64,000 nucleotides of DNA from Podarcis gaigeae (Eukaryota). Numbering within the stretch: the stretch's first letter is position 1; the number at the start of each line of letters is the position of its first letter. The stretch lies in the NCBI GenBank assembly GCA_964106915.2, contig OZ066921.1; one strand, written 5' to 3'. This document shows positions 1 through 64,000 of this stretch, one piece after another. A program made the position numbers and the translations under genes. The notes beneath the pieces were generated by a model. It saw only the letters and a list, made by a program, of their open reading frames with translations, was not told where the DNA came from and did no database searches.

Positions 1-460
1 CTAGCAGGATACAGGGCATGGGGGGGGGGGGAGGCGTGCGGGATGGGCGGAGGTAGCCAGGCAGAGCTGGACGGGCAGGCTGGCGGCCCCCCGCCGCCAC
101 CTCTGACCTGAGCTACACCCAGTCAAAAGCCAAAATAATCCATCTGACTTCAGGCGCAGCGGAGTGTAGTTCAAAAATCAAGATTTGCCCACCCCCTCAC
201 CCCTCACCCCCACTTCCCAGCGTTTACATTTCACATCAGCTTCCATATCGAAATGACTCTTCTAAAACAGATTTCTTTGGCTCCTGTCTATGTGGAAATA
301 GCAATATACCATGACACCCCTACAAAACCTGCTTGCATCTTTTAAACTTTTACTCTTTTTTTAAAATTTTGTGCAATTTTTAGTACATTGTCTGACTTCC
401 AGCAGGAAATATGGATATGTGAAACATATTTTTTTCTACTTTCATACTATTTCTTTTTCT

Positions 461-507
461 TTTATTTTTTCTTTTTTATTTTATGTTCATTCTAAGTGTT
501 CTTTATT
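461..507 (-). terminator. Cluster of candidate polyadenylation signals (3x AATAAA on minus strand)
   Basis: Plus-strand tttatt at 461-466, 475-480 and 502-507, near the distal end of the CAMTA1 3' UTR. Confidence 0.45.
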
Positions 508-1446
508 GGAGTGAGAGTGTATGGTGTTAAGCTAGATACAATTTTGTATTCTTATGATTATCTGCTTTGCAAAATAACTTAATTTTTCTTAAGCAATATT
601 AGCATTCACTTTACTTGGCACCATTGGCAAAAAAAGGAGAAATTAAATAAAATATTAAAAAGGTAACCAAGAAGGTTAAAAGAAATTTAAATAAACTCCT
701 GGTAGCCAAAATCAAATGTAAACATAACTCTTTTTTTTAAAAGTAATGTTACTTTGCCGTTTTTTTCCTAAGTCTAAATACATTTTAGCTCTTCTGCTTC
801 TGCAGTTTAGTCATGCGTTAGCAAAATGTTCTTCTAAAGAACATTTAAAATAAAGTTTCTTATAGTGAAATAAAGTTTTTTTTGTTTCATTTTACAGACC
901 ATAAGCCACTAATGCTTTGCTTTTTCATGTCTTCTTTTTGTCCTTGAATTCATGCACATCTGTTTTAGTATATACAATATGTACAAACATCCACACTCTT
1001 CTCGCTCATTCAGACAAAACTATACAAATACGCAAATTTCTCTTGCCAAGTTATTGACCCTTTGTGAATAAAATAGTTAGCAATTAATCAATATATTCCC
1101 TTTCAAATATTTATTTCTCATTTCCATTTCTACCTTCTCTCTATGTACAGAAACTGCCTAGGTTTTCTTTTTTTCTTTTTTTCTTTTTTGAGATGAAATA
1201 GCCAAAACAAGAGATTTACTGGCCGGAATGCAGCACCCGACTGCTCGCTCCCTTCGGTGGTAGAAATGTCCAGTCAGCTTATTTGCATGTGACTCTTCGG
1301 TCGAACAAGAGGTCTGCAGGTTACCAAAATGCTTTACAAATCATCATTGTTATTAAAGAAGTAAAAATCTTGCGTGAAGTAAGGCCAGAAAATAAAGTGC
1401 CAAATATGAGAAGTGCATATGGCAGCTGAGATACTTGAAGGCTCAA

Positions 1447-1449
1447 GAA

Positions 1450-1483
<34 letters not shown>

Positions 1484-1515
1484 CACAAGAGAGAGACAGA
1501 GAGACAGAGAGAAAG
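1447..1515. repeat. (AG)n / purine microsatellite inside the 3' UTR
   Basis: gagagagaga... tract seen directly. Confidence 0.9.
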
Positions 1516-2296
1516 AAAAAGGAAAACCACCGAACCAAAAGGATCTTTTTGCTTGAGCTGCTCACCCATTCTCTCTCCCCCGCCCCGCACCCCACCCTCT
1601 TGCAAAATACCCGTTTGCCTTAAAAACACTGACAGCTTTCTGGGAAAAGTCCCACGGGATACATTTAAAACCAGCAGATCTAAAAAGTTGCAGAGAGAGA
1701 TTCGATGAAGAACAAAAAGACACAGGTGTGCAAAGGAGGTGATGGAGGAGGGAAGATGGAGGCCCCGCGCAAGACGGAAGGAAGGTGAGCAGCGCCTTTC
1801 CACAGGGAATCCCAACGGTTCCGGGTCTTGGAGATGATTGACAGGTGCAGGAATAGCATTCTTGGGTTGTGGGGTTTTTGCTTTTTTTGGTATTATTATT
1901 TGTACAGTTCCACACATTGTTTGTTTTGTTTTAATACAGCCCTATATGAAAAGGATAATTAATTGCTTCTCTTTTTTTCATATTTGAGAGGAACGAAGCA
2001 ACTCATGAAAACGCCTTCCGGGTGTCACTTTCCCCCCCATGATCCAACCAAAGATTTGAGTTCCAAGATGTCTTGCTGAACAAATTAAAAGTTGTCCATG
2101 AAAGTGCAAATGTAATGACTAAACATTACCATTAAAATCCTGCAGCCGAAATTCTCGGCACTGCAGTCAGTTTCTTTTTTTTTTTTTAATAATTTTTTTT
2201 GTAGTTGTTGCATGTTTCTGCTAAAAACAGAAAATGAAAACAGTCTGAAAAGCAATGTCACATTGCTACGGGATGCTGCCGCCGCCGCCTCTTTCT

Positions 2297-2329
2297 TCAA
2301 GTTCCTTGGCCTTTTTCAATTCTTTCGCT
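2297..2329 (-). CDS. CAMTA1: CAMTA1 terminal coding exon part (SERIEKGQGT*); single-copy, outside the duplicated block
   Basis: Acceptor tttcatttcag| at 2330-2331, then AGC GAA AGA ATT GAA AAA GGC CAA GGA ACT TGA, which matches the recalled vertebrate CAMTA1 C-terminus. Confidence 0.95.
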   Translation of the reverse strand, partial: SERIEKGQGT

Positions 2330-2749
2330 CTGAAATGAAAGAAAAGGGAAAATGGGGGAAAGGTATGACGTTTCTGTTTCCAAAACCCTTGGTGTGAAAA
2401 ATGAAAAGGCATTATGCATTTCTTTATTGTTATTTTTTGGCAGAGGAAGTAACCACCTCATTTTTCTCCCATATTTCACTAATAGTTTAAGAAAAGAAAT
2501 AAATTAACTGTATCCAGTTGTCACAAAAGGCAAGTGTCATTTGAAGCAGCATCTAGGAAAAAGCTGGTGGGGGGGGAAAGAATAGCTTGAGCTCTGAAAA
2601 GACAGAAGATCTATCTGTAGACTGGTAGTTCCCATGTCTAGAATATATGCCAGTCACCTGTTCTGGATGCTGCTATGCTTCTTCTGAAATAACAGGTTTG
2701 CAGTTTGGGAGTGCTTATGGATCCACCTTTGTCCCTAGAAGCTCAGGAG

Positions 2750-3410
2750 GCCTCAGGAGCTAGGAATGTCTTTTACCAGCCTTGTTGGTGTGTCAAGTAC
2801 AGACGTTCTTGGACAGGGACAGTCTGGCCATGGTGATTTATGCATTGGAAGCCTCAATACTTGATTACTGCAATGCATCTACGTGGAGCTACCCTCAGGC
2901 CTTGTCCAGAGGCTTCAGCTGGTTCCAAACACTGTGGCTAGACTTGTTGGGGGTCTGACTGTCGCCAGCACAAACCTCTGGTGCTCAAGTTTGTACTGGC
3001 TGCCCATTCGCAACCAGGCCAGTTTCAAGATTCTTGTATTAATTTTCAATGTGTTTTAAGAATTTGGCTGCAAGACACCTGAAGGATGGCCTAATCCCTT
3101 ATATCCCTGTTCAATCACTGAGGTCTTCGGGGGGCATCACTGTTAGCAGTCCCATGTGGCTCAGATGCATGTAGCCGCACATTTAGCGTGGGCCCAATTT
3201 TATGAAACTCCTAATTGCAGTCAGACAGGTCCCCTGCCTACTGAACTTCTGGCATCTACTAAAAATATTTTTTTAATCCCAGCTGGTCTTTTAATTGAAG
3301 TTTGATTTTATAGTTTTAACTGGTTTATACTTTTTGTATTGCTTATTTGTAAATTGCTTAGACTATTGTAGTTAAGTAGTATATAAATGAATTATTTAAA
3401 TAAAAAACAT
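2750..3410 (+). mobile_element. L2-clade LINE, degenerate 3' fragment
   Basis: Decayed L2 ORF2 C-terminal motifs (cttgattactgcaatgc = LDYCNA; cttcagctggttccaaac ~ LQLVQN; tactggctgcccatt ~ HWLPI), then a T-rich 3' UTR and A-rich tail. Confidence 0.75.
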
Positions 3411-6400
3411 TTAAATGTACATTAAAAAAAAATCCAGAGAGGTGGTGGTGCTTGATCCATATTGGAATCCCAGTAGGTAGCACGTAATGGTCTGTGTGCT
3501 TTTAACCCTTTGCCTTCTGCTGTGATCCTAATCAGGACCCTATACCTGCAGTTTGCATGGAGGAATAAAGCTCTCATCTAAACAAACAGGTGTTTTCACC
3601 CAAATTCCCTGCTGCTCACCAAGCAAGGTTCCTGATCTGGATTGCCCCTTCAGACACATGGCATTTTGTGTAAAAAAGACCAGCTACACGTAAAAGGTAC
3701 AGATACGTAGTGGTAGAAACATGGCAAGGGCTTCTTGTCTCTTCCTCAGCCCCACCTCTGGTCAAAAGCTGGCCAAGATAAGTTCAACATAAAGACCAGC
3801 CTTTCTCCTGAACCTTCTGTTGCAGTCAGCTGCATATGTAGGATCTCAAGGTATGCACAGGAACTCTCCATGAGACCAAGAATGATGCTCATTTCAAGGT
3901 GGGTTCAGACAACCTGCTCACAACCAGCTTGGTCATCTTTGCTGGACAGCGAGCATGCTGAAGGGATGAAAATATCATCTAGCAATGCACCTCCACTGGC
4001 TGAAGCCATGGGCAAGTTGTCTAGCGCCAACTGAAATTGTCAGACGAGTAACTCTTCCTGGTGATGGACTTATCCTGTCTTTTCTCTCTTTATGTGCCTC
4101 TGTTGGAGATAACACTGGTCTGCCAGGCTTCCCAACTGGCTCCTTGGCCAAGACAGAGGTTGGAATGACCTTTCCTTTTTTGCCCCATGAAGCTAGAAAC
4201 CTTTCCCTCTCTTTTATAACTGTCCACAAAGCCCTTTTGTCAAGCGTCTTCCCACCTCTCTCTTGACTTGCAACCTGGCCGGGTAGGCACACCATGTTCA
4301 CAGTGAGTTGAGGTAATAGACATGTTAAATTCAGAAAGAGGAGATAAATGTGTCAGGCCAGGCGTGCTTTTCCCATGCAAAGCCCACATTTTCCCATTGT
4401 GGACCCATTCACTGAGGTAGAAGACCCACCTGCTATGGGGTCTCATTGAGGACATGCATGATCAATCGAAGCTGGTGGCTCCTTTGCAGACATGCTGAGT
4501 CATGCAAAGTCTAGGCTAACAGAGCACTTCTGCTGGAGTGGAGGGGATGCAAGTCATGCTTTGTTGGCACCATCTGTCATCATCAGCATGCAGTGTCTGG
4601 ACTGGTGGAGACCAGTTGCCATTGTCTGGAAAATGCATGCGGATTCTCGCCACATTCCACATTTGCGCGAGTACAGATGTCGTCTAGAAATTTACACAAA
4701 GCCTTACTTGGGACCAAATCAGGTGGCTGACTTGCTTGAATGCTGAGGTTTAAACACCAGACCAACTACTTAATGGATAGACAATTGTTGACTCTTGAGG
4801 TACAGTATTAAGAGCTTTGTGATGCTCCTTAGCTGAAATGGATGTAGACTCTAGAGCTGCAGTTTCTGATGTGACCACAAGATGTAACAATGGCCTTTAA
4901 CGTGAGCCTCACCTCTATATACCTGTGCCTTGGGCCAGGCCAGGCAGATCTATACAGAATGCTGATGCAGACTCAACTTGATGTAATGGATGTGTTGGCG
5001 ATAGATGGGTGGCTCCTTGCTGTCTAGGCTTGCTGGCTGCATGCAACCAGGTTGGGCTAGAGATGGATCAGGCCCCTTTTTCAGTGTGGGTGCTGGGGCA
5101 GGGGAGTGATACTAACTTGCTTTGAGCAACTGTTTCAAACACAGGTAGGTTTAAAATAATTTTATGCTTTGTTGGAAACACTATATCCAGTTTTATAACT
5201 ATGTGCAGAGTACTAAATCGATAATATATAGTGCTAATGAAATTGCAGGTTCAATACAACCATGACGCCACCAGCCAAAATCACATCCTTACTCTCCTTC
5301 CTCCTCGATGCAAAGACACTTCTCCCCGTTTTGCAAAAGACTAAATATTCCAATTTATCTTATTCAGCAAAATTTATATACCATTAGTCAAATCTCCTAA
5401 CATTGCTCTCACTTTCTTTTGGTTTTGTTGCTATTTTCTCTTATTTTGCAAAAACATTAAGCTGCAAACATCTGAAGAGCACTTTGACTTTTCTGGGATA
5501 TTTTCAGAAAAAGGCCTCCCTTCCCAGCAGACCTTGGCTATGTTCTCGAGCTATCCTACCAGTTCAGTGGAGATGGTGGTGAGGCTAAATAGGCCTAGCC
5601 AGCACTCCATGGAAGGGGAATGCACACCCTCAAACCTATCCCCCAATCTTCTGCAGCAGTAGGAAGTTTGGAGAACACTTAGGCCATTCTGAATAGGGGA
5701 CACTGGCATGTTTCTCCTCCCAAATGGATAGGCATAAAAATATCCCTTCCACCCATTCTCTCCAACATTTTATTGTGCAATCCTTTTCACACTTACATCC
5801 GTGTAAGCACCATGGAGAACACTGTGATTTACTGATGAAGAAGCACAGGAATCAACTACAAGATATGGTAGTAAGAGAAATCTGGTTCAAATATAGTTGA
5901 AAACACCCTGATTAGTTGAAAAGTCTAAAAAGTGGAGTGGGTATTTGTACACTTAGTGGTCAAACCCCGAGGCATGAAGATTACACTACAACAGAGGCAG
6001 ACATCCAGACACCATAGAGTTAAACAAGCCCCAGACAGAGCAGAATACTGGGAGTGGGATCTTCCATCTCCTTTCCCCATTCTAATCTGATGAGGGTTGG
6101 GTGGTTGCTTCCAGTAACAGCCAGAGCATCTTACTTGTGGGATAGAAGCTTCATTTACAATTTAGATGATATGGATGCAGCTGAGAACTTTAAACTAGAA
6201 ACACTTTCACTGTGCATCCTTTCAATAAAGGATGTGGTCACACTGCCGCACCCCGCTGCCAAGTAGATGCCTCACTCCCCCTCCAAGCAGAGAATTTCCT
6301 TTGCTGCTTTCTTTGATGAATCACAACAAGGGGGTTGCATAACATATTGAAGAAGCAATGGCAGAAGCAGAAGCCCTGAAAAGCCACCTGCGGACAAAGC

Positions 6401-7452
6401 CCTCTGCCCAATTATCCACCTCCCCACCCCAACTTCAGATGACGATATTGTGAGCAAAATGAGTTAGGTCTAGCTAGGCGGGGAAAATAACTTTGTAAGA
6501 GCAGAGAAATGGCTGAGTGAGTAAAAAGCACATTGCAAAGCTGTCTTGCATCACAGCGGACTCCAAAATGCCCAGCCAAAGAAATGCTGGATGAAGTGGA
6601 CAGCAGAACTGGTTGGGGCAATGCGGAAGGTCAGAAACTGACCGGTGAAGGAAAAGGAGCAGAGGGTGGCAGTGGAGTGGGTGGAGCCCCAGGGTGGGAC
6701 TTTAGAATCAGTTACCTGTTTCTCTTAGAGCAGTAATGGCTTGTGGGAAATTTGGGAAATGGGGGCTCCTCCCTTTTTCCAGATCTCTCATTTGGGTTGC
6801 AAAGCAAAAAGAGAGAGAAGGCCCAATAAGAGAGACACCCCAGAGCATGTGGCCTGCAACTTAACACACTGATTTGTACTTCGAAAGAATTCAGCTCCTG
6901 AAAGAGGCAAACGGAACAAGATTACTTTGGAAATGGTGGCTGTGGCTGCCTTGACGCAGACCACATGTGATGCGTTATTTTCTCATCCCTGCTCTCTTGG
7001 ACAAGTTTAGACAAGTGGTGACGGGTGTCTTAAGTCACATGGACTTCTTGAGAACTGGGCTGCAGCAACCCTTTCTCCCTCCCTTCTTCAACAGGGCCTC
7101 CCCAGCCTAATTCCAGGCCAAACTTCCTCTTTCTATCCCTCTTCTTTGTGCAGTGAAAGGCATTTGTCTGCTGGTCGTTTCCCTTCCTCCCAGCCTTTCA
7201 GAGTTTCTCAAGAGTTCCTCCTACTGCTCCTGTTGCTGGCTTCTCTCTCTGCTCCCACCTGCCTTGCCTCCTTGGGTGGCTTTCTTGTGCTTAACCCCAG
7301 ATTGGCTTTCCAACAACAAATCCACCATTCTCTTTAGCCTCACTCTTTGAAAGTCTCTCCCTGGTTTTGTTTCCACCTCACTGAAGGATCTCAGGCCCTG
7401 ATGCTGGAGGGAGATGCAGGATTTGGCCAAGGCATGAGAAGTCCAGGTTAAA

Positions 7453-7453
7453 C

Positions 7454-7512
<59 letters not shown>
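7453..7512. repeat. (AAAG)n tetranucleotide microsatellite
   Basis: About 14 perfect units seen directly. Confidence 0.95.
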
Positions 7513-7513
<1 letters not shown>

Positions 7514-10379
7514 CACCATCTAACTATGCACTTTCAAGGTGGCACAAGAACTGGGAAGCTGATGAGACTTCAGAAGAAACCAAAAATCCAGTGTCACATA
7601 TAAATGGCTAGTGGTTAATTCAGGTTTCAAACATAGTAAGAGACATACTTACCAAAACCACTATTGTCAGTACTCAGCCACCCTTATTGAATATAGCAAT
7701 GAATATACTACAACCTGTTTAAATACAGATGCTGCTATCAGTGGGGCCACTCCCAGATCTGGAAAATTTATCTTTGCACCTGAGGAAGCTGCACAGCAGA
7801 GATAGCCAATGGGTTGCCCTTCAGAAAATATTGGACTCCAATTCCCCCTAGCCCAGGATGGCCAAAAGTTAGGGATGATGGGAGTTGGGATCCAGCAAAA
7901 TTGGGTGGGGGAACCATGTTGGTTACCCCCCCCCCCACTCAATAGAGAAATGTGAAAAGAGCAGCTCTGAAAGGTTTGTCTGTGGGAACCCTTCAGACAT
8001 GTCCTTCGTGGAGCTGTTAAAATGTACACTTTGGCTAGAGAGGTATTTTTTTATTCAACAATATTCACAAGAGGGCTGTACATATAAGGAAACTTACTCA
8101 CTGAACATAGTATATCTATTTTTTTGCCAATTGCCCATTTTTCTTCTTTAACATGAAATGGCAGCAACAGCTAAGCCTGCTTTGACATGCAAAAGTGCAA
8201 GGAACCCCTTACACAGCTATGATAGATGTTCCCTGAGCAGCCCCCAAGCTGTGGGGCCAAGACAGTGTTGCCTTGCCAGCGGGAAACCCCACACCTTTCC
8301 CAAACAATTAGAAATGCCTCACACAGCTGAGCTACATGCTTCCCTCTCCTACACTGCTTCCAGGGAATGCCATGTGTGTAAGTGCAGGGGCCATGACCCC
8401 ACTCCTGTGCAAAGCCCACAGGACAGTGCCAGAACACCATTGCACCAGGTATGGAGGGTCACCACTGGCAGAGGAACCATGAAACCCCATTGCAGGAGCT
8501 CTGAAAACGGCCATGCTGAACTGCAGATCAGATCCCAGCTAAGGCTTCTCCACTCCAGGTCAGAGCTGTGGACAGCTATTCCTATATCCAGACCAGTGGT
8601 GCATATTCTCAAGCCCAAAGATGCCTTGGAGGTCAGTCACTGGAACTGAGAGCTGGAGCAGGCAGACCATAGTGCTCTGTTGAGCAGGCAGAGGAAGAAA
8701 GCCCAGAGTCCCAGGACTTATGTTATGTCTGTCCAATCCAGTGGCTTTATCTAGCCAGCCGATCACACTGACTCTGAGGCTTATGCATGCATGCACACAT
8801 ATATATATATACTCATGGATGGGTTATTAGGTTAGGCTCAGTTTTCAAACCTCAAAATCTTCCTATGCATTGTGACTCCTTGTCATGGCAAAAGCAGCTG
8901 CTGCAGCATTTGCCCACTCCTGAACCAGGGCAGAGACCTGGACAAGAGAAGCCAGACTAGGCCTGCCTCAGAGCTTCTAACTGAAAGAGGCCAGCTGTGT
9001 GCACGCTTTGTGCTGTGAGGTGCATGGGGGCTGTACAAATTCTCACGGCAACTTGGAAGGAGCAGCAGCAGCATTCAGAGATGTGAGCGTGTCCTGCACA
9101 TGCACAGCAACGGCAGCCGCAGCCGCAGCAGGTGTGGCCTTGCATAGGAGGGCAGAACAGCAGCAGCTCTCTCTTGTTCCCTCTTGTGGGGAAATCAAAG
9201 CAGCAGAGATGGTCAAGGCCGCCTGACGCAAACACCCTGGGGGTTGCAATGTGAGGAGGAGGTGGAGGCACAGGAGTGGGTCTGGGCTGACATGAACCAT
9301 GCTAAAAACAGGTGCCCAAAGCCACCTGAACATGCAACCATCCAATTCTCCCTGAAGGGACGGACCATGGTACAGGTGGCTCCTATTCCTCACCTCCACA
9401 TGCCTTTGTCCCTGGCTCAGAATGCCCAGGCAGAGTAGACCCATTTGAAACAATAGACATGACTAAGTTAGGACCATTAATTTTCCTTATTATATTTATT
9501 TATATCCCACCTTTTTCCCTGACAGGGACTCAAGGCAGCTTACAGAGAAGTAGAAACAACTTAAAATATGTATTTTTAAAAAGCAATGGGCCTATGCTGA
9601 GTAAAACTTATTTGATGGGTGGGGTATAAATAAAATCATCATCATCATCATCATCCAACATTCTAGCATAGTGTTTTTATCTCCATTTTGATCTGCATAC
9701 TCACTCCCTATTTTATATATTCATTTTGCATAAAACTGCTGAATTGGATTCAGAGCCACGGCAAGTTCAGATTTGGTGCTGATTTGTGTGGAAGTGGCCT
9801 GTGGTTGCCACTGAGATTAAAGCTCTCGCTTCCCCTTCAACAAATCTGCAAAATTACTGAAGGACCTGATTGGACTCTCCTCCACCCGCCAAAATAGAAA
9901 CATAGTTGAATAACTAAAATGGTATTCCGGGGCTCAGCCCCTAGAATGCTTTTAGGTCGGCTGTCAGATCAAGATCCTTTGCGAAGCAAAGATCCATATT
10001 ATAGAAGCTCAGCTGATGGCCAAATGTAGCAGCTTTCATGGCTTTGGTTGGGAAGTGGCTGCCTGCACTTACTACTAGGAAAGATTCTGCCTCCTGCCTC
10101 AAGGCCTCCCTCTCAGCACTTTGGGGGTCTCTCTCTTACTGTGCCTGTCTTTATGTAATTCTGAGTCAGCCCCAGGCTCTGGACTCTCATGTCCCCCTCT
10201 CTCATCAGCACTGTGAATTTTCTCTTTGCTCACCCCCTAGGTGCCTAGTCCTAGCAGCAGCTGTTTCTACCTGTCAGAGCAGCTGTCCTAACACCTCCCT
10301 TCACAAGCTGTGCTATGGGGCTGCTCCATGGATACACAATCCTGAAGCTATTTATCATGCCTCTAAGGCATAGCTGATA

Positions 10380-10744
10380 GGGATGTGGATGGCGTTGTGG
10401 GTTAAACAACAGAGCCTAGGACTTGCTGATCAGAAGGTCGGTGGTTCGAATCCCCGCGACGGGGTGAGCTCCCGTTGTTCAGTCCCTGCTCCTGCCAACC
10501 TAGAAGTTCGAAAGCACGTCAAAGTGCAAGTAGATAAATAGGTACTGCTCCAGCGGGAAGGTAAACGGTGGTGTGCTGCCCTGGTTCGCCAGAAGTGGTT
10601 TAGTCATGCTGGCCACATGACCCAGAAGCTGTATGCGGACAAATGCCAGCTCCCTCGGCCTATAGAGCGAGATGAGCACGCAACCCAACCCCAGAGTTGG
10701 TCACGACTGGACCTAATGGTCAGGGGTCCCTTTACCTTTTCCTT
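10380..10744 (+). mobile_element. Sauria SINE, near full length, with target-site duplication
   Basis: tRNA-like head with B box ggttcgaatcc, Sauria core (gttcgaaagcacgtcaaagtgcaagtagataaataggtac), 3' acctttt tail, and flanking 14-bp TSD taaggc(a/c)tagctga at 10364-10377 and 10745-10758. Confidence 0.92.
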
Positions 10745-13700
10745 TAAGGCCTAGCTGAATTGAGAGACACCCCACGTCCCCCTTGCACGCTGGGAATTCT
10801 CATTTTGCAGCCCTGTAAAAATTGCCAGGCGAAGGGAGAGAATGAGGCGGTGCAGTGGCATTTTCTACTGTAGGATACCAAACATGGCATCACCAGCAAA
10901 CGTATGGGACAATCAGTAAGCAAACATGTTGCTTTTTCTTTTTCAAATCCCAGCTCGGCAGCACACAACTGTTCTAAAGGTATTGTATCGAAGGGAAAGC
11001 TCCCTCACCTTTACCAAATGTGCCAATAGATTTTGCAATGGGAGAGTCCAATGGCATCAAAATGGGTTCCGCTGTCTAAAACTGGTGTCCACTCAGCATT
11101 GAGCAGACCCTGCCACGCACACACACTTGTTACAAAGTGTGTTCACATAGGCGTGAGGCCATTCTCCAGCCCTCTTCAAAAGCAATTCTTCTGCATCAGC
11201 CCAGCCTTGCATTTGTGAATGGGAGGCTTCCTTGCCCACAGTACTGAGGCAGTGGACAGACTTCTATTTTCTCAGAATCCTGTACACTTCCACTACTGGA
11301 TTGTGAAGCCACACACACACAATGGTGTCAGCCACAATCCACATATTTCCTATAGTTTCTTGAGAAATACTGTATTTTGATTCCCTCCAAACCAGCTTCA
11401 CTTCAATCTGAAATCATAAGCTTTCTGAAGCCATCCCTGCCCACTGGGGAGGACAGGCAGGCAACTTGGAAGCACAGCCCAGCTATGCTGATGCATACAA
11501 GAAAGTACAGAGCTGAAATGCAGCTGGGGGAACTGGGGTCAACCTTGCTGCATTTTAGGCCAGCAATGTGTTCACAGCCTGAGGATCAGCCAGAAGAACT
11601 TGCTCTAGCACATTGCTCTTCCCACTGTTTCTGTATATGCACATCAACCCTATAAGCATGCATGGACCTTCTGTCAGTTTAACTACCACAAGTTCCTCAG
11701 CAAGGGATTCTGGGTGTTGTTTTGATGGTGGCGTTGAGAAATTATCTTGATGGGGAACTTTAGGATTCCAACACAGAACTATCTGCCAAAGAGTTCACTG
11801 AGTAGAGGGAATGGCTATTAATCCAATTAAAAAACTACTATGTAGCTAATAAGCTCCTGCTAGACAGCTACAGAAATAAATGTGACAAGCTCAACACCTG
11901 CAACAGGATAGGAAGACATATTCCGGGAAGGTGTGGTCACCACTTGAGATGTAAGACTTTCAGAACTGTTGTGGGGTGTGTGGGTTTGTTTGTTTTTGAG
12001 GAGAGGGTTTTTTTCTGGACATACATCAGTGGGTTTGTTCACACCAGAGTTTATTGTGTGTTTGCAGCTGTTTGCTTTTCCATTTAATTTGCATTATCTA
12101 CATGATGCTACCCTCAAACACCAATCTTGATGCTTTGTCCCTATAAATTCGAGTTTTCCCGATACAGGGGGAATGTAATGTTGGGGGAAAGTGCAATTCC
12201 AACTGCAGTAGTTTGGAGCCCAAACTATTTATTTAGGGGTGGGCAGATCTCTTTTCACTTTCTGCTACTCACCTTTCCATGCTCAGTACTATCTCAATAC
12301 CTTCATTTCTTTTCCAGTCATGTTCTTAATTATTTCCACTGCACTCCTGAATTGTGTACAGCCTTGTGGTTTTTTGATCTCTCAAATTTGCACAGAACCA
12401 GAAAACTGTACAAGCAAACCACACACACACACAAATCTGCACCAAATACTGCACAGTATCAATCTCAAAGTATGTGCTGAAAACATACAATTGCTTTCAT
12501 TTCTTTTCTGGCACACTCCTGAATGGAGGAGTGTAGCCTTAGATATTTTCTTTTGATCCTTCAGATTTGCACAAAGTCAGAAAACTACCAAAGTGCGTGC
12601 TAAGAATTAAAAATTGCCTGCCAAGTTATCTGTACACATGCCCTGTGAGTATTTATTCGGCACAACTGAATCAGCAAATTAGAAGGCAGGGGAAAACGCA
12701 AAAATGTCATGCCTACTGACATGAAAAAGAAAGATAAAAGTTCTTCCTCATAGGCAAATTCATGTATATGCAGCCGTGGACTAATTCATATGTGGGGCGG
12801 GGGGGGAGTGTATTAACAGCTCAATAATGCTCAGTTGTGGACAAACCCATGATTAAGTCACTAAAGGACTCAGCAGGGAATGAAAAGAAAGCTATACAAG
12901 AAATCTTAAGGACGATTTTCTTCATCTCTGCTGCCAGCTTCGAGGAGGAATGTTGCCATTGAATCTTGCTGGCTACTCTGATGTGGTTCACATTTTTAAA
13001 TAATGATATAACTAAAAGAATATATGAAATAAAATCTCATATCCGAGGCAGTTCCAAGAACAAGATGCCCAGCAAACTGCAAGATTGGCTGGGTGAGAAC
13101 AGACCCCCACAACAAATGAGGAACAAGGACAGCATATCCTCTAACTGTGCAGAAAGCAGATAAGATGACGTGCTTGGTCCTGGAGCGTCTTCCCCAGCAC
13201 TGCTGCTGGAGATGGACATTCTGCATGCAAAGCATGTGCTCTCCTGCTCCAGACACATGAAACTACCTGATTGTAAGCCAGGCAGTGGATCTTCATTTCT
13301 GCTTAGTGCTGCCTGCTCTGATTGGCAGCAAGGGCTCTGCTGAGTCTCTTTCCCAGTCCTGCAATCCAGCAGCTCACATCCAGCCCTCCTCTCTTTAGCC
13401 CCTACATTTCCACTGACTTTCAGAAGTCATTCATGGAGCAAGATGTCGGCTTTGTAAGGACATGGAAGGAAAAGAGAGCCTGCATGATGCCAATGCAGTT
13501 GTGTGTGTTTCTCTCAGGTCAGACCTGGGCTGCCTGATCCAGGCTGGGGGCTTCTCCCAGATCCTGAACTACAGTAGACAGCAGCTACGGGTAGCCTATC
13601 AGTATTCATCAAATCCATAGACTTCATACTACCTGCCAATGGCAAGGGCAAATCCTGTGCCTTTAGAGGGGCCACCCACCCACTATGTTTTACTTGGCTG

Positions 13701-14333
13701 AGCCCTCGTCCCCCAGTACCTGATTCCTGGCCTGAAGTGCTGAGAGCCAGCGCTTCCTAGGCTAGAGCAGGAAGCTCTCACTCCTTTCTTCCCTCCAGGC
13801 AGAAGAGGAGAAAGTCTGTTCAACAAAGCACTGAGGCCTTGTGCTGGATGGAGCCTCACTTTCAGGCTATGGGCAATTTTGTATAGACAGAAGCAGATAC
13901 CATCCACAGAGAATGTAGCTAGGTAGGCTCAGTACAGCTGCTACTGGCGGTGGGGGACAATGGGACAGAGATTTCTGCCCCATTCCCTCTCATTGATCAG
14001 CATGCCCCATGATGGATGGACAGGAGTATTCCCTCCCCACCCCTGCTCTGTTCATGCATCTGTAACAGCTACTGCAGGTAGTACGAAGCAGCGGTGTTAG
14101 TAACCGCAACAGTTAGTTGTGGCATGGTCAGTTTCCCCGATTCAGAGAGAATTCAATGGATGTGAAACTTCATGGTCATCATCTCAGCTGCAGCCCCATG
14201 CAAGCAAGCAGAAAGCAAAGAGAGAGAGAGACATATATATATGTGTGTATATATGTATATATATATAGTGAGATATATATAGATATATCATTTTAAATGG
14301 AAGAGAAACAGTCCAGCAGGCAGCTAAACTCAC

Positions 14334-14364
14334 CCTTTTGTACCGCCTATGGTCCACCAGAGGG
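14334..14364 (-). CDS. CAMTA1: CAMTA1 31-nt alternative exon, (S)PLVDHRRYKR, copy 1
   Basis: ctgaag|CCCTCTGGTGGACCATAGGCGGTACAAAAGG|gtgagt. Phase 2 to 0, which links ...RCRH to SERIEKGQGT*. Matches recalled mammalian SPLVDHRLYKR. Confidence 0.92.
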
Positions 14365-14481
14365 CTTCAGATGCGCAAAACGATAGCAAAGAGCTATTAG
14401 CATATAGATGGCAACAGGTAGACACCTTTTATTCAACAGCTTCAGATCAAGGAGGATAGGCAAGCTGCCTGCTCTGGGGAA

Positions 14482-14524
14482 GGGAGAGGGAGAGGGAGAG
14501 GGAGAGGGAGAGGGAGAGGGAGAG
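14482..14524. repeat. (GGGAGA)7 hexamer repeat, (UCUCCC)n in the pre-mRNA
   Basis: Seen directly, about 120 nt upstream of the 31-nt exon acceptor. Confidence 0.9.
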
Positions 14525-15219
14525 GAGAGGGTGGCCATGGTGGGGGTGTCAATCTCAGGGGCCAGCTTGCAACAACCTACGTGCTGGGAGGGTGGGGCTG
14601 GTTGAGTAGCACCATACAATATTGAGCAAAACTCAAAGGCGGGTCTATTTTATTGGAGCTGGGTGGGAAGTACCATTGAGGTTCCAAGACCCTCCTTCTC
14701 TGACTCAGAAGACTAGAACAAGTTTTCTTAGAAAGACTTTGTGATAATCAGAAAGAAGGTGTTCCTTAACTGTAACCCCAGGGATATGGTGGGCTACGCA
14801 GCAAGAAGTATCCAAGCCATTGTCAAAACCTTGTAGCCATCTTGGCTCACTGACCAAAACTTCACTTTCTTACCAAGGTTCAAATTAAGTAATGAAAATC
14901 CATTAATCAGAATCAAAATTCCGATTAACAACAGATTCAACAGAAGGGTGCTGGCCACTTTTCCAAAGGGCCCTCTTCCCTCTGCTTCTTGATCCCAATA
15001 TGCCGTTTTGCCACCTGAGGTGTTTTCTGCTGGAAAAAGCTAGTCATGCCTTATTACTTGTTTCAAAGCCAAACTAGTAATTTCCTGGGCACAGGATGTG
15101 AAGAAACACCAGCAGATGGGGCTACAGGTATGACATCTGGACTGCCAATTGTCCCCTGGTGTACCTGCTAGCCCCTGGTGTACATCCTTAAAAAGTGCTG
15201 TCAAGTTCAAAGCATATTC

Positions 15220-15396
15220 AGGGCTTATCCAAACTTCCTCTTGTTCCGCTGCTTTCCTCTGGGGAAAACCGCTCTTTAGCACTTAATGGGAGTGCAATTT
15301 GGGTTTTCTCTGGACTGAAGTTTGCTCTGATTTAGAACTAGGCAGTGGGTTTTCCGTAGGAAAGGAGTGAGACAAGTGGAAGTGTTGATGAGCCCT
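15220..15396. mobile_element. Palindromic MITE-like element
   Basis: Imperfect terminal inverted repeats agggcttatccaaacttcc / ggaagtgttgatgagccct and inner inverted arms ggaaaaccgct / agtgggttttcc. Confidence 0.6.
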
Positions 15397-15750
15397 TGGA
15401 GTCGGGCTATCACAAGCTAAAGAGGCTACCACTGTGCTTTGTCATATCGCCATTTGTCCCTTCCATAAGAGGGTTTTTTTTTGGGGGGGGGAAGGTTTGC
15501 ATCTCACCCTCACGTATGGTGGGAAGAATGGTACAAAATACACAAACAAACACAGAGGCCATTGTGGGAGCAACTCCTATAAACCAGAATGTTGTCAACT
15601 AATACATGGGCAGTGGTTATTTTGAAGGTAGTATATTCTTGGAGCTCCAAAATCTTTTAACAAAGTCTGTCAGACAAAGATTCTTCGAGTAAATGGAGCA
15701 GAGATGGCAATACAGGTGAATTAGTATCTAGTTAAACAACAAAAGACATC

Positions 15751-16150
15751 ACATGAGAAGGGTCTGCTGGATCAGGCCAGTGGCCCATCTAGTCCAGCAT
15801 CCTATTCTCACAGTGGCCAACTGGATGGTTATGGGAAGTCTACAAGCAGGACTTAAAAGCAGTCTCCCCTCTTGCAGTTTTCTAGTGACTTGTATTTAGA
15901 AGTATTACTGTCTCCAATTGGGGAGGCGGAGCATAACCATACTGGCTATTAGCCACTGATAGCCTTATCTTCCATGAATTTGTCCAATCCTCTTTTTAAG
16001 CCATCCAAATTTGTGGCCCTCAATGCCTCCCATGGGAACAAATTCCATAGTTTAATTATACACTGTCTGAAGGAGTACTTTCGTTTGTTTGTCCTGGATC
16101 CTCTAACATCCAGCTTCATTGGATGTCCACGTATTCTAGTGTTACAAGAG
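15751..16150 (-). mobile_element. CR1 LINE 3' end
   Basis: Minus ORF 15949-16272 gives the CR1 ORF2 C-terminus (TRIRGHPMKL...KRKYSF...IIKLWNL...GLKRGLDKFMED), followed by a CR1-type 3' UTR. Confidence 0.88.
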
Positions 16151-16469
16151 ATGGTTATTACATCAAGATAATATTGGGGTCTTTTTGTTAGGACTAATAA
16201 GAATGGACTAAGCAAACCTTTGAATTCTCCAGAACTCTCTGTCCTATTCAGAGTAGACCCACTAAAGTTCATGGGAATGACTAATTAAGGTTCATTAATT
16301 TACACGGGCTTACTCTAAAAAGAGCTTAGTTGGAATATCCCAAAGGCTGTACTGTTTGGGGGCTTCTTATTTTAGATAACAGAAGAGTAAGAAGTAGGTA
16401 GGGATGAGATGGGGTGAAATTAGACAGGGGGGTTTCCTTCCTTCTCTTTCTCTCACAACAGTATAATTT

Positions 16470-16635
16470 GGGGTCGCTCTGAACTTGGTGGGCAGTAGAT
16501 TCAGGACAGAAAAAGAAATTACTTTTGACACAGCATGTAGTTAGCTTGTGGAATCTGATTCTACCAAATGTGGCTTCAGTGGCTTTAAGAGGGGATCAGG
16601 CAAATTTATGGGGGTCGAAGAGGCCTGCATTACTG
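16470..16635 (+). mobile_element. Short decayed CR1 fragment, opposite orientation
   Basis: agattcaggacagaaaaagaaattacttttgacacagc...ttgtggaat...ggctttaagagggga...aaatttatg resembles the same ORF2 C-terminal segment. Confidence 0.6.
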
Positions 16636-16646
16636 ATTTCAATAAT

Positions 16647-16756
16647 GGGTTGTATCTAATGCTAGTCCAATTCGGAGTACACTCATTGAAATTAAGGTAA
16701 CAAATTGAGCCATGGCTATTAATTTCAATGGGTCTGTTATGAGGAGGGCACAACTC
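16647..16756. mobile_element. Short palindromic squamate repeat (MITE-like)
   Basis: Inverted arms ctcattgaaattaa / ttaatttcaatggg and ends gggttgt / acaactc. Related copies at ~9430-9480 and ~16240-16340. Confidence 0.5.
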
Positions 16757-16877
16757 AATAGTTTTAAAACTCATTTCCTCAGTTGTATTTGCTGAAAAAT
16801 GTGCACACTCATTAGTTGCTATAACTATTAAAGCATCTTGGTCTGAGACTGAAAAGTGCTTTTATGTACCACAAAAC

Positions 16878-16889
16878 CTGTTGCTCTCT
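16878..16889 (-). CDS. CAMTA1: Candidate 12-nt in-frame CAMTA1 microexon (adds RESN), copy 1
   Basis: tttttttcttttcttgtgcacag|AGAGAGCAACAG|gttttg: strong polypyrimidine tract, UGC just before the AG, phase 2 to 2. The donor is weak and there is no transcript evidence. Confidence 0.4.
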
Positions 16890-18191
16890 CTGTGCACAAG
16901 AAAAGAAAAAAATCATAGAATATGACTTACATGAAGACTAAGAAGGCCCCGTTTCAGCTAGAAGGAGCTGGTAACAATATGATTCTACAGATCCAGCCCC
17001 ACTGAGCACTGAGTTCAGTGGAGCTTACTTCTAAGTACCGGTAAGTGGGTATAGGATTGCAGACTCATTGCCTTGAGAAGCTTTGAACTGTTGCTGGGAG
17101 CCATGAAGGCATCATACAAAGGCTTGTCAACCTAAGACAGCTTCTGCACTTAAGTGACTTCTCACCACCCCAGCCAAAACTAAAGGTGAAGTGCACAATT
17201 CCAGCCTAGCAGCAATTCTACCTGAAGCTTGGCTGCCCATTCAAACCCCACAATCTTTGTTGGTTGCACTCATTTGCACTCTGCAGTTTCCAGCATCACC
17301 CAACTAGTCCTAAATCTGAAATGACATACTTTATCTTGGGTCATATGCAGAAAGGCTCTTAGTTCTCCTTCTGTTCCTTTTTAGCACACCCACCCAGTCA
17401 CTTTCCTCTTTCCTCTCCCTCCTCATGTGCCAAACTCTGAAATTTCAGGTGGCCTTTCTTCATCCTGAAGCAACAGGAACACCTCCCTCTACACCCCACT
17501 GCTTGGACTGATAGTCCTCTTGGGATGGATCCCACAGAAGCAGGTCCTATTGCCATACCTGGGGGTACCAAGACTTACACTGTCCTGGGATGGAAAGACA
17601 GGGGGCTTTTTTGAACCTAAAAAACAATTTCTGCAGACATTGAGCCTGTCAGGAAAGGTGCTGGGTTCCTATTGACCCATGCCCACATCATCAAAGCATC
17701 AACTACACAATAAACTGCCAGGGCAGTTTAGTATCTGATTTTTGAAATGATCATTAATATTTCTTTAAGGTATAGGGAACCACTAATATAAATATACAGT
17801 ATACATCTGTATATGTTTAAAGGCAGGCAGCTCCCTGAAGCATGTAAGAGGGTCCAAACCAAGAGCAGATCTAGCACTCAACAGTGATGTTATAAAACCA
17901 GATTTACACTGTAGGCAAAGGTTCACGTGGCTGCAGCCAAGAGTGTTGTGCCTGCCTTTGCCCTCAGAGGCCCAAGTCAGCTTCCCATGGACAACATCCA
18001 TGGACAAACCAACACTCATGATCCAACCAGGCTCCAATCCTCTGGGGAGCACCTGAACTTTGTTTCTTGCCACAACCATTTGCAGCCACCCATGTGATTG
18101 TCCCCACTACCTTCCAATCCTTGGTCTGTAGCCCCCAACTAGGAATCTTGGTGAGGGCACACCTAGAAAGTGAACGCTGGTGATGTCTCAC

Positions 18192-18266
18192 CTGTGGCGG
18201 CAGCGTCGTAAAAAACGCATGATCTTGCGAGCAGCTTGGTCCTGCTTCTTGGTGAGCAAGCTGCTT
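18192..18266 (-). CDS. CAMTA1: CAMTA1 exon SSLLTKKQDQAARKIMRFLRRCRH (last IQ-like motif), copy 1
   Basis: 75 nt, ttgcag|...|gtgaga, phase 2 to 2. Matches the recalled CAMTA1 peptide. Confidence 0.95.
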
Positions 18267-18334
18267 CTGCAAGGAAGGAAGGAGGAGAACATCAGGGTCC
18301 AGGAGATACCAAGGAGGAAGTGGGGAGGGGGAAA

Positions 18335-18537
18335 GGCCATCTAAGTAAATGGTTGTAGAGCATCTGCTTTCAATGCTGAAGATCTCAAGTTCAATCCCAG
18401 ACATTTCCAGTTTGCCTGGGAAAGACTCTGTTCTCCTTTCTGGAACCCTGAAGAGCCTCTGCCAGTCAGTGCAAACAGTACTGAGCTATATGGACCAACT
18501 GCCTGCCTGTGGTATATAGAGCAGTTTAATGCTCCTA
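18335..18537 (+). mobile_element. tRNA-derived squamate SINE (Squam-type), decayed
   Basis: A/B-box-like head (gtagagcatctgctt...gttcaatccc) and body ctgccagtcagtg...tactgagcta.atggaccaa. Same family as 30944-31333. Confidence 0.65.
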
Positions 18538-19467
18538 CGAGGGAGACTGTCCAAACTGATGTCTGTAAAAACTTTAGTACTTTTACTCATAATAAGGGAG
18601 GCTGTCTGACAAAACACTCCATGTATTTTTTTACTGTTTCTTTTTATTTTGTCTGTTTTACTTTCTCTCTCTCTCTCTTCTTTCTTTTTTATTGTCCCTT
18701 TTTGTGTGTGTTTTTATTCTTTGTTTTTCCTCCTTTTTTCCTTCTTTGGAGTCGTATGTTTGGAGCCTTTATTAAGGTCCAAAGACTGTATGTGATGGGG
18801 TGGTCGATGGTCAGTGGAGGACCCTGGGTGAGAGAGAGTGAAAGGTCGGTTTCTCAGGGTGAGAAGCTGGGAGGAGAAAGGAAAGATCCCAGGTGAGAGC
18901 TGGGAGGAGCTGCTGTCCTCTGTGGGTGGTAAAGGCTAACAATTAATTTTAAGTGAGGGCTCTGTATTCTACTTATTCAATTTGTATCTTTTGTAGTTGT
19001 AATTTTACTGTATTAGAGAAAATTTTAATATATTTATTTTTAGAAAGACCTATAAAAAACCAAAACACTTTATGAACATGGGCCTTCTTCCTACAAGGCC
19101 TTTGGCTAGAATTTTTCAGCCACCTGCTTTGATGCATATTGATTCATTCTGTCCTTCGTGACTGAATGCCACCCTCCTGTTGTACTTACTGATCTTGCAG
19201 CCTGCTTGCATTAGAAAGCTCCCACCTATCTGAGCTGCCCTTTTGTCCCTTTGCCCATCAATGCCCCCTGCCTTTCTTAGCCCTTGCAATTGTGAGCTGG
19301 CAGGCACTCTTTGGTAACAGATGCAGAATCGTGGCTTCTGAGAGCAATAATGTTTGTTCCTATGCATTTGCTTGATTCATCGTGGGGCGGGCAGAATCTA
19401 GGTTTCCTTAGTGCATAATTTATTCTTTTACTCAAGTGCATAAGCATCAACCTCTGCCTTACACCCC

Positions 19468-19505
19468 CATCCATCCATCCATCCATCCATCCATCCATCC
19501 ATCCA
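19468..19505. repeat. (ATCC)n microsatellite (one unit longer in copy 2)
   Basis: Seen directly. The copy offset changes from 29847 to 29851 here. Confidence 0.9.
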
Positions 19506-19611
19506 CTCTGTCTGGTATTGGCTGGCAAGTCAATGTGGGTGGGGGAACTGCCCAAGATCAGTGAGTACTAGCCCCTTGCCCTGTCTACCTTCTCCAGCAT
19601 GCCCACCTCAC

Positions 19612-19805
19612 CTGAGCTTCTGCTGCACGAGAGCAGCCGTCCTGCGACTTTGTCTCCTCTTCCCACATTCCTTGTAGCTGCGGTAGAACTGCTGGATTAG
19701 GACAGCAGCTCTCCGGCTCTGCTGGAATTTCTTCTGTTCGTAGTAGCTTCGGAATTTGCTCTGGATGAGGATGGCAGCTTGTATCATCTTTTTATAAAGT
19801 GCATA
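19612..19805 (-). CDS. CAMTA1: CAMTA1 IQ-motif exon YALYKKMIQAAILIQSKFRSY...VQQKLR, copy 1
   Basis: 194 nt, (TC)n tract + ttgcag acceptor, gtgagg donor. IQ motifs IQSKFRSY and IQQFYRSY. Confidence 0.97.
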
Positions 19806-19813
19806 CTGCAAGG

Positions 19814-19847
<34 letters not shown>

Positions 19848-21913
19848 AAGGCTGAAGCACTCCCAAAGGCAAAAATAACAGTCACTCAGGGGAAAATCCA
19901 GAGATGGGCACAGAAGAATTTCACTGCAATAACAGAAAAAGTATCCTCCTGCTTTTACTAAGCAGGGCAGGCACATAATAGGGGAAAAGACTGCACCTAT
20001 AAATTCCATTCCTTGTTACCCTTAACCCCCCTCCCCTCCACTAGTTCTCCACACAAAGCAGCTCAATCCCTTGAGGATGGGCAGCTGAATATGCAAAAAA
20101 GGCTCTGCCCTGAAAATGCAGAATGTATCTCAACGCAAGGTGGATCATCTGTGGCAGGCCTTCCACATCTGTTACTCATCTCTGGATGGTGCACATGTAT
20201 GTTCCACAAACTGGAAACTGACTGGACTGAGACTTTTAGGAAATATTAATGTTTCCCAATTAAGAGTGATTTCTATGGACAATGACAAAAGTATTTCAAT
20301 TACTCCTCAGAGTATGGGGGAATTTTTTATTTTTTAAAAAATCTAATCTGCTCTAAGACTTGGTTTCCATTTATTGTGTATGTGTAAGAGACAGAGAAAG
20401 CACACAAACCTGCACACTAGGCCAAATACTTCACCAATTTTCAACCGGATAGCGGGCTGTTTCAAACATCATGCTATGCGGTTGGTCATGTTTAACATGA
20501 ATGGGCAGCATCCAATGCAAGGGTGGACAACATTTCCAGCTCCGTGGGCCAGGCCCCCATTGACCAGCTTTGACAGGTAGGTGAGGACAACCCACATGTC
20601 AATCAAATGATGTCATAATGATGTCATATGGGTTATCCCACTTGCACCAGGGAACCCATGTACAAAGTGGTCTGCAAGCCCTGAGCAGCTGATCCAGCAG
20701 GCTTTCATTCTCTCACCCAACAGCTGATGCACAGGAGAACTGACGCCTGTTTTCCCTTGGCATTGTACAATTAGGGTTTCCAACCTGCCTGGAGCCAAGA
20801 GGAACCATGAGCCTTGGTTTAATATTACGTGCAAACCAGCGCCACACAGAAAAAGTGGGCTCTGTGGCTACTTGACACACAAGGCTTGCCACCATGCTAG
20901 ACTGGGCCAATGGTTGATCTAGCCCCTACTGTCTGACACATGGGTCACTGAATGGAGAAACTGGGCAAGATGAAGCTGCCACTCCTTGTTTCCTGGCCGC
21001 ATAAGCTACCTCTTGGGGGTAGAGTGCCTCTAAACCAGCAAAGTGTACAGAACAGTTGGTGTTTGTGACTGAGGAATCTCTCCCCGCTGCTCTACCCTAA
21101 CCCACCGCCAAATTGTGCTTGAACCTTTCCCCGCAAATTGCCAAATCTGCACTGCTGCCAGATGATGTTCTCTCTCAATTCTCCTAATCAAGGAAGCAAA
21201 CTGGTACGTTCTCCATATGGGGAGCAGTTTAGGGGGTCACCACACTTGTAGGTGAAGGAAGAAGGTGCTGGGAAAGAGGGGATAGGAGAGGACTCAGGCC
21301 CCCATTCTGGCCCATCCTTGGCAAATTCTGCGTGCCTGTGAAATGGTAGGAATGGAAGGCCAGTGTGCCAAACTGGAGGTGGGCTTCCAGGGACCAGACA
21401 ACTTCCCTGAATTTTCAGCTTTCATTTTAAAATTTAAAAGCACCTAGCCCACTTCAATTATATAAACTTAAAGGAAAATGGGCAGGCTGTTTCTGAGCCA
21501 GTTTCTTTCCCTGCCGTCCAGAGCTTTGGCCGTTGAGTGTAAAAACATACAAATGAAAAAGCTAAGGAAATTAAATCAGACTTCATGATTTTAACAACTT
21601 TAAATTTAACCTATTTAGCTACTTGTAGAAGTCCTTCCTTGCTTTGAGGTGATTTGCGGTCTCTCCCTCTGGCATGCACCCCAAGTGTAACTCCCTCCCC
21701 AGCAAATTCTGTGGTGCCAGGCAAGGCTCTGAAGATGTTCCCCTTTCATAAGGGACAGGTTGCCATTCATAACAAAGCAGGACTGCTGGCATGCATGCTC
21801 CACAGCAGGATGCAACCCACGTGTGCTCTAACAAAATGGACAGACCCTCTCCTTGGCTTGCAATGAAAGTGAAAAGCTCATGAGCCCAAATGCTGGGCGT
21901 TTTCAGTCATTAC

Positions 21914-21934
21914 CTTCAAGGCTATCCAAGTAAG
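21914..21934 (-). CDS. CAMTA1: CAMTA1 21-nt microexon LTWIALK, copy 1
   Basis: tttctccccctcccaag|CTTACTTGGATAGCCTTGAAG|gtaatg, phase 0 to 0. Matches the recalled alternatively spliced CAMTA LTWIALK insert. Confidence 0.92.
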
Positions 21935-23420
21935 CTTGGGAGGGGGAGAAACAGAAAATACAAGATTAACGTTCAACGGCCTGCCATGTCAGTCATCATC
22001 AGCACAGAGTGAGGGACTCTGCCTCCTTAGGAGACCTGGGTGCCTCCAGAAGAGATTCTCTCAAAGCAAATGGGTGCTGCTGGAGGCCAACAGCCACATT
22101 AAGGTTCACCCACAACAGGGAGGGAGGAGGGTGTGCAGTTGCTGCTGCAGCAGCAATTCCATGGGGAGTCCTGCTGTGGGGTGAATGTAAGATGGCTGGG
22201 AAAGGGCTCTTTGCTTGGGAGCCTGCAGAGTTGAGCTTTACCAATTTCCTCAGAAAAAGCTCTGCCATTGGTGGTTGAGAACTTAGCCTAAATATGTGGG
22301 CCACTGCCAAGCCTCTGAAGGAAGCCATTCCTCAGCTTTTGTTTTTAGAGATTCTCTCTCTTTCCTGCCTTGAAAGTTAAACACCACAGCAATACCCCAA
22401 CTTTATTGGCTATTGGGGACAGCTGCAGCAACATAACATGGAAATAAACCAGCTCTCGCCCTCTCTCTGTGGTGAATCTCAAGCAAAACCAGTGGTTGAC
22501 AATGGCTAGGATCCAAAGTGCTGTGCAAACTGAGCAGATATCTTTAGAGTCCTTCTCATAACCTCTGCTGCTCTACATTATGACACCACAGCATGAAGCA
22601 TGGCAGTTTGGAAACAAAAGCAGGTTGCTGGCGGCTACAGTAAATACAGCTACATACTTGATGTATGCAACACCTAAAAAACTACCAGAATCTCAGGGCT
22701 TCAAGGCAAAAAAGGGCCATCAACGTGTGTTCGAAACTGTTCCTGGGCTGTTCAGATGGCAAGCTGGGGTGAAGATTGCTGAACTAAATGGGGTTGGGGA
22801 CTAGCATGTCAGACAGATGGCTGGGATAGAATATTTCCCCCTGATAGCAGATTTCCTAAAGTCCTTCTTATACATTCCTTTCCACATAAAGAGGGCCCTG
22901 TCCTCCCTCACAACCTATCTGGCCCATTAGCTCCCATACCTTGCCACCACCTTGAATCTGTACATTTACTCAAATACAGAAAAAATGCAAGTTAAGCTTC
23001 CATGCACATATTTACAGAAGTTTGACTCAACACATTGATCTGGGGGATTACTCTGAGGCTTCAGGTGGAGAGGAAAGGATGAACAGGACTGAGGTCTAAC
23101 AAGCTTTTTAAAAAAGTGTCATGCTATTGATTCCCACCACAACGTGTGGTCTGAGATGGTGCTGAAACTCTTTGACCATACAATGAGCTGTTGGATCAGA
23201 GGGCCTCTCTCTTTGGGGTGCTTAATTTTTTCACAAGAGGTGTGAGGCAAAGGAAGCAGGAGTAACCCAGGCTCCCTCACCTGTGGAGGCTGAAACTTGG
23301 GCACACTCCATCTTTGAAACTTCTGAAGTAGCTCTCTGCTGAGTTATAAGAAACAAAGCAGTCCAGGGTGGCTTCTCACACTTGCCTGGTGGTACTAATA
23401 TAAAGCCATCTGCAGCTCAC

Positions 23421-23492
23421 CTGTTTGTATTTCCGGTAACAACGCTGAATGACAGCAGCGGCCACTTCCTGTTGCTCCCGGAGGGGGCGTCC
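23421..23492 (-). CDS. CAMTA1: CAMTA1 exon GRPLREQQEVAAAVIQRCYRKYKQ, copy 1
   Basis: 72 nt, ttgcag|...|gtgagc, IQ motif. Confidence 0.97.
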
Positions 23493-24085
23493 CTGCAAGG
23501 GAAGGGGACAAATGGTAGAGGTAACGGGACTGCAAGCAGGACCTGAGTGCCACAGCATATAAGTGCAACTGCGTCAAGGCTATAGATTGTTCTCTGAATA
23601 CCTCAGAGAAGCACCCTGCGAGAACTGGAACTCAAAGCATGGAAAGAAGTGTGGCAAAGAACATCAGGCTGCCCAATGCAGAAGCCTCTGGAGCACCACC
23701 TGACACAACCATGAAGTGTATTTTCCTGCTCCTGCCAGTGACAGCTCATGTTTTGTAGTGGGGAAACAAACACTACAGGAGAACATAGAGCAAACTGAAC
23801 CATGTATTTGCAGCATCAGCAGGGGAGGAGGGCACCTCCCTTGAACCTTCCTGGGCCATTTTTGTTGCTGCCCCCTTTAACACATGCAGGGGCAGATTGG
23901 ACAATCATGTACCAAACACCAGCCCTGGGCTTCCACTTCACTTGCTACTGTGCTCTAAAGTAACTTATTTCTGTCAGCTGGCATCGGAGTGCCACTGATT
24001 CCAAAGGGAGGTTTGGAGACTTCCATGCACCCCTGATGCCATTTCCCTGCACCCACCCCTACCAACAGCGACTTCTGCCCTTCAC

Positions 24086-24332
24086 CTTGTATTTCCTGAA
24101 AACCGTCTGGACCAGCTTGGCAGCCTCGTAGAGCTCTCTCTGCTCGTGATCGGAGAGGGTCAGCTGCGCAAACTCGTTTTCGACTTTCTCGCTGGTGGAG
24201 GCGCTTAGGAATTCTGTCCAGTCTGTTGCCGAAGGGAGGCTGGGCTTCTCAAAAGCCATTTCATTGACTGGTGAGCTTGCAGGGCTCAGGCTGGTGTTGG
24301 AAGAAGGGGTCAGGGGTCCAATGTACAGGCTT
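24086..24332 (-). CDS. CAMTA1: CAMTA1 exon SLYIGPLTPSSNTSLSP...LTLSDHEQRELYEAAKLVQTVFRKYK, copy 1
   Basis: 247 nt, tttttgcag|...|gtgaag, phase 2 to 0. Confidence 0.97.
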
Positions 24333-25036
24333 CTGCAAAAAGAGGCACAGGGGGAAGAGGGTCATAGCTGCACAGACACCAAGACATGCTGGCTGGCTGG
24401 AGAAAAAGAACAAATCCAGGATTTGGTTCAGATTAAGGGTGGGGAGGGACAAGTGAGTTGGTCACATTTGAGCCATACAGTGAAAGCACATGGTTTCCCC
24501 AAAGAATCATCGGACTGTAGTTTACCTCCTTACACAGCTATGATTCCCAGCACCGTTAAACTACACTTCACCCTCTCTGAGGCAGGGGCTAAGGCTTGGT
24601 GACCCAGAATGCACCAACCCTTGTTGAAACAGCATGAAAACATGCTGCATGCTTTAGCATTCCAGTGATATTTATCTCACAGTACTTGAGGGTTAAGGGT
24701 TGAAACTTTGTTGTAACTAGTTAACTTGCTCCACACCCAGCGAACCTGAATGGAACCTGTCTCAGGGATGTTCTGAATCTTTACTGGCTTGACTCAGAAA
24801 AACAAAGTGGATTAATTTTAGCTGCTGTAACCCAAAATTCAGAAATGAACTAAAGCATCTAACAGCTGGGCACTGGGTAGGAGATCCCCCCCCCCCATAT
24901 GGCAGCACCAGCAGCAACAAGGAGCCCCCCTTTTGCCTGGTGGGTTTTCAATTTCGCAAGGTGAGGGCCAGAAAAGTCAATATGGGCCAGCGGGCATCAC
25001 AAGCTTGATCAGTCCTGGTAATACAAGGCCACAGAC

Positions 25037-25224
25037 CTTATTTGAGCAGCACTTGGTAAATGGTCGACATCCGCGAGGTAACTGGCCAGCCAGCTCATTG
25101 AAGTGCTAATGGTGGCGCTCTCCGTCCTCTCGGCTGGTGGCGCCTCCATTGGCACAAAGTTTTCCCGCTTGATCCTCTCTGGGGTCGCTTCGATGATGTG
25201 CTCTGCCAGAGTCATCATGGTCAC
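25037..25224 (-). CDS. CAMTA1: CAMTA1 exon VTMMTLAEHIIEATPERIK...AAQIR, copy 1
   Basis: 188 nt, cttcacag|...|gtctgt. Conserved CAMTA motif TLAEHIIEATPERIK. Confidence 0.97.
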
Positions 25225-25599
25225 CTGTGAAGTGAGAAGGAAAGCTTTTCAGGGGCATGTGGGTGGAGGCAAGGCGAGAACAGCACTTCCCACCATCTCC
25301 CTTCCTGTTGGGTCCCAGAACCTGCTCCTGTCAGACCGAGGAGGAACGCTGTACATAAAATGCTTTTGCTTGGGTTTTGAAGGTAAAAAGTATTCTGCAA
25401 TTGGCAAAGGTCAAGGCCTTGTCCCATTAAACGACGTTGCAAGCCTGTTTAGCAGTAGCTGGTGATGACAAGAGAATCTTATTATGCTTGGTTCAGGTAA
25501 ATTCATTCTGATTGGTCTGTGTGGCTGACAGCAGACTCTGATTGGCTGGAGATTCTCATCAGTTGGGAGTTAAACGTCAGTTGGGCCCCATTTGCCCTC

Positions 25600-25898
25600 T
25601 ACATTTAAACCATTTTAAACTGTCATGGCTTCACTCAAAGCATCATGGGAACTGCAGCTTGCGAAGGCTGCAGAGAGTTGTCAGAAGACCTATTCCCCTC
25701 ACAGGGCTATAATTCCCAGAATGGTTTAAGAGTCAGTCCCTCTTCCCAGGAAAACTCTGGGAATTGAAGCTCTGTGAAAGAGGGGGAAAGGGGTGTTCTA
25801 ATAAGTCTCTGCACTTTTATCAAACTTAACTGTTCTTGGGATTCTTTGGGGGAAGAAGCCATGCCTGTTTAAAGTCACATTTTGGTGCTTTAAATGTA
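25600..25898. mobile_element. Long palindromic MITE-like lizard repeat
   Basis: Ends tacatttaaa / tttaaatgta, inner inverted arms catggcttc / gaagccatg and aattcccaga / tctgggaatt. Partial relatives at ~11680-11830 and ~24485-24570. Confidence 0.65.
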
Positions 25899-26425
25899 TC
25901 ATGCAGGTTGGGTCTTAAGAAAGAGTCCGTAGAATTTTGACAGTTGAGGGAAAAGGAGATCAATAAGAGGTGTGTGAAGAAAAGACAAGAGAAAGAAAGC
26001 TGAGGCATAAATACTATTGCCCAGTGTGTTATTAATACTCATTTGATGACAATGAAGGGAAGGAAGTTAGCTTGAGAGGCTGCCCTGTGTCAAGGTCTTC
26101 CTCTCACAAGCGGGTTTTTGAAGTTGACCAAACAGTCCAAACAGCCAGGAGTATAGTTTTCCCCCAGGAGCTGGAGTGGGTGGTGGGCAAATTTGTATGT
26201 GGTGGATGTTTAAGGAATTTGGGTTGAGGTGAAAGAGGCTGGGGTCAGCAACAGCAGCACTTTGTGAGTCTTCAGAAAGTGTCAGCAAGCACCTTTTAGA
26301 CCCCTTTGCAAATATCCATATTTCTCTCAGGCACACAGCATTCCCCTTAAGAAGCCAGACATCTTAGTCAGGAGTTCATCCTGTCTCTAGTGTAAATGTC
26401 CACCTCACCCCTAAGCTGGCTATAT

Positions 26426-26464
26426 CAGCTGTTGAAAGCTGTTGAACAGCTGTTGAAAGCTGTT
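26426..26464. repeat. Short tandem repeat of (c)agctgttgaa, ~4 units
   Basis: cagctgttgaaagctgttgaacagctgttgaaagctgtt seen directly. Confidence 0.85.
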
Positions 26465-26769
26465 CTGAGTGTGTTGGTAGAAGTGGGAAATAAAAGCAGC
26501 ACAGCTACCTAAAGCTTTGTTTATTATACCACCAAGGCTGAGGGAATTGGGTTCCGTGATAGTCAGCCGTAAAAGCAGAGCCTCCCAGTCCCTCAGAATA
26601 GCAAGGAGGGCTGACATAGAATATTTTAAATGGTCAGGGAATATCGCCTGACCCACCTTGGCCTTTTTTGCTCTACTGAGGGCCACATGCAGTGGACAGA
26701 CCCCTTGCCCTCTTTTACACTCACATACATGCTAATAGACACCAATTCTTTCCTCCTATCCTTATTTAT

Positions 26770-27090
26770 TTCAGGTGTTTCTATTCCAGGCCAGGTTCAA
26801 GGTTCTTCTGCTGATATACAACACCTTGAGCAGCTTGGGCCCAGGGTACCTTGAGGACTGTTTGAACCTTCATATATCCCAGCCTGATCACTGAGATTAT
26901 CCAGGTGAGCACTGCTAGTTGCTCCCCCATGTTACAGAAGCCCAATGGGCCTCAACCAAAAATTGGGAGTTTAAGTGCCCCAGGTTCCATGCTGTGGAAT
27001 ACTCTTCCAGTAGAGATTTGGCAACGACATTCTCACTTCCACCTTTTTCATGACTTTTTAAAAAAATGTTTAAACTACCTCTTGCATAGC
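26770..27090 (+). mobile_element. L2-clade LINE 3' fragment
   Basis: ccaggttcaaggttct...ttgggcccagggtaccttgagga...ctgtggaatactcttcc, similar to the L2 copy at 2750-3410. Confidence 0.65.
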
Positions 27091-27174
27091 TAGTCATTTT
27101 AATGATTGTTTTGTTTGCAGTGCTTTTGATATTGGATGGTTCACTCCCCTGGTGTGTGTTTTATGAAGGCTCAC

Positions 27175-27689
27175 CTGCAGGTCATCCATGTGATGCAAGC
27201 AGTCCTCACTTTCTGTGCCGTCTCGGAAGGAGAGGAGCTCTGCGTCAGCCACCTCCCGCTCCGCCATCATCAGCACGCTCATCTGCTCCCGCGGATGGAG
27301 CCGCTGGGCCCCTGAGTCCTTCCCCAGCGCCAGCCCCTTGGGGCTGCCTGCCACCTGCATCGCAGGCACGCCAATATACGCCTCCTTTGGGCTCCACTTG
27401 GCCCCTGCCTGTGTGCCGGAGCCGTGGTAGCCAGCCACTTCGGAGACAAGCTCCCGCGCATAGTCCCGCACCCCATGCCTGGGGCTGATTGTCTCTGGGA
27501 GGGATTGCTTAGCACTGGAGCTTGGCTTCCGGGCACTCGGCTGCTCCAGGCTCAGGGCGGTGGAAAGAAGCTTCTCCTGCCGAGCAGAGAAGTAGTCGGG
27601 GTTCAGTTTGTGTTTTTTGGGCGCGGGGTACTCCTTCTGGCTCTCGCTGCTGTAGTAACTGGAGGGCTCGGACCGGGGCCGCCTCAGCT
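27175..27689 (-). CDS. CAMTA1: CAMTA1 exon (E)LRRPRSEPSSYYSS...PAPKKHKLNP...MDDLQ, copy 1
   Basis: 515 nt, ttggttccag|...|gtgagc, phase 1 to 0, inside ORF 27094-27960. Contains the NLS-like PKKHKL. Confidence 0.97.
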
Positions 27690-28593
27690 CTGGAACCAAA
27701 CAGAAGACAAGTGAGGATTCAGCCATGCAAGTGTGCATGTGCATGCACTGCTCCCATGAAATGTGCCCTGCGTTCACTCTGCCAAAGGAACAATGAGGCT
27801 CTGGAGCCCTGGCAAGCAAGTGTCCAAGCTGGGGAACAGCAGAGCACCTCTGCACCAGCTCTGTATGGAGACGCACACAGGCCCTCTCCTTATGACAGAG
27901 GGGGCAGGCACCGTAGTTTCCCCACATATGTGAATAGCATCCCGGTGTTAAAGGACACATTTGGTGGACACTGTTGAGAGGGAGCAGAGCTGGTCTCTAA
28001 ACTGGCCTCATCCTGAGTCTGTTTCTAGATCATAACAGGACGGCAAGGGTCTAGTTGTGATAAACCAAGAGGACTCAATCACCTGCACTGGATGAACAGA
28101 ACTTGTTAAGCTGGGGTACATAGAGGGGCTTGTGCCTGTGTTCTGCTGTTGCACTGCCCCTTCCCTCCTCAGTACCAGATGTCAGGTGTAAAGTAACCAT
28201 AGCTTCCCATTCCATATAAACCAGGAAACCATGGTTGCCAGGGCTGGCCCAAACCAGGTTCTGAAACCACAGTAGAAGTTTGTCTCAAAATCTGGTGTGC
28301 CCCCACCCTAGTAACCAGCATTTCCCGGTTTGGACAATAAGGAAATAATGGTTAACCCCTGAAGTCTTCATGGTGTGCAGCAAGAGCAGAAGAAAGAAGT
28401 AGATGGAGCCAGCAGGTAGAAGCTTTGTGCATAGCTCAGCTTATTGAGCCAGGATACTGACGTCCAAAGTTAGCCACTGTGTGATCGTCCTAAGTTTCTG
28501 GGAAACAAATGAAGGAGGAGGAGAATGGGCCAAACCTTTTCTCCAAGGAATGTGATGGAGGCCTTTCAAACAAAAACAACAACAACATCCTAC

Positions 28594-28909
28594 CTGTATT
28601 GGAATTGGAAATCACGGTGACTCCCTTCTGGGGCTCCTGAGAGGCCACCATCTCACTGTGCCACTGGGCGATCCAGTTCTCACTGCTGGGTTCCTCATGC
28701 GAAGGACAGGGGATCCGGGGGGTTTGCCTGAGTTGGGCTTGCTCCTCCCGCTGCAGGTGCTCGAGGCACTCGGCCAGCTTCACGTGGCCCCGAGAACGAG
28801 CAATAGCCAAGGGGAGCCTCCCGAGGGAGTCGGGGATGGAGATAGCGCGGCGGTCCCACTTGTAAAGGACAACAGCTGCATCCATGTGGCCCAGCGCGCA
28901 TGCCCACAT
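28594..28909 (-). CDS. CAMTA1: CAMTA1 ankyrin exon MWACALGH...DSLGRLPLAIARSRGHVKLAECL...SNSNT, copy 1
   Basis: 316 nt, ttcttccag|...|gtagga, ankyrin repeat consensus. Confidence 0.97.
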
Positions 28910-29253
28910 CTGGAAGAAAAAAGAAGTTGGGTGGGCAAGGAAGAAAAGGAGAGGGGACTGTGGCAGAGTACAGGACCCACTCAAAGAACCATCTGTTTGT
29001 AGGCTTGTCAAGTCTTGGTGTGTGCACTCCAGGATATGACAGTTCCATTGTTTCACATTCAAGTCTCTTGGAGTTGGACACAGCTGGCAAGCCTACTCCA
29101 TCACATATGCTCAGGGAAAGGGAGTGGCATGTTAAGGATGCAAAACGTGTGCAATGATCCCAGTGGGAAACTCATGCCACCCTCTCCCTGGTTACCACAA
29201 GCTGCAAAGAAAAGTGACTTTGAGCACCTCGTGGGCAGGCCGTGGCTACTTAC

Positions 29254-29332
29254 CAGCGGTGTGCAGGAGAAATGATCCACGTTCAAGGGGTCCACTTCCA
29301 GCTCTAGGTCGATGCTGTCAGCATGCTTGGTA
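29254..29332 (-). CDS. CAMTA1: CAMTA1 exon TKHADSIDLELEVDPLNVDHFSCTPL, copy 1
   Basis: 79 nt, cccccag|...|gtaagt, phase 2 to 0. Confidence 0.97.
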
Positions 29333-30208
29333 CTGGGGGCCCAAGAAGGAGAGTAGTCATTTGGGGCTGCTTACTCAGGTGAGGGGGGAATCTTTGCCCC
29401 CCCCCAATGTGGGTGGCAGCTCGACTGTGGTGCTTTTTTTTTTATTAAGTTACTTGCAAAAAAAATTGTACTTTTGAGTTACATATTGAAGAGGGGGAAA
29501 TAATAAACTAAACATCCTCCCTAGCACCCCCCTTTTACCCCACCTAAAGACATAGTTTAGATCTAAATAATAACAGTAAAGTTTGTATAAGCACTGGAGT
29601 GGAGAGAGTCCGAAGGTTGCTGATGTCAATATAAAGAAAAATCTTTTTTTTACAGAAAGTGCCATTTCCCAAATTACACTGTACCATTTTAATACATTTA
29701 AACACTTTGCTTCTTTCCAGTTTCTGGCTAGCAATGTTCTTGCTGCCATTTACTAAGTCTTAGTTCGTCTCTGCTGAATACACCTAAAAATGTTATTTCC
29801 AGTGGTTTCTTTCTTCTTCTTTTTTACAGGTTTTCCCAGTATTTTTGTTACTTCTACAAATATTTCATCCCAGAACTAGGCAACTTTGGCACTTTACCAC
29901 CACATGTGTATGAAGGAACCATGAACTGGACTTCCCCTGCAGCACGCAGCTGAGTAGGATTTTAGTGCTTTTTTTAAAAAAGGCATTAAATGCCATTTTT
30001 GTATTATTTTCAAATAATTTTATTTTAGTCTTGAATTTGTTTTGCAAAAGGGGTAGTCAACTAGTCACTTGGGGGCTTCAACAGCCCTTAAGGGGTTCCT
30101 ACCAAGTCCCCAGGACAGCTCTGAACCCCAGGAGCTGCCTCCTCCTATGTAAGTGGCATATCAAGTGCCCACCCCCAGAACCTGCCCCTGCACCCCCCGG
30201 GTTCTTAC

Positions 30209-30405
30209 CGCCATTTAAGGAGAGTCTGGATGAGGGTCGCATAGCCCTGGGCTGCTGCCAGGTGCAGGAGGGTCATCCCCCGGAAGGTCTTGGAGTGGAT
30301 GAGGTGCTTGGATTTGGCCCAGCAGGCCCTGCTCATCATCTTCTCACACACAACCACCACACGGCTCTCAAAGCAGTTCCCCAAGGTGGCTGCCCCTGAG
30401 ATGCA
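30209..30405 (-). CDS. CAMTA1: CAMTA1 exon CISGAATLGNCFESRVVVVCEKMM...GMTLLHLAAAQGYATLIQTLLKWR (first ankyrin), copy 1
   Basis: 197 nt, ttgcag|...|gtaaga, ankyrin motif GxTxLHxAA. Confidence 0.97.
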
Positions 30406-30943
30406 CTGCAAGGGAGAGATGCACTGGGCTCAGGGGCTAGCTCTCAGGAGAGCAAACCAAGCAGTGTGGGCAGAGAGGGAGCAGAGTCTAAGGCTTCTTA
30501 ATGGATTTTGCTATGAACAAATGATAGCTTGAAGGGGGGGAAGAGTCTGTCCTCAAACAGCTGGGGCTTGTTGCTCTGTGCTATGAATGGGTTATGTCCC
30601 TCAAACATGGGAAAACACAAGGAAGTGCAAGTCTGAGCTTGTGAGAAAGGACCAGGCTGCCAGCTAGGACACTCCCTGTGCTTGTCTTCAGGACCATTTC
30701 AGCCTTCCCCAAGAATACAGCTGGGAAGGGCCCAGGGAGCTAATGCGGAAGATACTCTGGTTGTTGTTGTTGTTTTTAAACTGCCTATGCATTATTTTCC
30801 CTCTTCAGAATGAGCAACCAATTACACTAACTACAATATTAGTGGCTCTCATTTCTAAGCCTTTTAGCTTCTTTAATTTCCACATAGTAGCACATATCTC
30901 TCCTTACTCGTTGTCTTCAAGGGGCAATTGATAAACTGAAAAA

Positions 30944-31090
30944 GGTCCATAGCTCAGTGCTGAAGCAGCTGCTTTGCATGCAGAAGGTCCCTGGTTCAAT
31001 CCTCAATGGCATCTCCAGGAAAAAACCCTCCCTGAAACTGTGGAGAGCCACCAACAGTCAAAACCGAGCTAAATGAAGCAATGGTCTGCT
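30944..31090 (+). mobile_element. tRNA-derived squamate SINE (partial)
   Basis: catagctcagtg...ctttgcatgcagaaggtccctggttcaatcc head (A and B boxes). Confidence 0.7.
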
Positions 31091-31147
31091 TTTTGCACCC
31101 AAAATGGACTGTGAATTTTCATGATCAACACTGAACATAGAAGATAA

Positions 31148-31333
31148 ATAGGAAGCTGCCTTTCGTTGAGTCTGACCATTGGTTCATCTAGCTCAGTACT
31201 GTCGACACTGACTGGCAGCAACTCTCCAGGGTTTCAAGCAGGAGACATTTCCAGCCCCACCTTGGAGATATCATAGGAGATTGAGCCTAGAACCTTCAGC
31301 ATGCAAAGGATGGGCTCTACCACTGACCTACGG
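31148..31333 (-). mobile_element. tRNA-derived squamate SINE, inverted relative to its neighbour
   Basis: Reverse complement reads ccgtaggtcagtggtagagc...ctttgcatgctgaaggttctaggctcaatc...gctagatgaaccaatggtcagactc. Confidence 0.75.
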
Positions 31334-31563
31334 TGGGTGGTCCAGCATCATGGAGCACAAAGCCTCTACCTTAAATGTTCCCCTCCTCCCAGTCGGTACT
31401 GGTGGTTTTTTGTTTTGCACCATCAGCAGCCACTTCAAAGTCAAGAGGGAGGAGGAAACCTCTCTAGAGTGGCACAAAAGTCTGAAGAGACTGCAAAAGT
31501 CTCTTGAATGTAAAATACTCCTGTGGGGCACCCAGGAACACAGCCAGGGGGCTCAGCATGTAC

Positions 31564-31712
31564 CTGTGCTTGGCTACCTCCATTGCCGCTGCCGTTGCCC
31601 CCACCACCACCTACGCCTTGCTTGTGCTGCTGCTGCTGGGACCCAGTCATTTCGGCCATCCTCCGCTCCATCTGCTCAAGTCGCTCCAGGATAGACATCC
31701 TGAACTGGTTCT
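31564..31712 (-). CDS. CAMTA1: CAMTA1 exon (E)NQFRMSILERLEQMERRMAEMTGSQQQQHKQGVGGGGGNGSGNGGSQAQ, copy 1
   Basis: 149 nt, gccgcag|...|gtacat, phase 1 to 0. Conserved CAMTA segment after the TIG domain. Confidence 0.97.
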
Positions 31713-32101
31713 CTGCGGCAACACAGGAGAGAAACAAGGAGAAAGAGAGTGAATCAGAGGGCTACTCCCATTCACGACATGGGGAGCAAAAGCAAAAGGC
31801 AAATCATTGACAAAAGGGTCCCAAGTCTTGAGAAGTCTGTAACCACAAGGATGTATGTGGAGGAATCTGGGGGAATCAATGTGCTAGCAATTCTTCTTCT
31901 GCTCTTCTGCATCACACTGTCCTGCTTCTGAGTGCTTTCTTGGGTTTTCTCAACCACCCAAAACAGAATCAGCTTCTGTATTTAAACATTCTCAAAAAGA
32001 AAGCAATGCATGCCCAGGGTCTTTGGCACCTTCCAATGGATAGACCCAACAACAGCTAGCAGGCATGTAGGCTAAATGAGCCCTCCAAGTCACAGGCGTT
32101 T

Positions 32102-32301
32102 NNNNNNNNNNNNNNNNNNNNNNNNNNNNNNNNNNNNNNNNNNNNNNNNNNNNNNNNNNNNNNNNNNNNNNNNNNNNNNNNNNNNNNNNNNNNNNNNNNN
32201 NNNNNNNNNNNNNNNNNNNNNNNNNNNNNNNNNNNNNNNNNNNNNNNNNNNNNNNNNNNNNNNNNNNNNNNNNNNNNNNNNNNNNNNNNNNNNNNNNNNN
32301 N
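32102..32301. other. Assembly gap, exactly 200 N
   Basis: Seen directly. A round length suggests an unsized scaffolding gap. Confidence 0.99.
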
Positions 32302-32594
32302 CTCATTTTTCTCCCATATTTCACTAATAGTTTAAGAAAAGAAATAAATTAACTGTATCCAGTTGTCACAAAAGGCAAGTGTCATTTGAAGCAGCATCTA
32401 GGAAAAAGCTGGGGGGGGGGGGAAGAATAGCTTGAGCTCTGAAAAGACAGAAGATCTATCTGTAGACTGGTAGTTCCCATGTCTAGAATATATGCCAGTC
32501 ACCTGTTCTGGATGCTGCTATGCTTCTTCTGAAATAACAGGTTTGCAGTTTGGGAGTGCTTATGGATCCACCTTTGTCCCTAGAAGCTCAGGAG

Positions 32595-33255
32595 GCCTCA
32601 GGAGCTAGGAATGTCTTTTACCAGCCTTGTTGGTGTGTCAAGTACAGACGTTCTTGGACAGGGACAGTCTGGCCATGGTGATTTATGCATTGGAAGCCTC
32701 AATACTTGATTACTGCAATGCATCTACGTGGAGCTACCCTCAGGCCTTGTCCAGAGGCTTCAGCTGGTTCCAAACACTGTGGCTAGACTTGTTGGGGGTC
32801 TGACTGTCGCCAGCACAAACCTCTGGTGCTCAAGTTTGTACTGGCTGCCCATTCGCAACCAGGCCAGTTTCAAGATTCTTGTATTAATTTTCAATGTGTT
32901 TTAAGAATTTGGCTGCAAGACACCTGAAGGATGGCCTAATCCCTTATATCCCTGTTCAATCACTGAGGTCTTCGGGGGGCATCACTGTTAGCAGTCCCAT
33001 GTGGCTCAGATGCATGTAGCCGCACATTTAGCGTGGGCCCAATTTTATGAAACTCCTAATTGCAGTCAGACAGGTCCCCTGCCTACTGAACTTCTGGCAT
33101 CTACTAAAAATATTTTTTTAATCCCAGCTGGTCTTTTAATTGAAGTTTGATTTTATAGTTTTAACTGGTTTATACTTTTTGTATTGCTTATTTGTAAATT
33201 GCTTAGACTATTGTAGTTAAGTAGTATATAAATGAATTATTTAAATAAAAAACAT
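32595..33255 (+). mobile_element. L2 LINE fragment, duplicate of 2750-3410
   Basis: No differences from copy 1 seen by eye. Confidence 0.75.
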
Positions 33256-36200
33256 TTAAATGTACATTAAAAAAAAATCCAGAGAGGTGGTGGTGCTTGA
33301 TCCATATTGGAATCCCAGTAGGTAGCACGTAATGGTCTGTGTGCTTTTAACCCTTTGCCTTCTGCTGTGATCCTAATCAGGACCCTATACCTGCAGTTTG
33401 CATGGAGGAATAAAGCTCTCATCTAAACAAACAGGTGTTTTCACCCAAATTCCCTGCTGCTCACCAAGCAAGGTTCCTGATCTGGATTGCCCCTTCAGAC
33501 ACATGGCATTTTGTGTAAAAAAGACCAGCTACACGTAAAAGGTACAGATACGTAGTGGTAGAAACATGGCAAGGGCTTCTTGTCTCTTCCTCAGCCCCAC
33601 CTCTGGTCAAAAGCTGGCCAAGATAAGTTCAACATAAAGACCAGCCTTTCTCCTGAACCTTCTGTTGCAGTCAGCTGCATATGTAGGATCTCAAGGTATG
33701 CACAGGAACTCTCCATGAGACCAAGAATGATGCTCATTTCAAGGTGGGTTCAGACAACCTGCTCACAACCAGCTTGGTCATCTTTGCTGGACAGCGAGCA
33801 TGCTGAAGGGATGAAAATATCATCTAGCAATGCACCTCCACTGGCTGAAGCCATGGGCAAGTTGTCTAGCGCCAACTGAAATTGTCAGACGAGTAACTCT
33901 TCCTGGTGATGGACTTATCCTGTCTTTTCTCTCTTTATGTGCCTCTGTTGGAGATAACACTGGTCTGCCAGGCTTCCCAACTGGCTCCTTGGCCAAGACA
34001 GAGGTTGGAATGACCTTTCCTTTTTTGCCCCATGAAGCTAGAAACCTTTCCCTCTCTTTTATAACTGTCCACAAAGCCCTTTTGTCAAGCGTCTTCCCAC
34101 CTCTCTCTTGACTTGCAACCTGGCCGGGTAGGCACACCATGTTCACAGTGAGTTGAGGTAATAGACATGTTAAATTCAGAAAGAGGAGATAAATGTGTCA
34201 GGCCAGGCGTGCTTTTCCCATGCAAAGCCCACATTTTCCCATTGTGGACCCATTCACTGAGGTAGAAGACCCACCTGCTATGGGGTCTCATTGAGGACAT
34301 GCATGATCAATCGAAGCTGGTGGCTCCTTTGCAGACATGCTGAGTCATGCAAAGTCTAGGCTAACAGAGCACTTCTGCTGGAGTGGAGGGGATGCAAGTC
34401 ATGCTTTGTTGGCACCATCTGTCATCATCAGCATGCAGTGTCTGGACTGGTGGAGACCAGTTGCCATTGTCTGGAAAATGCATGCGGATTCTCGCCACAT
34501 TCCACATTTGCGCGAGTACAGATGTCGTCTAGAAATTTACACAAAGCCTTACTTGGGACCAAATCAGGTGGCTGACTTGCTTGAATGCTGAGGTTTAAAC
34601 ACCAGACCAACTACTTAATGGATAGACAATTGTTGACTCTTGAGGTACAGTATTAAGAGCTTTGTGATGCTCCTTAGCTGAAATGGATGTAGACTCTAGA
34701 GCTGCAGTTTCTGATGTGACCACAAGATGTAACAATGGCCTTTAACGTGAGCCTCACCTCTATATACCTGTGCCTTGGGCCAGGCCAGGCAGATCTATAC
34801 AGAATGCTGATGCAGACTCAACTTGATGTAATGGATGTGTTGGCGATAGATGGGTGGCTCCTTGCTGTCTAGGCTTGCTGGCTGCATGCAACCAGGTTGG
34901 GCTAGAGATGGATCAGGCCCCTTTTTCAGTGTGGGTGCTGGGGCAGGGGAGTGATACTAACTTGCTTTGAGCAACTGTTTCAAACACAGGTAGGTTTAAA
35001 ATAATTTTATGCTTTGTTGGAAACACTATATCCAGTTTTATAACTATGTGCAGAGTACTAAATCGATAATATATAGTGCTAATGAAATTGCAGGTTCAAT
35101 ACAACCATGACGCCACCAGCCAAAATCACATCCTTACTCTCCTTCCTCCTCGATGCAAAGACACTTCTCCCCGTTTTGCAAAAGACTAAATATTCCAATT
35201 TATCTTATTCAGCAAAATTTATATACCATTAGTCAAATCTCCTAACATTGCTCTCACTTTCTTTTGGTTTTGTTGCTATTTTCTCTTATTTTGCAAAAAC
35301 ATTAAGCTGCAAACATCTGAAGAGCACTTTGACTTTTCTGGGATATTTTCAGAAAAAGGCCTCCCTTCCCAGCAGACCTTGGCTATGTTCTCGAGCTATC
35401 CTACCAGTTCAGTGGAGATGGTGGTGAGGCTAAATAGGCCTAGCCAGCACTCCATGGAAGGGGAATGCACACCCTCAAACCTATCCCCCAATCTTCTGCA
35501 GCAGTAGGAAGTTTGGAGAACACTTAGGCCATTCTGAATAGGGGACACTGGCATGTTTCTCCTCCCAAATGGATAGGCATAAAAATATCCCTTCCACCCA
35601 TTCTCTCCAACATTTTATTGTGCAATCCTTTTCACACTTACATCCGTGTAAGCACCATGGAGAACACTGTGATTTACTGATGAAGAAGCACAGGAATCAA
35701 CTACAAGATATGGTAGTAAGAGAAATCTGGTTCAAATATAGTTGAAAACACCCTGATTAGTTGAAAAGTCTAAAAAGTGGAGTGGGTATTTGTACACTTA
35801 GTGGTCAAACCCCGAGGCATGAAGATTACACTACAACAGAGGCAGACATCCAGACACCATAGAGTTAAACAAGCCCCAGACAGAGCAGAATACTGGGAGT
35901 GGGATCTTCCATCTCCTTTCCCCATTCTAATCTGATGAGGGTTGGGTGGTTGCTTCCAGTAACAGCCAGAGCATCTTACTTGTGGGATAGAAGCTTCATT
36001 TACAATTTAGATGATATGGATGCAGCTGAGAACTTTAAACTAGAAACACTTTCACTGTGCATCCTTTCAATAAAGGATGTGGTCACACTGCCGCACCCCG
36101 CTGCCAAGTAGATGCCTCACTCCCCCTCCAAGCAGAGAATTTCCTTTGCTGCTTTCTTTGATGAATCACAACAAGGGGGTTGCATAACATATTGAAGAAG

Positions 36201-37298
36201 CAATGGCAGAAGCAGAAGCCCTGAAAAGCCACCTGCGGACAAAGCCCTCTGCCCAATTATCCACCTCCCCACCCCAACTTCAGATGACGATATTGTGAGC
36301 AAAATGAGTTAGGTCTAGCTAGGCGGGGAAAATAACTTTGTAAGAGCAGAGAAATGGCTGAGTGAGTAAAAAGCACATTGCAAAGCTGTCTTGCATCACA
36401 GCGGACTCCAAAATGCCCAGCCAAAGAAATGCTGGATGAAGTGGACAGCAGAACTGGTTGGGGCAATGCGGAAGGTCAGAAACTGACCGGTGAAGGAAAA
36501 GGAGCAGAGGGTGGCAGTGGAGTGGGTGGAGCCCCAGGGTGGGACTTTAGAATCAGTTACCTGTTTCTCTTAGAGCAGTAATGGCTTGTGGGAAATTTGG
36601 GAAATGGGGGCTCCTCCCTTTTTCCAGATCTCTCATTTGGGTTGCAAAGCAAAAAGAGAGAGAAGGCCCAATAAGAGAGACACCCCAGAGCATGTGGCCT
36701 GCAACTTAACACACTGATTTGTACTTCGAAAGAATTCAGCTCCTGAAAGAGGCAAACGGAACAAGATTACTTTGGAAATGGTGGCTGTGGCTGCCTTGAC
36801 GCAGACCACATGTGATGCGTTATTTTCTCATCCCTGCTCTCTTGGACAAGTTTAGACAAGTGGTGACGGGTGTCTTAAGTCACATGGACTTCTTGAGAAC
36901 TGGGCTGCAGCAACCCTTTCTCCCTCCCTTCTTCAACAGGGCCTCCCCAGCCTAATTCCAGGCCAAACTTCCTCTTTCTATCCCTCTTCTTTGTGCAGTG
37001 AAAGGCATTTGTCTGCTGGTCGTTTCCCTTCCTCCCAGCCTTTCAGAGTTTCTCAAGAGTTCCTCCTACTGCTCCTGTTGCTGGCTTCTCTCTCTGCTCC
37101 CACCTGCCTTGCCTCCTTGGGTGGCTTTCTTGTGCTTAACCCCAGATTGGCTTTCCAACAACAAATCCACCATTCTCTTTAGCCTCACTCTTTGAAAGTC
37201 TCTCCCTGGTTTTGTTTCCACCTCACTGAAGGATCTCAGGCCCTGATGCTGGAGGGAGATGCAGGATTTGGCCAAGGCATGAGAAGTCCAGGTTAAAC

Positions 37299-37358
<60 letters not shown>

Positions 37359-40224
37359 CACCATCTAACTATGCACTTTCAAGGTGGCACAAGAACTGGG
37401 AAGCTGATGAGACTTCAGAAGAAACCAAAAATCCAGTGTCACATATAAATGGCTAGTGGTTAATTCAGGTTTCAAACATAGTAAGAGACATACTTACCAA
37501 AACCACTATTGTCAGTACTCAGCCACCCTTATTGAATATAGCAATGAATATACTACAACCTGTTTAAATACAGATGCTGCTATCAGTGGGGCCACTCCCA
37601 GATCTGGAAAATTTATCTTTGCACCTGAGGAAGCTGCACAGCAGAGATAGCCAATGGGTTGCCCTTCAGAAAATATTGGACTCCAATTCCCCCTAGCCCA
37701 GGATGGCCAAAAGTTAGGGATGATGGGAGTTGGGATCCAGCAAAATTGGGTGGGGGAACCATGTTGGTTACCCCCCCCCCCACTCAATAGAGAAATGTGA
37801 AAAGAGCAGCTCTGAAAGGTTTGTCTGTGGGAACCCTTCAGACATGTCCTTCGTGGAGCTGTTAAAATGTACACTTTGGCTAGAGAGGTATTTTTTTATT
37901 CAACAATATTCACAAGAGGGCTGTACATATAAGGAAACTTACTCACTGAACATAGTATATCTATTTTTTTGCCAATTGCCCATTTTTCTTCTTTAACATG
38001 AAATGGCAGCAACAGCTAAGCCTGCTTTGACATGCAAAAGTGCAAGGAACCCCTTACACAGCTATGATAGATGTTCCCTGAGCAGCCCCCAAGCTGTGGG
38101 GCCAAGACAGTGTTGCCTTGCCAGCGGGAAACCCCACACCTTTCCCAAACAATTAGAAATGCCTCACACAGCTGAGCTACATGCTTCCCTCTCCTACACT
38201 GCTTCCAGGGAATGCCATGTGTGTAAGTGCAGGGGCCATGACCCCACTCCTGTGCAAAGCCCACAGGACAGTGCCAGAACACCATTGCACCAGGTATGGA
38301 GGGTCACCACTGGCAGAGGAACCATGAAACCCCATTGCAGGAGCTCTGAAAACGGCCATGCTGAACTGCAGATCAGATCCCAGCTAAGGCTTCTCCACTC
38401 CAGGTCAGAGCTGTGGACAGCTATTCCTATATCCAGACCAGTGGTGCATATTCTCAAGCCCAAAGATGCCTTGGAGGTCAGTCACTGGAACTGAGAGCTG
38501 GAGCAGGCAGACCATAGTGCTCTGTTGAGCAGGCAGAGGAAGAAAGCCCAGAGTCCCAGGACTTATGTTATGTCTGTCCAATCCAGTGGCTTTATCTAGC
38601 CAGCCGATCACACTGACTCTGAGGCTTATGCATGCATGCACACATATATATATATACTCATGGATGGGTTATTAGGTTAGGCTCAGTTTTCAAACCTCAA
38701 AATCTTCCTATGCATTGTGACTCCTTGTCATGGCAAAAGCAGCTGCTGCAGCATTTGCCCACTCCTGAACCAGGGCAGAGACCTGGACAAGAGAAGCCAG
38801 ACTAGGCCTGCCTCAGAGCTTCTAACTGAAAGAGGCCAGCTGTGTGCACGCTTTGTGCTGTGAGGTGCATGGGGGCTGTACAAATTCTCACGGCAACTTG
38901 GAAGGAGCAGCAGCAGCATTCAGAGATGTGAGCGTGTCCTGCACATGCACAGCAACGGCAGCCGCAGCCGCAGCAGGTGTGGCCTTGCATAGGAGGGCAG
39001 AACAGCAGCAGCTCTCTCTTGTTCCCTCTTGTGGGGAAATCAAAGCAGCAGAGATGGTCAAGGCCGCCTGACGCAAACACCCTGGGGGTTGCAATGTGAG
39101 GAGGAGGTGGAGGCACAGGAGTGGGTCTGGGCTGACATGAACCATGCTAAAAACAGGTGCCCAAAGCCACCTGAACATGCAACCATCCAATTCTCCCTGA
39201 AGGGACGGACCATGGTACAGGTGGCTCCTATTCCTCACCTCCACATGCCTTTGTCCCTGGCTCAGAATGCCCAGGCAGAGTAGACCCATTTGAAACAATA
39301 GACATGACTAAGTTAGGACCATTAATTTTCCTTATTATATTTATTTATATCCCACCTTTTTCCCTGACAGGGACTCAAGGCAGCTTACAGAGAAGTAGAA
39401 ACAACTTAAAATATGTATTTTTAAAAAGCAATGGGCCTATGCTGAGTAAAACTTATTTGATGGGTGGGGTATAAATAAAATCATCATCATCATCATCATC
39501 CAACATTCTAGCATAGTGTTTTTATCTCCATTTTGATCTGCATACTCACTCCCTATTTTATATATTCATTTTGCATAAAACTGCTGAATTGGATTCAGAG
39601 CCACGGCAAGTTCAGATTTGGTGCTGATTTGTGTGGAAGTGGCCTGTGGTTGCCACTGAGATTAAAGCTCTCGCTTCCCCTTCAACAAATCTGCAAAATT
39701 ACTGAAGGACCTGATTGGACTCTCCTCCACCCGCCAAAATAGAAACATAGTTGAATAACTAAAATGGTATTCCGGGGCTCAGCCCCTAGAATGCTTTTAG
39801 GTCGGCTGTCAGATCAAGATCCTTTGCGAAGCAAAGATCCATATTATAGAAGCTCAGCTGATGGCCAAATGTAGCAGCTTTCATGGCTTTGGTTGGGAAG
39901 TGGCTGCCTGCACTTACTACTAGGAAAGATTCTGCCTCCTGCCTCAAGGCCTCCCTCTCAGCACTTTGGGGGTCTCTCTCTTACTGTGCCTGTCTTTATG
40001 TAATTCTGAGTCAGCCCCAGGCTCTGGACTCTCATGTCCCCCTCTCTCATCAGCACTGTGAATTTTCTCTTTGCTCACCCCCTAGGTGCCTAGTCCTAGC
40101 AGCAGCTGTTTCTACCTGTCAGAGCAGCTGTCCTAACACCTCCCTTCACAAGCTGTGCTATGGGGCTGCTCCATGGATACACAATCCTGAAGCTATTTAT
40201 CATGCCTCTAAGGCATAGCTGATA

Positions 40225-40589
40225 GGGATGTGGATGGCGTTGTGGGTTAAACAACAGAGCCTAGGACTTGCTGATCAGAAGGTCGGTGGTTCGAATCCCC
40301 GCGACGGGGTGAGCTCCCGTTGTTCAGTCCCTGCTCCTGCCAACCTAGAAGTTCGAAAGCACGTCAAAGTGCAAGTAGATAAATAGGTACTGCTCCAGCG
40401 GGAAGGTAAACGGTGGTGTGCTGCCCTGGTTCGCCAGAAGTGGTTTAGTCATGCTGGCCACATGACCCAGAAGCTGTATGCGGACAAATGCCAGCTCCCT
40501 CGGCCTATAGAGCGAGATGAGCACGCAACCCAACCCCAGAGTTGGTCACGACTGGACCTAATGGTCAGGGGTCCCTTTACCTTTTCCTT
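40225..40589 (+). mobile_element. Sauria SINE, duplicate of 10380-10744
   Basis: No differences from copy 1 seen by eye, including the TSD. Confidence 0.92.
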
Positions 40590-43500
40590 TAAGGCCTAGC
40601 TGAATTGAGAGACACCCCACGTCCCCCTTGCACGCTGGGAATTCTCATTTTGCAGCCCTGTAAAAATTGCCAGGCGAAGGGAGAGAATGAGGCGGTGCAG
40701 TGGCATTTTCTACTGTAGGATACCAAACATGGCATCACCAGCAAACGTATGGGACAATCAGTAAGCAAACATGTTGCTTTTTCTTTTTCAAATCCCAGCT
40801 CGGCAGCACACAACTGTTCTAAAGGTATTGTATCGAAGGGAAAGCTCCCTCACCTTTACCAAATGTGCCAATAGATTTTGCAATGGGAGAGTCCAATGGC
40901 ATCAAAATGGGTTCCGCTGTCTAAAACTGGTGTCCACTCAGCATTGAGCAGACCCTGCCACGCACACACACTTGTTACAAAGTGTGTTCACATAGGCGTG
41001 AGGCCATTCTCCAGCCCTCTTCAAAAGCAATTCTTCTGCATCAGCCCAGCCTTGCATTTGTGAATGGGAGGCTTCCTTGCCCACAGTACTGAGGCAGTGG
41101 ACAGACTTCTATTTTCTCAGAATCCTGTACACTTCCACTACTGGATTGTGAAGCCACACACACACAATGGTGTCAGCCACAATCCACATATTTCCTATAG
41201 TTTCTTGAGAAATACTGTATTTTGATTCCCTCCAAACCAGCTTCACTTCAATCTGAAATCATAAGCTTTCTGAAGCCATCCCTGCCCACTGGGGAGGACA
41301 GGCAGGCAACTTGGAAGCACAGCCCAGCTATGCTGATGCATACAAGAAAGTACAGAGCTGAAATGCAGCTGGGGGAACTGGGGTCAACCTTGCTGCATTT
41401 TAGGCCAGCAATGTGTTCACAGCCTGAGGATCAGCCAGAAGAACTTGCTCTAGCACATTGCTCTTCCCACTGTTTCTGTATATGCACATCAACCCTATAA
41501 GCATGCATGGACCTTCTGTCAGTTTAACTACCACAAGTTCCTCAGCAAGGGATTCTGGGTGTTGTTTTGATGGTGGCGTTGAGAAATTATCTTGATGGGG
41601 AACTTTAGGATTCCAACACAGAACTATCTGCCAAAGAGTTCACTGAGTAGAGGGAATGGCTATTAATCCAATTAAAAAACTACTATGTAGCTAATAAGCT
41701 CCTGCTAGACAGCTACAGAAATAAATGTGACAAGCTCAACACCTGCAACAGGATAGGAAGACATATTCCGGGAAGGTGTGGTCACCACTTGAGATGTAAG
41801 ACTTTCAGAACTGTTGTGGGGTGTGTGGGTTTGTTTGTTTTTGAGGAGAGGGTTTTTTTCTGGACATACATCAGTGGGTTTGTTCACACCAGAGTTTATT
41901 GTGTGTTTGCAGCTGTTTGCTTTTCCATTTAATTTGCATTATCTACATGATGCTACCCTCAAACACCAATCTTGATGCTTTGTCCCTATAAATTCGAGTT
42001 TTCCCGATACAGGGGGAATGTAATGTTGGGGGAAAGTGCAATTCCAACTGCAGTAGTTTGGAGCCCAAACTATTTATTTAGGGGTGGGCAGATCTCTTTT
42101 CACTTTCTGCTACTCACCTTTCCATGCTCAGTACTATCTCAATACCTTCATTTCTTTTCCAGTCATGTTCTTAATTATTTCCACTGCACTCCTGAATTGT
42201 GTACAGCCTTGTGGTTTTTTGATCTCTCAAATTTGCACAGAACCAGAAAACTGTACAAGCAAACCACACACACACACAAATCTGCACCAAATACTGCACA
42301 GTATCAATCTCAAAGTATGTGCTGAAAACATACAATTGCTTTCATTTCTTTTCTGGCACACTCCTGAATGGAGGAGTGTAGCCTTAGATATTTTCTTTTG
42401 ATCCTTCAGATTTGCACAAAGTCAGAAAACTACCAAAGTGCGTGCTAAGAATTAAAAATTGCCTGCCAAGTTATCTGTACACATGCCCTGTGAGTATTTA
42501 TTCGGCACAACTGAATCAGCAAATTAGAAGGCAGGGGAAAACGCAAAAATGTCATGCCTACTGACATGAAAAAGAAAGATAAAAGTTCTTCCTCATAGGC
42601 AAATTCATGTATATGCAGCCGTGGACTAATTCATATGTGGGGCGGGGGGGGGGAGTGTATTAACAGCTCAATAATGCTCAGTTGTGGACAAACCCATGAT
42701 TAAGTCACTAAAGGACTCAGCAGGGAATGAAAAGAAAGCTATACAAGAAATCTTAAGGACGATTTTCTTCATCTCTGCTGCCAGCTTCGAGGAGGAATGT
42801 TGCCATTGAATCTTGCTGGCTACTCTGATGTGGTTCACATTTTTAAATAATGATATAACTAAAAGAATATATGAAATAAAATCTCATATCCGAGGCAGTT
42901 CCAAGAACAAGATGCCCAGCAAACTGCAAGATTGGCTGGGTGAGAACAGACCCCCACAACAAATGAGGAACAAGGACAGCATATCCTCTAACTGTGCAGA
43001 AAGCAGATAAGATGACGTGCTTGGTCCTGGAGCGTCTTCCCCAGCACTGCTGCTGGAGATGGACATTCTGCATGCAAAGCATGTGCTCTCCTGCTCCAGA
43101 CACATGAAACTACCTGATTGTAAGCCAGGCAGTGGATCTTCATTTCTGCTTAGTGCTGCCTGCTCTGATTGGCAGCAAGGGCTCTGCTGAGTCTCTTTCC
43201 CAGTCCTGCAATCCAGCAGCTCACATCCAGCCCTCCTCTCTTTAGCCCCTACATTTCCACTGACTTTCAGAAGTCATTCATGGAGCAAGATGTCGGCTTT
43301 GTAAGGACATGGAAGGAAAAGAGAGCCTGCATGATGCCAATGCAGTTGTGTGTGTTTCTCTCAGGTCAGACCTGGGCTGCCTGATCCAGGCTGGGGGCTT
43401 CTCCCAGATCCTGAACTACAGTAGACAGCAGCTACGGGTAGCCTATCAGTATTCATCAAATCCATAGACTTCATACTACCTGCCAATGGCAAGGGCAAAT

Positions 43501-44180
43501 CCTGTGCCTTTAGAGGGGCCACCCACCCACTATGTTTTACTTGGCTGAGCCCTCGTCCCCCAGTACCTGATTCCTGGCCTGAAGTGCTGAGAGCCAGCGC
43601 TTCCTAGGCTAGAGCAGGAAGCTCTCACTCCTTTCTTCCCTCCAGGCAGAAGAGGAGAAAGTCTGTTCAACAAAGCACTGAGGCCTTGTGCTGGATGGAG
43701 CCTCACTTTCAGGCTATGGGCAATTTTGTATAGACAGAAGCAGATACCATCCACAGAGAATGTAGCTAGGTAGGCTCAGTACAGCTGCTACTGGCGGTGG
43801 GGGACAATGGGACAGAGATTTCTGCCCCATTCCCTCTCATTGATCAGCATGCCCCATGATGGATGGACAGGAGTATTCCCTCCCCACCCCTGCTCTGTTC
43901 ATGCATCTGTAACAGCTACTGCAGGTAGTACGAAGCAGCGGTGTTAGTAACCGCAACAGTTAGTTGTGGCATGGTCAGTTTCCCCGATTCAGAGAGAATT
44001 CAATGGATGTGAAACTTCATGGTCATCATCTCAGCTGCAGCCCCATGCAAGCAAGCAGAAAGCAAAGAGAGAGAGAGACATATATATATGTGTGTATATA
44101 TGTATATATATATAGTGAGATATATATAGATATATCATTTTAAATGGAAGAGAAACAGTCCAGCAGGCAGCTAAACTCAC

Positions 44181-44211
44181 CCTTTTGTACCGCCTATGGT
44201 CCACCAGAGGG
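44181..44211 (-). CDS. CAMTA1: CAMTA1 31-nt exon, copy 2
   Basis: Matches 14334-14364. Confidence 0.9.
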
Positions 44212-45597
44212 CTTCAGATGCGCAAAACGATAGCAAAGAGCTATTAGCATATAGATGGCAACAGGTAGACACCTTTTATTCAACAGCTTCAGATCAAGGA
44301 GGATAGGCAAGCTGCCTGCTCTGGGGAAGGGAGAGGGAGAGGGAGAGGGAGAGGGAGAGGGAGAGGGAGAGGAGAGGGTGGCCATGGTGGGGGTGTCAAT
44401 CTCAGGGGCCAGCTTGCAACAACCTACGTGCTGGGAGGGTGGGGCTGGTTGAGTAGCACCATACAATATTGAGCAAAACTCAAAGGCGGGTCTATTTTAT
44501 TGGAGCTGGGTGGGAAGTACCATTGAGGTTCCAAGACCCTCCTTCTCTGACTCAGAAGACTAGAACAAGTTTTCTTAGAAAGACTTTGTGATAATCAGAA
44601 AGAAGGTGTTCCTTAACTGTAACCCCAGGGATATGGTGGGCTACGCAGCAAGAAGTATCCAAGCCATTGTCAAAACCTTGTAGCCATCTTGGCTCACTGA
44701 CCAAAACTTCACTTTCTTACCAAGGTTCAAATTAAGTAATGAAAATCCATTAATCAGAATCAAAATTCCGATTAACAACAGATTCAACAGAAGGGTGCTG
44801 GCCACTTTTCCAAAGGGCCCTCTTCCCTCTGCTTCTTGATCCCAATATGCCGTTTTGCCACCTGAGGTGTTTTCTGCTGGAAAAAGCTAGTCATGCCTTA
44901 TTACTTGTTTCAAAGCCAAACTAGTAATTTCCTGGGCACAGGATGTGAAGAAACACCAGCAGATGGGGCTACAGGTATGACATCTGGACTGCCAATTGTC
45001 CCCTGGTGTACCTGCTAGCCCCTGGTGTACATCCTTAAAAAGTGCTGTCAAGTTCAAAGCATATTCAGGGCTTATCCAAACTTCCTCTTGTTCCGCTGCT
45101 TTCCTCTGGGGAAAACCGCTCTTTAGCACTTAATGGGAGTGCAATTTGGGTTTTCTCTGGACTGAAGTTTGCTCTGATTTAGAACTAGGCAGTGGGTTTT
45201 CCGTAGGAAAGGAGTGAGACAAGTGGAAGTGTTGATGAGCCCTTGGAGTCGGGCTATCACAAGCTAAAGAGGCTACCACTGTGCTTTGTCATATCGCCAT
45301 TTGTCCCTTCCATAAGAGGGTTTTTTTTTTGGGGGGGGAAGGTTTGCATCTCACCCTCACGTATGGTGGGAAGAATGGTACAAAATACACAAACAAACAC
45401 AGAGGCCATTGTGGGAGCAACTCCTATAAACCAGAATGTTGTCAACTAATACATGGGCAGTGGTTATTTTGAAGGTAGTATATTCTTGGAGCTCCAAAAT
45501 CTTTTAACAAAGTCTGTCAGACAAAGATTCTTCGAGTAAATGGAGCAGAGATGGCAATACAGGTGAATTAGTATCTAGTTAAACAACAAAAGACATC

Positions 45598-45997
45598 ACA
45601 TGAGAAGGGTCTGCTGGATCAGGCCAGTGGCCCATCTAGTCCAGCATCCTATTCTCACAGTGGCCAACTGGATGGTTATGGGAAGTCTACAAGCAGGACT
45701 TAAAAGCAGTCTCCCCTCTTGCAGTTTTCTAGTGACTTGTATTTAGAAGTATTACTGTCTCCAATTGGGGAGGCGGAGCATAACCATACTGGCTATTAGC
45801 CACTGATAGCCTTATCTTCCATGAATTTGTCCAATCCTCTTTTTAAGCCATCCAAATTTGTGGCCCTCAATGCCTCCCATGGGAACAAATTCCATAGTTT
45901 AATTATACACTGTCTGAAGGAGTACTTTCGTTTGTTTGTCCTGGATCCTCTAACATCCAGCTTCATTGGATGTCCACGTATTCTAGTGTTACAAGAG
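45598..45997 (-). mobile_element. CR1 3' end, duplicate of 15751-16150
   Basis: Same ORF at 45796-46119. Confidence 0.88.
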
Positions 45998-46724
45998 ATG
46001 GTTATTACATCAAGATAATATTGGGGTCTTTTTGTTAGGACTAATAAGAATGGACTAAGCAAACCTTTGAATTCTCCAGAACTCTCTGTCCTATTCAGAG
46101 TAGACCCACTAAAGTTCATGGGAATGACTAATTAAGGTTCATTAATTTACACGGGCTTACTCTAAAAAGAGCTTAGTTGGAATATCCCAAAGGCTGTACT
46201 GTTTGGGGGCTTCTTATTTTAGATAACAGAAGAGTAAGAAGTAGGTAGGGATGAGATGGGGTGAAATTAGACAGGGGGGTTTCCTTCCTTCTCTTTCTCT
46301 CACAACAGTATAATTTGGGGTCGCTCTGAACTTGGTGGGCAGTAGATTCAGGACAGAAAAAGAAATTACTTTTGACACAGCATGTAGTTAGCTTGTGGAA
46401 TCTGATTCTACCAAATGTGGCTTCAGTGGCTTTAAGAGGGGATCAGGCAAATTTATGGGGGTCGAAGAGGCCTGCATTACTGATTTCAATAATGGGTTGT
46501 ATCTAATGCTAGTCCAATTCGGAGTACACTCATTGAAATTAAGGTAACAAATTGAGCCATGGCTATTAATTTCAATGGGTCTGTTATGAGGAGGGCACAA
46601 CTCAATAGTTTTAAAACTCATTTCCTCAGTTGTATTTGCTGAAAAATGTGCACACTCATTAGTTGCTATAACTATTAAAGCATCTTGGTCTGAGACTGAA
46701 AAGTGCTTTTATGTACCACAAAAC

Positions 46725-46736
46725 CTGTTGCTCTCT
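46725..46736 (-). CDS. CAMTA1: Candidate 12-nt microexon, copy 2
   Basis: Matches 16878-16889. Confidence 0.4.
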
Positions 46737-48038
46737 CTGTGCACAAGAAAAGAAAAAAATCATAGAATATGACTTACATGAAGACTAAGAAGGCCCCGTT
46801 TCAGCTAGAAGGAGCTGGTAACAATATGATTCTACAGATCCAGCCCCACTGAGCACTGAGTTCAGTGGAGCTTACTTCTAAGTACCGGTAAGTGGGTATA
46901 GGATTGCAGACTCATTGCCTTGAGAAGCTTTGAACTGTTGCTGGGAGCCATGAAGGCATCATACAAAGGCTTGTCAACCTAAGACAGCTTCTGCACTTAA
47001 GTGACTTCTCACCACCCCAGCCAAAACTAAAGGTGAAGTGCACAATTCCAGCCTAGCAGCAATTCTACCTGAAGCTTGGCTGCCCATTCAAACCCCACAA
47101 TCTTTGTTGGTTGCACTCATTTGCACTCTGCAGTTTCCAGCATCACCCAACTAGTCCTAAATCTGAAATGACATACTTTATCTTGGGTCATATGCAGAAA
47201 GGCTCTTAGTTCTCCTTCTGTTCCTTTTTAGCACACCCACCCAGTCACTTTCCTCTTTCCTCTCCCTCCTCATGTGCCAAACTCTGAAATTTCAGGTGGC
47301 CTTTCTTCATCCTGAAGCAACAGGAACACCTCCCTCTACACCCCACTGCTTGGACTGATAGTCCTCTTGGGATGGATCCCACAGAAGCAGGTCCTATTGC
47401 CATACCTGGGGGTACCAAGACTTACACTGTCCTGGGATGGAAAGACAGGGGGCTTTTTTGAACCTAAAAAACAATTTCTGCAGACATTGAGCCTGTCAGG
47501 AAAGGTGCTGGGTTCCTATTGACCCATGCCCACATCATCAAAGCATCAACTACACAATAAACTGCCAGGGCAGTTTAGTATCTGATTTTTGAAATGATCA
47601 TTAATATTTCTTTAAGGTATAGGGAACCACTAATATAAATATACAGTATACATCTGTATATGTTTAAAGGCAGGCAGCTCCCTGAAGCATGTAAGAGGGT
47701 CCAAACCAAGAGCAGATCTAGCACTCAACAGTGATGTTATAAAACCAGATTTACACTGTAGGCAAAGGTTCACGTGGCTGCAGCCAAGAGTGTTGTGCCT
47801 GCCTTTGCCCTCAGAGGCCCAAGTCAGCTTCCCATGGACAACATCCATGGACAAACCAACACTCATGATCCAACCAGGCTCCAATCCTCTGGGGAGCACC
47901 TGAACTTTGTTTCTTGCCACAACCATTTGCAGCCACCCATGTGATTGTCCCCACTACCTTCCAATCCTTGGTCTGTAGCCCCCAACTAGGAATCTTGGTG
48001 AGGGCACACCTAGAAAGTGAACGCTGGTGATGTCTCAC

Positions 48039-48113
48039 CTGTGGCGGCAGCGTCGTAAAAAACGCATGATCTTGCGAGCAGCTTGGTCCTGCTTCTTGGT
48101 GAGCAAGCTGCTT
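48039..48113 (-). CDS. CAMTA1: CAMTA1 exon SSLLTKK...RCRH, copy 2
   Basis: Matches 18192-18266. Confidence 0.93.
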
Positions 48114-49462
48114 CTGCAAGGAAGGAAGGAGGAGAACATCAGGGTCCAGGAGATACCAAGGAGGAAGTGGGGAGGGGGAAAGGCCATCTAAGTAAATGGT
48201 TGTAGAGCATCTGCTTTCAATGCTGAAGATCTCAAGTTCAATCCCAGACATTTCCAGTTTGCCTGGGAAAGACTCTGTTCTCCTTTCTGGAACCCTGAAG
48301 AGCCTCTGCCAGTCAGTGCAAACAGTACTGAGCTATATGGACCAACTGCCTGCCTGTGGTATATAGAGCAGTTTAATGCTCCTACGAGGGAGACTGTCCA
48401 AACTGATGTCTGTAAAAACTTTAGTACTTTTACTCATAATAAGGGAGGCTGTCTGACAAAACACTCCATGTATTTTTTTACTGTTTCTTTTTATTTTGTC
48501 TGTTTTACTTTCTCTCTCTCTCTCTTCTTTCTTTTTTATTGTCCCTTTTTGTGTGTGTTTTTATTCTTTGTTTTTCCTCCTTTTTTCCTTCTTTGGAGTC
48601 GTATGTTTGGAGCCTTTATTAAGGTCCAAAGACTGTATGTGATGGGGTGGTCGATGGTCAGTGGAGGACCCTGGGTGAGAGAGAGTGAAAGGTCGGTTTC
48701 TCAGGGTGAGAAGCTGGGAGGAGAAAGGAAAGATCCCAGGTGAGAGCTGGGAGGAGCTGCTGTCCTCTGTGGGTGGTAAAGGCTAACAATTAATTTTAAG
48801 TGAGGGCTCTGTATTCTACTTATTCAATTTGTATCTTTTGTAGTTGTAATTTTACTGTATTAGAGAAAATTTTAATATATTTATTTTTAGAAAGACCTAT
48901 AAAAAACCAAAACACTTTATGAACATGGGCCTTCTTCCTACAAGGCCTTTGGCTAGAATTTTTCAGCCACCTGCTTTGATGCATATTGATTCATTCTGTC
49001 CTTCGTGACTGAATGCCACCCTCCTGTTGTACTTACTGATCTTGCAGCCTGCTTGCATTAGAAAGCTCCCACCTATCTGAGCTGCCCTTTTGTCCCTTTG
49101 CCCATCAATGCCCCCTGCCTTTCTTAGCCCTTGCAATTGTGAGCTGGCAGGCACTCTTTGGTAACAGATGCAGAATCGTGGCTTCTGAGAGCAATAATGT
49201 TTGTTCCTATGCATTTGCTTGATTCATCGTGGGGCGGGCAGAATCTAGGTTTCCTTAGTGCATAATTTATTCTTTTACTCAAGTGCATAAGCATCAACCT
49301 CTGCCTTACACCCCCATCCATCCATCCATCCATCCATCCATCCATCCATCCATCCACTCTGTCTGGTATTGGCTGGCAAGTCAATGTGGGTGGGGGAACT
49401 GCCCAAGATCAGTGAGTACTAGCCCCTTGCCCTGTCTACCTTCTCCAGCATGCCCACCTCAC

Positions 49463-49656
49463 CTGAGCTTCTGCTGCACGAGAGCAGCCGTCCTGCGACT
49501 TTGTCTCCTCTTCCCACATTCCTTGTAGCTGCGGTAGAACTGCTGGATTAGGACAGCAGCTCTCCGGCTCTGCTGGAATTTCTTCTGTTCGTAGTAGCTT
49601 CGGAATTTGCTCTGGATGAGGATGGCAGCTTGTATCATCTTTTTATAAAGTGCATA
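49463..49656 (-). CDS. CAMTA1: CAMTA1 IQ exon YALYKKM...QKLR, copy 2
   Basis: Matches 19612-19805. Confidence 0.95.
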
Positions 49657-51764
49657 CTGCAAGGGGAAGAGAGAGAAAGAGAGAGAGAGAGAGAGACAAA
49701 GGCTGAAGCACTCCCAAAGGCAAAAATAACAGTCACTCAGGGGAAAATCCAGAGATGGGCACAGAAGAATTTCACTGCAATAACAGAAAAAGTATCCTCC
49801 TGCTTTTACTAAGCAGGGCAGGCACATAATAGGGGAAAAGACTGCACCTATAAATTCCATTCCTTGTTACCCTTAACCCCCCTCCCCTCCACTAGTTCTC
49901 CACACAAAGCAGCTCAATCCCTTGAGGATGGGCAGCTGAATATGCAAAAAAGGCTCTGCCCTGAAAATGCAGAATGTATCTCAACGCAAGGTGGATCATC
50001 TGTGGCAGGCCTTCCACATCTGTTACTCATCTCTGGATGGTGCACATGTATGTTCCACAAACTGGAAACTGACTGGACTGAGACTTTTAGGAAATATTAA
50101 TGTTTCCCAATTAAGAGTGATTTCTATGGACAATGACAAAAGTATTTCAATTACTCCTCAGAGTATGGGGGAATTTTTTATTTTTTAAAAAATCTAATCT
50201 GCTCTAAGACTTGGTTTCCATTTATTGTGTATGTGTAAGAGACAGAGAAAGCACACAAACCTGCACACTAGGCCAAATACTTCACCAATTTTCAACCGGA
50301 TAGCGGGCTGTTTCAAACATCATGCTATGCGGTTGGTCATGTTTAACATGAATGGGCAGCATCCAATGCAAGGGTGGACAACATTTCCAGCTCCGTGGGC
50401 CAGGCCCCCATTGACCAGCTTTGACAGGTAGGTGAGGACAACCCACATGTCAATCAAATGATGTCATAATGATGTCATATGGGTTATCCCACTTGCACCA
50501 GGGAACCCATGTACAAAGTGGTCTGCAAGCCCTGAGCAGCTGATCCAGCAGGCTTTCATTCTCTCACCCAACAGCTGATGCACAGGAGAACTGACGCCTG
50601 TTTTCCCTTGGCATTGTACAATTAGGGTTTCCAACCTGCCTGGAGCCAAGAGGAACCATGAGCCTTGGTTTAATATTACGTGCAAACCAGCGCCACACAG
50701 AAAAAGTGGGCTCTGTGGCTACTTGACACACAAGGCTTGCCACCATGCTAGACTGGGCCAATGGTTGATCTAGCCCCTACTGTCTGACACATGGGTCACT
50801 GAATGGAGAAACTGGGCAAGATGAAGCTGCCACTCCTTGTTTCCTGGCCGCATAAGCTACCTCTTGGGGGTAGAGTGCCTCTAAACCAGCAAAGTGTACA
50901 GAACAGTTGGTGTTTGTGACTGAGGAATCTCTCCCCGCTGCTCTACCCTAACCCACCGCCAAATTGTGCTTGAACCTTTCCCCGCAAATTGCCAAATCTG
51001 CACTGCTGCCAGATGATGTTCTCTCTCAATTCTCCTAATCAAGGAAGCAAACTGGTACGTTCTCCATATGGGGAGCAGTTTAGGGGGTCACCACACTTGT
51101 AGGTGAAGGAAGAAGGTGCTGGGAAAGAGGGGATAGGAGAGGACTCAGGCCCCCATTCTGGCCCATCCTTGGCAAATTCTGCGTGCCTGTGAAATGGTAG
51201 GAATGGAAGGCCAGTGTGCCAAACTGGAGGTGGGCTTCCAGGGACCAGACAACTTCCCTGAATTTTCAGCTTTCATTTTAAAATTTAAAAGCACCTAGCC
51301 CACTTCAATTATATAAACTTAAAGGAAAATGGGCAGGCTGTTTCTGAGCCAGTTTCTTTCCCTGCCGTCCAGAGCTTTGGCCGTTGAGTGTAAAAACATA
51401 CAAATGAAAAAGCTAAGGAAATTAAATCAGACTTCATGATTTTAACAACTTTAAATTTAACCTATTTAGCTACTTGTAGAAGTCCTTCCTTGCTTTGAGG
51501 TGATTTGCGGTCTCTCCCTCTGGCATGCACCCCAAGTGTAACTCCCTCCCCAGCAAATTCTGTGGTGCCAGGCAAGGCTCTGAAGATGTTCCCCTTTCAT
51601 AAGGGACAGGTTGCCATTCATAACAAAGCAGGACTGCTGGCATGCATGCTCCACAGCAGGATGCAACCCACGTGTGCTCTAACAAAATGGACAGACCCTC
51701 TCCTTGGCTTGCAATGAAAGTGAAAAGCTCATGAGCCCAAATGCTGGGCGTTTTCAGTCATTAC

Positions 51765-51785
51765 CTTCAAGGCTATCCAAGTAAG
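51765..51785 (-). CDS. CAMTA1: CAMTA1 21-nt microexon LTWIALK, copy 2
   Basis: Matches 21914-21934. Confidence 0.9.
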
Positions 51786-53271
51786 CTTGGGAGGGGGAGA
51801 AACAGAAAATACAAGATTAACGTTCAACGGCCTGCCATGTCAGTCATCATCAGCACAGAGTGAGGGACTCTGCCTCCTTAGGAGACCTGGGTGCCTCCAG
51901 AAGAGATTCTCTCAAAGCAAATGGGTGCTGCTGGAGGCCAACAGCCACATTAAGGTTCACCCACAACAGGGAGGGAGGAGGGTGTGCAGTTGCTGCTGCA
52001 GCAGCAATTCCATGGGGAGTCCTGCTGTGGGGTGAATGTAAGATGGCTGGGAAAGGGCTCTTTGCTTGGGAGCCTGCAGAGTTGAGCTTTACCAATTTCC
52101 TCAGAAAAAGCTCTGCCATTGGTGGTTGAGAACTTAGCCTAAATATGTGGGCCACTGCCAAGCCTCTGAAGGAAGCCATTCCTCAGCTTTTGTTTTTAGA
52201 GATTCTCTCTCTTTCCTGCCTTGAAAGTTAAACACCACAGCAATACCCCAACTTTATTGGCTATTGGGGACAGCTGCAGCAACATAACATGGAAATAAAC
52301 CAGCTCTCGCCCTCTCTCTGTGGTGAATCTCAAGCAAAACCAGTGGTTGACAATGGCTAGGATCCAAAGTGCTGTGCAAACTGAGCAGATATCTTTAGAG
52401 TCCTTCTCATAACCTCTGCTGCTCTACATTATGACACCACAGCATGAAGCATGGCAGTTTGGAAACAAAAGCAGGTTGCTGGCGGCTACAGTAAATACAG
52501 CTACATACTTGATGTATGCAACACCTAAAAAACTACCAGAATCTCAGGGCTTCAAGGCAAAAAAGGGCCATCAACGTGTGTTCGAAACTGTTCCTGGGCT
52601 GTTCAGATGGCAAGCTGGGGTGAAGATTGCTGAACTAAATGGGGTTGGGGACTAGCATGTCAGACAGATGGCTGGGATAGAATATTTCCCCCTGATAGCA
52701 GATTTCCTAAAGTCCTTCTTATACATTCCTTTCCACATAAAGAGGGCCCTGTCCTCCCTCACAACCTATCTGGCCCATTAGCTCCCATACCTTGCCACCA
52801 CCTTGAATCTGTACATTTACTCAAATACAGAAAAAATGCAAGTTAAGCTTCCATGCACATATTTACAGAAGTTTGACTCAACACATTGATCTGGGGGATT
52901 ACTCTGAGGCTTCAGGTGGAGAGGAAAGGATGAACAGGACTGAGGTCTAACAAGCTTTTTAAAAAAGTGTCATGCTATTGATTCCCACCACAACGTGTGG
53001 TCTGAGATGGTGCTGAAACTCTTTGACCATACAATGAGCTGTTGGATCAGAGGGCCTCTCTCTTTGGGGTGCTTAATTTTTTCACAAGAGGTGTGAGGCA
53101 AAGGAAGCAGGAGTAACCCAGGCTCCCTCACCTGTGGAGGCTGAAACTTGGGCACACTCCATCTTTGAAACTTCTGAAGTAGCTCTCTGCTGAGTTATAA
53201 GAAACAAAGCAGTCCAGGGTGGCTTCTCACACTTGCCTGGTGGTACTAATATAAAGCCATCTGCAGCTCAC

Positions 53272-53343
53272 CTGTTTGTATTTCCGGTAACAACGCTGAA
53301 TGACAGCAGCGGCCACTTCCTGTTGCTCCCGGAGGGGGCGTCC
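53272..53343 (-). CDS. CAMTA1: CAMTA1 exon GRPLREQ...KYKQ, copy 2
   Basis: Matches 23421-23492. Confidence 0.95.
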
Positions 53344-53936
53344 CTGCAAGGGAAGGGGACAAATGGTAGAGGTAACGGGACTGCAAGCAGGACCTGAGTG
53401 CCACAGCATATAAGTGCAACTGCGTCAAGGCTATAGATTGTTCTCTGAATACCTCAGAGAAGCACCCTGCGAGAACTGGAACTCAAAGCATGGAAAGAAG
53501 TGTGGCAAAGAACATCAGGCTGCCCAATGCAGAAGCCTCTGGAGCACCACCTGACACAACCATGAAGTGTATTTTCCTGCTCCTGCCAGTGACAGCTCAT
53601 GTTTTGTAGTGGGGAAACAAACACTACAGGAGAACATAGAGCAAACTGAACCATGTATTTGCAGCATCAGCAGGGGAGGAGGGCACCTCCCTTGAACCTT
53701 CCTGGGCCATTTTTGTTGCTGCCCCCTTTAACACATGCAGGGGCAGATTGGACAATCATGTACCAAACACCAGCCCTGGGCTTCCACTTCACTTGCTACT
53801 GTGCTCTAAAGTAACTTATTTCTGTCAGCTGGCATCGGAGTGCCACTGATTCCAAAGGGAGGTTTGGAGACTTCCATGCACCCCTGATGCCATTTCCCTG
53901 CACCCACCCCTACCAACAGCGACTTCTGCCCTTCAC

Positions 53937-54183
53937 CTTGTATTTCCTGAAAACCGTCTGGACCAGCTTGGCAGCCTCGTAGAGCTCTCTCTGCTCGTGA
54001 TCGGAGAGGGTCAGCTGCGCAAACTCGTTTTCGACTTTCTCGCTGGTGGAGGCGCTTAGGAATTCTGTCCAGTCTGTTGCCGAAGGGAGGCTGGGCTTCT
54101 CAAAAGCCATTTCATTGACTGGTGAGCTTGCAGGGCTCAGGCTGGTGTTGGAAGAAGGGGTCAGGGGTCCAATGTACAGGCTT
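53937..54183 (-). CDS. CAMTA1: CAMTA1 exon SLYIGP...FRKYK, copy 2
   Basis: Matches 24086-24332. Confidence 0.95.
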
Positions 54184-54891
54184 CTGCAAAAAGAGGCACA
54201 GGGGGAAGAGGGTCATAGCTGCACAGACACCAAGACATGCTGGCTGGCTGGAGAAAAAGAACAAATCCAGGATTTGGTTCAGATTAAGGGTGGGGAGGGA
54301 CAAGTGAGTTGGTCACATTTGAGCCATACAGTGAAAGCACATGGTTTCCCCAAAGAATCATCGGACTGTAGTTTACCTCCTTACACAGCTATGATTCCCA
54401 GCACCGTTAAACTACACTTCACCCTCTCTGAGGCAGGGGCTAAGGCTTGGTGACCCAGAATGCACCAACCCTTGTTGAAACAGCATGAAAACATGCTGCA
54501 TGCTTACTATTTAGCATTCCAGTGATATTTATCTCACAGTACTTGAGGGTTAAGGGTTGAAACTTTGTTGTAACTAGTTAACTTGCTCCACACCCAGCGA
54601 ACCTGAATGGAACCTGTCTCAGGGATGTTCTGAATCTTTACTGGCTTGACTCAGAAAAACAAAGTGGATTAATTTTAGCTGCTGTAACCCAAAATTCAGA
54701 AATGAACTAAAGCATCTAACAGCTGGGCACTGGGTAGGAGATCCCCCCCCCATATGGCAGCACCAGCAGCAACAAGGAGCCCCCCTTTTGCCTGGTGGGT
54801 TTTCAATTTCGCAAGGTGAGGGCCAGAAAAGTCAATATGGGCCAGCGGGCATCACAAGCTTGATCAGTCCTGGTAATACAAGGCCACAGAC

Positions 54892-55079
54892 CTTATTTGA
54901 GCAGCACTTGGTAAATGGTCGACATCCGCGAGGTAACTGGCCAGCCAGCTCATTGAAGTGCTAATGGTGGCGCTCTCCGTCCTCTCGGCTGGTGGCGCCT
55001 CCATTGGCACAAAGTTTTCCCGCTTGATCCTCTCTGGGGTCGCTTCGATGATGTGCTCTGCCAGAGTCATCATGGTCAC
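54892..55079 (-). CDS. CAMTA1: CAMTA1 exon VTMMTLAEH...QIR, copy 2
   Basis: Matches 25037-25224. Confidence 0.95.
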
Positions 55080-57029
55080 CTGTGAAGTGAGAAGGAAAGC
55101 TTTTCAGGGGCATGTGGGTGGAGGCAAGGCGAGAACAGCACTTCCCACCATCTCCCTTCCTGTTGGGTCCCAGAACCTGCTCCTGTCAGACCGAGGAGGA
55201 ACGCTGTACATAAAATGCTTTTGCTTGGGTTTTGAAGGTAAAAAGTATTCTGCAATTGGCAAAGGTCAAGGCCTTGTCCCATTAAACGACGTTGCAAGCC
55301 TGTTTAGCAGTAGCTGGTGATGACAAGAGAATCTTATTATGCTTGGTTCAGGTAAATTCATTCTGATTGGTCTGTGTGGCTGACAGCAGACTCTGATTGG
55401 CTGGAGATTCTCATCAGTTGGGAGTTAAACGTCAGTTGGGCCCCATTTGCCCTCTACATTTAAACCATTTTAAACTGTCATGGCTTCACTCAAAGCATCA
55501 TGGGAACTGCAGCTTGCGAAGGCTGCAGAGAGTTGTCAGAAGACCTATTCCCCTCACAGGGCTATAATTCCCAGAATGGTTTAAGAGTCAGTCCCTCTTC
55601 CCAGGAAAACTCTGGGAATTGAAGCTCTGTGAAAGAGGGGGAAAGGGGTGTTCTAATAAGTCTCTGCACTTTTATCAAACTTAACTGTTCTTGGGATTCT
55701 TTGGGGGAAGAAGCCATGCCTGTTTAAAGTCACATTTTGGTGCTTTAAATGTATCATGCAGGTTGGGTCTTAAGAAAGAGTCCGTAGAATTTTGACAGTT
55801 GAGGGAAAAGGAGATCAATAAGAGGTGTGTGAAGAAAAGACAAGAGAAAGAAAGCTGAGGCATAAATACTATTGCCCAGTGTGTTATTAATACTCATTTG
55901 ATGACAATGAAGGGAAGGAAGTTAGCTTGAGAGGCTGCCCTGTGTCAAGGTCTTCCTCTCACAAGCGGGTTTTTGAAGTTGACCAAACAGTCCAAACAGC
56001 CAGGAGTATAGTTTTCCCCCAGGAGCTGGAGTGGGTGGTGGGCAAATTTGTATGTGGTGGATGTTTAAGGAATTTGGGTTGAGGTGAAAGAGGCTGGGGT
56101 CAGCAACAGCAGCACTTTGTGAGTCTTCAGAAAGTGTCAGCAAGCACCTTTTAGACCCCTTTGCAAATATCCATATTTCTCTCAGGCACACAGCATTCCC
56201 CTTAAGAAGCCAGACATCTTAGTCAGGAGTTCATCCTGTCTCTAGTGTAAATGTCCACCTCACCCCTAAGCTGGCTATATCAGCTGTTGAAAGCTGTTGA
56301 ACAGCTGTTGAAAGCTGTTCTGAGTGTGTTGGTAGAAGTGGGAAATAAAAGCAGCACAGCTACCTAAACCTTTGTTTATTATACCACCAAGGCTGAGGGA
56401 ATTGGGTTCCGTGATAGTCAGCCGTAAAAGCAGAGCCTCCCAGTCCCTCAGAATAGCAAGGAGGGCTGACATAGAATATTTTAAATGGTCAGGGAATATC
56501 GCCTGACCCACCTTGGCCTTTTTTGCTCTACTGAGGGCCACATGCAGTGGACAGACCCCTTGCCCTCTTTTACACTCACATACATGCTAATAGACACCAA
56601 TTCTTTCCTCCTATCCTTATTTATTTCAGGTGTTTCTATTCCAGGCCAGGTTCAAGGTTCTTCTGCTGATATACAACACCTTGAGCAGCTTGGGCCCAGG
56701 GTACCTTGAGGACTGTTTGAACCTTCATATATCCCAGCCTGATCACTGAGATTATCCAGGTGAGCACTGCTAGTTGCTCCCCCATGTTACAGAAGCCCAA
56801 TGGGCCTCAACCAAAAATTGGGAGTTTAAGTGCCCCAGGTTCCATGCTGTGGAATACTCTTCCAGTAGAGATTTGGCAACGACATTCTCACTTCCACCTT
56901 TTTCATGACTTTTTAAAAAAATGTTTAAACCACCTCTTGCATAGCTAGTCATTTTAATGATTGTTTTGTTTGCAGTGCTTTTGATATTGGATGGTTCACT
57001 CCCCTGGTGTGTGTTTTATGAAGGCTCAC

Positions 57030-57544
57030 CTGCAGGTCATCCATGTGATGCAAGCAGTCCTCACTTTCTGTGCCGTCTCGGAAGGAGAGGAGCTCTGCGT
57101 CAGCCACCTCCCGCTCCGCCATCATCAGCACGCTCATCTGCTCCCGCGGATGGAGCCGCTGGGCCCCTGAGTCCTTCCCCAGCGCCAGCCCCTTGGGGCT
57201 GCCTGCCACCTGCATCGCAGGCACGCCAATATACGCCTCCTTTGGGCTCCACTTGGCCCCTGCCTGTGTGCCGGAGCCGTGGTAGCCAGCCACTTCGGAG
57301 ACAAGCTCCCGCGCATAGTCCCGCACCCCATGCCTGGGGCTGATTGTCTCTGGGAGGGATTGCTTAGCACTGGAGCTTGGCTTCCGGGCACTCGGCTGCT
57401 CCAGGCTCAGGGCGGTGGAAAGAAGCTTCTCCTGCCGAGCAGAGAAGTAGTCGGGGTTCAGTTTGTGTTTTTTGGGCGCGGGGTACTCCTTCTGGCTCTC
57501 GCTGCTGTAGTAACTGGAGGGCTCGGACCGGGGCCGCCTCAGCT
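57030..57544 (-). CDS. CAMTA1: CAMTA1 exon (E)LRRPRSEP...DDLQ, copy 2
   Basis: Same translation as 27175-27689. Confidence 0.95.
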
Positions 57545-58447
57545 CTGGAACCAAACAGAAGACAAGTGAGGATTCAGCCATGCAAGTGTGCATGTGCATG
57601 CACTGCTCCCATGAAATGTGCCCTGCGTTCACTCTGCCAAAGGAACAATGAGGCTCTGGAGCCCTGGCAAGCAAGTGTCCAAGCTGGGGAACAGCAGAGC
57701 ACCTCTGCACCAGCTCTGTATGGAGACGCACGCAGGCCCTCTCCTTATGACAGAGGGGGCAGGCACCGTAGTTTCCCCACATATGTGAATAGCATCCCGG
57801 TGTTAAAGGACACATTTGGTGGACACTGTTGAGAGGGAGCAGAGCTGGTCTCTAAACTGGCCTCATCCTGAGTCTGTTTCTAGATCATAACAGGAAGGCA
57901 AGGGTCTAGTTGTGATAAACCAAGAGGACTCAATCACCTGCACTGGAGAACAGAACTTGTTAAGCTGGGGTACATAGAGGGGCTTGTGCCTGTGTTCTGC
58001 TGTTGCACTGCCCCTTCCCTCCTCAGTACCAGATGTCAGGTGTAAAGTAACCATAGCTTCCCATTCCATATAAACCAGGAAACCATGGTTGCCAGGGCTG
58101 GCCCAAACCAGGTTCTGAAACCACAGTAGAAGTTTGTCTCAAAATCTGGTGTGCCCCCACCCTAGTAACCAGCATTTCCCGGTTTGGACAATAAGGAAAT
58201 AATGGTTAACCCCTGAAGTCTTCATGGTGTGCAGCAAGAGCAGAAGAAAGAAGTAGATGGAGCCAGCAGGTAGAAGCTTTGTGCATAGCTCAGCTTATTG
58301 AGCCAGGATACTGACGTCCAAAGTTAGCCACTGTGTGATCGTCCTAAGTTTCTGGGAAACAAATGAAGGAGGAGGAGAATGGGCCAAACCTTTTCTCCAA
58401 GGAATGTGATGGAGGCCTTTCAAACAAAAACAACAACAACATCCTAC

Positions 58448-58763
58448 CTGTATTGGAATTGGAAACCACGGTGACTCCCTTCTGGGGCTCCTGAGAGGCC
58501 ACCATCTCACTGTGCCACTGGGCGATCCAGTTCTCACTGCTGGGTTCCTCATGCGAAGGACAGGGGATCCGGGGGGTTTGCCTGAGTTGGGCTTGCTCCT
58601 CCCGCTGCAGGTGCTCGAGGCACTCGGCCAGCTTCACGTGGCCCCGAGAACGAGCAATAGCCAAGGGGAGCCTCCCGAGGGAGTCGGGGATGGAGATAGC
58701 GCGGCGGTCCCACTTGTAAAGGACAACAGCTGCATCCATGTGGCCCAGCGCGCATGCCCACAT
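58448..58763 (-). CDS. CAMTA1: CAMTA1 ankyrin exon MWACALGH..., copy 2 (I>V variant)
   Basis: As 28594-28909 except c58466 vs t28612 (KGVTVVSN vs KGVTVISN). Confidence 0.95.
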
Positions 58764-59107
58764 CTGGAAGAAAAAAGAAGTTGGGTGGGCAAGGAAGAAA
58801 AGGAGAGGGGACTGTGGCAGAGTACAGGACCCACTCAAAGAACCATCTGTTTGTAGGCTTGTCAAGTCTTGGTGTGTGCACTCCAGGATATGACAGCTCC
58901 ATTGTTTCACATTCAAGTCTCTTGGAGTTGGACACAGCTGGCAAGCCTACTCCATCACATATGCTCAGGGAAAGGGAGTGGCATGTTAAGGATGCAAAAC
59001 TTGTGCAATGATCCCAGTGGGAAACTCATGCCACCCTCTCCCTGGTTACCACAAGCTGCAAAGAAAAGTGACTTTGAGCACCTCGTGGGCAGGCCGTGGC
59101 TACTTAC

Positions 59108-59186
59108 CAGCGGTGTGCAGGAGAAATGATCCACGTTCAAGGGGTCCACTTCCAGCTCTAGGTCGATGCTGTCAGCATGCTTGGTA
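59108..59186 (-). CDS. CAMTA1: CAMTA1 exon TKHADSID...TPL, copy 2
   Basis: Matches 29254-29332. Confidence 0.95.
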
Positions 59187-60062
59187 CTGGGGGCCCAAGA
59201 AGGAGAGTAGTCATTTGGGGCTGCTTACTCAGGTGAGGGGGGAATCTTTGCCCCCCCCAATGTGGGTGGCAGCTCGACTGTGGTGCTTTTTTTTTTATTA
59301 AGTTACTTGCAAAAAAAATTGTACTTTTGAGTTACATATTGAAGAGGGGGAAATAATAAACTAAACATCCTCCCTAGCACCCCCCTTTTACCCCACCTAA
59401 AGACATAGTTTAGATCTAAATAATAACAGTAAAGTTTGTATAAGCACTGGAGTGGAGAGAGTCCGAAGGTTGCTGATGTCAATATAAAGAAAAATCTTTT
59501 TTTTACAGAAAGTGCCATTTCCCAAATTACACTGTACCATTTTAATACATTTAAACACTTTGCTTCTTTCCAGTTTCTGGCTAGCAATGTTCTTGCTGCC
59601 ATTTACTAAGTCTTAGTTCGTCTCTGCTGAATACACCTAAAAATGTTATTTCCAGTGGTTTCTTTCTTCTTCTTTTTTACAGGTTTTCCCAGTATTTTTG
59701 TTACTTCTACAAATATTTCATCCCAGAACTAGGCAACTTCAGCACTTTACCACCACATGTGTATGAAGGAACCATGAACTGGACTTCCCCTGCAGCACGC
59801 AGCTGAGTAGGATTTTAGTGCTTTTTTAAAAAAAGGCATTAAATGCCATTTTTGTATTATTTTCAAATAATTTTATTTTAGTCTTGAATTTGTTTTGCAA
59901 AAGGGGTAGTCAACTAGTCACTTGGGGGCTTCAACAGCCCTTAAGGGGTTCCTACCAAGTCCCCAGGACAGCTCTGAACCCCAGGAGCTGCCTCCTCCTA
60001 TGTAAGTGGCATAGCCAAGTGCCCACCCCCAGAACCTGCCCCTGCACCCCCCGGGTTCTTAC

Positions 60063-60259
60063 CGCCATTTAAGGAGAGTCTGGATGAGGGTCGCATAGCC
60101 CTGGGCTGCTGCCAGGTGCAGGAGGGTCATCCCCCGGAAGGTCTTGGAGTGGATGAGGTGCTTGGATTTGGCCCAGCAGGCCCTGCTCATCATCTTCTCA
60201 CACACAACCACCACACGGCTCTCAAAGCAGTTCCCCAAGGTGGCTGCCCCTGAGATGCA
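60063..60259 (-). CDS. CAMTA1: CAMTA1 exon CISGAAT...KWR, copy 2
   Basis: Matches 30209-30405. Confidence 0.95.
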
Positions 60260-60797
60260 CTGCAAGGGAGAGATGCACTGGGCTCAGGGGCTAGCTCTCA
60301 GGAGAGCAAACCAAGCAGTGTGGGCAGAGAGGGAGCAGAGTCTAAGGCTTCTTAATGGATTTTGCTATGAACAAATGATAGCTTGAAGGGGGGGAAGAGT
60401 CTGTCCTCAAACAGCTGGGGCTTGTTGCTCTGTGCTATGAATGGGTTATGTCCCTCAAACATGGGAAAACACAAGGAAGTGCAAGTCTGAGCTTGTGAGA
60501 AAGGACCAGGCTGCCAGCTAGGACACTCCCTGTGCTTGTCTTCAGGACCATTTCAGCCTTCCCCAAGAATACAGCTGGGAAGGGCCCAGGGAGCTAATGC
60601 GGAAGATACTCTGGTTGTTGTTGTTGTTTTTAAACTGCCTATGCATTATTTTCCCTCTTCAGAATGAGCAACCAATTACACTAACTACAATATTAGTGGC
60701 TCTCATTTCTAAGCCTTTTAGCTTCTTTAATTTCCACATAGTAGCACATATCTCTCCTTACTCGTTGTCTTCAAGGGGCAATTGATAAACTGAAAAA

Positions 60798-61187
60798 GGT
60801 CCATAGCTCAGTGCTGAAGCAGCTGCTTTGCATGCAGAAGGTCCCTGGTTCAATCCTCAATGGCATCTCCAGGAAGAAACCCTCCCTGAAACTGTGGAGA
60901 GCCACCAACAGTCAAAACCGAGCTAAATGAAGCAATGGTCTGCTTTTTGCACCCAAAATGGACTGTGAATTTTCATGATCAACACTGAACATAGAAGATA
61001 AATAGGAAGCTGCCTTTCATTGAGTCTGACCATTGGTTCATCTAGCTCAGTACTGTCGACACTGACTGGCAGCAACTCTCCAGGGTTTCAAGCAGGAGAC
61101 ATTTCCAGCCCCACCTTGGAGATATCATAGGAGATTGAGCCTAGAACCTTCAGCATGCAAAGGATGGGCTCTACCACTGACCTACGG
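60798..61187. mobile_element. Inverted pair of tRNA-derived SINEs, duplicate of 30944-31333
   Basis: Matches copy 1 with 2 substitutions. Confidence 0.7.
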
Positions 61188-61417
61188 TGGGTGGTCCAGC
61201 ATCATGGAGCACAAAGCCTCTACCTTAAATGTTCCCCTCCTCCCAGTCGGTACTGGTGGTTTTTTGTTTTGCACCATCAGCAGCCACTTCAAAGTCAAGA
61301 GGAAGGAGGAAACCTCTCTAGAGTGGCACAAAAGTCTGAAGAGACTGCAAAAGTCTCTTGAATGTAAAGTACTCCTGTGGGGCACCCAGGAACACAGCCA
61401 GGGGGCTCAGCATGTAC

Positions 61418-61566
61418 CTGTGCTTGGCTACCTCCATTGCCGCTGCCGTTGCCCCCACCACCACCTACGCCTTGCTTGTGCTGCTGCTGCTGGGACCCAG
61501 TCATTTCGGCCATCCTCCGCTCCATCTGCTCAAGTCGCTCCAGGATAGACATCCTGAACTGGTTCT
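61418..61566 (-). CDS. CAMTA1: CAMTA1 exon (E)NQFRMSILERLEQ...SQAQ, copy 2 (contiguous with upstream unique intron)
   Basis: Matches 31564-31712. Confidence 0.96.
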
Positions 61567-62279
61567 CTGCGGCAACACAGGAGAGAAACAAGGAGAAAGA
61601 GAGTGAATCAGAGGGCTACTCCCATTCATGACATGGGGAGCAAAAGCAAAAGGCAAATCATTGACAAAAGGGTCCCAAGTCTTGAGAAGTCTGTAACCAC
61701 AAGGATGCATGTGGAGGAATCTGGGGGAATCAATGTGCTAGCAATTCTTCTTCTGCTCTTCTGCATCACACTGTCCTGCTTCTGAGTGCTTTCTTGGGTT
61801 TTCTCAACCACCCAAAACAGAATCAGCTTCTGTATTTAAACATTCTCAAAAAGAAAGCAATGCATGCCCAGGGTCTTTGGCACCTTCCAATGGATAGACC
61901 CAACAACAGCTAGCAGGCATGTAGGCTAAATGAGCCCTCCAAGTCACAGGCGTTTATCTTTGGATACCAAGGCACTGAGGATGGCCAGCTTGCATCCTTC
62001 CAAAAGCCTTAGTGAAACAGTGAGGAACCTCAGGCCTGGGGGACTTATGCAGCCCTCTTGGTGCATCTGGCACCAAGAGGACCACATAAGTCTCTGCACA
62101 AGCCACACCCACCACCGACCCTACTCTGCACTCTCAGGATGCTTCTGCCCTTGAAATGTCACAATGCATCTTGCTTGCCCAGATTTCATGTAGAAATCGT
62201 TCAGTCAACCATGTTACTTTTGAGTCACTGACCCTGCTTCTCTCTCAGGTGGGGGAATAGTGACGGAATTATATTTAGG

Positions 62280-62770
62280 GTACCAATGCCTTTGGAAGAC
62301 TGACAATCAAATGCAGAATGCAGCTGCTGGATTGGTGGGTGAAGCAGCCCCAAGGGGCCAAGCATCACCAATCCTGAAAGCGCTGCCCTAAACAGCCGGG
62401 ACCCAGGTAACCCCCCCCTTCAAATATCAACTATCTCAAGCCCTACAATTGGTGCTGCCACTTCTGGTAGTTGTTCAACTGGCACTGACTAGCGACAGGG
62501 TCCCTTTGGTGGTGGTTCGCCATCTGTGGTCCTCCCTGGTGAGATGCCTCTGTCTCTCTCAAAACTAACATTTAGGAGGAGTTTAAAAAACATTTCTATT
62601 TGATAACTGAGAAATTCTGATTCCACAAAGCTTGACATTATTAGCTGTTCTTTTCAGATGTCCTTAATTGCTTTAAATGTTTTATCTTATTTTAAACTAC
62701 ACTGTTGTTTGTCTCCCTGGGATCTTGGTGGTGCTGGGGGACAGAAATATGACAAGCAAATAAATATAAC
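62280..62770 (+). mobile_element. Old L2-clade LINE 3' remnant
   Basis: tgcagaatgcagctgctggattg (QNAAA-like), catcaccaatcctgaaag, a T-rich tail region and an aaataaat end. Confidence 0.5.
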
Positions 62771-62876
62771 CTAGTTGGCCATTCCCCTACCCCAGATTCT
62801 TCCAGGCATCACCCACATGTTTGAGGGCCTAATATCTGCAGCCTGGAGGGGAAGGACTTTGCTGTACAGCATAACT

Positions 62877-63130
62877 ATAGAATGACAGAGCTGCAGGACA
62901 TCTAGCCCAACCTTGTGCAAGGCAGAGATCTGCAACTACAGCACCCATGACAGCACCCTAACAGTATAGATAGAGCCCATCACCCCCAGAGGCTGCCTTG
63001 CTTCCACAGTGGAACACCTTGTACCATGAGGGGCATTCCTCCTTCCCATTTGCACCTTTGGCCTCTGGGCCTGCCCTCTGGAGCAAGGGAGAGAATCCAC
63101 GTACTCTACTTTAGGTGATGGTCATCAAGT
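62877..63130 (-). mobile_element. Old CR1-like 3' remnant
   Basis: atagaatgacagagctg...catctagcccaacc...cccatcacccccagagg...ttccac resembles an antisense CR1 3' end. Confidence 0.45.
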
Positions 63131-63389
63131 GATGAACCTGCCTGGGGGAAAACCAGCTCTCCCATGCCCCAGGATAAATCCAGCTGGGGACTGAGATCCC
63201 TGACACTGTCAGATTTCGACGGGGGGGGGGGGACACTCCCTCTCTTGGGATTTCGCTCCACTTCCAGGGTGGCAAATCAAGGCAGGCAGTTCCACAGGCC
63301 ACCTCTTCCGGCTGAGTAGCCTATTTTGGGGGAGCACAGTTTGCAAAAATCACCCGCCCGCCATCTAGCTGTATACTAATCACACTATT

Positions 63390-64000
63390 GTCTAAAAATC
63401 GGCCCCGAGGGTCAACCAGTTCAAGGAGGCCTGGCACTTCCTTGGAGCGGGGGACGGGGCAGGCTTCACCACTTTCTTGCTCCAAACGCTTTCTCTCCCC
63501 GTCCCCCGCATTTCAAAACAAGTTTTCTTACATTTCGGACGCCCCGAGGGAGAGGTCGCCGCCGCTGCTGGCAGTGGGCGATCAGGAGCCTGCTCCCGAA
63601 GTAGGGGATAGCGAGGAACTTCCGTGGGGGGCGGGGGAGAAGAGGGCGCGTTCCTTCCCCACGTGCAGCTGGGAACTTTCCCCGCTCCTCGTCCGCGCCT
63701 GGCGCTCCCCCGGAGTCCGCTCCCACCTTCCGCGCTGGCCCCGCGGTGGCGCAAAAAAAGTGGGCAGGGCGGGAGCGAGGCGCACTTACCTGCCAGCCAG
63801 CTCGCCCGCCCGCCCGTGGGTCCCTTCGGACGCAGCCCGAGCGAGCGAGCGGCCGGCCAGCCCGCCGGGCTCTTTGGGCAGCCCTCCTTTTCCTTCCCCG
63901 CCTCTGCGCGGCCAATCCGCAGCGCGGAAAGTGACATCAGCCCCCGCTGCCGCCGGGGAGCGCCCGCTCGCCACACGCGCGCCGGAGCCAATGAGGAGCC
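63390..64000 (-). promoter_or_regulatory. Intragenic CpG island with promoter elements, candidate internal CAMTA1 promoter (runs off the window end)
   Basis: Abrupt rise in GC and CpG. CCAAT boxes at 63912-63916 and 63988-63992, GC boxes (gggcggg, cccgccc), CRE-like tgacatca at 63932-63939, E-box cacgtg at 63660-63665. Confidence 0.8.
63790..63937 (-). other. CAMTA1: Candidate alternative first exon of a short CAMTA1 isoform (5' end uncertain)
   Basis: Perfect donor GGCAG|GTAAGT at 63790/63789. The donor is phase 1 in an open frame containing the ATG at 63937, which matches the phase-1 acceptor at 61566. Confidence 0.55.

Follow-up and report, generated by a model that had tools for sequence, protein, structure and literature searches.

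CAMTA proteins bind CGCG boxes through a CG-1 domain and calmodulin through IQ motifs. Forms of CAMTA1 that lack the DNA-binding part are already known, with about 51 protein clusters (90% identity; 570-764 aa) starting exactly at the methionine of the peptide MSILERLEQ and spanning mammals, birds, reptiles, amphibians, and fish; the clusters were collected with the exon peptide and then with a 722-aa fish isoform limited to its first 110 residues. The lacertid entries are Podarcis raffonei X6 (XP_053256445.1, 700 aa), Zootoca vivipara X3 (694 aa) and X5 (699 aa), and the P. muralis UniRef entry A0A670J3V3 (693 aa). Elsewhere, the same start is annotated in CAMTA1-like X1-X4 of the boa Candoia aspera, in rat X7, in monotreme, marsupial, caecilian, and frog proteins, in a human TrEMBL entry, and in a bird cluster of 102 members around Phasianus colchicus X6. 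The short isoform is therefore not new: it stands in RefSeq/Ensembl for close relatives of the lizard considered here and for every vertebrate class. A first-pass annotation of the present DNA had supposed that related short isoforms may be annotated in mammals, which is correct, and the same holds for other vertebrates, P. raffonei, Zootoca, and P. muralis included.

A preprint reports that in humans a CAMTA1 isoform lacking the DNA-binding domain, ENST00000473578, is broadly expressed and in artery, heart, and skeletal muscle prevails over the full-length form, and describes it as uncharacterised (10.1101/2024.11.28.625692). Like the lizard form it is a CAMTA1 product without CG-1; according to the preprint it has no assignable domains, and it may be a different, shorter product. 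The literature searched yielded no functional study of a CAMTA1 protein consisting of ankyrin repeats and IQ motifs only. The arrangement of an intragenic promoter, a private first exon, and a shared acceptor is familiar from other genes, namely the internal-promoter truncations of dystrophin (Dp71 and Dp140), the short nesprins, and ERalpha46, whose products, like this one, are without an N-terminal functional module; the analogy is one of mechanism only.

The window, by which is meant the whole 64,000-nt stretch of Podarcis gaigeae DNA that was analysed, carries on its minus strand the part of CAMTA1 that encodes such a short form, together with a CpG island in the intron preceding it. With a probability of about 0.7, this island and the exon that leaves it are a real alternative promoter and first exon of CAMTA1, serving an isoform that is not novel and whose function is a prediction. 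The first-pass annotation had proposed a promoter within the island and an isoform without the DNA-binding part, both of which stand, and in addition a particular splice donor and a coding N-terminal extension, which do not. Raw sequence alone would in this case have recovered a real alternative promoter and a transcription-factor isoform that lacks its DNA-binding part. Relative to the annotated isoforms that begin at MSILERLEQ, the lizard form has the same start codon, the same exon chain, and the same ankyrin and IQ domains, and nothing essential differs; the first exon and its donor are presumably the same as well.

An intronic CpG island with a core conserved in a boa

The island and the sequence elements within it are as follows.

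63390..64000, minus strand: intragenic CpG island of CAMTA1, within the intron that separates the last TIG-coding exon (beyond the window) from the NQFRMSIL exon
63906..63943, minus strand: promoter core of 38 nt, with a CRE-like site, a CGCG-containing E2F-like stretch, and an inverted CCAAT box
63939-63932, minus strand: CRE-like site TGATGTCA, inside the conserved core
63916-63912, minus strand: inverted CCAAT box (ATTGG), inside the conserved core
63988..63992, minus strand: inverted CCAAT box (ATTGG), not conserved in the boa alignment
63815 and 63811, minus strand: two overlapping GC boxes (GGGCGG)
63772 and 63634, minus strand: CCGCCC

When the window was divided into 500-nt bins and island criteria of GC > 0.55, CpG observed/expected > 0.6, and length >= 500 nt were applied, the sole bin to qualify in the 64 kb was 63501-64000, with a GC content of 0.71, a CpG observed/expected ratio of 0.95 (0.22 for the window as a whole), and 59 CpG dinucleotides. 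The island is cut by the end of the window, so its full length is larger than the part seen. The window contains no second copy of it, Rfam has no matching family, and a scan of the window for repeats, transposons, and tandem repeats returned nothing relevant to the island. The two CCAAT boxes, the GC boxes, and the CRE-like site that the first-pass annotation had listed for its promoter are all present where it had placed them, with both CCAAT boxes inverted.

Comparison with Candoia aspera (CM068902.1, 1-10132) provides evidence for an orthologous element. The same CAMTA1 intron of the boa, between the last TIG exon and the MSIL exon, contains a CpG island of 1.9 kb whose GC content reaches 0.86, and window positions 63980-63893 align with positions 4217-4308 of the boa sequence at 78% identity (blastn, E 6e-16). 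Within this alignment the 38-nt core, 63943-63906, differs from the boa at one base, and an exact 18-mer of the core is found at boa positions 4258-4275. The alignment of the island to another amniote CAMTA1 intron, suggested as a check in the first-pass annotation, thus recovered a boa island with a near-identical core at the orthologous position. This near-identity of lizard and boa is a modest addition to what was known of the isoform, and would aid reporter or knock-out tests of the promoter. The conservation is confined to part of the island, as the CCAAT box at 63992 and the GT at 63790 considered below have no counterpart in the boa alignment (63790 is aligned to no GT), and the boa donors downstream of the core lie at offsets that match neither lizard donor. 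In the boa assembly, CAMTA1 is annotated as two models at this intron, an N-terminal one of 818 aa with TIG and a separate CAMTA1-like one of 691 aa, with the island in between.

A comparison was also made with the turtle Chelonia mydas (KB528912.1). No CpG-rich sequence and no similarity were seen in the 20 kb upstream of its MSIL exon, a stretch that in this old assembly includes a 1.5-kb gap of Ns (11910-13386) about 7 kb upstream of that exon, just where an island could be expected, so that the turtle is uninformative.

The core contains CGCG boxes, the type of motif bound by CG-1 domains, in a setting where CGCG is common throughout the island. As a lead only, the boxes in 63906-63943 might allow full-length CAMTA1 to regulate this promoter.

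Splicing of the island exon onto the shared acceptor

Two donors within the island are considered here, and the one RNA contig over them uses the weaker.

63532..63892, minus strand: alternative first exon at its minimum extent, from one RNA contig, whose end sets the 5' end; read as non-coding
61567..63531, minus strand: intron of the short transcript, from the joint in the same contig
63782..63792, minus strand: consensus donor CAG/GTAAGT, the candidate of the first-pass annotation; read through by the one RNA contig
63524..63534, minus strand: donor seen in use, AAT/GTAAGA in the window and AAG/GTAAGA in a relative; last exon base 63532

Seven sequencing runs contain the stretch or part of it, six of the seven with at least half of its words, and none is recorded as RNA. 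One of them, X1, which consists of contigs and whose RNA status is a guess, was compared to 61300-64000 together with three bulk RNA raw-read runs. X1 has one 445-nt contig over the island, on the minus strand and at a depth of 4.4, that is colinear with 63892..63533, continues with a single G, and then resumes at 61566..61486. The stretch removed, 63531..61567, has GT..AG ends provided that the G replaces a T at 63532, and the precision of this exon junction indicates that the contig derives from RNA. Over 360 nt the contig and the window differ by eight substitutions and several indels (about 97% alike, net length +3), which points to a close relative, or else to a divergent individual, as the source of the contig. 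The three bulk runs (X10-X12) contributed 2, 2, and 0 reads on the CAMTA1 exon and 0 on the island, a coverage too thin to inform.

The X1 contig accordingly displays, in one contig of a close relative, a first exon other than the TIG exon spliced to the NQFRMSIL acceptor, and the earlier expectation of a spliced transcript running from the island onto the acceptor at 61566 is borne out. The donor is not the one expected. The first-pass annotation had chosen CAG/GTAAGT, with last exon base 63790, and by a simple donor matrix this site has the top score of the 6371 GT sites on both strands; the perfect motif occurs once in the 64 kb. The X1 contig crosses it unspliced, being colinear throughout 63892..63533, and uses instead a weaker donor at 63532, with the perfect site lying 258 nt upstream of the one used. 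A 63790 to 61566 junction is thus absent from the only RNA contig over the site, which is an absence of support and nothing stronger, because assembled contigs drop rare variants and X1 can miss minor use of 63790. That the obvious consensus donor differs from the donor seen in use is a further modest addition, useful in the design of reporters or knock-outs.

The two genomes differ at the used donor itself. At base 63532 the window has T where the contig of the relative has G, giving AAT/GT and AAG/GT, and the matrix scores are 7.3 for the window and 10.9 for the relative. The same base falls in the junction codon of a long open frame that crosses the exon, which reads TAG in the window genome and GAG in X1.

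Further RNA evidence comes from outside the lacertids. A Logan contig from another amniote (L005, SRR33152339) has a CpG-rich 5' exon, noted in its region 1-96 nt, on the same acceptor, and an in-frame TGA lies 24 nt before the methionine of MSILERLEQ. This contig, from a non-human amniote, testifies independently at the RNA level to the short isoform outside the lacertids; the protein it encodes shares about 84% identity with the nearest placental CAMTA1 entries. Two other Logan contigs (L002 and L003) end before any island could be reached, and the P. raffonei X6, budgerigar X1, and Ascaphus proteins had no gene on record.

Because the X1 contig simply ends at 63892, with no mapped start, the stretch 63892..63532 might be a piece of intron retained in the full-length CAMTA1 pre-mRNA, or a cryptic exon internal to it, spliced from a cryptic donor, with the island an orphan, an enhancer, or some other promoter (antisense, for example); CpG islands within introns are often enhancers or promoters of non-coding RNAs, which lends this account of 63390..64000 some support. 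It is nonetheless unlikely. The contig crosses the 61566 acceptor and does not branch there to the canonical upstream exon, the isoforms starting at MSILERLEQ, which require a first exon that is not the TIG exon, have been annotated in three lacertids and in dozens of further species, and L005 has just such a CpG-rich, non-canonical 5' exon on the same acceptor. Moreover, every candidate donor scoring >= 6.5 in the part of the island within the window lies on the gene strand, the plus strand has none, and the conserved CCAAT/CRE core lies just upstream of the contig end. These observations favor an alternative promoter, and the island is probably an intragenic CpG-island promoter of CAMTA1 in this lacertid lizard.

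Coding content of the first exon

The first-pass annotation had the island exon contribute protein sequence, in an open frame joined in phase to the NQFRMSIL exon. The minus-strand frame is indeed free of stops between 64000 and 63395 and contains a single ATG, at 63937, and the phase is as claimed: base 63790 is codon position 1 of this frame, and the exon 61566..61418 has a phase-1 acceptor, because its first two bases complete a codon. (The exon ends at 61418, with the GT at 61417-61416, which corrects an earlier note.) Base 63532 is codon position 1 of the same frame too, so that the phase also fits at the donor seen in use. The openness of the frame says little. Shuffled sequences of matched composition contain 202 codons without a stop in 0.85% of cases, and another frame stays open over 156 codons; GC content thus explains most of the openness, which is weak evidence for coding, in agreement with the caveat already attached to it that GC-rich DNA stays open easily.

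Other properties of the exon point away from translation. No ATG occurs in any frame of 63936..63532 (405 nt), where shuffles average 3.1 and have none with a probability of about 0.04, and no new ATG is created at the 63532/61566 junction. Should transcription begin upstream of 63937, the single ATG there would enter the mRNA; its frame would then run into TAG at the 63532 junction in the window genome, and that ATG sits inside TGATGTCA of the conserved promoter core, in a poor context with C at -3. Seven substitutions between X1 and the window are listed, and all of them spare codon position 3 of the open frame (0/7, P only about 0.06); this avoidance of third positions is the opposite of a coding pattern. 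Searches of proteins of 86-273 aa returned no relatives of the exon-1 open frame (156 aa), and no Pfam family matches it. With no ATG, no coding pattern of substitution, and a frame without relatives, exon 1 is best read as 5' untranslated sequence, and the first AUG would be that of MSILERLEQ, at 61552. The fallback of the first-pass annotation, a start at MSILERLEQ giving a protein of 693-700 aa, matches the annotated lacertid isoforms of 693, 694, 699, and 700 aa.

The fused N-terminal extension fares worse. As originally put, transcripts would start upstream of 63937 and splice from 63790 to 61566, adding a 49-aa extension (MSLSALRIG...ASWLA) and an E to the shared exon. The rank of 63790 among the 6371 GT sites, the phase match, and the open frame all speak for this version, as does the 759-aa isoform X5 of P. 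raffonei, a RefSeq model with a coding first exon in phase 1 whose final G gives the E. It is all the same very unlikely, in view of the X1 contig that reads through 63790, an ATG in weak context within the promoter core, substitutions that spare third positions, the lack of any similar protein of 86-273 aa or Pfam family, a donor unconserved in the boa, and an X5 extension unlike any minus frame of 61567-64000.

The X5 isoform (XP_053256444.1) has a 55-aa N-terminal extension that runs through the same E codon before NQFR. By eye, the extension had been suspected of homology to the island frame, a suspicion that was dropped: tblastn against the frames of 61567-64000 gave no match, and local alignments were no better than those of shuffles (z < 0.5). 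In these searches no N-terminal peptide of the kind proposed came up as conserved or annotated in relatives, the X5 extension being unrelated to any frame of the window. Since that extension matches nothing in 61567-64000 and the genome is that of a wall lizard, the X5 first exon must lie outside the window; presumably there is another first exon upstream, either in the portion of the island that the window cuts off or past the island.

The short protein and its relatives

The coding exons of the short isoform lie downstream of the island.

61418..61566, minus strand: shared CAMTA1 exon with which the coding part of the short isoform opens; acceptor in phase 1, start codon 61552-61550, A at -3
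2269..60259, minus strand: remaining coding exons (ankyrin, IQ), with approximate tblastn bounds
60259-60063, 59185-59105, 58763-58449, 57545-57021, and 55082-54885, minus strand: coding exons 1-5 after 61418, from tblastn
about 54180-53931, about 53340-53270, 49662-49462, 48115-48038, and 2331-2269, minus strand: further coding exons, from tblastn

Residue 1 of P. raffonei X6 aligns at 61552, and residues 1-700 of this protein fall on ordered exons from 61552 to 2269 that are mostly 97-100% identical (tblastn), so the downstream exons are intact and colinear with the annotated short isoforms. The exons were searched one by one rather than joined into a spliced model, and under these conditions Pfam found IQ at 24.5 bits (cut-off 20.3) and Ank weakly on single-exon pieces. 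Proteins that start at MSILERLEQ have Pfam sets of Ank and IQ only, with CG-1 and TIG absent. No TIG-coding sequence occurs in the 64-kb window, which places the domains upstream of the NQFRMSIL exon beyond 64000, and agrees with the earlier statement that the CG-1/TIG part is encoded upstream of this exon.

Taken together, a plausible course of expression can be proposed. Transcription would start on the gene strand in the island, at or upstream of 63892, from a promoter probably driven by the CRE/ATF-like site and the NF-Y-type CCAAT box of the conserved core, and a first exon of at least 63892..63532, spliced from 63532 to 61566 as in the RNA of the close relative, would serve as a leader without an ATG. 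By colinearity with the annotated proteins, the product would have about 700 aa with ankyrin repeats and IQ motifs and neither CG-1 nor TIG; the upstream transactivation region is assumed to be absent also. Such a protein might bind calmodulin and the partners of CAMTA but not DNA through CG-1, and would in that event modulate or compete with the full-length factor. The role of calmodulin buffer or dominant-negative that the first-pass annotation had offered is reasonable speculation.

Short forms elsewhere reach the same acceptor from a different first exon. In fish and several amphibians it is preceded by a tiny coding exon, M-E-N/S-x-V/L/I-E followed by D-NQFR, in ankyrin and IQ proteins of about 700-720 aa, for example Xenopus tropicalis X10, Salminus brasiliensis X7, and salmonid entries (P0021, P0044, P0046-P0056, P0084, P0088-P0092). 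The fish and amphibian exon thus supplies six residues and the start codon with a phase-1 splice, whereas in the amniote annotations and in the lizard exon 1 is non-coding and the methionine lies in the shared exon. The distribution suggests that the private start codon may have been lost on the amniote stem. A larger scheme can be drawn in which a promoter switch between full-length CAMTA1 and the form with ankyrin repeats and IQ motifs only is an ancient vertebrate device, using the same acceptor from fish to mammals. The short form would then be a calmodulin-dependent antagonist or buffer, full-length CAMTA1 could feed back on the short-isoform promoter through the CGCG boxes of the core, and the unused perfect donor at 63790 could act as a second, regulated 5' splice site. 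That all of these parts hold at once is highly doubtful.

The coding exons also lie within a peculiarity of the assembly. A direct duplication of 29.65 kb, 2457-32101 versus 32302-61955, is 99.87% identical between its copies, abuts a gap of 200 Ns, and covers 11 of the 12 coding exons of the short isoform, leaving the last, 2331-2269, single. This is most likely a false duplication introduced in assembly. The NQFRMSIL exon has its second assembly copy at 31712, and the island is unaffected by the duplication.
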